Origin: Moraxella nasicaprae | GTDB lineage: Bacteria; Pseudomonadota; Gammaproteobacteria; Pseudomonadales; Moraxellaceae | Reading direction: 5' to 3' | DNA: 32,000 bases | Assembly (NCBI RefSeq): GCF_025643275.1 | Contig: NZ_CP089977.1 | Span: 1,710,001 to 1,742,000, forward strand | Part shown: one piece after another, positions 1 to 32,000 of the stretch | Layout: each line of letters starts with the position of its first letter | Position numbering within the stretch: position 1 is the first letter of the stretch | Program-made: the position numbers and the translations under genes | Notes under the pieces: model-generated | Told to the model about the DNA's origin: nothing | What the model saw: the letters and a program-made list of their open reading frames with translations, nothing else | Database searches by the model: none

Positions 1-108
1 CGCAATCAAAAACGGCCACGACATAAAGTAGGTGGTTTTTACCAAAAAAGTACCAATGAGCATTGCCCAGATGGTTTGATTAAAATGAGTGAGGACGGAT
101 TGGTTCAT
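1..108 (-). CDS. 5' end of a membrane-protein gene (MFS-transporter-like N-terminus); the rest lies left of the window
   Basis: Reverse-strand ATG at 108..106 opens MNQSVLTHFNQTIWAMLIGTFLVKTTYFMSWPFLIA and stays open to the window edge. The hydrophobic TM1-like pattern fits MFS N-termini. The fragment is too short for a firm family call. Confidence 0.4.
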   Translation of the reverse strand, partial: MNQSVLTHFNQTIWAMLIGTFLVKTTYFMSWPFLIA

Positions 109-300
109 GAGTGAGATTTTTGCTTGGGGGCTGGCGATTTTTCATTCTATTACATGAATGCTTGAAAATCAATCAAATGATATGATGATTCTTTTGCTCT
201 AAAATTCATCAAAAAAATTCAAAAAAATGCATGACAAGCCATGAAATTTTGGTTAAGATGGTATGCACTGTTATTTTCTAATCAAAACAAGGAGTGTTGT

Positions 301-1281
301 ATGAAATTATCCTTTTTGTCAGGTGCGATGGCACTATCATTGGCTGGTGTATTGATGAGTGGTTTGGTGTTTGCCAAAGACAGTCAGACTGATAAGCCTG
401 AACATTCGTCCGCCAAACTTTTAAAGCAAACCAGCACCGAAGAAATCCTAAAAAATGCCCCACAAGATGCTTGGCAGAGCATTCCTCAATCAAAGTTGGT
501 TTATATCACGCTTAGCGATGGTAAGCAGATTATTTTTGAGCTGGCAGATGAGTTTGCTCCTGCTCACGCCCAAAGAATTCGCACCCTTGCCAAGCAAAAT
601 TTTTGGGACAATGCGTCTGTTTATCGAGTGCAGGACAATTATGTGGCACAATTTGGCTGGTTTGATTTTGCCAATGATAAAGACGGCAAAGAACTGCCTG
701 ACAATGCCAAAGACAAGTTGCCCGTAGAAATCAGTCGTCCTGTGAATCAGGTGAAGTTTGTGGCATTGCCAGACATTGACCCTTATGCAGATAAGACAGG
801 TTTTGTGGGCAATTTTGCTGCCAGCGTCAAAGACGGTCAGGCGTTTGCTTTGCATTGCTATGGGGCGATTGGTGTATCTCGTAATGTGGGCGTGGATAGT
901 GGCACGACTGCTGATTTGTATGCGGTCATCGGTCAGCCTGCTCGTCATCTTGACCGTCAAATTGTGGTGGTGGGCAAGGTGCTACAAGGTATCGAGCATC
1001 TAAGCAGCTTAAAGCGTGGCGATGGCGTGATGGGTTTTTATACCGACCCTGCCAAAGATGGTACAGCCATCAAGCACATTCGCACAGGCGATATGCTCCC
1101 AAGCAATGAGCAGGTAGATTTTGAGGTGTTACGTTCTGATTCAAGCACTTTTATGCAGCTTATCGAGGCTCGCCGTCATCGCACCAATGAATGGTTTGTT
1201 GCACCACTGCCTACTCATATTGACCCTTGCTATTTGTCGCCACAGATGAAAGTTCACAAAAAAGACGAATCAAACTCCTAG
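301..1281 (+). CDS. secreted cyclophilin-type peptidyl-prolyl cis-trans isomerase
   Basis: ORF 241..1281. The internal ATG at 301 follows aaggag and opens a signal peptide (MKLSFLSGAMALSLAGVLMSGLVFA). The motif IFELADEFAPAHAQRIRTLAKQNFWDNASVYRVQDNYVAQFG is cyclophilin-like. Confidence 0.7.
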   Translation: MKLSFLSGAMALSLAGVLMSGLVFAKDSQTDKPEHSSAKLLKQTSTEEILKNAPQDAWQSIPQSKLVYITLSDGKQIIFELADEFAPAHAQRIRTLAKQNFWDNASVYRVQDNYVAQFGWFDFANDKDGKELPDNAKDKLPVEISRPVNQVKFVALPDIDPYADKTGFVGNFAASVKDGQAFALHCYGAIGVSRNVGVDSGTTADLYAVIGQPARHLDRQIVVVGKVLQGIEHLSSLKRGDGVMGFYTDPAKDGTAIKHIRTGDMLPSNEQVDFEVLRSDSSTFMQLIEARRHRTNEWFVAPLPTHIDPCYLSPQMKVHKKDESNS

Positions 1282-1452
1282 TCATCAGATATAAGAAGAA
1301 CACCAGATGGATTGGCAATGAAATAATTTGCCATTTCGTCTGTGAAAAAAGATGCAAAAATAAATAGCACTTGTTATAATACTGGGGTGTTTTACATCAA
1401 ATTGTAAAAGCATCATTTTTATTCACTTAGCATATTTTTTAAGGAAAATATC

Positions 1453-1884
1453 ATGGCTATCGAACGCACTTTATCTATCATCAAGCCAGACGCAGTTGGC
1501 AAAAACCACATCGGCGACATCATCGCTCGCTTTGAAAAAGCTGGTCTAAAACCAGTTGCTATGAAATACAAGCACCTAACCCAAGCAGAAGCAGAAGGCT
1601 TTTATGCAGAGCATAAAGAGCGTGGCTTCTTTGCTGACCTAGTGGCATTCATGACCTCAGGCCCTGTGGTGGTGTCAGTTCTAGAAGGCGAAAATGCTGT
1701 ATTGGCACATCGTGACATCTTGGGTGCTACCAACCCACAAGAAGCAGCTGCTGGTACGATTCGCGCCGACTTTGCAGTAAGCATCGATGAGAACGCTGCT
1801 CACGGCTCTGACAGCACCACTTCTGCTGAGCGTGAAATCGCTTACTTCTTTGGTGCAGATGAGATTTTCCCACGCACTCGTTAA
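1453..1884 (+). CDS. ndk: nucleoside diphosphate kinase
   Basis: 143 aa. It contains [15 protein letters not shown]...[14 protein letters not shown]...RADFA...NAAHGSDS, including the catalytic-His NxxHGSD motif. aggaaaa precedes the start. Confidence 0.97.
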
Positions 1885-1919
1885 TTGGTGCTGGCAAAAT
1901 TGATTTTTGCATTAAAAAA

Positions 1920-1954
1920 GCGACTACTGCTCGGTAGTCGCTTTTGTTTTTTTT
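1920..1954 (+). terminator. Rho-independent terminator of ndk
   Basis: Stem GCGACTAC (1920-1927) pairs with GTAGTCGC (1934-1941) around a 6-nt loop. The run ttttgtttttttt follows. Confidence 0.8.
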
Positions 1955-1975
1955 AACACCATCATAAGGAAGTGT

Positions 1976-2956
1976 ATGATGATTTATCCTGCCAAACTCA
2001 AACAAGGCGACCACATTCGTGTGCTTAGCCCATCATCGTCTATCGATAGTATTGGTGGATTTGATGCTAATTTGACTGCCAAAGATAGGCTTGAAAAATT
2101 AGGCTTTATGGTGTCTTTTTCAAGCAACTATCATGCTCATGATTTGTTTAATTCTGCCAGCATTGAAGACAGGGTGGCGGATTTGCATGAGGCATTTGCC
2201 GACAGCTCAGTCAAGGCGATATTGGCAACCATTGGCGGTTTTAATTGCAATGAGCTGCTGCCCTATCTGGACTATGAGCTTATCAGGCAAAATCCAAAAA
2301 TCATCTGTGGTTACTCAGACACCACCGCATTGTTGCATGCCATCACGACTAAGGCAGGGGTGGCGACTTATATGGGGGCAAGCTATTCGTCATTTAAAAT
2401 GAATGAATTACAAGAATATCAGACGATGGCATGGCTTAATGCAATGACTCAAAATCGCTACCAACTGACACCATCGACACAGTGGTCGAGCGATGCGTGG
2501 TTTTTGCCCAATGTAGAGCGTCAATTTTACCCAACCAACTGACGTGTATATACAGCAGGGCGTGCGTCTGGGCGAGTGATTGGTGGCAATTTGTGTACTT
2601 TTGGGCTACTTAACGGCACACCTTTTGCTCCCAAAGTGGATGAGATGGCTGGCGGTTATGTGCTATTTTTGGAGGCGGCAGAAGGCCATGATAGATACGA
2701 CATCTTGCGTCAGATGACTGCCGTCTTGCAAAATTATCCAAATCCTAAGGCACTGCTACTGGGTAGATTTCCAAAAGAATGCCAAATCGATGATGAGACC
2801 TTGTATTTTATCTTGGATAAATATCCGATATTAAAGCAAATTCCTGTGATGACTGACCTTGATTTTGCTCATACCCAGCCTTTGTTTACGCTAACCATTG
2901 GGGCGATGGCACACATTGATACCGATACGATGAGTATTTGGATTGATGAATGTTAG
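1976..2956 (+). pseudogene. S66-family LD-carboxypeptidase (LdcA/MccF-like) interrupted by a single in-frame TGA
   Basis: ORFs 1976..2542 and 2576..2956 share one frame (600 nt apart). Only the TGA at 2540-2542 separates them, and codons 2543-2575 are open (RVYTAGRASGR). The joined product is about 326 aa. It carries the GYSDTTAL Ser-nucleophile motif, GGNL, and a C-terminal DFAHTQP His motif. Confidence 0.75.
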
Positions 2957-2962
2957 TTTTTT

Positions 2963-2991
2963 ATGACTTTCATACAAAAATTTAGTATAAT
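2963..2991 (+). promoter_or_regulatory. candidate sigma70 promoter for rlmN
   Basis: ATGACT (2963-2968), a 17-nt spacer, then TATAAT (2986-2991), about 33 nt upstream of the rlmN ATG. Confidence 0.35.
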
Positions 2992-3023
2992 AAGCCATTT
3001 TATTGCTATTTTTGATAATTTGT

Positions 3024-4238
3024 ATGACCAGCGTCCAAAAAATCCCTGTTATCGCCGCTTCTTGCCCAACCGATGATGGCAAGCAAGACCAATTTGCCAA
3101 TAAAATCAACCTATTAGGAATGTCCAAAGGGCAGTTGGAAACCTTTTTTGAGTCTTTGGGTGAAAAAAAGTTTCGTGCCGTGCAGGTGATGAAATGGATT
3201 TATCAGTTTGGCGTAACCGACTTTTATCAGATGAGTAATTTATCCAAAAAATTGCAAGCCATCTTAGATGATAAGGCGTGCGTTGTGCCACCTAAGGTTA
3301 AGTTTAAGCAGTTTAGTGAAGATGGCACACGAAAATGGGTCTTTGAAGTCGCTGGTGGTTCGCTGGTTGAAACGGTGCTAATTCCTGCCGAAGATAGCAA
3401 AGAATTTGGACGAAAAACCTTGTGTATCAGTTCGCAAGTGGGCTGTGCCTTGGACTGTTCATTTTGTAGTACAGGTAAACAAGGCTTTGAACGAGACTTA
3501 ACACCTGCTGAGATTATCGGTCAGCTGTGGGTTGCCAATGCTTCCTATAATGAAGGGGTGTCGCCTAATGATTATAAAAATATGGTCACCAATGTGGTGA
3601 TGATGGGCATGGGCGAGCCACTGTTAAATTATGAGCCTGTCGTTGCCAGTATGAGCCTAATGCTTGATGACAATGCTTATGGACTATCCAAACGCCGTGT
3701 TACGCTTTCTACTTCGGGTATTGTGCCAAAAATGTATGATTTGGCAAAAGACATTGATGTGGCGCTTGCCATTAGTCTGCACGCCCCCAATGACGAGCTT
3801 CGCAATGAGCTTGTGCCGATTAACAAAAAATATCCATTGGCGGATTTGATAAGAGCTGCCAAGGCCTATGTGTATGATGAAAATCCACGCCACAAAAAGC
3901 ATATTACCATTGAATATGTCATGCTAAATGGGGTCAATGATACGGACGAACACGCTTATCAATTGGTTCATTTATTAAAAGATTTGCCAAGCAAGATTAA
4001 CCTAATCCCCTTTAACCCTTTTCCGCACGCTCCTTACCAGCGGTCTAGCAACAATCGTATTCACGCCTTTTCTAATATTTTAAACAATGCAGGCTTTGTT
4101 TGTACCGTACGCCAAACAAGAGGCGATGACATTGATGCTGCTTGTGGGCAACTGGTGGGGCAGGTGGCAGATAGAACCAGACGAGCGGCTAAATGGCAAC
4201 AGAGCGTGGCAAAACGCCAACAAAATCAGCCGTCTTGA
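3024..4238 (+). CDS. rlmN: 23S rRNA/tRNA (adenine-C2)-methyltransferase, radical SAM
   Basis: Contains [35 protein letters not shown] (RlmN N-domain), [11 protein letters not shown] (radical-SAM CxxxCxxC), GMGEPL, and the C-terminal DIDAACGQL. Start chosen at ATG 3024 rather than TTG 3003. Confidence 0.95.
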
Positions 4239-4266
4239 TTTGCCAAAGTGTGTAAAGGTTGCTAGA

Positions 4267-4917
4267 ATGAGATGGTCTTTTGTTGGTAAAAAAATACTCA
4301 GCATCACTCCGGGATTACTGGCGATGAGCTTGATGTGTGCTTGTCAGTCCACATCAAACCAACCCAGACACATCATGACTGATAATCACAGCAATCTGGC
4401 TGAAACCTACACCAAGCTGGCTTGGGAATATTTACAAATCGGTCGAATCGATGATGCCAAAAGACAGCTTGATTTAGCAATCAAGGTAAATGCTCGCCAC
4501 GCACCCGCTCATCGCATTTTGGCACAGGTATATCAGGCAACAGGCGAGCCTAAGCATGCACAGCTTGCCAAAAGCCATTATCAACAAGCACTGTCTTTGG
4601 ATAATAAGGACATGCAGACACATTATGATTATGGTGTGTATTTGACAGCTTGGCAGGACTATGTGTCGGCACTCACGCATTTTGAGCAGGCGGCAGGCGA
4701 GATTGGTTTTGATGGGCGACTGGCAGCGATTGAGAATATTGCCTATATCCGCAATATTTTGTGGGAGCGGCAGCCAACTAAGGCAAATCTGGATTTGGCA
4801 GTGCTGGCATTTGACCGAGCGATTAAGGCAGGTAGCTTAAATGCAGACTTATTAAGTCAGGCTTTGTATTTAAATATACAAAAAGATAAATACACTCAAA
4901 ATAACCCAAATGAATAG
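4267..4917 (+). CDS. pilW: type IV pilus biogenesis/stability TPR lipoprotein (PilW/PilF type)
   Basis: ATG 4267 opens MRWSFVGKKILSITPGLLAMSLMCAC, a lipoprotein-like signal peptide. TPR-like repeats follow (AWEYLQIGRIDDAKRQLDLAIKVNARHAPAH...). The position between rlmN and ispG matches Pseudomonas pilF. The track start at 4087 would overlap rlmN by about 150 nt and is rejected. Confidence 0.7.
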   Translation: MRWSFVGKKILSITPGLLAMSLMCACQSTSNQPRHIMTDNHSNLAETYTKLAWEYLQIGRIDDAKRQLDLAIKVNARHAPAHRILAQVYQATGEPKHAQLAKSHYQQALSLDNKDMQTHYDYGVYLTAWQDYVSALTHFEQAAGEIGFDGRLAAIENIAYIRNILWERQPTKANLDLAVLAFDRAIKAGSLNADLLSQALYLNIQKDKYTQNNPNE

Positions 4918-4970
4918 CGGCAATAAAAGTAAGATTTGCCATATTGTAATATTGATTGTTGGAAAATAAT

Positions 4971-6089
4971 ATGTCCCATCACACCCCCATTACTCGCCGT
5001 CCCACTCGTAAAATTATGGTGGGCAATGTCGCCATTGGTGGCGATGCTCCCATTAGCGTGCAGTCAATGACCAATACCGACACTTGCGATGTGGCGGCAA
5101 CGGTCGCCCAAATACAACGCTGTGTGGACGCAGGGGCGGATTTGATGCGTGTTTCTACCCCCACGATGGACAGTGTACAGGCGTTTGGGCAAATTCGTAA
5201 ACAGGTCAATATTCCGCTCATTGCTGATATTCATTTTGATTATAAAATCGCTTTGGCGGTGGCAGAGGTTGGGGCGGACTGCTTGCGTATCAATCCAGGC
5301 AATATCGGCAATGAGCAAAAAGTCAAAGAGGTCATCGCCTGTGCTAAACATCACGGCTTGCCGATTCGTATTGGGGTCAATGCAGGCTCACTAGAAAAAG
5401 ATTTACAAAAAAAATATGGCGAGCCGACAGGCGAGGCGATGTTAGAATCCGCCATGCGTCATATTGATATCTTAGACCGCCACGACTTTCACGATTATAA
5501 AATTTCGGTCAAGGCATCTAATGTCTTTTTGACAATGGACGCTTATCGGCTCATTTCAGCACAGGTGGATTGCCCACTTCATCTAGGCGTTACCGAAGCT
5601 GGCGTGTATCGTACTGGTACGGTAAAAAGTGCGATTGCACTTGGTGGGCTTTTGCTTGAAGGCATTGGCGATACAATGCGGATTTCGCTGGCGGCCCAGC
5701 CAGAAGAAGAGATTAAAATTGGCTTTGATATTTTAAAGTCGCTTGGTATTCGCTCTAATGGCGTGAATTTTATTGCTTGCCCGTCTTGTAGCCGTCAAGA
5801 GTTTAATGTCATTAAGGTGATGACTGAATTAGAGGCACGATTAGAGGACATTCGTGAGCCGATGGATGTGTCGGTGATTGGCTGTAAAGTCAATGGACCG
5901 GGCGAGGCAAAGGAGGCGGATATTGGTGTGGTGGGGGCAAGCCCTAATTCACTGGTGTATAAAAATGGCGATAAAAGTCATCTGATTGACACCAATAAAT
6001 TGGTGGACGAAATTGAGGCAATGGTACGAGAAAAAGCCAAAGCATTGGCAGAGAAAAGGGCGAATGAGATTTTAAGGGTATCGCAATAA
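4971..6089 (+). CDS. ispG: 4-hydroxy-3-methylbut-2-en-1-yl diphosphate synthase
   Basis: Contains [28 protein letters not shown] and [10 protein letters not shown]...GCKVNGPGE (Fe-S cysteines). ATG at 4971. Confidence 0.95.
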
Positions 6090-6154
6090 GGGTGGATTTT
6101 GTGGAAAATCCATCAAGATGAAGAGCGACAAACACCCATAAGGATAGCGATGTA

Positions 6155-6859
6155 ATGAAATTTACAAAAATGATTGCAATGACCACGATTGCTGGCTTAA
6201 TGCTACAAGGCTGTGCGACCAGTTATCTAAACAGTAAAACGAGAGGTTCGGTCGAATCAGTTGAGCGTGATAATGTGCGTTATATGCTCAGTTATGTGTC
6301 GGCAAACGGTGTGCAAGATTCAAACTATATGGTCATTTTGGGCGATAAATATACTTATGAACTCGATGACAGAAATGCTGGCGGTAGAAAATTACAAGAT
6401 CTCAATAAAATCGGTCAAGTGCTGGATTTAAAGGCGTTTAAACCCAAACCAATTCGTTTTAAATTGGAAGATTCGTTTGGTGGAAGGATTGTGCCAGTCC
6501 ATTATGTGTTCTTTGAATTCTCTTATGACAAACAGGGTCAACCATTAAACGCAGGCGAAAAAGAATTTTTGAACCGTTATTGCTACACACATTTGCCCAA
6601 TCCGTACGGCAATTGCGAAATGAAATTTGAAATGAAAATGTACGCAAAAAGTACGATTCCCAATGCCAAATTACAGCCAGTCAAAGGCAATTATCCAATT
6701 GAAATCGTGAGTTATCACGATAATAAAGTTGCACGAACCGCATTAAAACCATTTGCTTTCGTCGCTGATGTGATTACCGCACCGATTCAGCTTGCGGCTG
6801 GGGCGTTGTTTATGGGCAGTATTGCAGTTGGTTGTGGTACAGGAGATGGTTGCCAATAA
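6155..6859 (+). CDS. hypothetical lipoprotein
   Basis: The signal peptide has a lipobox (MKFTKMIAMTTIAGLMLQG|C). The C-terminal stretch is hydrophobic and Gly/Cys-rich. No family recognised. Confidence 0.6.
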   Translation: MKFTKMIAMTTIAGLMLQGCATSYLNSKTRGSVESVERDNVRYMLSYVSANGVQDSNYMVILGDKYTYELDDRNAGGRKLQDLNKIGQVLDLKAFKPKPIRFKLEDSFGGRIVPVHYVFFEFSYDKQGQPLNAGEKEFLNRYCYTHLPNPYGNCEMKFEMKMYAKSTIPNAKLQPVKGNYPIEIVSYHDNKVARTALKPFAFVADVITAPIQLAAGALFMGSIAVGCGTGDGCQ

Positions 6860-6891
6860 TTTGATTTTGGTCTGACCCTTTTGGAATTGTG

Positions 6892-7770
6892 ATGATGAAT
6901 ATGCAAAAAATTGTCTTAGCCTTAGGAATGGTAACGGCTCTGTATGGCTGTTCATCAAACACGCAAAATAGTCCATCAACCCAAGATATGCCAAAAGACG
7001 ATGTGAATACACAAGCCATTATTAAACAGCGAAATCCTTATTTTTCTTGGGATTTAAAAGCTGGTGGTGCTGAAGATGCACCAGCCTTTTTAGGGCGTGT
7101 GGTGATGGAAAATCGCTGTTTATTGATTAAACATGATGATGGTCGATATTCAATTCCTGTATTTCCTGATAGTATCACGAGTTGGAATGAGCAAAAGCAA
7201 ATTTTAACGGTATATGATGATGAATATCGTCTAGGCGATTATATTTTTAGCAATTATCTGCGTCATGAACCTTATTCAACGCAAAAACAACATCAATTTA
7301 TCAAACAAGCCGATGCACAATGTTTACAAGAAGGGAGAAATATTGTCTATTTAGGGACGATGTTTAGTAAAAAGCTCGCTGTACCACAAGGCAATTATTT
7401 TGCTTATCCATTTGAAGATAAAGGGTTGCCAGAAATTCAACCTGCGAGTATGACTAAATTGGAAAATAAAAACGGCTGTTTGGGATTAAATGATGAGTAT
7501 TTAATCGTTTTTCCAAGTGGTGTTACGCATTGGGACGATAACAAACAAGCGTTAATCATTCGTGGATATGAATTTAAGGTGGGAGATGTTATTTTTTCAA
7601 ATGGGTTTGATGAAGTGGTCTATGATGAAAATCAGCCTTTTGAATTTGCACAAATTGCTCAACCTTATTGTCTAAAAGATGGTATGACTTTGCGTGTATT
7701 AAGAACGCAAATTAAAAAATTAAGTACCGATGAAATGAAACGCTTTGCTCCATATTTATTGGGTAAATAG
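6892..7770 (+). CDS. hypothetical lipoprotein with an internal tandem domain duplication
   Basis: Lipobox LALGMVTALYG|C. The two halves align: NRCLLIK..YSIPVFPDSITSWNEQKQILTVYDDEYRLGDYIFSN..QCLQEG with NGCLGLN..YLIVFPSGVTHWDDNKQALIIRGYEFKVGDVIFSN..YCLKDG. The start is ambiguous (GTG 6889, ATG 6892/6895/6901). Confidence 0.6.
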   Translation: MMNMQKIVLALGMVTALYGCSSNTQNSPSTQDMPKDDVNTQAIIKQRNPYFSWDLKAGGAEDAPAFLGRVVMENRCLLIKHDDGRYSIPVFPDSITSWNEQKQILTVYDDEYRLGDYIFSNYLRHEPYSTQKQHQFIKQADAQCLQEGRNIVYLGTMFSKKLAVPQGNYFAYPFEDKGLPEIQPASMTKLENKNGCLGLNDEYLIVFPSGVTHWDDNKQALIIRGYEFKVGDVIFSNGFDEVVYDENQPFEFAQIAQPYCLKDGMTLRVLRTQIKKLSTDEMKRFAPYLLGK

Positions 7771-7808
7771 TTTGATATACTAAAATGAATGTAATATAGG
7801 ATTTAAAA

Positions 7809-9089
7809 ATGAGTAAACTTACCGCCATTCGTGGCTTTAATGATATTTTGCCCACCGAAACCGCCAAGTGGCGTGCGGTGGAAACGATTTTAACCCAAGT
7901 GCTTGATGGCTACGGATATAGTCAGATTCGCCTACCTCTGGTGGAGGAGACTGAGCTGTTTGCTCGTGGCGTGGGCGAGGCGACCGACATTGTCGAAAAA
8001 GAGATGTTTGGCGTGGTGCATGGCAATCAAAATACAGGCAAGGACGAGAGTGAAAAGTCGTTCACACTACGCCCAGAGGGGACAGCAGGGTGCGTGCGTG
8101 CGGTCATCGAGCATAATTTGACACGAGGCGATACGCCAAAATTGTGGTATATCGGTCCGATGTTCCGCTACGAACGCCCACAAAAAGGTCGTTATCGTCA
8201 GTTCACCCAGCTTGGGGTGGAAAGTTTTGGTAGTGCCTTGCCTGATGCTGATGCCGAGCTGATTGCGATGACAGCTCGTATGTGGCAAGCATTGGGCATT
8301 GACCATGAGGTTAAATTGCAACTAAATACTTTGGGTGAGGCACATGAACGCTTGGCATATCGTCAGGCTTTGGTGTCATATCTGATTGCACACAAAGACC
8401 AGCTAGATGCCGATAGCCAGCGAAGACTGGATACCAATCCGCTACGAATTTTGGATTCCAAAGATGTCAAGACCCAAGAAATCTTGGCAAATGCACCAAA
8501 ACTAAATGAATTTTTGGGCGAAGAGACTTTGACGCATTTTCAAACCGTGCAGGATTATTTGACGGCATTGGGCATTTCATTTGAAATCAATGATAAGCTG
8601 GTGCGTGGTCTTGATTATTACAATAAAACCGTCTTTGAATGGGTGACTGATAAACTTGGCTCGCAAGCAACCGTGTGTGGCGGTGGTCGTTATGACGGTT
8701 TGGTGGGTATTTTAAAGGGCGATGCTGATAAATCCGAACCTGCGGTGGGCTTTGCCATGGGTCTAGAACGCCTCATGTTGTTGATTGAAGCGGTCAATCC
8801 AATGCAGGCACAGGCTGAATGCGATGTGTTTGTGGTTGCTCACCCAGAATGCTATTTGCACGGTTTGCAATATGCTGATAAACTGCGTCAGCACCGCCCA
8901 ACTTTGAGAGTAAAAATGGCATCAGCAGCCAGCCTAAAAGCTCAAATGAAAAAGGCGGATAAATCAGGTGCATCGCATACCATCATCATCGCTCATGATG
9001 AGGTGGCAAATCGTGTAGTTACACTAAAAACAATGGCAACAGGCGAGCAGGCAACCGTGCCAGCCGATGATTTTGATAAGATTAGCTAA
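7809..9089 (+). CDS. hisS: histidine--tRNA ligase
   Basis: 426 aa with class II motifs: [46 protein letters not shown] and GFAMGLERL. Confidence 0.97.
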
Positions 9090-9105
9090 TTATTTGGATA
9101 AGATA

Positions 9106-9936
9106 ATGACAACTCAAACCGATAATCAAAACGCAGATAAACAGTCAATGATGGCATTAAAAAAACATGGTAATACCATCTTGACGATTGTATTGGTGGT
9201 GCTGGCGGCTTATTTTGGCTGGCAATACTATCAAAATCATTATGCCAAAATTGATACCGTGGCGGCTGATGCTTATACAAACATCAGTAATACCAATGAG
9301 CAGTTGATAATGACTGCCCAAAATTCACAGCTGGACGAAGCTGCCAAAAAGAAACTTGTCGATGAAGAAAACAAGCTGTTTGCCCAAATCGATGATTTGG
9401 TGGCAAAGCATGGCGATACTACCTATGCGTGGCAAGGGTTGATGATGAAAGCTCGTCATCAGGTGGATAATAATGACCTAAAAGGAGCGATTGCTTCACT
9501 TCAAGAAGCCAGCAAGATTGAGCTTGATGATGGCTTGACGGCAATGACTAAGATTCGTCTGGCTCGTGTGATGCTGGCTGATGGCGATACAGAGAGTGCA
9601 TTTGCAACCGCCAATGAAGCATTGCCACAGGCGTTCGAGGCATCTCGTCAAGAGCTTTTGGGCGATATTTATCTTGCCAAAAACGAAGTGGATAACGCCA
9701 AAAAAGCCTATACATCAGCTTGGGAAGCCTTGCGAGCTCGTCAAGAAAACCGTGCAGTGCTTAGCCTAAAATTACAATCTTTGGGCGTGGTCGTTCAGCC
9801 GATTGAACCACCTGCTGCTGTGGTGGCGACTGTCAATACTGCCACAACTGATGCAGCACAAGCCACAGATGAGGCAACTAAGCAGCCTGCTGATGGTCAA
9901 GCAGATACAAAAACCCCACAAACAAGCAATCAATAA
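9106..9936 (+). CDS. yfgM: YfgM-like membrane-anchored TPR-like protein (UPF0070)
   Basis: ATG 9106. An N-terminal TM segment (ILTIVLVVLAAYFGWQYY) precedes a helical repeat region. The position between hisS and bamB is syntenic with yfgM. The C-terminal tail is low-complexity and Ala/Thr/Gln-rich. Confidence 0.65.
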   Translation: MTTQTDNQNADKQSMMALKKHGNTILTIVLVVLAAYFGWQYYQNHYAKIDTVAADAYTNISNTNEQLIMTAQNSQLDEAAKKKLVDEENKLFAQIDDLVAKHGDTTYAWQGLMMKARHQVDNNDLKGAIASLQEASKIELDDGLTAMTKIRLARVMLADGDTESAFATANEALPQAFEASRQELLGDIYLAKNEVDNAKKAYTSAWEALRARQENRAVLSLKLQSLGVVVQPIEPPAAVVATVNTATTDAAQATDEATKQPADGQADTKTPQTSNQ

Positions 9937-9990
9937 TCAGACATTTGCCATTACAATGATGATGTATCATCAACATAAAAAGGATATCGT

Positions 9991-11166
9991 ATGAATAAGC
10001 GTTTTGCAATGACCGCATTAGCAGGTGTGCTTGGTGCAATGATGTTGGCAGGTTGTGGCACAAAAGCCATCAAGCCAGATGATAGAAAACCAGCCAAATT
10101 GATTCCGATTTCAGCACCGATGACAGTGCTAACCCCTGTGTTTAGCACCAAGTTGGAGCAGGGTGGTTCAATCATTAAGCGTGGTAAGCATCACGGTAAA
10201 GATGTGGTGGATTTGCAAATTGCCCCAACTGCTGACGGATTGATTGCAGCCAGTCGTGGCGGTTCGGTTACTCGTTTTGTGGGTAATTCGCCTGCTTGGT
10301 CGGTCAATCTAAAACAGCCCATCACCAGTGCTGCCGCTATCGGTGGCGATGAATTGGTGGTTGTGGGTGCTCGTTCAGGCAATATCATTGCTTTGAATGC
10401 CAAGACAGGCGAGACGCTTTGGCAAACCGCTTTGCCATCAGCCAGTCTTGCTCCTGCATTGATTACTGGCAATCGAGTGATTGTCTCAACCAACAGCAAT
10501 GTGGTTTATGGACTTGATGCCAGCAATGGTGCGATTGCTTGGCAGTATTCAATCCAAGCCCCAACAGTCACGGTGCGTGGCATGGCAAAACCTTGGCAAT
10601 TAGATGCTCGCACGGCATTGGTTGGTGGTGCTGATGGTCGTGTTCACGCTTTGGATATTGCAAGTGGCACCCCTGTTTGGATGGGGCGTGTTGGTCTAGC
10701 GTCAGGCACTGGCGATGTGGCAAAACTGCGTGATGTCGATGGCGTACCAACCATGGCAGGCGATATTCTGTATGTAGCAAGCTATGGCGGTCAGTTGATG
10801 GGTTTTGACATGAGACAGGGTCAGCCGATTTTTGCCAGCAAACTTGCCAGTACAGGTTCAGTGGCAGCATTGGGTTCTTTGGTGATTGGGGCTAATATTG
10901 ATGGCGAGGTCATTGGTTTTAACCGTTTGACAGGCGAGCAAGTTTGGCAAAATGACGAACTAAAATTTCGTGGTCTGACCAATGCAGTCACAGTCGGTCA
11001 ATATGTGGCGATTGGCGATAAAGATGGTGTGATTCATCTGTTTGATGAAACGGGCAAAATCGTTAGTCGCTTGAACACTAAGCAGCCTTTGACCAGTTTG
11101 CAAGTGCATCAAAATCGCCTATACGCCCAAAGTACCAATGGCGTGGCGAATGTTTGGCAATTTTAA
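9991..11166 (+). CDS. bamB: outer membrane protein assembly factor BamB
   Basis: Lipobox MMLAG|C. Repeated beta-propeller (PQQ-like) blades are present (ALNAKTGETLWQ, GLDASNGAIAWQ, ALDIASGTPVW, GFNRLTGEQVWQ). The gene sits upstream of der, as expected from synteny. Confidence 0.9.
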   Translation: MNKRFAMTALAGVLGAMMLAGCGTKAIKPDDRKPAKLIPISAPMTVLTPVFSTKLEQGGSIIKRGKHHGKDVVDLQIAPTADGLIAASRGGSVTRFVGNSPAWSVNLKQPITSAAAIGGDELVVVGARSGNIIALNAKTGETLWQTALPSASLAPALITGNRVIVSTNSNVVYGLDASNGAIAWQYSIQAPTVTVRGMAKPWQLDARTALVGGADGRVHALDIASGTPVWMGRVGLASGTGDVAKLRDVDGVPTMAGDILYVASYGGQLMGFDMRQGQPIFASKLASTGSVAALGSLVIGANIDGEVIGFNRLTGEQVWQNDELKFRGLTNAVTVGQYVAIGDKDGVIHLFDETGKIVSRLNTKQPLTSLQVHQNRLYAQSTNGVANVWQF

Positions 11167-11187
11167 TCAGCCAACCTGACAAAAAAT

Positions 11188-11230
11188 TCCTTTGTCGTTC
11201 AATGAATGGCAAAGGATTTGCTGTTTTTTT
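11188..11230 (+). terminator. probable Rho-independent terminator after bamB
   Basis: tcctttgtc (11188-11196) pairs with ggcaaagga (11208-11216) with one mismatch. tttgctgttttttt follows. Confidence 0.5.
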
Positions 11231-11271
11231 ATTGATTATCCATCTGCCCCAAAAATTTTGAGAGTATTATC

Positions 11272-12687
11272 ATGAGTGTAAAGCCTGTCGTTGCCTTGAT
11301 TGGTCGTCCCAATGTTGGCAAATCCACTTTATTTAACCAGCTGACCAAGTCCCGACAAGCATTGGTGGCGGATTTGGCTGGTTTGACACGAGATCGTCAA
11401 TATGGCGATGCTACTTACGAAAATAAGTCTTTCATCGTGGTTGATACAGGTGGTATTGGCGAGATGGACGATGGGCGTGGCAATATTGATGATTATATGG
11501 CGACGCAGTCTTATACTGCCATTCATGAAGCGGACATCATTGTTTTTGTGGTTGATGCTCGTGTGGGTATGATTGGGGCGGATAGTGAAATCGCCAAATT
11601 TTTGCACACTTTGGGTAAGCCTGTCTATCTGGTGGCAAACAAAATGGACGGTGTGCATGAGGCGGCGTCGGCAGAATTTTTTGCGTTGGGATTTGGCGAA
11701 CCATTTCCGATGGCAGCAAGTCATGGCAAGGGTGTGAATAATTTACTGGAAGTTTTGACCGACAAGATGTCAGAAGATGACAGCGAGGAGCTGGATAATG
11801 ATGCCCTAAAACTTGCCATCATTGGCAGACCTAATGTGGGCAAATCAACTTTGGTCAATCGCTTGCTTGGCGAAGAGCGTGTGGTGGTGTTTGATATGCC
11901 TGGCACGACAAGGGATAGTATCTACATTCCTTTTGAGCGAGAGGAGCGTCAGTATGTGCTGATTGACACCGCAGGCGTGCGTCGTCGTGGCCGCATTGAT
12001 GAAAAAGTAGAAAAGTTCTCTGTTGTCAAAACTTTGCAAGCCATCAAAGATGCGAATGTGGTCGTGGTGGTGATTGATGCCAAAGAGGGTATTGTCGATC
12101 AGGATTTGCACATGCTTGGCTATGCACTGGACGCAGGTCGTGCCATTGTGGTGGCGATTAACAAATGGGACGGTCTAACCCAAGAACAAAAAGACATTGT
12201 CAAGATTGAGATTGACCGTCGTTTTAATTTTGTGCCATGGGTAAAGATTCATCTGATTTCTGCCTTGTATGGCAATGGCGTGGGCAACTTATACCCTTCT
12301 ATTCATAAGGCGTATGATGCGTCAATGTTTAAAGTTTCTACCAGTCGCCTGACTAGAATCTTAGAAGATGCGGTGGTCAATCACCCACCGCCCATGGTTG
12401 GTGGTCGCCGAATCAAACTAAGATATGCTCATCTAGGTGGGCATAATCCACCTGTGATTGTCATCCATGGTAATCAGACGCAAGCACTGCCCAAAAGCTA
12501 TCAAAGATATTTGGAAAACATTTATCGTGATGTGTTTAAACTTGAAGGTACGCCTTTGCATGTCGAGTTTAAGCAAAATGCCAACCCTTATGAAGGTAAA
12601 AAGAATCCAAAAGTCAAAAATAAAGCCAAAGCAATGCGAGATAAAAAACGCATTGCTCAGTTCAAAAAACGAGAGAAAAAGCGTTAA
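11272..12687 (+). CDS. der: ribosome-associated GTPase Der (EngA), tandem GTPase domains
   Basis: Two G domains (GRPNVGKST appears twice; DTGG/DTAG; NKMD/NKWD), followed by a KH-like domain and a Lys-rich C-terminal tail. Confidence 0.97.
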
Positions 12688-12777
12688 AAGTGGCTTGATG
12701 GCTTTTTGGTGATTTTAAGCAAAGCGGCATTTACCATGTCATGGTTGATGTCGTTTTTATTTTGATGAGAAAAAATA

Positions 12778-12963
12778 ATGAGTCTAAAAAATTTATTAAA
12801 ACAAGCCAAACAATCCCCATCATCACCAAGCGGACGCAATTTGGTTGCATTAAATCCATTGCTAAAAAAGGGCGGTGTGCATGATGCAGATGATACCAAA
12901 GCCCGTCATAAAAAATCTCGACAAGCATCAAAATTAACCCTAAAACGCCAAGATTGGGCGTGA
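12778..12963 (+). CDS. possible small basic protein (61 aa), unassigned
   Basis: The ORF MSLKNLLKQAKQSPSS...KKGGVHDADDTKARHKKSRQASKLTLKRQDWA lies in the der-rnhB spacer. The SD is weak, and overlapping minus-strand ORFs of similar size exist. Coding status is uncertain. Confidence 0.3.
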   Translation: MSLKNLLKQAKQSPSSPSGRNLVALNPLLKKGGVHDADDTKARHKKSRQASKLTLKRQDWA

Positions 12964-13018
12964 TGTTGACAGATTTAAATTTTGCATTAAGGTTGGTGTA
13001 GCAGGCGTGATGACCGCA

Positions 13019-13744
13019 TTATGGCTGAACGCCTGCTGATGGATTTTGTCGCACCAAACTACGAATGGGCTCAAAACTTCGACGATGTTCTGGCAGAACG
13101 CCGTGCGTCAATATCGCCTCCTTGTGCTTGGCAGTGCCATATCCTTTATGGCTGTGCAGTCCATAATCTGGATATTGGTGAGCATAATGCTCCATTTGTC
13201 TGTCTCGATGTACCTTTGCCAAAATACTGGCACAAGCAACACTGCTATGTATGGCATCGCCCTTAATGAGTGTGCGAATGTCAAATTGAGCAAATGGTGC
13301 CAACAGTGTTGGGCTGGCATCGCCATCAACAAAAATTTTGGTATCAGTCATGCTGGGCTGATGATGAACAAGTAGGGTACTGATGGCAAGACTCATGCCA
13401 AGCAAAGTTGCTTGACGAATATTGATGGCGTCAATCACGCTGACAGGCACATCGACCAGTACGGCTGAATGACAATCAGACAAGATGGCATCGTACAGCT
13501 TTTCTCGGCGTTTGGCGGTGAGTTTTTTACTGTCATTTAATAAGGCAAACAAACCATCGGATAAGTTAATCTCGTCAAAATACCCTGTCAGTTCATCGGG
13601 CATGATGACCGCCCCAATGCTCACATGCCCAAATAATGAGCCACGCCCAACTTCATCAACACCAATGCAAATGGTGCCACTTGGTGGGGTGTTGTGCGTT
13701 TGGTGTATGGTGCATTGATTTTGATGATGAGTTAAATCCATCAT
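13019..13744 (-). CDS. rnhB: ribonuclease HII
   Basis: Contains GVDEVGRGSLFGHVSIGAVIM (catalytic DEVGRG), DSKKLTAKRRE, GDA...VACASILAKV and GYG. The start overlaps the lpxB stop (ATGA at 13741-13744). Confidence 0.9.
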   Translation of the reverse strand: MMDLTHHQNQCTIHQTHNTPPSGTICIGVDEVGRGSLFGHVSIGAVIMPDELTGYFDEINLSDGLFALLNDSKKLTAKRREKLYDAILSDCHSAVLVDVPVSVIDAINIRQATLLGMSLAISTLLVHHQPSMTDTKIFVDGDASPTLLAPFAQFDIRTLIKGDAIHSSVACASILAKVHRDRQMEHYAHQYPDYGLHSHKGYGTAKHKEAILTHGVLPEHRRSFEPIRSLVRQNPSAGVQP

Positions 13745-14961
13745 GAGTGATGACCTGTCATGTTTTGTTGAAAAAATTGCAACACGGTTGCCGCAGGATT
13801 ATGATGACTGTCTTGACGCAATTTTTGGCAAGTGCTGGCAAGTTTGTCGGTTTGTTTTGTTGGGTTATCCAAAATTGTGTTGATGTGCCAAGCAATATTG
13901 TCACCATTGGCTTGCTGTTGAATCAGTTCTGGCACAATCGGCTCGCCAATTTGTTCGTTGGATAGGATATTTGGCAAGCTGACATAAGGGATTTTAATCA
14001 ATTTTTTGGCAAGCACATAGCTAAGCGTGTTTAGTTTATACACCACCACCATTGGGCGTTCCAGTAGCAGCGTTTCAAGCGTTGCCGTGCCTGACGCTAA
14101 GACCACAGCGTCTGATGCGTTCATCGCCTGCTGACTGATTGACAATGTATCAGCACTGCCGTAGATGATGTGGATTTTTGGCAATAGAGTGGGACTTTGT
14201 TCATCAATCATCGTTTGTACAAGCTGGGCGTGTTCTTGGCTGACGACAGGCAACACAAAATCAGTCTGCCCATCGTCCAGCTGCTGCATCGCCTGTATTA
14301 AAATGGGTAAAATGGCGGTAATTTCAGAGCGACGAGACCCTGCCATCATGCACAACAGCTTGTCTTGAATCTGTGCCAATGTTGGAAAATTATCACGATG
14401 TTTACTGATAAATTCTTGACGAATGTGTGGTAAATCCCTACTGTCTTTATGTAGTTTTTCTAATAAATGATGACCGACACACACGGCAGGGTGCTGATGT
14501 TTTTGATAGACACTCAATTCAAAAGGAAACAGACAAAGCACCAAATCGCAGGACATCTTGATGTTATGAATGCGGTTTTCTCGCCATGCCCACACTGACG
14601 GGCTGACATATTGCACACGAAAGATTCCTTGATTTTGCAAGGCTTTACCAAGTCTAAGATTAAAATCTGGGGCGTCAATACCCACAAAGATATCGATTTT
14701 TTGGCGGGCAAATTGTGCTAAAATCTCTTTTTTTGCCCCAAATAAATCAGGCAAATGCTTAATGACTTCCACCAGTCCCATCACTGATAAGCGATTCATG
14801 TCAATGATAGAGTGCAGTCCTGCCTGCATCATCTGTGTGCCACCCACGCCCACCCATCGGATATTTGGGTATAGAGCGTTCATTTTGTGCATAAAGTCAG
14901 CACCCAAAGCATCGCCTGATACCTCGCCTGCCACAATGCCAATCGTTAGTTGTTTTGCCAT
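13741..14961 (-). CDS. lpxB: lipid-A-disaccharide synthase
   Basis: Contains MAKQLTIGIVAGEVSGDALGA, GVGG, IDAPDFNL and SGTATLE. ATG 14961 is preferred over the longer track start at 15042. Confidence 0.92.
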   Translation of the reverse strand: MAKQLTIGIVAGEVSGDALGADFMHKMNALYPNIRWVGVGGTQMMQAGLHSIIDMNRLSVMGLVEVIKHLPDLFGAKKEILAQFARQKIDIFVGIDAPDFNLRLGKALQNQGIFRVQYVSPSVWAWRENRIHNIKMSCDLVLCLFPFELSVYQKHQHPAVCVGHHLLEKLHKDSRDLPHIRQEFISKHRDNFPTLAQIQDKLLCMMAGSRRSEITAILPILIQAMQQLDDGQTDFVLPVVSQEHAQLVQTMIDEQSPTLLPKIHIIYGSADTLSISQQAMNASDAVVLASGTATLETLLLERPMVVVYKLNTLSYVLAKKLIKIPYVSLPNILSNEQIGEPIVPELIQQQANGDNIAWHINTILDNPTKQTDKLASTCQKLRQDSHHNPAATVLQFFQQNMTGHHS

Positions 14962-15192
14962 GTTATTGACCAAGTTGTTATTTGTTGTCATTGTAAGGTT
15001 TTTGACACTAGCTTGCAAATGGCTTTTGTATATTTGGTGCAATCATGATGAAATTGACCCATCAACATGATTGAATAAACATGGGCTGGATTTGGGGCGT
15101 GATTTAATCAAGCAAGTTGGTATTTTGACGAGCTGATGGACTGGAATGCACTCGCCATCGAGCGAAACAGTCCAGACTAGCCAATAAAAAGT

Positions 15193-15215
15193 CCCGCCAG
15201 ATGGTGGGGTTTTTT
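15193..15215 (+). terminator. terminator-like hairpin plus T-run at the chromosome/prophage junction (possibly bidirectional)
   Basis: CCCGCC (15193-15198) pairs with GGTGGG (15203-15208), including one G.U pair, followed by tttttt (15210-15215). It abuts the stop of the convergent gene 15217..15600. The minus-strand version has an A.C mismatch. Confidence 0.35.
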
Positions 15216-15216
15216 A

Positions 15217-15600
15217 TTAAAAGAGACCAAGAATACTGACAATGAGAGCAAAACCGCCAAACACCAAGATGGCAAGTACAACAAGCGTAAAAAAGATGAT
15301 GACCAGATTGCCAAAAAGTCCAAGAGAACGGTTTTGGCGTGGTTGGTTATTGCATTTTTGTAATTTTCTCATCTCGTCTGCTTCAAACTGTTTGCGAAAA
15401 ATTTCAGTTTCTTGCATTCGTTTTTGATGTTCTATTCTGTCGGCGTCTAGTTGTCTTTGTAATTTTTCGGTATTTTTTCGAATTTCAGGAAGTTTAGAGA
15501 TATACGAGTCAATGCTTTCATCAGCTTCGATTGACTGCCAATATTCTTGGCGTTCTCTAACTGTTTTACAATCCGAGAATAATTTTAAATTTGACGACAT
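15217..15600 (-). CDS. tail-anchored coiled-coil membrane protein, function unknown
   Basis: 127 aa. The N-terminal ~95 aa are charged heptad-like (EKLQRQLDADRIEHQKRMQETEIFRKQFEADEMRKLQK). The C-terminal segment is hydrophobic (LGLFGNLVIIFFTLVVLAILVFGGFALIVSILGLF). ggag lies upstream of the ATG. Confidence 0.55.
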   Translation of the reverse strand: MSSNLKLFSDCKTVRERQEYWQSIEADESIDSYISKLPEIRKNTEKLQRQLDADRIEHQKRMQETEIFRKQFEADEMRKLQKCNNQPRQNRSLGLFGNLVIIFFTLVVLAILVFGGFALIVSILGLF

Positions 15601-15648
15601 TTTACGCTCCGGTGAATGTGTTTTTATTTTAAAGGATAGGTATTTAAA

Positions 15649-16086
15649 ATGTCAAATCTTTCATTAAATGTCAGCTTAAAATTAAGTGATGAATTAACTG
15701 CCAAGTTAGAAAAAGCCGTACAACCAGCAAAAGAACTGGCTGATAAGTTTTCCGATTTAAAGGAGCAAGCAGAGCAACTTAAAGTACCAAATTTAAATAC
15801 AAACTCGCTGGATAAATTTCAACATGAAGTTCAGAGTGTGATTGAAAAAACACAAGATTTACATAAAAAAATACACCAATTAGGCACAGTTAAAGAAAAA
15901 CTTGGCAAGATGAATGATTTGCTGACAAAAAACGGTACGGGAGGGGCAAAACTGTCCGAAGCTCAGAAAAAATCAGTGCCGACATCAAAAAAACCGAAGT
16001 CGCTATCGTCGCCCAACAAAGCACACCATCTAGGCATCAATCATGTCCATTGTTTCCACTTACTTTTTGCTGAATTTACGGGATAA
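15649..16086 (+). CDS. coiled-coil ORF, possibly a truncated and frameshifted tape-measure N-terminal fragment
   Basis: MSNLSLNVSLKLSDELTAKLEKAV... resembles tape-measure N-termini. After the A6 run at about 15964-15969, another frame reads more naturally (ISADIKKTEVAIVAQQ). The ORF then ends in non-helical junk. Confidence 0.35.
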   Translation: MSNLSLNVSLKLSDELTAKLEKAVQPAKELADKFSDLKEQAEQLKVPNLNTNSLDKFQHEVQSVIEKTQDLHKKIHQLGTVKEKLGKMNDLLTKNGTGGAKLSEAQKKSVPTSKKPKSLSSPNKAHHLGINHVHCFHLLFAEFTG

Positions 16087-16124
16087 AATGTTGTATAGTT
16101 GAATGTTTTTTATTTGATTCTGCC

Positions 16125-16151
16125 ATAAAAAAACCGCCCTATTAAGGCGGT
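16125..16151 (-). terminator. Rho-independent terminator (minus strand)
   Basis: On the minus strand the hairpin reads ACCGCC-ttaatag-GGCGGT, followed by ttttttt (plus-strand A-run 16127-16133). Confidence 0.55.
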
Positions 16152-16174
16152 ATCAAGATTGAAATTAAGACAAT

Positions 16175-16224
16175 AAAAAAGCCAAATATTTTACGCAAAA
16201 AAGCATAAAATACTTGGCTTTTAT
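16175..16224. terminator. bidirectional terminator-like hairpin flanked by an A-run and a T-run
   Basis: gccaaatatttta (16181-16193) pairs with taaaatacttggc (16205-16217), a 13-bp stem with one mismatch. aaaaaa lies 5' and ttttatt lies 3'. The 3' arm contains the -35 of the cassette A promoter. Confidence 0.5.
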
Positions 16225-16241
16225 TATACACTAGTGTATAA
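16213..16241 (+). promoter_or_regulatory. sigma70 promoter of cassette A with an operator-like palindrome
   Basis: TTGGCT (16213-16218), a 17-nt spacer, then TATAAT (16236-16241). The perfect 18-bp palindrome ttatacactagtgtataa (16223-16240) overlaps the spacer and the -10. Confidence 0.6.
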
Positions 16242-16329
16242 TATACACAACTTGGCAAGAATGGCAGTTCTTGACTAAGGAAGCCCCCAACAAGATGTTG
16301 GGATTTTATCAACCAACAAGGAGAACGAC

Positions 16330-16446
16330 AATGCGTAACATTGTGAAAATCGCCATTATCGTTTTGCTTTGCCTGCTTTTAAAATCAAGCGGCAACTAAT
16401 AAGCAAACAAGCTGGTTCAAGGAAGAGCCAGCCCCTTGTTACCTGA
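16330..16446 (+). CDS. small hydrophobic peptide ORF of cassette A (type-I-toxin-like)
   Basis: AAGGAG (16317-16322) lies 7 nt before ATG 16330. The N-terminus is MRNIVKIAIIVLLCLL. By my count the frame runs 39 codons to TGA 16444-16446, with tail KIKRQLISKQAGSRKSQPLVT. The frame passes a T/A homopolymer junction at about 16376-16384 that I could not count with full confidence. One base fewer would give a 22-aa peptide ...LLLKSSGN* ending near 16398, colinear with cassette B. Confidence 0.4.
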
Positions 16447-16447
16447 T

Positions 16448-16476
16448 ACTTTAACCCATTTTTCAAGGAAAATCAA
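16448..16476 (-). promoter_or_regulatory. candidate antisense promoter of cassette A
   Basis: The minus strand reads TTGATT (16476-16471), a 17-nt spacer, then TAAAGT (16453-16448). The -35 sits 1 nt from the RHH start codon. Cassette B has the same geometry. Confidence 0.4.
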
Positions 16477-16477
16477 G

Positions 16478-16675
16478 ATGCCATCAATGACGCAAGCTCA
16501 ACATAAAGCAAAAAGCTCATACCGTGCCAAATCACTTAAAAACATGAGTTTGCAATTTAGCCAGCACGACAAAGAAGCCTATGAGGCATTATGCCAGCTT
16601 GAAGCGGTGTACGGCTCGGCAAGTGGGGCAATTAAACAGGCATTGATTGCACACGCCAAACAGTTGCAAAACTAA
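16478..16675 (+). CDS. ribbon-helix-helix (CopG/Arc-like) protein, cassette A
   Basis: AAGGAA lies 8 nt upstream of ATG 16478. The 65-aa product is MPSMTQAQHKAKSSYRAKSLKNMSLQFSQHDKEAYEALCQLEAVYGSASGAIKQALIAHAKQLQN, with a beta-strand then helix-helix pattern. It aligns by eye with the cassette B RHH (TxAQxxAxS...KxxSxxF). Confidence 0.6.
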   Translation: MPSMTQAQHKAKSSYRAKSLKNMSLQFSQHDKEAYEALCQLEAVYGSASGAIKQALIAHAKQLQN

Positions 16676-17222
16676 ACAAGCCCTGCCGCCACAAATCCGC
16701 CAAAACGACCCTCATTGTTTCTAAGCCGACAATGGGCAAATAGCCCTGAGCATTTGTCCTGTGTGGGGTCGGTGGTGGGTTTGCCATCTTGTGTATAGCG
16801 TTTTGTGCCTGTATAGCCGCATTCTTCGCCACGATAACGCCCACACACCGCCCAATGGCAGTAAGCAGTGATGTTTCGCACAGGGATTTTTAAGCTCTCA
16901 AAGTCGGTGGGGTTGGATAGCTCAAACTGTACAATGCCTTGTGGGTCATCGGCTGTTTTTTGCTCGATGTACCAGATTTGCTCTTTAAAATTCTGGGCAT
17001 CATTACTGGTTAGGTACTGAGCCAGCGTCTGCGTTACGGTCAGTTTCGCTCCTGCAAAGTCATCAAATCGTTGGCATAGGGCGGATATTGCCCCTTGTAT
17101 GCCGTGCCTGCTATGCTGGTTATCCATTTGATAGATGAACGATTGTAGCCGGTGGCTTTGTGGATGTTGTGGCTAAAATGCACCGTATCAGCACCCAGAA
17201 CAATATTGATGCGTAAAGACAT
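16672..17222 (-). pseudogene. phage minor tail protein L remnant (internal deletion plus frameshift)
   Basis: The C-terminal frame (16672..17127) carries the lambda gpL signature: CHWAVCGRYRGEECGYTG...DKCSGLFAHCRLRNNEGRFGGF (compare gpL CTWTYRGDECGYSG...DKCSKCLSGCKFRNNVGNFGGF). The N-terminal piece MSLRINIVLGADTVHFSH...SSIKW (from ATG 17222) is in another frame. About 30 codons between the two pieces are missing. Confidence 0.7.
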
Positions 17223-17232
17223 TACTGACTCC

Positions 17233-17260
17233 AATAAAAAAGCACTCTAATGAGTGCTTT
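17233..17260 (-). terminator. Rho-independent terminator of the 17290..17679 gene
   Basis: agcactc (17241-17247) pairs with gagtgct (17252-17258) around loop taat. The minus strand continues with ttttttatt. Confidence 0.6.
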
Positions 17261-17289
17261 TAATCTAAATTACTTTTGGCGATGGTGTG

Positions 17290-17679
17290 TTAATAAGGTG
17301 CTTTTTTTAGCATGGTTTTTGCAAACTTGACACTTGATTCTATCACCACCCACCTGCCGTCATCAAAAAGTAGCACCAGCGGTACTCGGCGTTTGCTTCT
17401 GGCAAATAAGGATAAACCGCTTAGCAATAAAGTTGCCAAGCCATTACCTGATGCAAAAGCAATGACTGTGGATAAGCCTGAAACAGTATGCACGGCATTA
17501 AGTTCACTATTAAGACTGTCGTACTGTGTATCTGTTAATACATTTGCCGCAACCAGCCTATCGTCAGCGATGACCTCCGTTTTTTTAGCCCCCAGCGGCA
17601 AAAGAACAAACCGCCCAAAGCTATAATGCAAGTCCTTACTGCTATCAAAATGCTCTGAATGTAAAATTTTTGCTTGCAT
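17290..17679 (-). CDS. hypothetical protein (129 aa), orphan
   Basis: AAGGA lies 8 nt upstream of ATG 17679 (MQAKILHSEHF...). The central segment is hydrophobic (GLSTVIAFASGNGLATLLLSGLSLF). The gene has its own terminator. No family recognised. Confidence 0.5.
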   Translation of the reverse strand: MQAKILHSEHFDSSKDLHYSFGRFVLLPLGAKKTEVIADDRLVAANVLTDTQYDSLNSELNAVHTVSGLSTVIAFASGNGLATLLLSGLSLFARSKRRVPLVLLFDDGRWVVIESSVKFAKTMLKKAPY

Positions 17680-17936
17680 ATTAAAAATCCTTACTAAGAA
17701 CTGCATCGAATGTTGCTGCCAAACAGACTGTTTGCAAAACCAAAAATCAAGAAAGTCTCTCGTGACAGGCTAAGCCAAACTTGGTCAAGTGATGATGGTA
17801 TATAACAATATTAGCACATCACATCCTCAGTAGATAAAAAGTCATCAGATGCCATGATACATCAGCCATGAGAAAGTGTCAAAACATCACTTAAATAGCG
17901 GTTTGGGATTATCTTTTCATTCGGCTTTCTGTCTGG

Positions 17937-18075
17937 CTATCCAAGTCTATACTGTCTTTTTGTGCTAAAATTAGCAGATTCTTGGTAGGGCGGAAAACCT
18001 TGCTTACCGATACGAATTTCGGCATAATTAGCGACTGATACCGTCTTTATTTTTGCGTGTGCGAATGCCACCCAT
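17937..18075 (-). pseudogene. tyrosine-integrase N-terminal remnant (frameshifted, truncated)
   Basis: Minus-strand ATG 18075 gives MGGIRTRKNKDGISR*. Skipping one A at 18039 continues as SVANYAEIRIGKQGFPPYQESANFSTKRQ... to TAG at 17939-17937. The pattern MG.IRkR.nKDGs..Y.a.IRi...G...q.s.tFstK is typical of phage integrase N-termini. No catalytic domain follows. Confidence 0.45.
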
Positions 18076-18101
18076 TTTGATGACCTTTGATGATAATTTT
18101 A

Positions 18102-18340
18102 CGCAAATTTTCCGTAAAAACTACAAAAATAATCAAAAACCCGCTAAAATCATCCAAAGTAATTTAAAATCGAAACCTTATAAAAGGCTTATATATCAAT
18201 GCTTTCCCTACAAAATCATTTAAAATCAAATACTAAAAGAATATCCATTACCCCCATGATTGATTGGATATTTGATTTATAAAATATTTTATAAATCAAT
18301 AACTTATTTTATTTTAAAATAAAATTTCCGCAAATTTTCC
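18102..18340. repeat. AT-rich region with bracketing direct repeats, two perfect palindromes and AAAATC(A/G) iterons
   Basis: cgcaaattttcc occurs at 18102-18113 and 18329-18340. A 28-bp palindrome ttgatttataaaatattttataaatcaa lies at 18272-18299. A 20-bp palindrome attttattttaaaataaaat lies at 18306-18325. Four AAAATC(A/G) copies lie between about 18145 and 18230. Confidence 0.55.
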
Positions 18341-18380
18341 ACAAAAAATAACCCCAACTAAGCATTTTGCCTAGTTGGGG
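18341..18380 (-). terminator. Rho-independent terminator of the 18400..19122 ORF
   Basis: ccccaacta (18352-18360) pairs with tagttgggg (18372-18380), a 9-bp stem. The minus strand continues with ttattttttgt. Confidence 0.75.
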
Positions 18381-18399
18381 TTAATGGTGTTATGCCAAT

Positions 18400-19122
18400 T
18401 TAGGCATTTTCATACGCCCGAGCGAGCTTATTATGATAATCAAACTTGGCATAAGCCACGCCATTATACACTTTGGCAATCGCTTGCCAGTCTTTGCGTT
18501 TCATCGCACCGCCAAGCCCTGCCGACTTTAAAAAGCCAATCGTTGCTTGCAATTGGGCTTTTTCGCTGTCATACATGGCATTGATAAAGCCTTGTAAGTT
18601 GTCAAATCCTGCCAGCTTGTGATTAAAGACCATAATCTGCCCCAGTCCCCACGAACACGCCTTTAACGCACATTCACGCACTTTGGCTTGCAAATTTTCG
18701 TCCGCATCTGGTCGCACCTTTAACAATAAATCTTGGGCATTTTGCAATCTTTGATGTTGAATGTTCTCGCCCCCTCGTTGACTGGCAGCACCTGTGTTGG
18801 GAATTTCAGGTTTTGGCATCAAAAATGCCACGGCAAGCGACACGTCCACAGAGATAGCCACCACCGCCAAAAGCGGTAAGGCGGCAGATGGATAGGTCAC
18901 CAAATAAAACCGCCCAGTTAGGCGGTTTAGATGGTCAATATCAGCATCAGACTTGGGCGTAACATCGCACGCACTGTCCCACTTGTCATGATACAGATAG
19001 GTGTTAAGCGGTAAGCCTTTAGGGTAGATTCTTTGGACGATTTCAAAAAGATTATCGCCAACAAAATCTGTCTGCTTGTCAGGCTCAAAGGCGTTATTGA
19101 TGACGGTTACAATCAAGCTCAT
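18400..19122 (-). CDS. chimeric ORF: lambda gpI-like tail assembly N-terminus fused to the C-terminal part of an N-acetylmuramidase (endolysin) domain
   Basis: The N-terminal ~115 aa (…RFYLVTYPSAALPLLAVVAISVDVSLAVAFLMPKPEIPN) have gpI-like layout: a ubiquitin-like part, a hydrophobic stretch, then LAPKxxxP. The C-terminal ~100 aa, CSWGLGQIMVFNHKLAGF...MYDSEKAQLQATIGFLKS...KDWQAIAKVYNGVAYAKFDYHNKLARAYE, match the SWGLFQIMGFNH...SE..QL.AF...W..FA..YNGP.Y..N.YD.KLA.AY signature. The N-terminal catalytic half of that domain is absent. Confidence 0.55.
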   Translation of the reverse strand: MSLIVTVINNAFEPDKQTDFVGDNLFEIVQRIYPKGLPLNTYLYHDKWDSACDVTPKSDADIDHLNRLTGRFYLVTYPSAALPLLAVVAISVDVSLAVAFLMPKPEIPNTGAASQRGGENIQHQRLQNAQDLLLKVRPDADENLQAKVRECALKACSWGLGQIMVFNHKLAGFDNLQGFINAMYDSEKAQLQATIGFLKSAGLGGAMKRKDWQAIAKVYNGVAYAKFDYHNKLARAYENA

Positions 19123-19435
19123 AATAGATAATCCTACCGTGTTGTAATTGGGCGATGTGGGGCGGTGTGGCGTGTTGTCCGCTCTCGGTTAAGTGGTGTA
19201 TCAAGCCATCTTGGTAGATGCCAATATGCACCTGTGCTCCGTGCATGACCGCCCATGTGCCATCGGTGGGCGTATCGGTGGGGTAAAAGGCGGATAGGGC
19301 GGAGGGATTGACACGCCTATTCGCCTTATCTGTCAAAAGCTCGCCAACCAATAAGCGTGGGTTGCTACCTGTCAATCTTTCATAAAAATCACAGGCGAAG
19401 TGTAGGCAGTTGTAGGTTTTGTCGTTGTATGTCAT
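19094..19435 (-). CDS. NlpC/P60-like tail tip protein (lambda gpK C-terminal-domain-like), short
   Basis: 113 aa. A Cys motif YNCLHFACDFY and downstream His residues (VHIGIY..LIHH) are arranged like a C40 peptidase. It lies directly upstream of the gpI-like ORF, as in the lambda K-I order. It lacks the MPN/JAB-like N-terminal half of gpK. Confidence 0.45.
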   Translation of the reverse strand: MTYNDKTYNCLHFACDFYERLTGSNPRLLVGELLTDKANRRVNPSALSAFYPTDTPTDGTWAVMHGAQVHIGIYQDGLIHHLTESGQHATPPHIAQLQHGRIIYYELDCNRHQ

Positions 19436-19444
19436 ATTTTATCC

Positions 19445-19480
19445 AATAAAAAACCCACCAACAAGGGTGGGTTTATTTTG
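19445..19480. terminator. bidirectional Rho-independent terminator closing the 61-aa/273-aa operon
   Basis: CCCACC (19454-19459) pairs with GGTGGG (19466-19471). aaaaaa lies on the left and tttatttt on the right, so either strand reads a hairpin followed by a U-run. Confidence 0.75.
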
Positions 19481-19486
19481 TTAATA

Positions 19487-20308
19487 TTAACTGCAGGGTT
19501 TAATCACCCTAAAGATGGCGATGGGTGTAATGCCATAACTGCTAGAAGCTCGACCCATCATTTCTTTTAAAGAGGCTGCCATCGCAAATAATGAATTACG
19601 CCACTCACTATCAGTAGGGATGGTTTCATCGTCATTAGGGATGGCGTCAAGTACACCTAAAACATAGTACTTACCATGCATCAAACTTCCATGTTTTAGG
19701 TTAATATCATGTGGATTACCAACCATCTCATCACGATTTAATGTCATCCATACAGAGCAGCCATCAACAAATAATGTTGCTTCTAGTGCATAAGGTATGG
19801 CTTTAATCAAATCAATTAAATTCTTGTTCTCGTTATTGGCTTGCTGGATTTTCTTGCTTCTGCCTTTAAGAGGTAGCCGATGATCAATTTGGCTGAGAGA
19901 CTCCTGAATCAAAACAGGCCCTATCATATCTTTTATGGTGTTAACATCAGTAATGCTGAGCTTGCCTTGTATTAATACTAACTTTCCTGCCGAATGCTCG
20001 GATAGTTCTCTTTCAATAAACCCCAATTCATCAAGTTTATCAATCATCTCTCGAGGCATGGTAGGGATGGCATCATATAGCTTTTCATTAGCCCTCAGCT
20101 CAGATGAGCCATAAGCGTGCTTGCCATTAAAAGTAGAGGGGATGCCTAAGCTTCCCTCAGTATGCCTAGTATGATTGCTGTTATTATTCTCTTTGATGCT
20201 GGTCAAAGAACCAAATCCAGTTAATTGAGCATAAAAAGATTTGATTTTCGTATTATCCAAATACAAAAAGTCAAAGATTGATTCTATGTTTTGTGATTCT
20301 TGCACCAT
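19487..20308 (-). CDS. hypothetical protein (273 aa), orphan accessory gene
   Basis: A long open frame in a visibly AT-richer segment. The product is MVQESQNIESIFDFLYLDNTKIKSFYAQLTG...GITPIAIFRVIKPCS. I recognise no motifs and see no TM segments. A terminator follows immediately. Confidence 0.7.
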   Translation of the reverse strand: MVQESQNIESIFDFLYLDNTKIKSFYAQLTGFGSLTSIKENNNSNHTRHTEGSLGIPSTFNGKHAYGSSELRANEKLYDAIPTMPREMIDKLDELGFIERELSEHSAGKLVLIQGKLSITDVNTIKDMIGPVLIQESLSQIDHRLPLKGRSKKIQQANNENKNLIDLIKAIPYALEATLFVDGCSVWMTLNRDEMVGNPHDINLKHGSLMHGKYYVLGVLDAIPNDDETIPTDSEWRNSLFAMAASLKEMMGRASSSYGITPIAIFRVIKPCS

Positions 20309-20456
20309 TATTTAAATTCTCTTGCACTTTCTTTCTTTCTTCATTGTATCTTTTGGCTTCTTGATGCATCAATCTACCCAATGTATCAAAAGCGGACTCA
20401 ATCCTTTTTGCGGCATTTTGAGTTGATGGTGTATGATATGCTGTGTGATTATGCAT
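20271..20456 (-). CDS. small helical protein (61 aa), first gene of the orphan operon
   Basis: A strong SD AAGGAGGGG lies about 7 nt upstream of ATG 20456. The product is MHNHTAYHTPSTQNAAKRIESAFDTLGRLMHQEAKRYNEERKKVQENL.... The 3' end overlaps the start of the 273-aa ORF by 38 nt. Confidence 0.5.
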   Translation of the reverse strand: MHNHTAYHTPSTQNAAKRIESAFDTLGRLMHQEAKRYNEERKKVQENLNNGARITKHRINL

Positions 20457-20735
20457 AACTCTACCCCTCCTTTTGGGTCAATAAAAGCCAAGCAAAACGA
20501 CAAATTTCACTTGACTTGTTGTAGAATATTGATGTTCACGGTAGTGCATGAACCAGCATAAAAATGAAAGAATTTCAAGCTAAAACTGACTTGTTAAGGT
20601 ATATTAGCATATCCACATTCTATTTTAAACCCCATGTTGAACAAATAATACGCACGGTTACAAAATTATTCTGTCAGCTCAATAGCAAAAAAGCCAAATA
20701 ATCACAACAATTTTATACAAAATTGCAATAATTAC

Positions 20736-20764
20736 TTGACTTTTAGTGTAGTATTTACTATAAT
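20736..20764 (+). promoter_or_regulatory. near-consensus sigma70 promoter of cassette B
   Basis: TTGACT (20736-20741), a 17-nt spacer, then TATAAT (20759-20764). It shares acTTGnCTTTTA and the heptamer TAGTGTA with the cassette A promoter. Confidence 0.7.
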
Positions 20765-20857
20765 ATGCTTATCAAGACAAGGTGCTGCAACACCAAGTCT
20801 TGATAGGTTACCCGCCACCGACCTGCTTGAGTGGTGGCGACCTTAGGAGATAAGACA

Positions 20858-20923
20858 ATGAAAGCAGTCGTAAAGCTAATCATCATTGTTATCCTGCTAC
20901 TACTAAGCAACAACGCTTACTAA
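20858..20923 (+). CDS. small hydrophobic peptide ORF of cassette B (21 aa, type-I-toxin-like)
   Basis: TTAGGAG (20843-20849) lies 8 nt before ATG 20858. The peptide is MKAVVKLIIIVILLLLSNNAY*. It parallels the cassette A peptide N-terminus (M+xxVKxxIIVxLxLL). Confidence 0.5.
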   Translation: MKAVVKLIIIVILLLLSNNAY

Positions 20924-20990
20924 CGGCAGGTAGCCTGTAAAGGCTGGGGCGGTGGGCAAGCACACCGCTTCACTCCTAAAACTTGTGATT

Positions 20991-21019
20991 ATCTTACCAA
21001 GAATGTAAGGATTTGTCAA
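20991..21019 (-). promoter_or_regulatory. candidate antisense promoter of cassette B
   Basis: The minus strand reads TTGACA (21019-21014), a 17-nt spacer, then TAAGAT (20996-20991). The -35 abuts the RHH ATG at 21020. The predicted transcript runs antisense into the peptide ORF region. Confidence 0.45.
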
Positions 21020-21226
21020 ATGCCTAAGATTGTCAAAACGCCCAAAACCAAAGCTCAAATCCAAGCCGATTCTGATGCCAAGCGTGGCGTCAAGGTGGCA
21101 AGTTATAAATTTCCTGTAGAGTTTATTGACGAGCTTGCCAGCTTGTCCGAGCAGACAGGGCTTTCACGCTCTGCTATTATTATGGCAGCGGTACAGCTTT
21201 GGGCAAACTCACAAAAATCCCCTTAA
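21020..21226 (+). CDS. ribbon-helix-helix (CopG-like) protein, cassette B
   Basis: 68 aa: MPKIVKTPKTKAQIQADSDAKRGVKVASYKFPVEFIDELASLSEQTGLSRSAIIMAAVQLW. The beta-strand KVASYKFP is followed by helix, G.SRS and helix, as in classic RHH proteins. The 3' end overlaps the convergent tail gene by 18 nt. Confidence 0.7.
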   Translation: MPKIVKTPKTKAQIQADSDAKRGVKVASYKFPVEFIDELASLSEQTGLSRSAIIMAAVQLWANSQKSP

Positions 21227-21715
21227 AGTCGGATAATCCGCCAAAGTGTATTTAATGCCCGTAGAAGTCTTATTGACCTCTTTGGCTTTGCAAGTAAATA
21301 CCGCTCCTTGTCTTTGAGGGGTGTTGTCGGTGATTTCCAGCCCCAATGCAGACACGATGGGCGAGGATAAATCACTGCTTAGATACACCCGATAATTGAC
21401 CGTGGGGCGTGTGGTGGCGTGTTTACCATTTCTTAGTCGGTCAATCTCATAAGGCATGACATCGCCTACATCGCCAATGCCGATGGTAAATGACTGCTCC
21501 AAGCTATCCGTTGATGATGACGGCTTGATGGTCAAGGGCAGATACTCATAATTGTAGTAAGTGCCGTTTTCGTGCCTTACACGCACGCCATCGGTATGAT
21601 TTCGCACAAAGCGATACGCACGGCTAAAGCTGGGGTGCGTAATCTCAATACACTCCAAGCGAACATCATCATGCCGACCAACGAGCCAGTAGTATTTTTC
21701 TGCATCTGTTGCCAT
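21209..21715 (-). CDS. phage distal tail protein, DUF1833-like (occupies the gpL position)
   Basis: 168 aa. ECIEITHPSFSRAYRFVRN...FTIGIGDVGDVM resembles my recollection of DUF1833. It is the second gene after the tape measure, and its start is coupled to the upstream stop (ATGA-type overlap at 21715). Confidence 0.5.
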   Translation of the reverse strand: MATDAEKYYWLVGRHDDVRLECIEITHPSFSRAYRFVRNHTDGVRVRHENGTYYNYEYLPLTIKPSSSTDSLEQSFTIGIGDVGDVMPYEIDRLRNGKHATTRPTVNYRVYLSSDLSSPIVSALGLEITDNTPQRQGAVFTCKAKEVNKTSTGIKYTLADYPTLRGFL

Positions 21716-22194
21716 TAAGTTCTCCGAATTTTGGGCAAGTCTGCATTCACGAGCTTTTCAAGCTGATTAAAATACGCATCTTGTTCTTCTCTTTTCATCG
21801 AATAAAGCAGGGCGATGAGTTCGTCTTGACCGACATTGACAGGGCGTGGCTTGACAACAAGCGTTAATTTGGCAGTAAAAATCTGGTTGCCCAGCGTGCT
21901 GACATTGATTTGTTCATCTGTGTAACGGCACTCATACCAGTGGTGGTCAATGTCATCTAAGAGCAGATACGCCATAAACGCACGCCCAGCGTTGGCACGC
22001 AAAAAAGAGAGCATATACTGCCACATTGGCCGAGTGCATTTATAGGTTACTGACAGATGATGTACCACGCCTACCTGTGAGCGTCTTTGGCGTGGCATTC
22101 CTGCCTGTGTTTGAGTGCTGACCACGCCAGTACTTAGGGCAAAGCCATAGCCAGAGCGATGCGGCTTTAACATGAACTTAGGCAAATCACTCAT
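21715..22194 (-). CDS. phage distal tail protein (gpM position), family unrecognised
   Basis: 159 aa. It lies immediately downstream of the tape measure, with 4-nt overlaps at both ends. Confidence 0.5.
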   Translation of the reverse strand: MSDLPKFMLKPHRSGYGFALSTGVVSTQTQAGMPRQRRSQVGVVHHLSVTYKCTRPMWQYMLSFLRANAGRAFMAYLLLDDIDHHWYECRYTDEQINVSTLGNQIFTAKLTLVVKPRPVNVGQDELIALLYSMKREEQDAYFNQLEKLVNADLPKIRRT

Positions 22195-25100
22195 AGCTTA
22201 CGCTCCAAATTGTAGTTGTTTTTTAGTGCTTTGTTAAAGCCACTGTAAGGGTCATTGACCTGCTGAGGCAGTTGGCGTGCCAGCTCTTGACCGACAATGA
22301 TGCGAATGTCGCCATTACTGTCGGTGGTCTGCTGTACTTTCTCGCCCGTGTGATTGTGGATAATCACATTGATAGCTTTGCCATTACCCATACTTGCCAA
22401 TTTATCATCTAAGGCTTTGGCGGTGTGCTTAGGTAGCACTCGTTCGCCTTTTTCTAAGTTCCAAGTGCCTGATTTTGGCACGGACATGATACCGTCATGG
22501 GCTTGACCGACAACAGGATTTTTGACCGCTCGAATATTGCTGATGATACTGGCTGTTTGTGCTGCAACACTTGCCATTGCTCCAATGTTCATCGGGAATG
22601 GGTTGGCAGCGGCAAAGGCAATCGCTTGCTGGATTGCCATGATTGAGCGGGCGATTGCGACACCTTTTTCGACGGCAAACATCGCACGATAGACTTTGGA
22701 CTGCTCACCAAACATGGACTTGGTCGCACCAGCCAGACCACTTGCGATGCCTTCTGCTGAGCTTAATGTTAGCTCACGCTTGGCGGCTTCATGGGCGGCT
22801 TTTAGGTCGTATTCCTGTTTGTCGTAGTCAGCATTGATGTCTAGCTGAGCTTGACGAGCTTGGCGGATAATGTCTAGCTGTTCTTGATACTGTTTATCAA
22901 GACTTGCCATGCCCGAGATGCCACTTGCCAACGCATTACCAGCACCTTCCAACCCTGTACCGCTAAATGTTGGCAAAGTGAACGCTTTGCCTGCCTTAAG
23001 TCCTTCTTGCAGCTTACCAAACTTATCAGCAATCATGCCTTGATTTTCGATATCTAGCAGGGCTTGCTGTTGCTCTGGACTCATGCCTGACTGTGATAAC
23101 TGCCATTTCTTCTCAGCAAGTGGGTCGCTTGCATTTTTAAGCATATACAGCTTTTTGGCAAGCTCAAGCTGAGCTTCGGCTTGCTTGGTTTCAAATAGCT
23201 TAAGCTGGGCTTGCTCCACCAAGCCGTCTTTGAGTGTTTGCGTGATGTGCAGATACTCTTTTTCGGTGGCGAGCTTGTGCTTGAGTAGGTCAATCTCATT
23301 CTTGCCGATTGCTGACCGCTCGTTAATGACCTTTTTAATATCATTTTCGACAAATTGGCGATTGGCAAGGGCGATATTGGCGTTCTTATAAGTGTCAAAC
23401 ACTTCACGGGTAATGGCAAGATACTTATCCGTGTTTTCGTACTCCCACTCCATAATCTCAATGTTTGACTTGCCGACTAGGGCGATATCTTGCTTGAGTT
23501 TACGCAAGTTGTCGATCATGCTGAGTATGCCACCCAGTCGTTGCTCTTCTTCTTTGAGTGCCAGTAATTGAGCGGTGTCCTGACCTTGATACTTGCCAAA
23601 GGCGATATCAGTGGTCAGCTCGGCAAAGGGATTGCCCGCAATTTTTTGCTGAGTAATAAAGATTGAGCGTGACAGTGACTCCATCTCAGATTCGACAGCT
23701 TTTTTGGTGTTTTCGGCCATCTTTTTGGCTTCATCAGCTGCCATTGGTGCTTTGTAGGCGATGCCAATCGCCATACCTTCCGACACCCATTCACCAATCT
23801 GTTTCATGACTCGAGAAGGGGAGTTGATGTCGAAAAAGCTCGTCACGGCATTCTTCATGCGACTTGCCATCTCACGCACTTTTGCCACAGCACCTTCGAT
23901 TTTGCTGCTGATACCGTTAATCAAACCTTGCACGATTTCAGTGCCCGCTTGACGCAGTCGTCCGCCAATGCTAGTGATGGCACTGACCATCTGACCCATG
24001 GCGTTGCGAGCGATACCGCCAAGCTGTGACAGACCGCTTTGGATAGCGGTTTTGACGCCGTTAATATCGCCACGCACCAATGCCTTGATGGCGTTAAATA
24101 TAGTCGATACAACGGTTTTTACGGCGTTAAAGCCTGCATTAAAGATAATCGCAAAGCCTGTCACACCGGCTGTCAATACTGCCTTGGCACCATTGATACC
24201 TGCTGATACGGCTGCTTTTACACCGTTCCAGACACTTTGAGCCACACTTACCAAGCCATTCCAAGCACTTGAAAAAAAGCTTGCAACGCTTGTGATAATT
24301 GGCTTAATGGCATTGATGGCAGACGCTACAGCAGATTTGACGCTGTTCCAGACGCTTGTTGCGACTGACACAATGCCTTGCCAAGCTGACGATACCGCTG
24401 ATGACAAGCCTTGCCATACCGCCACCACAGCACTAAATGCCGTCTTGGCAACAGCGGTGATGCCAGCCCATGCAGTACTTGCAATGGTTGCAATACCACT
24501 AAAGATACTGCCAATGTTCGCCACCATCTCTTGCACGGGTGCTGGCATACCGCTAAGCCAACCAAAGAATGCTTGCTTAACGCCATCAATGGCGGTACTG
24601 ACAGCGGACTTTACACTTTCCCAAATACCGCCAAACCACTCACCAATACCACTCCACACGCCTTGAATCCATTGCCATGCTTGGCTTGCATACTCAGGAA
24701 TGGCATTCCACACTTCTATCGCTTTGGCTTTGACCATATCCCAGTTGTTATACAGCCAAACGCCTGCCACAACAAGGGCAGCAATCGCCGCAACCACCGC
24801 CACAACAGGCAAACTAATCGCACCGATGGCCGTGCCCACAAGTCCTGCAATGGCAGTCAAACCACCGAGTGCCGTTGTGACAAGCGGCACAGCCAAGCCA
24901 ATTGCACCCAGTGCCGTGCCAAGCACAAGCACACCACCGACAATGCCTGTGATGGCAGTGACCATCGTCGGATTTTCTTGGGCGAATTGCTTGATGCCAT
25001 TGATGACTGGCAATAATGCTTCTGCCAATGCACCAAGTGCAGGCAAAAACGCATCGCCGATGGCGGCTTTGGCGTTTTGCGTAGCGTTCTTAAACATCTC

Positions 25101-26174
25101 CATTTTGGCAGCAGATGTATCGTTGATATTTGCCGCTTCTTGGCTCATTGAGCCTGCGTATTTTGACGCATCGCCCATCGCCTGCAAATGCTTACCGAGT
25201 GTATCAGTGCCGTTAATCAGCTGTGAGATGACAGCGATAGACTCACTGCCAAAGATATCGTTAATTGTAGCGGCTTGTGCTTCTTCGGGTAGCTTTTTGA
25301 TGGCTTCAAAGACTTTGTTAATCGTGCCAATGCTGTCTGTCTGCATACCTTTGGCAATCTCGGTATAAGACAAGCCAAGGTCGTCAAATGCGGCTTTGGC
25401 AGATTTTGACAGACTTTCGCCCTTGACCAATTGCAGCATCATGTTTTTTAGACCAGTGGCTGCCACATCTGGCTCAACTGATGTCAAGCTTGCCGCCATT
25501 GCTGCGATTTGGTCAGCTGATACGCCGGCAATCTCACCAAGCGGACCGATACGCTGTACCACTTCCATGATTTTGGCGGCAGCGTTGGGTGAGTTGTTGC
25601 CAAGATAGTTAATTTTGTCCGCCAGTGTTTCAACTTCTGCCTGCGACATTTTAAAAGCAGTACGCATTTCTGCCATTGCCTGCCCCGCTTCTTCGGCAGT
25701 AATGTCAAATGCCGTGCCCATTTTTGCAGCAGCTTCGGTGAATTTGACGATTTCGTTAGCGGCAATGCCTGACTGACCAGCTGCAGCAGCGATTTTGGCA
25801 AGTCCATCAAAGGCAATAGGCACTCGAGTGGATAACTCTTCGAGCTCAGCACGCATCTGTTTGATGCCGTCTGGTGACTCAAAATTAACCACTTTTTTGA
25901 CCTCAGCCATTGCTGATTCAAATTTCATTGCTTCATCGGTGGTCGCCTTAATACCTGCACCGATTGCCACCAAACCGACAGCAGACGCTGCACCGATGGC
26001 TTGCATGGCATCAAATGCACCTTGATGGCGTTTTTGAAAACTCTCCATTTTGGCGTGGATTTTGTCCGTTTGCTTGGCAAAGGCATTGAGTCCATCTTGA
26101 GCTTTTCGCAAGCCACGATCAAATGCCGTCGTGGTCGCTTCAAGCACAATTTGTAATTTTGATACGGTTGACAT
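22191..26174 (-). CDS. phage tail tape measure protein
   Basis: 1327 aa. The N-terminal core is TMP-like (AMKFESAMAEVKKVV...IAAAAGQSGIAANEIVKFTEAAAKMGTAFDI). A hydrophobic block spans residues ~403-475. A Trp-punctuated Ala/Ser/Val repeat array spans ~476-720. A long coiled coil follows, and the C-terminus is lambda-H-like (HDGIMSVPKSGTWNLEKGERVLP). Confidence 0.92.
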   Translation of the reverse strand: MSTVSKLQIVLEATTTAFDRGLRKAQDGLNAFAKQTDKIHAKMESFQKRHQGAFDAMQAIGAASAVGLVAIGAGIKATTDEAMKFESAMAEVKKVVNFESPDGIKQMRAELEELSTRVPIAFDGLAKIAAAAGQSGIAANEIVKFTEAAAKMGTAFDITAEEAGQAMAEMRTAFKMSQAEVETLADKINYLGNNSPNAAAKIMEVVQRIGPLGEIAGVSADQIAAMAASLTSVEPDVAATGLKNMMLQLVKGESLSKSAKAAFDDLGLSYTEIAKGMQTDSIGTINKVFEAIKKLPEEAQAATINDIFGSESIAVISQLINGTDTLGKHLQAMGDASKYAGSMSQEAANINDTSAAKMEMFKNATQNAKAAIGDAFLPALGALAEALLPVINGIKQFAQENPTMVTAITGIVGGVLVLGTALGAIGLAVPLVTTALGGLTAIAGLVGTAIGAISLPVVAVVAAIAALVVAGVWLYNNWDMVKAKAIEVWNAIPEYASQAWQWIQGVWSGIGEWFGGIWESVKSAVSTAIDGVKQAFFGWLSGMPAPVQEMVANIGSIFSGIATIASTAWAGITAVAKTAFSAVVAVWQGLSSAVSSAWQGIVSVATSVWNSVKSAVASAINAIKPIITSVASFFSSAWNGLVSVAQSVWNGVKAAVSAGINGAKAVLTAGVTGFAIIFNAGFNAVKTVVSTIFNAIKALVRGDINGVKTAIQSGLSQLGGIARNAMGQMVSAITSIGGRLRQAGTEIVQGLINGISSKIEGAVAKVREMASRMKNAVTSFFDINSPSRVMKQIGEWVSEGMAIGIAYKAPMAADEAKKMAENTKKAVESEMESLSRSIFITQQKIAGNPFAELTTDIAFGKYQGQDTAQLLALKEEEQRLGGILSMIDNLRKLKQDIALVGKSNIEIMEWEYENTDKYLAITREVFDTYKNANIALANRQFVENDIKKVINERSAIGKNEIDLLKHKLATEKEYLHITQTLKDGLVEQAQLKLFETKQAEAQLELAKKLYMLKNASDPLAEKKWQLSQSGMSPEQQQALLDIENQGMIADKFGKLQEGLKAGKAFTLPTFSGTGLEGAGNALASGISGMASLDKQYQEQLDIIRQARQAQLDINADYDKQEYDLKAAHEAAKRELTLSSAEGIASGLAGATKSMFGEQSKVYRAMFAVEKGVAIARSIMAIQQAIAFAAANPFPMNIGAMASVAAQTASIISNIRAVKNPVVGQAHDGIMSVPKSGTWNLEKGERVLPKHTAKALDDKLASMGNGKAINVIIHNHTGEKVQQTTDSNGDIRIIVGQELARQLPQQVNDPYSGFNKALKNNYNLERKL

Positions 26175-26185
26175 TCTGACAGCTC

Positions 26186-26214
26186 ATAAAAAAGCCCCTG
26201 CGATTGCAAGGGCT
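26186..26214 (-). terminator. Rho-independent terminator of the secreted-protein moron, 12 nt upstream of the tape measure start
   Basis: The minus strand reads AGCCCTTGC-aatc-GCAGGGGCT (9-bp stem with one G.U pair), followed by tttttat. The plus-strand A-run is at 26188-26192. Confidence 0.6.
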
Positions 26215-26229
26215 TGTGTTTGGGGTGGG

Positions 26230-27015
26230 TTATTTGGCAGGGAAGGGGTAGTTGCGATACACCGTCAATCTGCCTTGTGGTTTATTGATTTCGATGGCGG
26301 CGGTCGACAGCTTCATAGCACCTTTGCCAGCTTTGGCATAAATGAAAAAATGTTCGGCGGTTTTGAGTTCATCATAATCATAAACAGTCAAATCATGTAC
26401 AATTGGCTTTAATTCGCCATTAGCGACACGATAAGCAATCACGGTACCAGTATTGACACTCATTTCAGATAGCTTTTCACCTGCTTTTAGCGGTGGCGTG
26501 TAATTAAATGGGCCATAAAATTCCATACTCTCAAGATTAAAGCTGACACTATAAGAATAAGGATCCATTTTAAGATTTGGATACATATAGCCACTTTGAT
26601 TTAGCAAAGGGATTTCAGGATTTTTGCCGTTTAAATGTTCAAGAATCTTGTCAAAATCGTTCGCTTTGATTTCGATACGGTCTTTGGTGCTGTTAATGCT
26701 GACACCGTCTTGGCTGTATTTATAGATCGTGCTATCAAATGTGCCACTTTGGGCAGGTTTGGGAAATTCGGCTGTCTTTTTCCAATTTGTGTACAATACC
26801 AAATGATCATTATATGCATCAAACTGATAGTTTAAATCTAATAATGGCTTGGACCAGTCAGTGCGAGATGGTCCATTACCATATGGCGATTTTAATGATG
26901 AAATCAAACTATTGATACTGTCATCTATATCGGTCGTGATGGCGGTAACGGTGCTGCCGGCATAGGCTGACGCTGTCAATGATGCCAGTAATGCAAAAAT
27001 AACTTGTCGTTTCAC
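26230..27015 (-). CDS. secreted protein of unknown function (moron between the GT chaperone and tape measure genes)
   Basis: The GTG start at 27015 has aaaggag 7 nt upstream. The signal peptide is MKRQVIFALLASLTASAYA|GS (SPase I type, no lipobox). The 261-aa product belongs to no family I recognise. The gene has its own terminator. Confidence 0.7.
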   Translation of the reverse strand: MKRQVIFALLASLTASAYAGSTVTAITTDIDDSINSLISSLKSPYGNGPSRTDWSKPLLDLNYQFDAYNDHLVLYTNWKKTAEFPKPAQSGTFDSTIYKYSQDGVSINSTKDRIEIKANDFDKILEHLNGKNPEIPLLNQSGYMYPNLKMDPYSYSVSFNLESMEFYGPFNYTPPLKAGEKLSEMSVNTGTVIAYRVANGELKPIVHDLTVYDYDELKTAEHFFIYAKAGKGAMKLSTAAIEINKPQGRLTVYRNYPFPAK

Positions 27016-27054
27016 AATAGGACTCCTTTTTTAAGGTAGCCCTATTGTATCCAA

Positions 27055-27414
27055 TCAATCGTTGTGTCGCAATGATTTTGAGTTGAACATCGCGATCATC
27101 GCCGCTACTTCAGCTTTTGCTTCAGCTTTGGCTTTTTCGGCTTGAATACGCTCACGCTCTTCATTGGTCATTGGATTTGGGTCAAACAAGATAAAATCAT
27201 CAATTGATTTATCTTTATCGCCAGCTTGCAGGTAGGCAAGCATGGCAAAATTGGCATCGGTGCGATAACCGCCAATCGGGTCAATGGCATCATACGCTTG
27301 CCATTCGGTCAGCTCCTCCACCGTAAGCACTCGTTCAAGCTCGCCCACCGTCTTACCCAGATGGGCGGCAAGTTTAAACAAAAAACGGCGGTCAGCATCG
27401 GCAATTAGTTTTTT
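27055..27414 (-). CDS. gpT-like extension, expressed as a G-T fusion by -1 frameshift
   Basis: The ORF 27055..27381 frame is -1 relative to G and is open back through the slippery site (…KLIADADRRFLFKLAAHLGKTVGELERVLTVEELTEWQAY). There is no convincing independent SD, and the track start is a TTG. Confidence 0.65.
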   Translation of the reverse strand, partial: KKLIADADRRFLFKLAAHLGKTVGELERVLTVEELTEWQAYDAIDPIGGYRTDANFAMLAYLQAGDKDKSIDDFILFDPNPMTNEERERIQAEKAKAEAKAEVAAMIAMFNSKSLRHND

Positions 27415-27728
27415 TTGGCATCTTCCACATTAAAGCCGTTCGCCTCACTGATGGCACTCGCTAGTTTGGCAAGCTGATCGGCACTCATTTTGCCAAGCTC
27501 GCTCACTTCTTTATCGCTAAATAGGCGTTTGCCATCTTCATCACACAGCGAAAATGCGACCATGTGCAAAGTGGCATTCACACCATCATCTTGTAGCTTG
27601 GCAAGCTCTGATTGTTCTTTGACGGTCAGTTTTTTAATCAAAACTTCACCAAAGCCATCAATGGTGGTGTTGGTTGGTTTTTCGCCACCGATGATGGCAA
27701 GCAGGTCTTGTTTGGTTAATGCGGTCAT
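27405..27728 (-). CDS. tail assembly chaperone (gpG analogue)
   Basis: 107-aa acidic protein located between the major tail and tape measure genes. It ends ...VEDAKKN* inside an A8 run. Confidence 0.75.
   Translation of the reverse strand: MTALTKQDLLAIIGGEKPTNTTIDGFGEVLIKKLTVKEQSELAKLQDDGVNATLHMVAFSLCDEDGKRLFSDKEVSELGKMSADQLAKLASAISEANGFNVEDAKKN
27408..27414 (-). promoter_or_regulatory. programmed -1 ribosomal frameshift heptamer A_AAA_AAC
   Basis: The minus strand reads GCC AAA AAA AAC TAA in the G frame. The X_XXY_YYZ heptamer A AAA AAC lies one codon before the G stop, and the -1 frame continues into the T ORF without stops. Confidence 0.6.
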
Positions 27729-27790
27729 AATTTTTCCTTTTTTTTAAAACAAAAGCCCATCAATAGGATGGGCTTGGGTAGTAAGTTGAT

Positions 27791-28225
27791 TTAGACGGTC
27801 AATTCTTTTTTGACATCGCCTGTGATGGTGATTTTGCCTTTTTTGCGAAGTTTCTTTTTGGTGTCTTCGCCGTCGGTGGTTAGCTCAGCAATCATGCCTT
27901 TAAACTCACGACTCTCTGCGGGTGCTTCCACGAATTTATACTGAAAATACAGCTCTTTACCAGTATCAAAGCCTGTCTGTAACAGCTGATGTGTCTCGTC
28001 ATCAGGCAGTAGTACATATTCAAACTCAATCTCGGACTCTTCTTTAAAATCTACGGCCGCTTTGACTGTACGGCGGTCATCGGTGGCGGTGATGTCGTCT
28101 AGCACTTTGGCTTCGTTGGGCGGTGCTGCCTTGGTTAGACGGTTCACTTTTTTAAAAGTGCCTGATTCGCCCGTTTCAGACACCCACAGCTGATAAAAGC
28201 TGTCTTTGGTATTTTCTGCTGACAT
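27791..28225 (-). CDS. major tail (tube) protein
   Basis: 144 aa, positioned between the tail-completion gene and the G/GT chaperones. The SD is a strong AGGAG. The composition is beta-rich. Confidence 0.7.
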   Translation of the reverse strand: MSAENTKDSFYQLWVSETGESGTFKKVNRLTKAAPPNEAKVLDDITATDDRRTVKAAVDFKEESEIEFEYVLLPDDETHQLLQTGFDTGKELYFQYKFVEAPAESREFKGMIAELTTDGEDTKKKLRKKGKITITGDVKKELTV

Positions 28226-28334
28226 TTTTTGCTCCTGTCAGTTGGTTGTGATAAAATGGTGGATAAGTCTAACGACTGTCTTTAAATTTCTACTATTGTA
28301 GATTGCTGACATATTATCCTCCTGTCAGTTGGTT
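28217..28334. repeat. 31-nt direct repeat (two copies, 87 nt apart) duplicating the SD and first 3 codons of the major tail gene
   Basis: 28217-28247 and 28304-28334 both read (minus strand) AACCAACTGACAGGAG-N6-ATGTCAGCA. They differ only in the 6-nt spacer (caaaaa versus gataat). Confidence 0.7.
28238..28312 (-). CDS. 24-codon upstream ORF created by duplication of the major-tail translation start
   Basis: AGGAG-gataat-ATG TCA GCA ... gives MSAIYNSRNLKTVVRLIHHFITTN*. Its TGA lies inside AACCAACTGACAGGAG, the SD region of the major tail gene. Whether it is translated is unknown. Confidence 0.3.
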   Translation of the reverse strand: MSAIYNSRNLKTVVRLIHHFITTN

Positions 28335-28347
28335 AGTAGTAAAAAAA

Positions 28348-28698
28348 TTAAGCTGGCAAAGTCTGCCAAAATTCATATTCAATCAGCCCACGCCACAGCC
28401 CATCATCGTGGTGGTAAGTCGTTCCGCCATAGATGGACGGAGTAATACTATCCAATCGTTTGACCACATCAGCAGATAAGCTGATGGTATCATCATAATT
28501 TTTGGTATAAACATCAATCTGTACACGCACCCACTCATGACCTGTGATGCCATCTAGGGTATTGTCTGGCAGGTTTGAGATGATACTGTACACAAGATAG
28601 GGTGGGGGCGATTTTTCAGTTTCGGGGACAAAGAGCGGATAGCACCGCCCACCCACCAAATCAGATAAAAGGCTGTAAATGCGTTCACTGGCGGTCAT
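28348..28698 (-). CDS. tail completion / tail terminator-type protein (DUF3168-like)
   Basis: 116 aa. MTASERIYSLLSDLVGGRCYPLFVPE...PPYLVYSIIS...VRVQIDVY resembles DUF3168 proteins. It lies just upstream of the major tail gene. Confidence 0.55.
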   Translation of the reverse strand: MTASERIYSLLSDLVGGRCYPLFVPETEKSPPPYLVYSIISNLPDNTLDGITGHEWVRVQIDVYTKNYDDTISLSADVVKRLDSITPSIYGGTTYHHDDGLWRGLIEYEFWQTLPA

Positions 28699-28726
28699 GA
28701 CTTAATGCTCCCATCTTAAAGGCTGA

Positions 28727-28755
28727 TTGACAAAATATAACCTAAAACTTATAAT
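28727..28755 (+). promoter_or_regulatory. consensus sigma70 promoter of the toxin-antitoxin pair
   Basis: TTGACA (28727-28732), exactly 17 nt of spacer, then TATAAT (28750-28755), 24 nt upstream of the toxin ATG. Confidence 0.75.
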
Positions 28756-28779
28756 AAATAAAAAACAACGAGATCGCCC

Positions 28780-29124
28780 ATGTGGAATGTTATCTATAGC
28801 CCCAATTTTAGTAGTTGGCTACAAAGCCTTGATGACGACGAGCAAGACAGTGTCTATCATGGCATTGACTTGCTAGAGCAATTAGGTCCGCACTTAGGCA
28901 GACCTAATGCCGACACCATCAAAGGTAGCCAGCTTAGTAATCTAAAAGAGCTACGCATTCAGCATGATGGCAAGCCATACCGTGCTTTTTATGTCTTTGA
29001 CCCCATCCGTCAAGCCGTCATGCTGTGCGGTGGCGATAAGACAGGCGATAAGCGTTTTTATAAAAAGATGATACCGCTTGCCGAGTCCATCTATGCTGAC
29101 TATTTACAGGAGAATGACCTATGA
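28780..29124 (+). CDS. RelE/ParE-superfamily toxin, HigB/Gp49-like
   Basis: 114 aa. The motif LKELRIQHDGKPYRAFYVFDPIRQAVMLCGGDKTGDKRFYKKMIPLAESIYADYL matches the ...ELR...YR.fY.FDP.R.AilL.gGDKsG...FY...I..Ad..y..yl toxin pattern. The toxin-first order and ATGA overlap with an XRE gene fit a HigBA-type pair. Confidence 0.8.
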   Translation: MWNVIYSPNFSSWLQSLDDDEQDSVYHGIDLLEQLGPHLGRPNADTIKGSQLSNLKELRIQHDGKPYRAFYVFDPIRQAVMLCGGDKTGDKRFYKKMIPLAESIYADYLQENDL

Positions 29125-29426
29125 AAAAGTACACCACACACCGTGAGATGATGGCAAGCCTTGACCCTGCTCGCCGTGCCCGTATCGAAGAGCGTACCAA
29201 AAACGCCTTGATTGCTATTCGCCTAGCCGAGCTTCGTAAAGACGCCAACCTGTCTCAAAAAGAGCTGGCGGATAAAATCGGTGTCTCACAATCTGCCATC
29301 TCGCAGCTAGAAAACAGCGACAATGTCATCCAACTTGACACGCTGACCAAATATGTCAATGCCCTAGGTGGCAAGCTGCATCTGTCGGTAGAGCTGCCAA
29401 GCGGGCAGGCGGTACAGTTGAGCTGA
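29121..29426 (+). CDS. XRE-family HTH antitoxin (HigA-like)
   Basis: 101 aa with an HTH (LSQKELADKIGVSQSAISQLEN). The start is coupled to the toxin stop. Confidence 0.85.
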   Translation: MKKYTTHREMMASLDPARRARIEERTKNALIAIRLAELRKDANLSQKELADKIGVSQSAISQLENSDNVIQLDTLTKYVNALGGKLHLSVELPSGQAVQLS

Positions 29427-29442
29427 GTTTTTTGATTGGGAA

Positions 29443-29474
29443 ATAAAAAACCGCCCATCGTCAGATAAGCGGTT
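29443..29474 (-). terminator. Rho-independent terminator of the PH+SHOCT gene
   Basis: The minus strand reads AACCGC-ttatctgacgatgg-GCGGTT, followed by ttttatttc. Confidence 0.6.
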
Positions 29475-29544
29475 ACATAGTTTTGGATTATGGGAAAATG
29501 ATAGCGAGAACTATCCTATTTTGTCAAGGGTCAGTTGATTAGCC

Positions 29545-30092
29545 TTATAGCCCCAAAATTCGTGCTTTTTGAGCAACAAATTCATCATCGGTCAAAATAC
29601 CTTTTTCTTTTAGTATTGCCAAGCATTCCAACTGCACAATAATTTCATCATCTTTTGCCGAGGCTTGCCTTGTTTCTTGCGGTGTCTCGCTCGGTTTTTC
29701 TTGTTTGGCGTCACCTGAAATTTTGGAGCGTACATATTCGGCAAAAATACGCACAAAATTTTTGTCCACATTGCCAATCTCTGCACGGTTGCCCGATGCA
29801 AAAATTGTCAATTTACCAAGCAGTATCCCAGTTTCGTATTGGATAGATGAAATGCTTTTAAGTGGAAAATCCTCCACTTTTAAGCTAATCAAGCCTTTAT
29901 GAACAAAAATTAGACGAGAATTGGTACAAACTAGAATTCCATTACCGTTTTTGTAAAGCCCTTGTATTGCCATTTCGGGCAATTCGTTTTCCCAAAGGAT
30001 ATTTGGTAATTCTTTAATTTCTTTTTTGCCTAAAAATTAATACCCAAATCTTTGTTCTCTAAGGCTTTCTCAACTTCTTCTAGTGATGGCAT
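29545..30092 (-). pseudogene. bacterial PH-domain + SHOCT-domain protein, N-terminus detached by a 1-nt frameshift
   Basis: GGAG lies 8 nt before ATG 30092 and gives MPSLEEVEKALENKDLGINF*, with TAG at 30032-30030. The main frame (29545..29982, open back to 30036) continues as (F)LGKKEIKELPNILWENELPEMAIQGLYKNGNGILVCTNSRLIFV.... The C-terminus EIIVQLECLAILKEKGILTDDEFVAQKARILGL is SHOCT-like. The frames swap within a T5 run (plus-strand a5, 30032-30036). Confidence 0.6.
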
Positions 30093-30123
30093 TTTAAATA
30101 CTCCTACAAAAAAAGTAACCATC

Positions 30124-30152
30124 ATCATACACAATCAGCAACAAAATAGCAA
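30124..30152 (-). promoter_or_regulatory. candidate promoter of the PH+SHOCT moron
   Basis: The minus strand reads TTGCTA (30152-30147), a 17-nt spacer, then TATGAT (30129-30124). Confidence 0.45.
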
Positions 30153-30155
30153 TGA

Positions 30156-30581
30156 TTAGCCCATAATTTTATCAATCCGCTCCCCCAATTTCTGGGCAAA
30201 GCGGCTTTCGGCATTACTTACATTGCCATCAAAAGCAGGGCGAATAAAGGGGATTGGCGGTCGCCCCCTTGCTCCATACTCTTCATGAAAGATGTAATAA
30301 TAAGCATTTTGGCGGCTTTTGCGGCTGCCTTGAATTGCAACATAGATGGCGATTGCCGCACCGTCAATATTGGCAGAGTCGCCCTTTGTTAGTCTGCGAC
30401 GCTTGATATTGGTTTTGATTACACCCGTTAAAAAAGGGGCGTTGTTCTTAGCCTGTTGCCACATCGGTGTACTGGCGAACATCAAGGACGAATACAGCAC
30501 ACCGCCTGCGTCTTTGTTGCCGATTTCGTCTCGTAAGCGGTGTAGTTTGGCGTTCAGCTCGCTAAGTCCTTCAATTTTCAT
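30156..30581 (-). CDS. HK97 gp10-family head-tail joining protein
   Basis: 141 aa. MKIEGLSELNAKLHRL...APFLTGVIKTNI...PFIRPAF resembles the HK97-gp10 family. It follows the head-closure gene. Confidence 0.65.
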   Translation of the reverse strand: MKIEGLSELNAKLHRLRDEIGNKDAGGVLYSSLMFASTPMWQQAKNNAPFLTGVIKTNIKRRRLTKGDSANIDGAAIAIYVAIQGSRKSRQNAYYYIFHEEYGARGRPPIPFIRPAFDGNVSNAESRFAQKLGERIDKIMG

Positions 30582-30906
30582 TGCTGACTGCCTTTAACAT
30601 TAAGGTCAAATATTCCTTGCCACTCCCATTATCCGCCATCGGCTCGCCCACGATTTCATACATTCGCCCACCATATTGCACTCGCATTGTGCCATCAATA
30701 TCATTACGATAACGGATTTTTGCCCGTGCCGTGATTTGGCTGTCTTGGGTTTGTCCTGCAATAATATCTTTGACCGATAAGGGCGTAAACTGCCCCCAAA
30801 GCGTCAAAATATGTAGCCAATGCCCTGTTTGTACCGCTCCTGTGGCGGTGCGTTTGGTAACGGGCTGGTAGAGTTTTAGGCGGTGGCGAAGTGGCGTGGC
30901 TTTCAT
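30571..30906 (-). CDS. head closure / head-tail adaptor protein
   Basis: 111 aa. LRHRLKLYQP...WGQFTPLSVKD...ITARAKIRYRNDI...YEIVGEP is typical of the SPP1 gp16/HK97 gp9-type family. Confidence 0.65.
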   Translation of the reverse strand: MKATPLRHRLKLYQPVTKRTATGAVQTGHWLHILTLWGQFTPLSVKDIIAGQTQDSQITARAKIRYRNDIDGTMRVQYGGRMYEIVGEPMADNGSGKEYLTLMLKAVSNEN

Positions 30907-30922
30907 GACTGTCTCTTAGTTT

Positions 30923-31210
30923 CTAAAAAGTGGGGGTGCGATAAGGGCTTAGTAATTGACGAACGGGGGCGGGTAAAAAGTTGCCAAATTCTGCCCCATT
31001 CTCGCTGTTTCTATTGTCATCAAGATAGCCTACCATGAGTAAGGTGGCGGTTTTTAGGCTTGGTAACATCTCATCGTTAATCTCGTCTGTGATGTAGTTT
31101 TTAACGGCATTTTCAGCAGTTTGCAGATAAATTGCCAAGATTGTGTCGTTACTGTCATCGTCATAACGCAGATGGTGTTTGACTTCATCAAGCGTGGCAA
31201 ACTCTGTCAT
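30923..31210 (-). CDS. gp6-like head-tail connector (DNA-packaging QLRG-type) protein
   Basis: 95 aa. TLDEVKHHLRYDDDSNDTILAIYLQTAENAVKNYI...ATLLMVGYLDDNR follows the classic gp6-like pattern. Its ATG overlaps the portal TGA (ATGA at 31207-31210). Confidence 0.7.
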   Translation of the reverse strand: MTEFATLDEVKHHLRYDDDSNDTILAIYLQTAENAVKNYITDEINDEMLPSLKTATLLMVGYLDDNRNSENGAEFGNFLPAPVRQLLSPYRTPTF

Positions 31211-32000
31211 TTTTTATCCCCTTTATCCAAAACTGCTCGTATTCTAAGGCGTGGCTTGACCGTCTTTTGTGGTTCAGTTTTTGGTGCATTGCCAAAAGGA
31301 TTGTCGCTGTTATCTCGTTTTGCCAACGCTGATAGGCTATAATTTTGCTGCTGCATCAGCGGAGACTCGCCACCGACCACAGGCGGTAGTCCAAGCATGG
31401 CACGGGCTTCATTGGGGCTAAAAATACCGCTTAGTGTGCCTTCTTTTAAGTACATAATTTGGCTGGTGCTATCCATACGGATAAGGGGGGATAAATCCGC
31501 CTCACATTCCACGCCTTCTTCAAGGTCAAGATGCTCATCAAGCAGGTTCTCAATCGCCTCGATGTAGTGTTGCAAACAGTCCGAATAATAAATCTCGTTC
31601 AAATCGGAAACTTTTTGACCTGCCTTTGCCTCACCCATACCGACTTTAAACGCTGGCACATGAAACACCGAGCAGACCGTTTCACTACTCATTTTTAGCT
31701 GTTCGATGGCTTGGGTGTCTGACGCACTCATGGCAATCGGCTCATATTTTGCCCCAGAGCCAAGCACGGCAATGCCACCACGATTGACACCGCTATAATT
31801 AGCTTGCCAATTTGCTTTGACTTCATCGGCTTTGCTTTGACTGATGTCGGTGGGGACGGATAAAATCCCAGATGGGCGAGAATTGTTACCAAACAGCGTG
31901 CGAGATTGGTTTTGGATTGACAGTCCAAGCCCCACGCTCAAATGACACGCCGTCAATGGCGAAAGACCCACAAGTGGGTGGTAAAAACAGTTAAAGCGGT
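31207..32000 (-). CDS. HK97-family portal protein, C-terminal ~264 aa (5' end beyond the window)
   Basis: The frame is open to the window edge (…RFNCFYHPLVGLSPL…). It contains FGNNSRPSGILS, ANYSGVNRGGIAVLGSGAKYEPI, DTQAIEQLK and VFHVPAFKVG, which are portal hallmarks. Confidence 0.85.
   Translation of the reverse strand, partial: RFNCFYHPLVGLSPLTACHLSVGLGLSIQNQSRTLFGNNSRPSGILSVPTDISQSKADEVKANWQANYSGVNRGGIAVLGSGAKYEPIAMSASDTQAIEQLKMSSETVCSVFHVPAFKVGMGEAKAGQKVSDLNEIYYSDCLQHYIEAIENLLDEHLDLEEGVECEADLSPLIRMDSTSQIMYLKEGTLSGIFSPNEARAMLGLPPVVGGESPLMQQQNYSLSALAKRDNSDNPFGNAPKTEPQKTVKPRLRIRAVLDKGDKK

Follow-up and report, generated by a model that had tools for sequence, protein, structure and literature searches.

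A conserved mini-gene module of Moraxella prophages with the layout of a candidate type I toxin-antitoxin unit and a linked small protein gene

In the hok/sok system of plasmid R1 and in aapA1/isoA1 of H. pylori, folding of the toxin mRNA allows a distal downstream sequence to pair with the SD region, so that the full-length mRNA cannot be translated. The RHH repressor CopG and the countertranscript RNAII exert dual control on pMV158, and omega-epsilon-zeta is a three-part toxin-antitoxin (TA) system with a separate RHH regulator. Ibs/Sib type I TA loci occur in Enterobacteriaceae, Pasteurellaceae and H. pylori (PF13956; Rfam Sib; PMC2887945, PMC2943612), where the SibC RNA spans the ibsC ORF along with its translation-initiation region (PMC2943612). 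Prophages of C. difficile are stabilised by type I TA systems (phiCD630-1, PMC7699646) and yonT of B. subtilis SPbeta is another prophage-borne type I TA system (PMC2887945); for modules of this kind, stabilisation of the carrier element is proposed or shown. The surveys consulted make no mention of Moraxellaceae.

The window analysed here is a 32-kb stretch (32,000 nucleotides) of Moraxella nasicaprae DNA that contains two short cassettes, A and B. Cassette A is a genuine, conserved and unannotated mini-gene module of Moraxella prophages, in which a terminator hairpin, a sigma-70 promoter, two 5' hairpins, an SD, a hydrophobic peptide of 18-22 aa, a 3' hairpin, an anti-SD, a minus-strand promoter-like site and a protein of ~65 aa follow one another in this order. 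The same layout of the RNA fold is found in 13/13 intact members, along with covariation and purifying selection on the peptide, which upholds the claim of the initial annotation that the architecture shared by A and B is kept by selection. The elements that it had placed in cassette A are present, most of them within 1-2 nt of the positions given. We assign a probability of about 55% to the reading that cassette A is a mobile prophage moron carrying an Ibs/Sib- or hok/sok-type type I TA system plus a protein regulator, and its role is probably prophage stabilisation or cell defence. The features of cassette A, its neighbour and cassette B are as follows.

16123-16151, minus strand: outer intrinsic terminator-like hairpin (ACCGCCTTAATAGGGCGGT followed by a T-run)
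16167-16222, minus strand: AT-rich hairpin with 20-bp arms (16177-16196 and 16203-16222) and a minus-strand T-run
16214-16242, plus strand: promoter P(+), sigma-70-type TTGGCT-17-TATAAT, 10/12 consensus positions, predicted start at ~16249
16222-16243, no strand: perfect 22-bp palindrome, arms 11+11 (TATTATACACT and AGTGTATAATA), over the spacer and -10; candidate operator
16251-16279, plus strand: 5' hairpin H1 (outer CTTGG/CTAAG, inner CAAGAAT/GTTCTTG), from the MFE fold
16286-16302, plus strand: 5' hairpin H2 (CCCAACA-AGA-TGTTGGG), from the MFE fold, invariant where present
16307-16323, plus strand: 5' arm of the long-range helix (pairing 16307-16321, core AACAAGG 16315-16321), overlapping the SD AAGGAG 16318-16323
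16331-16399, plus strand: peptide ORF of 22 codons plus TAA, MRNIVKIAIIVLLCLLLKSSGN; candidate membrane toxin, 'KSS' subtype
16411-16432, plus strand: 3' hairpin H3 (GCTGGTTC-AAGGAA-GAGCCAGC), from the fold, immediately upstream of the anti-SD
16434-16448, plus strand: 3' arm of the long-range helix, i.e. the anti-SD, core CCTTGTT 16434-16440
16448-16476, minus strand: promoter-like TTGATT-17-TAAAGT (read from 16476 to 16448), 8/12, predicted start at ~16441
16478-16675, plus strand: 65-aa basic protein, RHH-like by sequence pattern only, with its own SD AGGA at 16466-16469
16672-17127, minus strand: Phage_tail_L gene, N-terminally truncated (profile positions 56-205 of 206), convergent with cassette A
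20687-21226, plus strand: cassette B, with a hairpin and the promoter TTGACT-17-TATAAT at 20736-20764
20843-20849 and 20973-20979: SD context TTAGGAG and anti-SD CTCCTAA of cassette B
20858-20923, plus strand: cassette B peptide, MKAVVKLIIIVILLLLSNNAY
20991-21019, minus strand: cassette B promoter TTGACA-17-TAAGAT (read from 21019 to 20991)
21020-21226, plus strand: cassette B CopG-like protein

Like the Ibs/Sib loci, the Moraxella cassettes encode a very short (18-22 aa) hydrophobic peptide, and the B-type and type-1 peptides end in S-x-x-A-Y as Ibs does, whereas the A peptide ends in KSSGN, carries a Cys in its hydrophobic core and has no Ibs profile match. The convergent promoter-like site, with a predicted RNA that would cover the ORF and the translation-initiation region, resembles SibC/ibsC. 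Unlike the Ibs/Sib loci, which are tandem chromosomal repeats, the Moraxella cassettes are opposite-strand prophage morons without homology to the Sib RNA, and the putative toxin transcript always continues into a protein gene; to our knowledge the E. coli ibs/sib loci have no protein gene in that position. With hok/sok and aapA1/isoA1 the cassettes share a predicted SD-occluding fold of the mRNA (13/13 cassettes) but no sequence relationship, and in contrast to these systems their anti-SD does not sit at the mRNA 3' end but within a longer operon transcript, ~35-65 nt past the stop codon, and a mok-like coupling ORF is absent. A putative small repressor acting on a palindrome of its own promoter, a putative antisense RNA and a regulator separable from the antitoxin are reminiscent of CopG/RNAII and omega-epsilon-zeta, but the controlled gene would be a toxin peptide and not the replication initiator of pMV158 or the zeta kinase, and the order of genes runs from toxin to regulator, unlike in either system. 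As in phiCD630-1 and yonT, a small hydrophobic peptide and a putative antisense RNA lie on a prophage, whereas those toxin families are unrelated, their hosts are Gram-positive and no linked regulator gene has been described for them.

The promoter TTGGCT-17-TATAAT, given as 16213-16241 in the initial annotation, is present at 16214-16242 and has an equivalent in all relatives. Its -35 (16214-16219) is indeed buried in the 3' arm of the hairpin 16177-16222, and the AT-rich element to which this hairpin belongs (16167-16222) forms the left boundary of the cassette and is a candidate terminator for the putative antisense transcript; of the bidirectional termination proposed for the hairpin only the minus-strand half holds, as it is terminator-like on that strand alone. 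The two proposed minus-strand terminators correspond to terminator-like sites running from 16151 to 16133 and from 16222 to 16177, each followed by a T-run, and locus L027 (one of the related cassette loci, cited below by number where needed) has a comparable terminator-like element upstream of its cassette. The block AAAAAAGCCAAATA in the hairpin/promoter region is common to cassettes A and B.

The palindrome over the -10, first described as 18 bp long, is perfect over 22 bp and was unmatched by any of 2000 shuffles. Arms of 9-14 bp are kept in L023, L027, L029 and L032 despite ~70-75% overall identity, and the centre CACTAGTG is perfectly conserved in A, L023, L027 and L029 (69-75% overall identity). 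A significant palindrome at the -10 is found in the A subgroup only, the inverted repeats of the other cassette types being short and at chance level, and this restriction could be taken to mean that it is not an operator but part of the structure of the minus-strand RNA (a hairpin just ahead of the terminator) or a side effect of the mirrored -10 hexamer. In the predicted fold of the putative antisense RNA the palindrome does fold into a hairpin of 9 bp that immediately precedes the terminator hairpin, and it is partly made of ATTATA/TATAAT. We nevertheless regard this explanation as unlikely, though worth keeping in view, since the conserved centre lies outside the -10 mirror and since A-family proteins go together with variants that are centred on ACTAGT or contain ACTA, and do so even in M. 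caviae with its Ibs-type peptide.

The leader hairpins CAAGAA/TTCTTG and CCCAAC/GTTGGG were located at 16256-16273 and 16286-16302, 1-2 nt from the positions first given, and the SD AAGGAG was confirmed, as was the complementarity of the downstream element CCCCTTGTT (16432-16440) to the SD region, where it pairs with AACAAGG at 16315-16321. This pairing extends to 15-nt arms at 80% (16307-16321 with 16434-16448). The complementarity has a shuffle p of 0.02 in A, and p=0.0015-0.04 in 9/11 cassettes. H1, H2 and then an SD:anti-SD helix enclosing the ORF appear in the MFE folds of 13/13 intact members from other genomes, and the in silico fold z-scores are -5.6 for A and -6.3 for B. The SD and anti-SD contexts change together by cassette type (AACAAGG/CCTTGTT, TACAAGGA/TCCTTGTA, TTAGGAG/CTCCTAA and AAGGAGT/ACTCCTT). 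In a hand-curated, N-padded alignment of the A-type relatives that was fitted to the fold, 93% of cells are paired and 15/38 pairs show compensatory changes, a result equalled by 0/500 shuffles and lost in the slid controls. H1 contributes 6/13 pairs with compensatory changes and 100% of cells paired, and H3 7/8 such pairs, while H2 is replaced by a short CCC-GAAA-GGG in L023 and L029; H2 is also terminator-like on the plus strand, with a T-run that is not kept in L032. MAFFT with RNAalifold, an alignment that is not structure-aware, recovered only fragments of H1 and H3 from the A-type transcripts. Both strands fold about equally well, and the counts of G-U versus A-C (6 versus 7) did not single out the strand bearing the selected structure. 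Occlusion of translation initiation in the peptide mRNA, a property of type I TA toxins, is thus predicted in silico.

The peptide had been described as a frame of 39 codons ending at 16446, with a 1-nt change in the T/A run making A a frameshift variant. Direct reading of that run gives an intact 22-codon frame, in which ATG 16331 continues through AGC GGC AAC to the TAA at 16397-16399, and the frame ending at 16446 is a separate ORF (16369-16446). With the 22-codon frame also conserved in the relatives, the supposed frameshift was a miscount. The ORF is conserved in 5 other loci, with peptides such as MRTIVKIVIIVLLCLLLKSSGN, MKHLIKILIIILLCLLLKSSS and MNYLIKIIIIILLCILLKSSS, and pN/pS among the relatives is 0.08-0.37 at a pS of 0.6-1.0. 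Judged from these substitution patterns the peptide ORF is coding and under strong purifying selection, so that conservation and pN/pS together indicate the truly coding short hydrophobic peptide gene expected of a type I TA locus. Against the Pfam Ibs_toxin profile (PF13956; gathering score 27 bits) the A peptide gave no match even at E≤10, and against a profile of the Moraxella Ibs-type peptides it reached E=0.13, ranking 2 of 455 small ORFs. For the B-type and type-1 peptides the Ibs_toxin matches have E=1e-4 to 5e-3, all under the gathering score, with 22.3 bits for B (E=1.2e-4) and 17-21 bits for type-1 and the other B-types. None of ten peptides of the cassette family was found in a collection of 15 billion proteins, nor did a back-translated peptide pattern match viral contigs. 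The ORF is gone from the decayed copies L035 and L019, and in L035 the RNA fold has disappeared too; loss of the ORF would be expected of a costly toxin.

The minus-strand TTGATT-17-TAAAGT next to the ATG at 16478 lies where the initial annotation had it, reading from 16476 to 16448, and RNA from its predicted start at ~16441 would cover the anti-SD, ORF and SD in antisense. The site in A (8/12) has a shuffle p of 0.27 and is on its own not beyond chance, and other A-type loci score 7-9/12. A site in the same position, abutting the downstream ATG, is present in 11/11 cassettes, and those of the B and type-1 cassettes are strong (10/12, p<0.01). As no clean minus-strand intrinsic terminator follows close behind the SD, the putative antisense RNA would be unusually long (~200-275 nt). 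Rfam Sib gave no match at E≤5 across 16100-21300.

The 65-aa ORF spans 16478-16675 from its ATG, as first annotated, and its stop overlaps the convergent tail-L gene fragment. Its product is 100% identical to a Moraxella nasicaprae hypothetical protein and has 9 relatives in a narrow family (7 representatives among 1.8 billion proteins); it falls in phrog_9399, a family without assigned function, and carries the UniRef label 'Antitoxin'. No RHH or other Pfam match was obtained for the A protein, 10 relatives or 7 remote representatives, and a sequence search of the PDB with the A protein gave no match. A low-confidence AF2 monomer, built from a 10-sequence alignment although RHH proteins are obligate dimers, shows two helices and no strand at pLDDT 68. 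The alignment reported earlier between the A and B proteins did not survive, since BLASTP returned nothing at E≤100 and hhalign of the two families, colinear over strand-helix-helix, gave only 5% probability. The B protein has an RHH_1 score of 16.5 bits against a cut-off of 20.5 and matches a CopG-like PHROG family (E=3.7e-5) and phrog_3887 'transcriptional regulator' (E=7e-21); of the two proteins, B alone has support for an RHH fold, and A has none. The ~65-aa gene is present also in cassettes that were found via cassette DNA and not via that gene. Ibs-type peptides occur with an A-family protein in M. caviae, L311 and L312, and the B-family protein occurs with both type-1 and B peptides. 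As peptide and downstream-protein types reassort, the protein does not appear to be a peptide-specific partner.

Cassette A had been described as a diverged paralogue of B, of which the shared architecture stands and the origin by duplication is unlikely. A profile from Ibs-type cassettes of other genomes matches cassette A in the 32-kb window at E=4e-14, the signal coming mainly from the terminator/promoter block (the Ibs-type block profile matches 16175-16245 at E=1e-7). Homology of the SD/ORF part is marginal (E=0.04-0.08), yet the matches are reciprocal best ones. No A-B homology was detected for the hairpins or the two downstream proteins, and an A-type nhmmer profile gave no whole-cassette match to B. 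The A-type covariance model, used for the RNA-aware comparison, places SD-ORF correctly in B but weakly (E=1 in the window; E=0.023 for L008), so that structure-aware homology of A and B is not demonstrated. As cassette A sits in what is left of a different phage, a truncated piece with 74% identity to L027, A and B probably arrived in separate events.

Related cassettes are found in M. caviae, 12 Mcat phages of M. catarrhalis, 19 IMG/VR proviruses and metagenome contigs. Without exception they are oriented against the phage genes at their sides and converge with their neighbours; the insertion points are after tail L, between K and I, after P2 gpS, beside Q/RusA or beside KilA-N. Cassette A thus has the marks of a phage moron, with its own promoter and terminators and a variable position among syntenic phage genes. 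By sequence comparison the family is a mosaic in which peptide and protein types reassort. In the Mcat phage records the sole annotation is of the downstream gene or of a spurious ORF on the opposite strand. A DNA search of the plasmid collection gave no match, and searches with the 15-mer CTAAGGAAGCCCCSA in viral and genome contigs and with a gapped 19-base pattern in metagenome contigs returned chance matches and no real cassette. PADLOC gave zero matches, NCBIfam nothing useful, and Rfam zero matches over the whole window at the gathering score, with only sub-threshold terminator-like noise at the looser cut-off (E≤5).

The moron-typical place and orientation of the cassette, with own promoter and terminators between tail genes, would also suit a non-toxic lysogenic-conversion moron, whose benign membrane peptide would act in superinfection exclusion or envelope modification, with P(+) under the downstream repressor, an incidental minus-strand promoter and no RNA antitoxin. 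The chance-level antisense promoter of the A-type and the lack of a significant Ibs match for the A peptide agree with such a role. We consider it rather unlikely, however, as every intact cassette has its SD sequestered by a long-range helix that covaries, a hallmark of toxin mRNAs kept silent, and as the B-type peptides resemble Ibs toxins, pseudogenised copies exist, and other cassette types have a strong minus-strand site at a fixed position.

Two further readings centre on the 65-aa protein. Were it the real cargo, the ORF would be a leader peptide or uORF that tunes it together with the RNA structures, as might be suggested by the structured 5' UTR and by a short ORF that always precedes the ~65-aa gene on its strand, with no terminator or promoter between. 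This seems quite improbable, because a leader depends less on its sequence than on being translated, whereas here the peptide sequence is strongly kept at saturated synonymous sites; the peptide is moreover transmembrane-like and Ibs-like, the long-range helix closes the short ORF and not the SD of the downstream gene, and L035 retains the downstream gene after loss of the ORF. Alternatively, the protein might neutralise the peptide directly and repress the operon in the manner of a type II pair, with no RNA antitoxin, for which the tight linkage of the two genes, the 'Antitoxin' label and a palindrome over the -10 as in autoregulated type II operons can be cited. We give this very little credence, the free reassortment of peptide and protein types being hard to square with specific protein-peptide recognition and the peptide being almost wholly a membrane-embedded hydrophobic stretch.

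Under the preferred reading of cassette A as a type I TA moron with a protein regulator, transcription from P(+) would yield an mRNA that begins with two stable hairpins and encodes the 22-aa hydrophobic peptide, presumed to be membrane-damaging. Its ribosome-binding site would be shut by the anti-SD 112 nt downstream (16307-16321 with 16434-16448), and we propose that the full-length mRNA is on this account translationally inert. The convergent minus-strand promoter would produce an RNA able to pair in full with the anti-SD, ORF and SD, which would serve as the antitoxin and may end at the complement of H1 and the -10 region or at the terminators 16222-16167 and 16151-16123. The plus-strand transcript would run on into the gene for the 65-aa basic protein, a probable autorepressor of the operon through binding to the 22-bp palindrome at the -10. 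If the prophage were lost or transcription were shut off, the short-lived components of repression would disappear, upon which 3' processing may open the stable mRNA and lead to post-segregational killing or abortive infection. More tentatively, the cassettes may be an undescribed three-part addiction or defence unit, composed of an exchangeable toxin (Ibs-like or the new 'KSS'), a cis-antisense RNA and a cognate small repressor with an operator overlapping the promoter of the toxin, that hops between sites of Moraxella phages and outlives the phage, as A does in its remnant. If so, a type I system would gain a transcriptional lock in the form of the repressor.

[quoted passage not shown] Its recognition extends Ibs-like toxins to the Moraxellaceae, including prophages of the human pathogen M. 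catarrhalis, and the reassorted toxin, promoter and regulator modules offer a natural series on how mRNA folding, an antisense RNA and a repressor may restrain a lethal peptide. If the peptide is toxic, the 22-aa KSS type would be a compact new membrane-active sequence. The cassette is also a candidate explanation for the persistence of a dead-prophage fragment beside lpxB.

Nearly all the elements that the initial annotation had listed for cassette A were found, with positions off by no more than 1-2 nt, and its description of low similarity with the same parts in the same order in cassettes A and B is an accurate summary. The parts are as follows.

16177-16222: hairpin with 20-nt arms, with the -35 inside it
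16214-16242 (+): promoter P(+), TTGGCT-17-TATAAT
16222-16243: perfect palindrome, in fact 22 bp long and equalled by 0 of 2000 shuffles
16256-16273 and 16286-16302: leader hairpins H1 and H2
16318-16323 (+): SD
16331-16399 (+): peptide ORF
16432-16440: downstream element CCCCTTGTT, which includes the anti-SD core and is complementary to AACAAGG at 16315-16321 and reaching 15-nt arms at 80%
16478-16675: gene for the 65-aa A protein

The minus-strand TTGATT-17-TAAAGT adjoining the ATG at 16478 and two terminator-like sites on the minus strand were likewise present. The reading frame had been miscounted: the ATG at 16331 runs in frame to the TAA at 16397-16399 and gives 22 codons (MRNIVKIAIIVLLCLLLKSSGN). 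The frameshift proposed for this peptide is ruled out, and the frame ending at 16446 is a separate ORF.

On comparison of the A-type loci (those with a 'KSS' peptide), the peptide ORF is evidently a genuine gene, with pS of 0.6-1.0 (near saturation), pN/pS of 0.08-0.37 and an invariant motif I-I-x-L-L-C-x-L-L-K-S-S. The B-type and type-1 peptides matched Pfam Ibs_toxin at E=1.2e-4 to 5.5e-3, below the gathering score. As the cassette A peptide had no match to Ibs_toxin and, when a profile made from ten Ibs-type peptides of Moraxella was used, ranked 2 of the 455 small ORFs of the window at only E=0.13, it can be described as Ibs-like by size, composition and N-terminal half and is not a demonstrable member of the Ibs family; the KSS subtype gave no profile match. 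None of ten family peptides checked was present in a 15-billion-protein collection, and the papers examined on Ibs, T1TAdb and Moraxella catarrhalis (Mcat) prophages do not mention them.

The homologues of the A protein and their contigs yielded five more intact A-type cassettes, with MRTIVKIVIIVLLCLLLKSSGN, MKHLIKILIIILLCLLLKSSS, MNYLIKIIIIILLCILLKSSS and MKTLLKIIIIILLCILLKSSS as the peptides of the relatives, and one decayed copy (L035, 475-688), where ATA replaces the start codon of the peptide and an early stop has been gained. The RNA fold of this copy is lost (MFE -33.7 vs about -60); its downstream gene is intact and is carried by 13 contigs. In another decayed cassette (L019), an insertion at about 130-250 breaks the peptide ORF. 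The homologues of the B protein, from IMG/VR and Mcat phages, accompany B-type (MKTLFKVIIIVILLLLSNNAY), type-1 (MKTTLEILVIIALLLLSYPAY) or 18-aa (MLRLTIIIALLLLSYPAY) peptides. In M. caviae and at two other loci an Ibs-type peptide is followed by a protein of the A family, and the two kinds of cassette are thus linked through mosaics.

Compared with shuffled sequences, the predicted transcripts of cassettes A (16249-16460) and B (20771-20995) have much stronger folds (z = -5.6 and -6.3), and they share a predicted plan of a 5'-terminal hairpin, a second hairpin and a long-range helix of the SD region with sequence past the stop, which encloses the ORF. This plan is the minimum-free-energy fold in 13/13 intact cassettes and not in the decayed L035. 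The SD:anti-SD complementarity spans 6-9 nt and stands out from shuffles in 9 of 11 cassettes (p=0.0015-0.04); its contexts co-vary across types, as AACAAGG/CCTTGTT, TACAAGGA/TCCTTGTA, TTAGGAG/CTCCTAA, AAGGAGT/ACTCCTT and TAAGGAG/CTCCTTA. In a structural alignment of six A-type transcripts, which was curated by hand and fitted to the structure by the analyst, 93% of cells were paired and 15 of 38 pairs had compensatory changes (6 in H1 and 7 in H3, the 3' hairpin before the anti-SD); 0 of 500 shuffles reached these values and a one-column shift of the partner lowered pairing to 44-54%. Folding is about as good on one strand as on the other, and G-U vs A-C counts of 6 vs 7 do not show which of them is under selection. 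H2 with the following ATTTTAT (16286-16309, +) is terminator-like on the plus strand within the 5' UTR and could attenuate toxin transcription in cassette A and the metagenome locus L027; its T-run is missing in L032/L033 and its stem is shorter in L023/L029.

The best minus-strand sigma-70 match between the stop and the downstream ATG starts 6-16 nt from that ATG in 11/11 cassettes. The score reaches 10/12 for B, type-1 and Mcat28 (p<0.01) and 9/12 for several other cassettes; A-type loci, with TAAAGT as a recurrent -10, have no more than 7-9/12 (p=0.27 for cassette A). Since the predicted start in cassette A (about 16441) lies just beyond the anti-SD, an antisense RNA would be complementary to the anti-SD, ORF and SD, and with the nearest convincing minus-strand terminators in the hairpins 16222-16167 and 16151-16123 its predicted length is about 200-275 nt.

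The A protein is 100% identical to a Moraxella nasicaprae hypothetical protein, and its family is very narrow, with 10 clusters from the homologue search and 7 representatives among 1.8 billion proteins. It had no match in Pfam or PDB and its AF2 monomer model is all-helical with low confidence; its strand-helix-helix sequence pattern fits a putative RHH fold. The B protein, with a sub-threshold Pfam RHH_1 match, PHROG CopG-like at E=3.7e-5 and phrog_3887 at E=7e-21, is CopG/RHH-like by sequence. Only where the protein has the segment KNMSLQFS is the palindrome both significant and conserved (arms 9-14 bp, p<=0.002), at loci where the surrounding sequence has diverged to about 69-75% identity. 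M. caviae (KNMSLTFS) retains an ACTAGT-centred 8-mer and L035 (KQMSLNFS) the ACTATAGT 8-mer, at loci with other protein types the inverted repeats are different, short and no better than chance, and TAGTATTTACTA vs TAGTTTAAACTA in B-type loci is a symmetric pair of changes. The ~65-aa gene is present also at cassettes located by DNA alone, and between it and the peptide ORF there is no promoter or terminator. The simplest reading is that the A protein would autorepress P(+); alternatively, the palindrome may act as a hairpin in the predicted minus-strand RNA.

A profile of the whole Ibs-type cassette, built from other genomes, matched cassette B (E=5e-78) and cassette A (16166-16374, E=4e-14) and nothing else in the window. 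When it was split, the signal was carried by the terminator/promoter block (E=1e-7), and the transcribed part was marginal (E=0.083 and 0.039), with reciprocal best matches on the SD-ORF start. A covariance model of A-type cassettes placed B-type ones at the right place and strand, weakly (L008 E=0.023; B of the window E=1). The hairpins and 3' region of A and B have position and shape in common and not sequence; their proteins showed no similarity by BLASTP and aligned colinearly at 5% probability in a profile-profile comparison. These matches support common descent for the left half, which is only plausible for the remainder.

A prophage in minus-strand orientation makes up the right half of the window, and the following of its genes and of the remnant beside cassette A bear on the setting.

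31207-31971 (-): portal protein, prophage gene
22191-26174 (-): tape-measure protein, prophage gene
21209-21715 (-): DUF1833/L-like tail protein, prophage gene
16672-17127 (-): truncated tail-L gene, covering only positions 56-205 of 206 of Pfam Phage_tail_L

Cassette B lies on the opposite strand immediately after the L-like tail gene, and cassette A immediately after the second, truncated L gene, which, judged over 16672-17127 (-) and 17127-17290, lacks ~70 N-terminal residues. Over 16123-16977 there is 74% identity to L027, which has this cassette behind a complete L gene of 220 aa; given this and the truncation, cassette A lies in the remnant of a different phage, beside the host lpxB. Separate acquisition of related cassettes is a better account of A and B than duplication in place. 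The prophage is without K/I/J tail-tip genes after cassette B, and the region 16100-20700 appears to be pieced together from phage remnants. A DUF6414 protein (19487-20308, -; Pfam E=2e-13; phrog_9699 E=2e-83) with no PADLOC match is encoded between the two cassettes, amid genes other than tail genes. An ORF-free AT-rich stretch (17890-18350, GC 0.35) has two direct-repeat pairs (18095-18123/18322-18350 and 18155-18185/18211-18241); its limits are marked on the minus strand by a strong terminator of 16 pairs (18383->18349) and a promoter matching 11/12 (17882->17854).

A Gp49-like (PF05973, E=2e-24) and HTH_3 (E=3e-15) gene pair at 28780-29426 (+) forms a HigBA-like type II toxin-antitoxin moron, again in the orientation opposite to that of the prophage structural genes, which brings the opposite-strand TA-like inserts of this prophage region to three. 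In two phages of unrelated context the peptide cassette has a HicA/HicB type II pair as its immediate neighbour (L023/L024, 332-965; L312/L313, 442-1071), which suggests that TA/defence morons cluster at these insertion points. In L007 and L018 a 76-88 nt insertion between the cassette and the CopG-like gene opens with ATGCC, just as the usual gene start does, and the right boundary of the cassette thus appears to be exactly the downstream ATG. In M. caviae (L020) the cassette locus has an IS200/IS605-type pair (TnpB/Cas12f-like OrfB and Y1 transposase; 3638-5206) some 450 nt away. In Mcat7 (L190, KR093631.1), the GenBank 40-aa 'hypothetical protein' AKI27301.1 (1083-1205, -) is on the strand opposite the cassette 5' UTR and is probably spurious; the record leaves the conserved peptide ORF of 18 aa (MLRITIIIALLLLSYPAY) unannotated.

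The function of cassette A is inferred by analogy. By established knowledge, hok/sok and aapA1/isoA1 resemble it in mRNA folding, and CopG-RNAII and omega-epsilon-zeta in a small repressor paired with a separate antitoxin function; Ibs/Sib resembles it in antisense coverage (PMC2943612). We favour, at a probability of roughly 0.55 for its toxin and type I core, a type I toxin-antitoxin-like moron, in which the toxin mRNA would be held locked, a cis-antisense RNA would be a further component and the co-transcribed ~65-aa protein would act as autorepressor, this repressor role being the less probable part. One key part of the type I reading is weak in cassette A, namely its antisense promoter, and the cassette may instead be a benign membrane moron, its peptide ORF a leader peptide, or the whole a protein-antitoxin pair. 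Neither Ibs-like type I modules in Moraxellaceae nor modules in such three-part form are known to have been reported, and as a type I-like moron cassette A would play a role in prophage retention or abortive infection.

Follow-up and report, generated by a model that had tools for sequence, protein, structure and literature searches.

Our comparison indicates that cassette B, a compact unit lying in a Moraxella prophage, is probably a type I toxin-antitoxin (TA) module of the Ibs/Sib kind that is extended by a co-transcribed ribbon-helix-helix (RHH) autorepressor. The cassette is contained in what we call the window, the whole 32,000-nucleotide stretch of Moraxella nasicaprae DNA that was analysed. 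Textbook type I TA systems have two parts, a peptide and an RNA, whereas autoregulation by a dedicated protein counts as a hallmark of type II. The data presented here point to a recognised type I family with a third part, an RHH gene with apparently cognate operators, that is conserved both in Moraxella and in Pasteurellaceae (for example Histophilus); the Ibs survey and review papers that we consulted make no mention of such a part. A preliminary description of this locus had not recognised the combination of peptide and RHH gene as a described arrangement, and our literature search for an Ibs-type toxin fused to an RHH gene likewise turned up no description. Analysis and comparison of sequences establish that the peptide is constrained as a coding sequence, how the RNA is built, where the antisense promoter and terminator are placed, that toxin and RHH genes are linked, and that the RHH protein has the fold of its name. 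The conserved minus-strand terminator and the toxin-RHH rule appear to be new, as does an apparent agreement between operator class and RHH class.

Layout of the cassette and its peptide

The promoter, hairpins, Shine-Dalgarno sequence (SD), 21-codon ORF, anti-SD, antisense promoter and 68-aa ORF listed in the preliminary description were all located in the window sequence where it had placed them (Table 1). The position of the sense promoter is constant in all cassettes compared, and the 3' end of the RHH gene overlaps a convergent tail gene by 18 nt. Both this cassette and a second one of the same type within the window (16214-16675) are convergent to late genes, with overlapping 3' ends and no intervening terminator. 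Cassette B is located between tail genes and a muramidase gene, near accessory genes of unknown function. Rfam at gathering thresholds gave no match anywhere in the window, a tRNA/tmRNA scan of the window found none, and plasmid BLAST gave no match. In phage BLAST the sole match was a 58-nt segment that lies upstream of the promoter, to Mcat28 and Mcat5, and the Mcat28 phage on inspection carries a diverged cassette.

Table 1. Features of cassette B, in window coordinates
Feature	Position	Strand	Basis or remark
Sense promoter TTGACT-17-TATAAT	20736-20764	+	Consensus match 11/12; predicted to drive the toxin-RHH transcript
Hairpin H1	20771-20804	+	Predicted mRNA 5' end; fold and covariation
Hairpin H2	20805-20843 (core CGCCACC...GGTGGCG, 20813-20839)	+	Directly 5' of the SD
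Toxin SD, TTAGGAG	20843-20849	+	5' strand of the closing helix
Ibs-like ORF MKAVVKLIIIVILLLLSNNAY, 21 aa plus stop	20858-20923	+	Profile match, dN/dS
Two post-ORF hairpins, AGCCT/AGGCT and GGGGCGGTG/CACCGCTTC	20932-20971	+	No U run after them
Anti-SD, CTCCTAA	20973-20979	+	Forms the 3' side of the closing helix, 5-12 nt past the predicted antisense start
Antisense promoter TTGACA-17-TAAGAT, TG-extended -10	21019-20991	-	Consensus match 10/12; predicted start near 20984
Predicted cis-antisense RNA, Sib-like antitoxin, ~300 nt	20687-20984	-	Inferred from conserved promoter and terminator
Intrinsic terminator of minus-strand transcripts	20687-20744	-	Strand-specific fold, conservation, compensatory pairs
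Palindrome TAGTAttTACTA, candidate RHH operator (inferred)	20749-20760		Overlaps the sense -10
68-aa RHH gene, WP_263076032.1	21020-21226	+	Own SD AAGGA at 21008-21012

The peptide ORF is really coding and under purifying selection, as judged from its substitution pattern, with a median dN/dS of 0.31, 98% of pairs below 1 and a pooled pN/pS of 0.49. Its profile reads M-K-x-x-x-K-(hydrophobic)10-S-x-[PN]-A-Y, with a hydrophobic core of 10-12 residues, of the small single-TM type. Against Pfam Ibs_toxin (PF13956), the window peptide scores 22.3 bits (E = 1.2e-4), below the gathering cut-off of 27, and other Moraxella variants score 10-21 bits; competing hits are weak only (E of at least 0.13), and a search of NCBIfam with the peptides gave no match. 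The Histophilus somni relative MNPRLIIILIILLVISQSAY reaches 28.1 bits, above the Pfam cut-off. Because the window peptide is below that cut-off while its H. somni relative passes it, we label the former Ibs-like, a distant relative.

Two other readings of the peptide have to be weighed. First of all, the small ORF could be a regulatory leader peptide, acting in attenuation or coupling of the RHH gene, with the hairpins as attenuator and no toxin involved. We consider this very improbable: a short ORF with a structured leader, followed by a regulator gene from which no terminator separates it, would suit such a role, but its amino acids are conserved (dN/dS 0.31) in an Ibs-type profile, a relative exceeds the Pfam Ibs cut-off, cassettes without an RHH gene occur, and no alternative terminator/antiterminator pair is evident. 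Nor would an attenuator be expected to have the conserved antisense promoter and dedicated terminator described below. Second, the peptide could be a membrane factor that benefits the phage, for instance in superinfection exclusion or lysis timing, and not a self-toxin. This would agree with a position between tail and muramidase genes, near unknown accessory genes, and what Ibs peptides act on is only beginning to be worked out (bioRxiv 2025.05.26.656083); however, cassettes elsewhere vary in position, can be present several times in one genome and form tandem arrays, and three silencing layers fit a harmful product, so that we give this possibility very little credence.

The predicted sense and antisense RNAs

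The MFE fold of positions 20771-21019 (-90.9 kcal/mol, z = -5.1) pairs the SD with the anti-SD and encloses the ORF, and the same pairing is found in the MFE folds of 15 of 17 lineages. MAFFT with RNAalifold across all cassette types gave no usable result, this alignment not being structure-aware, and a covariance-model alignment was used in its place. The model, R1, represents the RNA from the leader through the ORF to the anti-SD and was built from window-type sequences; it matches every other cassette type at full length, with the Ibs units of H. somni scoring 45 and 41 bits. In an alignment of 28 sequences, fitted to the R1 model's own structure, 92% of cells pair, versus 74.5% in shuffles (0/500 of which reach 92%) and 23-51% in slid controls. 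Covariation is seen in 51 of the 64 pairs, among them all six pairs of the SD/anti-SD helix, for which the preliminary description had suggested such a check. Individual helices show the same: both sides change in 10/10 pairs of helices 1-2 in the H1 region (96-98% of cells paired) and in 6/6 pairs of helix 5, the SD/anti-SD helix (98% paired), and pairs covary in H2 (helix 4; 6/7) and in the post-ORF helices 11-12 (14/14). On the sense strand G·U to A·C stands at 139:48, and an anti-SD of TTCC accompanies GGAA variants of the SD.

The 7-nt match between SD and anti-SD had been put forward as unlikely by chance, which is overstated, since about 5% of shuffles have a complement of at least 7 nt between a 20-nt window at the SD and the 96 nt that follow the stop. 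The real support for SD sequestration, at the level of sequence, is its recurrence in dozens of diverged cassettes with strong covariation. The SD/anti-SD duplex has no specificity (-12.2 kcal/mol for cognate and -11.9 kcal/mol for non-cognate partners), and sequestration is therefore generic and not lineage-matched.

On the opposite strand, the best promoter has a mean match of 9.5/12, compared with 7.3 in shuffles; of 45 distinct cassettes, 38 have it at an offset of 0 to -10 nt relative to the RHH ATG. Its position is kept across lineages despite differing hexamers and spacers, with a TG-extended -10 being frequent. The earlier statement that the -35 abuts the RHH ATG holds at this locus, and overlap is frequent, but abutment is not obligatory, given the offset of 0 to -10 and the ~85-nt insertion that separates the antisense -35 from the ATG in three loci; in Histophilus, the -35 lies within RHH codons 2-4. 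The antisense -10 and -35, the peptide ORF and the SD/anti-SD complementarity, all of which had been pointed out at this locus, were looked for in homologous loci and are conserved, the promoter in its position.

In the terminator of the minus strand, the 5' arm is complementary to the sense -35 box with its flanks (AAAAGUCAAGUAAU...), and the 3' arm, AUUAUUUGGCUUUU, is followed by a U run. It folds at -24.9 kcal/mol (z = -6.4) on the minus strand versus -8.4 kcal/mol (z = -0.7) on the plus strand and is present in 18/18 lineages examined. Its alignment has a 16-bp stem with 5 compensatory pairs and a U6-7 tail, and its U·G and G·U pairs on the minus strand would turn into A·C mismatches if the plus strand were folded. 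The stem is AT-rich and could serve for read-through from the convergent tail operon too. The conserved antisense promoter and conserved terminator together predict an antisense RNA of ~300 nt (fold z = -6.7), ending over the sense -35 and not within the ~100-250 nt proposed before; it would span the anti-SD, the ORF, the SD, the entire 5' UTR and the sense promoter. Rfam SIB_RNA (RF00113) matches the minus strand at 20849-21036, the strand and place to be expected, with 18 bits (E 0.29-1.1), short of the gathering score of 56, and most of these bits are due to a TTGACA together with the complement of the ...AY-stop codons. As a separate candidate, a 24-aa coding ORF on the antisense RNA (20963-20889, starting with GTG behind an SD-like TTAGGAG) was rejected, as by eye it is not conserved in type 2 cassettes.

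It is also conceivable that there is no dedicated antitoxin RNA, the terminator serving to stop read-through from the convergent tail operon, the minus-strand promoter being incidental, and the toxin being curbed by SD sequestration and the RHH protein only. The convergence of both window cassettes on late genes, with 3' overlaps and no terminator between, and the similar convergence at another locus (L103), would be explained in this way. Against it, the antisense promoter keeps its position while its hexamers and spacers vary, and its -10 is frequently TG-extended; the tandem arrays of H. somni, on which no late operon converges, have it too; and the layout agrees with that of E. coli SibC. 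We regard this possibility as improbable and favour a Sib-like antisense RNA.

The RHH gene and its candidate operator

In its AF2 model (mean pLDDT 90; extended at 25-31, helices at 33-46 and 50-66), the 68-aa protein has a ribbon-helix-helix (CopG/Arc/MetJ) fold of the β-α-α type. A structure search with Foldseek returned CopG (1ea4) at the top, with a probability of 0.98, a TM score of 0.83 and an rmsd of 1.1 Å, followed by CdbA, Arc and ParD2, and a PDB profile search returned EndoAI and CopG. WP_263076032.1 matches PHROG 3887 'transcriptional regulator' (E = 7e-21) and also PHROG 7325, and scores 16.5 bits against Pfam RHH_1, where the cut-off is 20.5. No type II protein-toxin ORF lies beside the RHH gene, whose 3' end overlaps the convergent tail gene, and PADLOC gave no defence-system match to the RHH gene and its neighbours. 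The HicB-like orphan antitoxins of M. catarrhalis prophages (PMC4619438) are seemingly other genes, set apart by description. A second protein family is found in cassette A, and its status as RHH is unproven: the comparison with the RHH profile is weak (hhalign, E = 0.0016, probability 16%), a PDB sequence search gave no match and the AF2 model is poor (pLDDT 68).

Across the sequences compared, from Moraxella as well as from Pasteurellaceae (Histophilus among them), fusion of toxin and RHH gene is a conserved rule. Loci found via the RHH gene have the peptide cassette in 19/19 viral and 16/21 genome cases, and most of the ~64 distinct cassettes found via the peptide have an RHH-type ORF 62-114 nt downstream. 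The search for further peptide-RHH pairs that the preliminary description had in mind thus returned them from Moraxella, phages and Histophilus, the slot being position-fixed in two bacterial families and filled by at least two protein families. In H. somni, units made up of Ibs, RHH and terminator follow each other in tandem, and published RNA-seq data, which are not strand-specific, show them to be expressed. Some cassettes are without RHH (L099, L055/L078), and the RHH protein is therefore not essential for restraining the toxin; one RHH gene (L028) is without a cassette, and in L019/L034 peptide and RHH are both decayed.

The palindrome TAGTAttTACTA at the sense -10 occurs once in the window, at the cassette's own promoter, and its variants elsewhere remain palindromic (TAGTTTAAACTA, TAGTTATAACTA, TAGGTTtAACCTA, TTAGTTAACTAA), with arms of 5.4 nt on average versus 4.0 in shuffles. 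An operator variant tracks one RHH β-strand class across 3-5 toxin classes, with the toxin gene lying between; L012/L027 are an exception, and in one RHH class, KNKAFTL, a direct repeat takes the place of the palindrome. Because operator class follows RHH β-strand class and not toxin class, we infer that the RHH protein may autorepress the cassette via this candidate operator. It is unlikely, in our estimate, that the toxin/antisense pair is real but the RHH protein is independent phage cargo that acts on other phage or host genes, with the palindrome bound by another factor or by none. Membership in a phage 'transcriptional regulator' family would suit such cargo, as would the cassettes without RHH, the single RHH gene without a cassette and the individual weakness of the palindromes in AT-rich DNA; the tight, position-fixed linkage in two bacterial families with at least two protein families, the co-variation of operator with RHH class and not with the neighbouring toxin class, the restriction of the palindrome to the cassette's own promoter and the joint decay in L019/L034 argue against such cargo. 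The operator forms seen are TAGTATTTACTA, TAGTTTAAACTA, TAGGTTTAACCTA and ATACACTAGTGTAT, and the RHH classes VASYKF, PIGFKV and KAFKL, plus the cassette A protein. Recombination breakpoints could also give rise to operator-RHH co-variation.

Proposed mechanism and relation to known systems

We propose that the promoter at 20736 would give an mRNA that starts with hairpin H1, followed by H2, and whose SD would be held by the anti-SD ~50 nt past the stop; with the SD so locked, the 21-aa membrane peptide would be poorly translated from the full-length transcript. As there is no terminator between the peptide ORF and the RHH gene, the mRNA would continue into the latter, which would be served by its own SD. 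The spacer promoter between toxin and RHH would fire backwards to give the ~300-nt antisense RNA, ending at the terminator whose stem includes the sense -35 complement. By analogy with Sib, this RNA may block translation and lead to cleavage of the toxin part, the RHH cistron being spared, and an RHH dimer on the -10 palindrome would limit transcription of both toxin and RHH. The biological role may be prophage addiction or abortive infection. More tentatively, and with rather more doubt than confidence, we envisage a three-layer hybrid module in which two components share the antitoxin function against an Ibs-class toxin: a long antisense RNA made in cis, and a dedicated repressor, the RHH protein, encoded on the toxin mRNA. 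Operator/RHH specificities would diversify, insulating the cassettes of one genome, and loss of either labile part (upon prophage loss or host shut-off by an infecting phage) would free the peptide, while, with the terminator embedded in the promoter, transcription on one strand would exclude that on the other, giving a bistable switch.

If the RHH protein represses the toxin promoter, combined RNA and protein control of one toxin becomes testable, the coexistence of several near-identical cassettes per genome would be explained, and compact, orthogonal promoter, repressor and antisense parts would be at hand. Furthermore, prophages of M. catarrhalis, a human pathogen, and of pathogens of cattle are flagged as carrying putative unannotated toxic-peptide genes; phage Mcat28, whose sequence is deposited, is among them.

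The type I TA reading of the preliminary description is supported comparatively, although it named hok/sok, tisB/istR and zor/orz and missed the closest family, Ibs/Sib. As in E. coli ibsC/sibC, the peptide is hydrophobic, 18-21 aa long, and ends in ...S-x-[PS]-[AT]-Y (Fozo et al. 2008; PMC4147584); the antisense promoter lies just 3' of the ORF, with a transcript (predicted here) that spans the whole ORF and RBS and whose start adjoins the anti-SD. Both have an SD/anti-SD closing helix, a stop-codon hairpin and a 3' hairpin, and R1 aligns to ibsC in register from SD to anti-SD, albeit weakly (9.8 bits, E = 0.003 in 700 nt). H2 occupies the same position as the complement of the SibC terminator but has no U tail here, and Sib is ~140 nt long, ending just upstream of the SD, whereas ~300 nt, with a terminator at the sense -35, are predicted for cassette B. 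The E. coli loci have neither a downstream RHH gene nor a palindrome at the toxin promoter, both of which are found here, and, unlike them, the window locus is below cut-off in Pfam and Rfam and lies in a prophage.

The loci of H. somni and other Pasteurellaceae were classed as Ibs by Fozo et al. 2010 (PMC2887945), and the papers on them that we consulted make no mention of their RHH partner. In H. somni each unit carries an RHH gene homologous to that of the window (the two share the motif SDAKRGIKLKAFKL), a palindrome at the -10 and, where the RHH gene starts, an antisense promoter; the units differ in being tandem arrays with GC-rich bidirectional terminators, in contrast to a terminator over the -35, and in having peptides of 19-20 aa, compared with 21 aa.

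More distant systems share single features. In hok/sok and aapA1/isoA1, a long-range helix sequesters the SD and keeps the toxin mRNA inert, and the antitoxin is cis-antisense, but the peptides belong to other families and no protein regulator gene is present; the antisense RNA of hok/sok lies 5' of the ORF, unlike that of cassette B, which also has no overlapping mok-like leader ORF. In tisB/istR-1, dinQ/agrB and symE/symR a protein repressor acts on a type I toxin besides the RNA antitoxin, but this is the global LexA, encoded elsewhere, whereas here a putative dedicated repressor is encoded on the toxin's own transcript. Type II operons (ParD, CopG-like, RelB) also encode an RHH protein together with a toxin, with presumed autorepression through a palindrome; type II RHH antitoxins, however, neutralise by binding, whereas in cassette B the toxin gene comes first and the antitoxin role is predicted to reside in RNA. 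Finally, yonT-yoyJ/SR6 of SPβ is an example of a type I toxin encoded on a polycistronic mRNA of a prophage.

Genomic setting and an Ibs-like peptide

The window comes from the M. nasicaprae chromosome, with exact protein matches that include the Der GTPase WP_263076021.1 and the 68-aa WP_263076032.1. The cassette belongs to the late region of a prophage and is encoded on the plus strand, convergent with minus-strand tail genes (see table of features), and all of the elements listed in the preliminary description, from the promoter to the RHH (ribbon-helix-helix) gene, were found in place. Its reading as a type I toxin-antitoxin locus is supported and can be narrowed to an Ibs/Sib-like one. 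The peptide matches Pfam Ibs_toxin with 22.3 bits (E = 1.2e-4), short of the 27-bit cut-off, other Moraxella variants also match below threshold, and rival matches are weak only (E ≥ 0.13). Furthermore, a sub-threshold Rfam SIB_RNA match falls on the minus strand at the expected place. The 28 distinct 21-codon ORFs give the profile M-K-x-x-x-K-(hydrophobic)10-S-x-[PN]-A-Y, and their median dN/dS of 0.31 indicates that the peptide ORF is really coding.

A bridge to bona fide Ibs is provided by Histophilus somni (locus L066), where Ibs peptide, RHH and bidirectional terminator form a unit that occurs four times in tandem; one of these peptides scores above the Pfam cut-off (28.1 bits), and the RHH is a clear homologue of that in the window. 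A metagenomic phage-like locus, L103, has an Ibs peptide and RHH unit too. Fozo et al. 2010 (PMC2887945) assigned seven Ibs genes to H. somnus 2336 and did not mention an RHH, and Kumar et al. 2012 found Ibs-like and HSM_0870-like small ORFs of that strain to be expressed (260019-261007) in data that are not strand-specific. The literature was searched for a type I toxin, Ibs in particular, linked to a co-encoded RHH, and no such paper was found; the fusion, which is real and conserved, is thus apparently undescribed. The four H. somni units lie on the reverse strand (1237-2953) with near-identical bidirectional terminators between them (AAAAAAACCGCACCCCAAAAGTGCGGT-T run), and one RHH is broken at an A8 run, by a frameshift or because of a sequencing error.

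Features of the prophage region and of the two cassettes (window positions)
Feature	Position	Strand	Remarks
Der GTPase (host)	11272-12687	+	
Cassette A	16214-16675		second cassette, same design
Cassette A minus-strand terminator	16177-16222	-	overlaps cassette A -35
Cassette A promoter			TTGGCT-17-TATAAT
Cassette A palindrome	16226-16239		perfect, 14 bp, ATACACTAGTGTAT
Cassette A leader			two hairpins
Cassette A SD			AACAAGG, pairs with CCUUGUU
Cassette A peptide	16331-16399		MRNIVKIAIIVLLCLLLKSSGN
Cassette A antisense promoter			TTGATT-17-TAAAGT
Cassette A protein	16478-16675		65 aa, WP_263076027.1, second family
Muramidase gene	18400-19122		further down, as are accessory genes of unknown function
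273-aa product	within 19487-20456	-	DUF6414; PHROG 9699, E = 2e-83
61-aa ORF	within 19487-20456	-	PHROG 15141; overlaps 273-aa gene
Cassette under study	20736-21226	+	
H1	20771-20804	+	
H2	20805-20843	+	
SD	20843-20849	+	TTAGGAG
Peptide ORF	20858-20923	+	21 aa
Anti-SD	20973-20979	+	CTCCTAA
RHH gene	21020-21226	+	68 aa
Minor tail gene	21209-21715	-	PHROG 396
Structural gene	21715-22194	-	
Tape-measure gene	22191-26174	-	

Two genes of unknown function adjoin the cassette, and PADLOC gave no match for them; they may be further accessory (moron) genes in the same hot spot between tail and lysis genes. Positions 1-12700 hold plus-strand ORFs, and minus-strand phage-type genes start somewhere beyond. 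The 3' end of the downstream gene overlaps that of the convergent phage gene by 18 nt in the cassette (21209-21226), 4 nt in cassette A (16672-16675) and 20 nt in L103 (1670-1689), and there is no terminator between the two genes at any of the three; late phage transcription would thus run antisense through the whole cassette.

RNA architecture and a predicted antisense transcript

The RNA from 20771 to 21019 folds with -90.9 kcal/mol (z = -5.1), H1 and H2 forming and the SD pairing with CTCCTAA around the ORF. The preliminary description had argued from the rarity of this 7-nt complement; the complement is present, but on its own it is only a ~5% event. MFE folds of 17 diverged cassettes share one common plan, with SD and anti-SD paired in 15, and RNAalifold resolves seven elements in 13 window-type sequences, namely H1, H2, the SD/anti-SD helix, a start-codon hairpin, a stop-codon hairpin and two 3' hairpins. 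R1, a covariance model built from this 13-sequence alignment, gives full-length matches in phage Mcat28 (60 bits), the MLRLT class (45 bits) and H. somni units (45 and 41 bits). It found all cassette types except cassette A and L023 (...KSSGN/KSSS peptide type), and yet cassette A folds to the common plan (z = -3.9). In a 28-sequence alignment, whose fitting to the model somewhat inflates the figures, 92.0% of cells are paired versus 74.5% in shuffles (0/500 reach it) and 23-51% in slid controls, double-sided changes occur in 51 of 64 pairs, and all six pairs of the SD/anti-SD helix covary (98% pairing). An independent anchor-based table contains a T:A to A:T exchange at helix position -2, and GGAA SDs paired with TTCC anti-SDs. 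On the sense strand, G·U outnumbers A·C by 139 to 48.

E. coli ibsC likewise has an SD/anti-SD pair (AAGGGU/ACCCUU), a stop-codon hairpin and a 3' hairpin, and the Sib start of sibC also adjoins the anti-SD. SibC, on the other hand, has its end at a hairpin immediately 5' of the SD, the position taken here by H2, which lacks a U tail, and ibsC is not followed by an RHH gene. Sib spans the whole ORF and RBS, with RNase III involved (reviewed in PMC4147584).

Between stop codon and RHH start, the best minus-strand σ70 match averages 9.5/12 over 45 distinct cassettes, versus 7.3 in shuffles, and in 38 of them the antisense -35 lies within 0-10 nt of the RHH ATG. A TG-extended -10 is common, and the hexamers vary by lineage (TTGACA/TAAGAT, TTGACC/TATGAT, TTGATT/TATGAT, TTGACT/TAATAT). 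Upstream of the sense promoter, a conserved motif, AAAAAGCCAAATAAT, pairs with the -35 region in a hairpin kept in 18/18 lineages examined. Its energy is strand-biased, with -24.9 kcal/mol (z = -6.4) on the minus strand and -8.4 (z = -0.7) on the plus strand; its U·G and G·U pairs would become A·C mismatches if read from the plus strand, inner pairs are compensated, and a U6-7 tail is present. These traits mark it as an intrinsic terminator for minus-strand RNA, which the preliminary description, not having noticed a hairpin over the sense -35, lacked. An antisense RNA from ~20984 to ~20687 is thus predicted. The same role falls in H. somni to GC-rich bidirectional terminators, one upstream of each promoter. 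The RHH SD (TAAGGA, 21008-21012) can pair with TCTTAC (20992-20997), the complement of the antisense -10, and this inverted repeat, CTTAC-N7-GTAAG, is kept in window-type cassettes; translation of the RHH may in this way be tied to the state of the antisense promoter region.

The RHH protein and its candidate operator

The RHH matches PHROG 3887 'transcriptional regulator' (E = 7e-21), and its AF2 model (mean pLDDT 90) is closest in the PDB to DNA-bound CopG (TM 0.83, rmsd 1.1 Å), then CdbA, Arc and ParD2. Over the sense -10 lies a palindrome, TAGTAttTACTA, that occurs once in the window. Across cassettes the sequence of this element varies while its palindromy is kept, each version going with one RHH β-strand class (see table of classes). 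Since the toxin gene sits between promoter and RHH gene and the element nonetheless follows the RHH class, the sequences argue for palindrome and RHH as a candidate cognate operator-repressor pair. Two exceptions are L012/L027, in which a KVASYKF RHH has a KPIGFKV-type element, and the KNKAFTL class, with a direct repeat, TAGGCTAGGC. No U-run terminator-like hairpin lies between peptide ORF and RHH in the window cassette, the H. somni terminators come only after RHH, and we infer that peptide and RHH are probably co-transcribed.

RHH classes, -10 elements and toxin C-termini
Class	-10 element	Toxin C-termini
KVASYKF	TAGTATTTACTA	SNNAY, SYPAY, SYPVY, KSSS, TPAW
KPIGFKV	TAGTTTAAACTA	SNNAY
KHIGFKV	TAGTTATAACTA	two toxin classes
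KLKAFKL (Moraxella)	TAGGTT(T/C)AACCTA	three toxin classes
KLKAFKL (Pasteurellaceae-type loci)	TTAGTTAACTAA, TTAGTTATCTAA	
Second protein family	TTGTAT-N6-ATACAA	
Cassette A protein	ATACACTAGTGTAT	KSSGN

Relatives of the cassette

Every one of the 28 RHH homologues that carries an organism name is from Moraxella. Among loci found through RHH, a small hydrophobic ORF lies upstream in 19/19 IMG/VR loci, and the cassette is intact in 16 of 21 genome loci; of the remainder, two have RHH fragments only and L028 has an intact RHH without a cassette. In M. lincolnii, both genes of L034 are decayed, L019/L034 having an insertion in the peptide ORF and an RHH cut to 33 aa. In Faucicola mancuniensis (L041), only residues 24-66 of the RHH remain, with transposase-like sequence (CPNCKVSHDRDVNASLNIL) immediately upstream, and a peptide cassette lies ~2 kb further upstream (R1 match at 709-938). 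Scanning IMG/VR from the peptide side, with the codon patterns ...LLLSxPAY-stop and ...SNNAY-stop, gave ~64 distinct cassettes, nearly all with a small ORF 62-114 nt downstream that belongs to the MPKIV... RHH family or to a second one (...ALVISHTEP...AIKxALVEYA); a few (L099, L055/L078) have no downstream gene. Phage Mcat28 (KR093652) has the cassette, its peptide unannotated.

Cassette A is presumably the 'Cassette A' of the preliminary description. Five or more cassettes are possible per genome (Moraxella sp. ZJ142 loci L025, L028, L031-L033, also L030, L033, L036), and some are adjacent or in tandem, e.g. at 2316 and 2718 in L033 and at 2731 and 3332 in L036. Co-resident cassettes have different candidate operators and RHH classes, suggesting that they diversified to avoid cross-talk. 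Finally, in L007, L018 and L021 the antisense -35 and the RHH start are separated by an insertion, ~85 nt ahead of the RHH ATG, that starts with a duplicated ATGCC, holds a 23-codon ORF (MPSTLAGIIKLSLDLIIVSKYRI) and looks like a recombination scar; abutment of -35 and ATG is thus dispensable.
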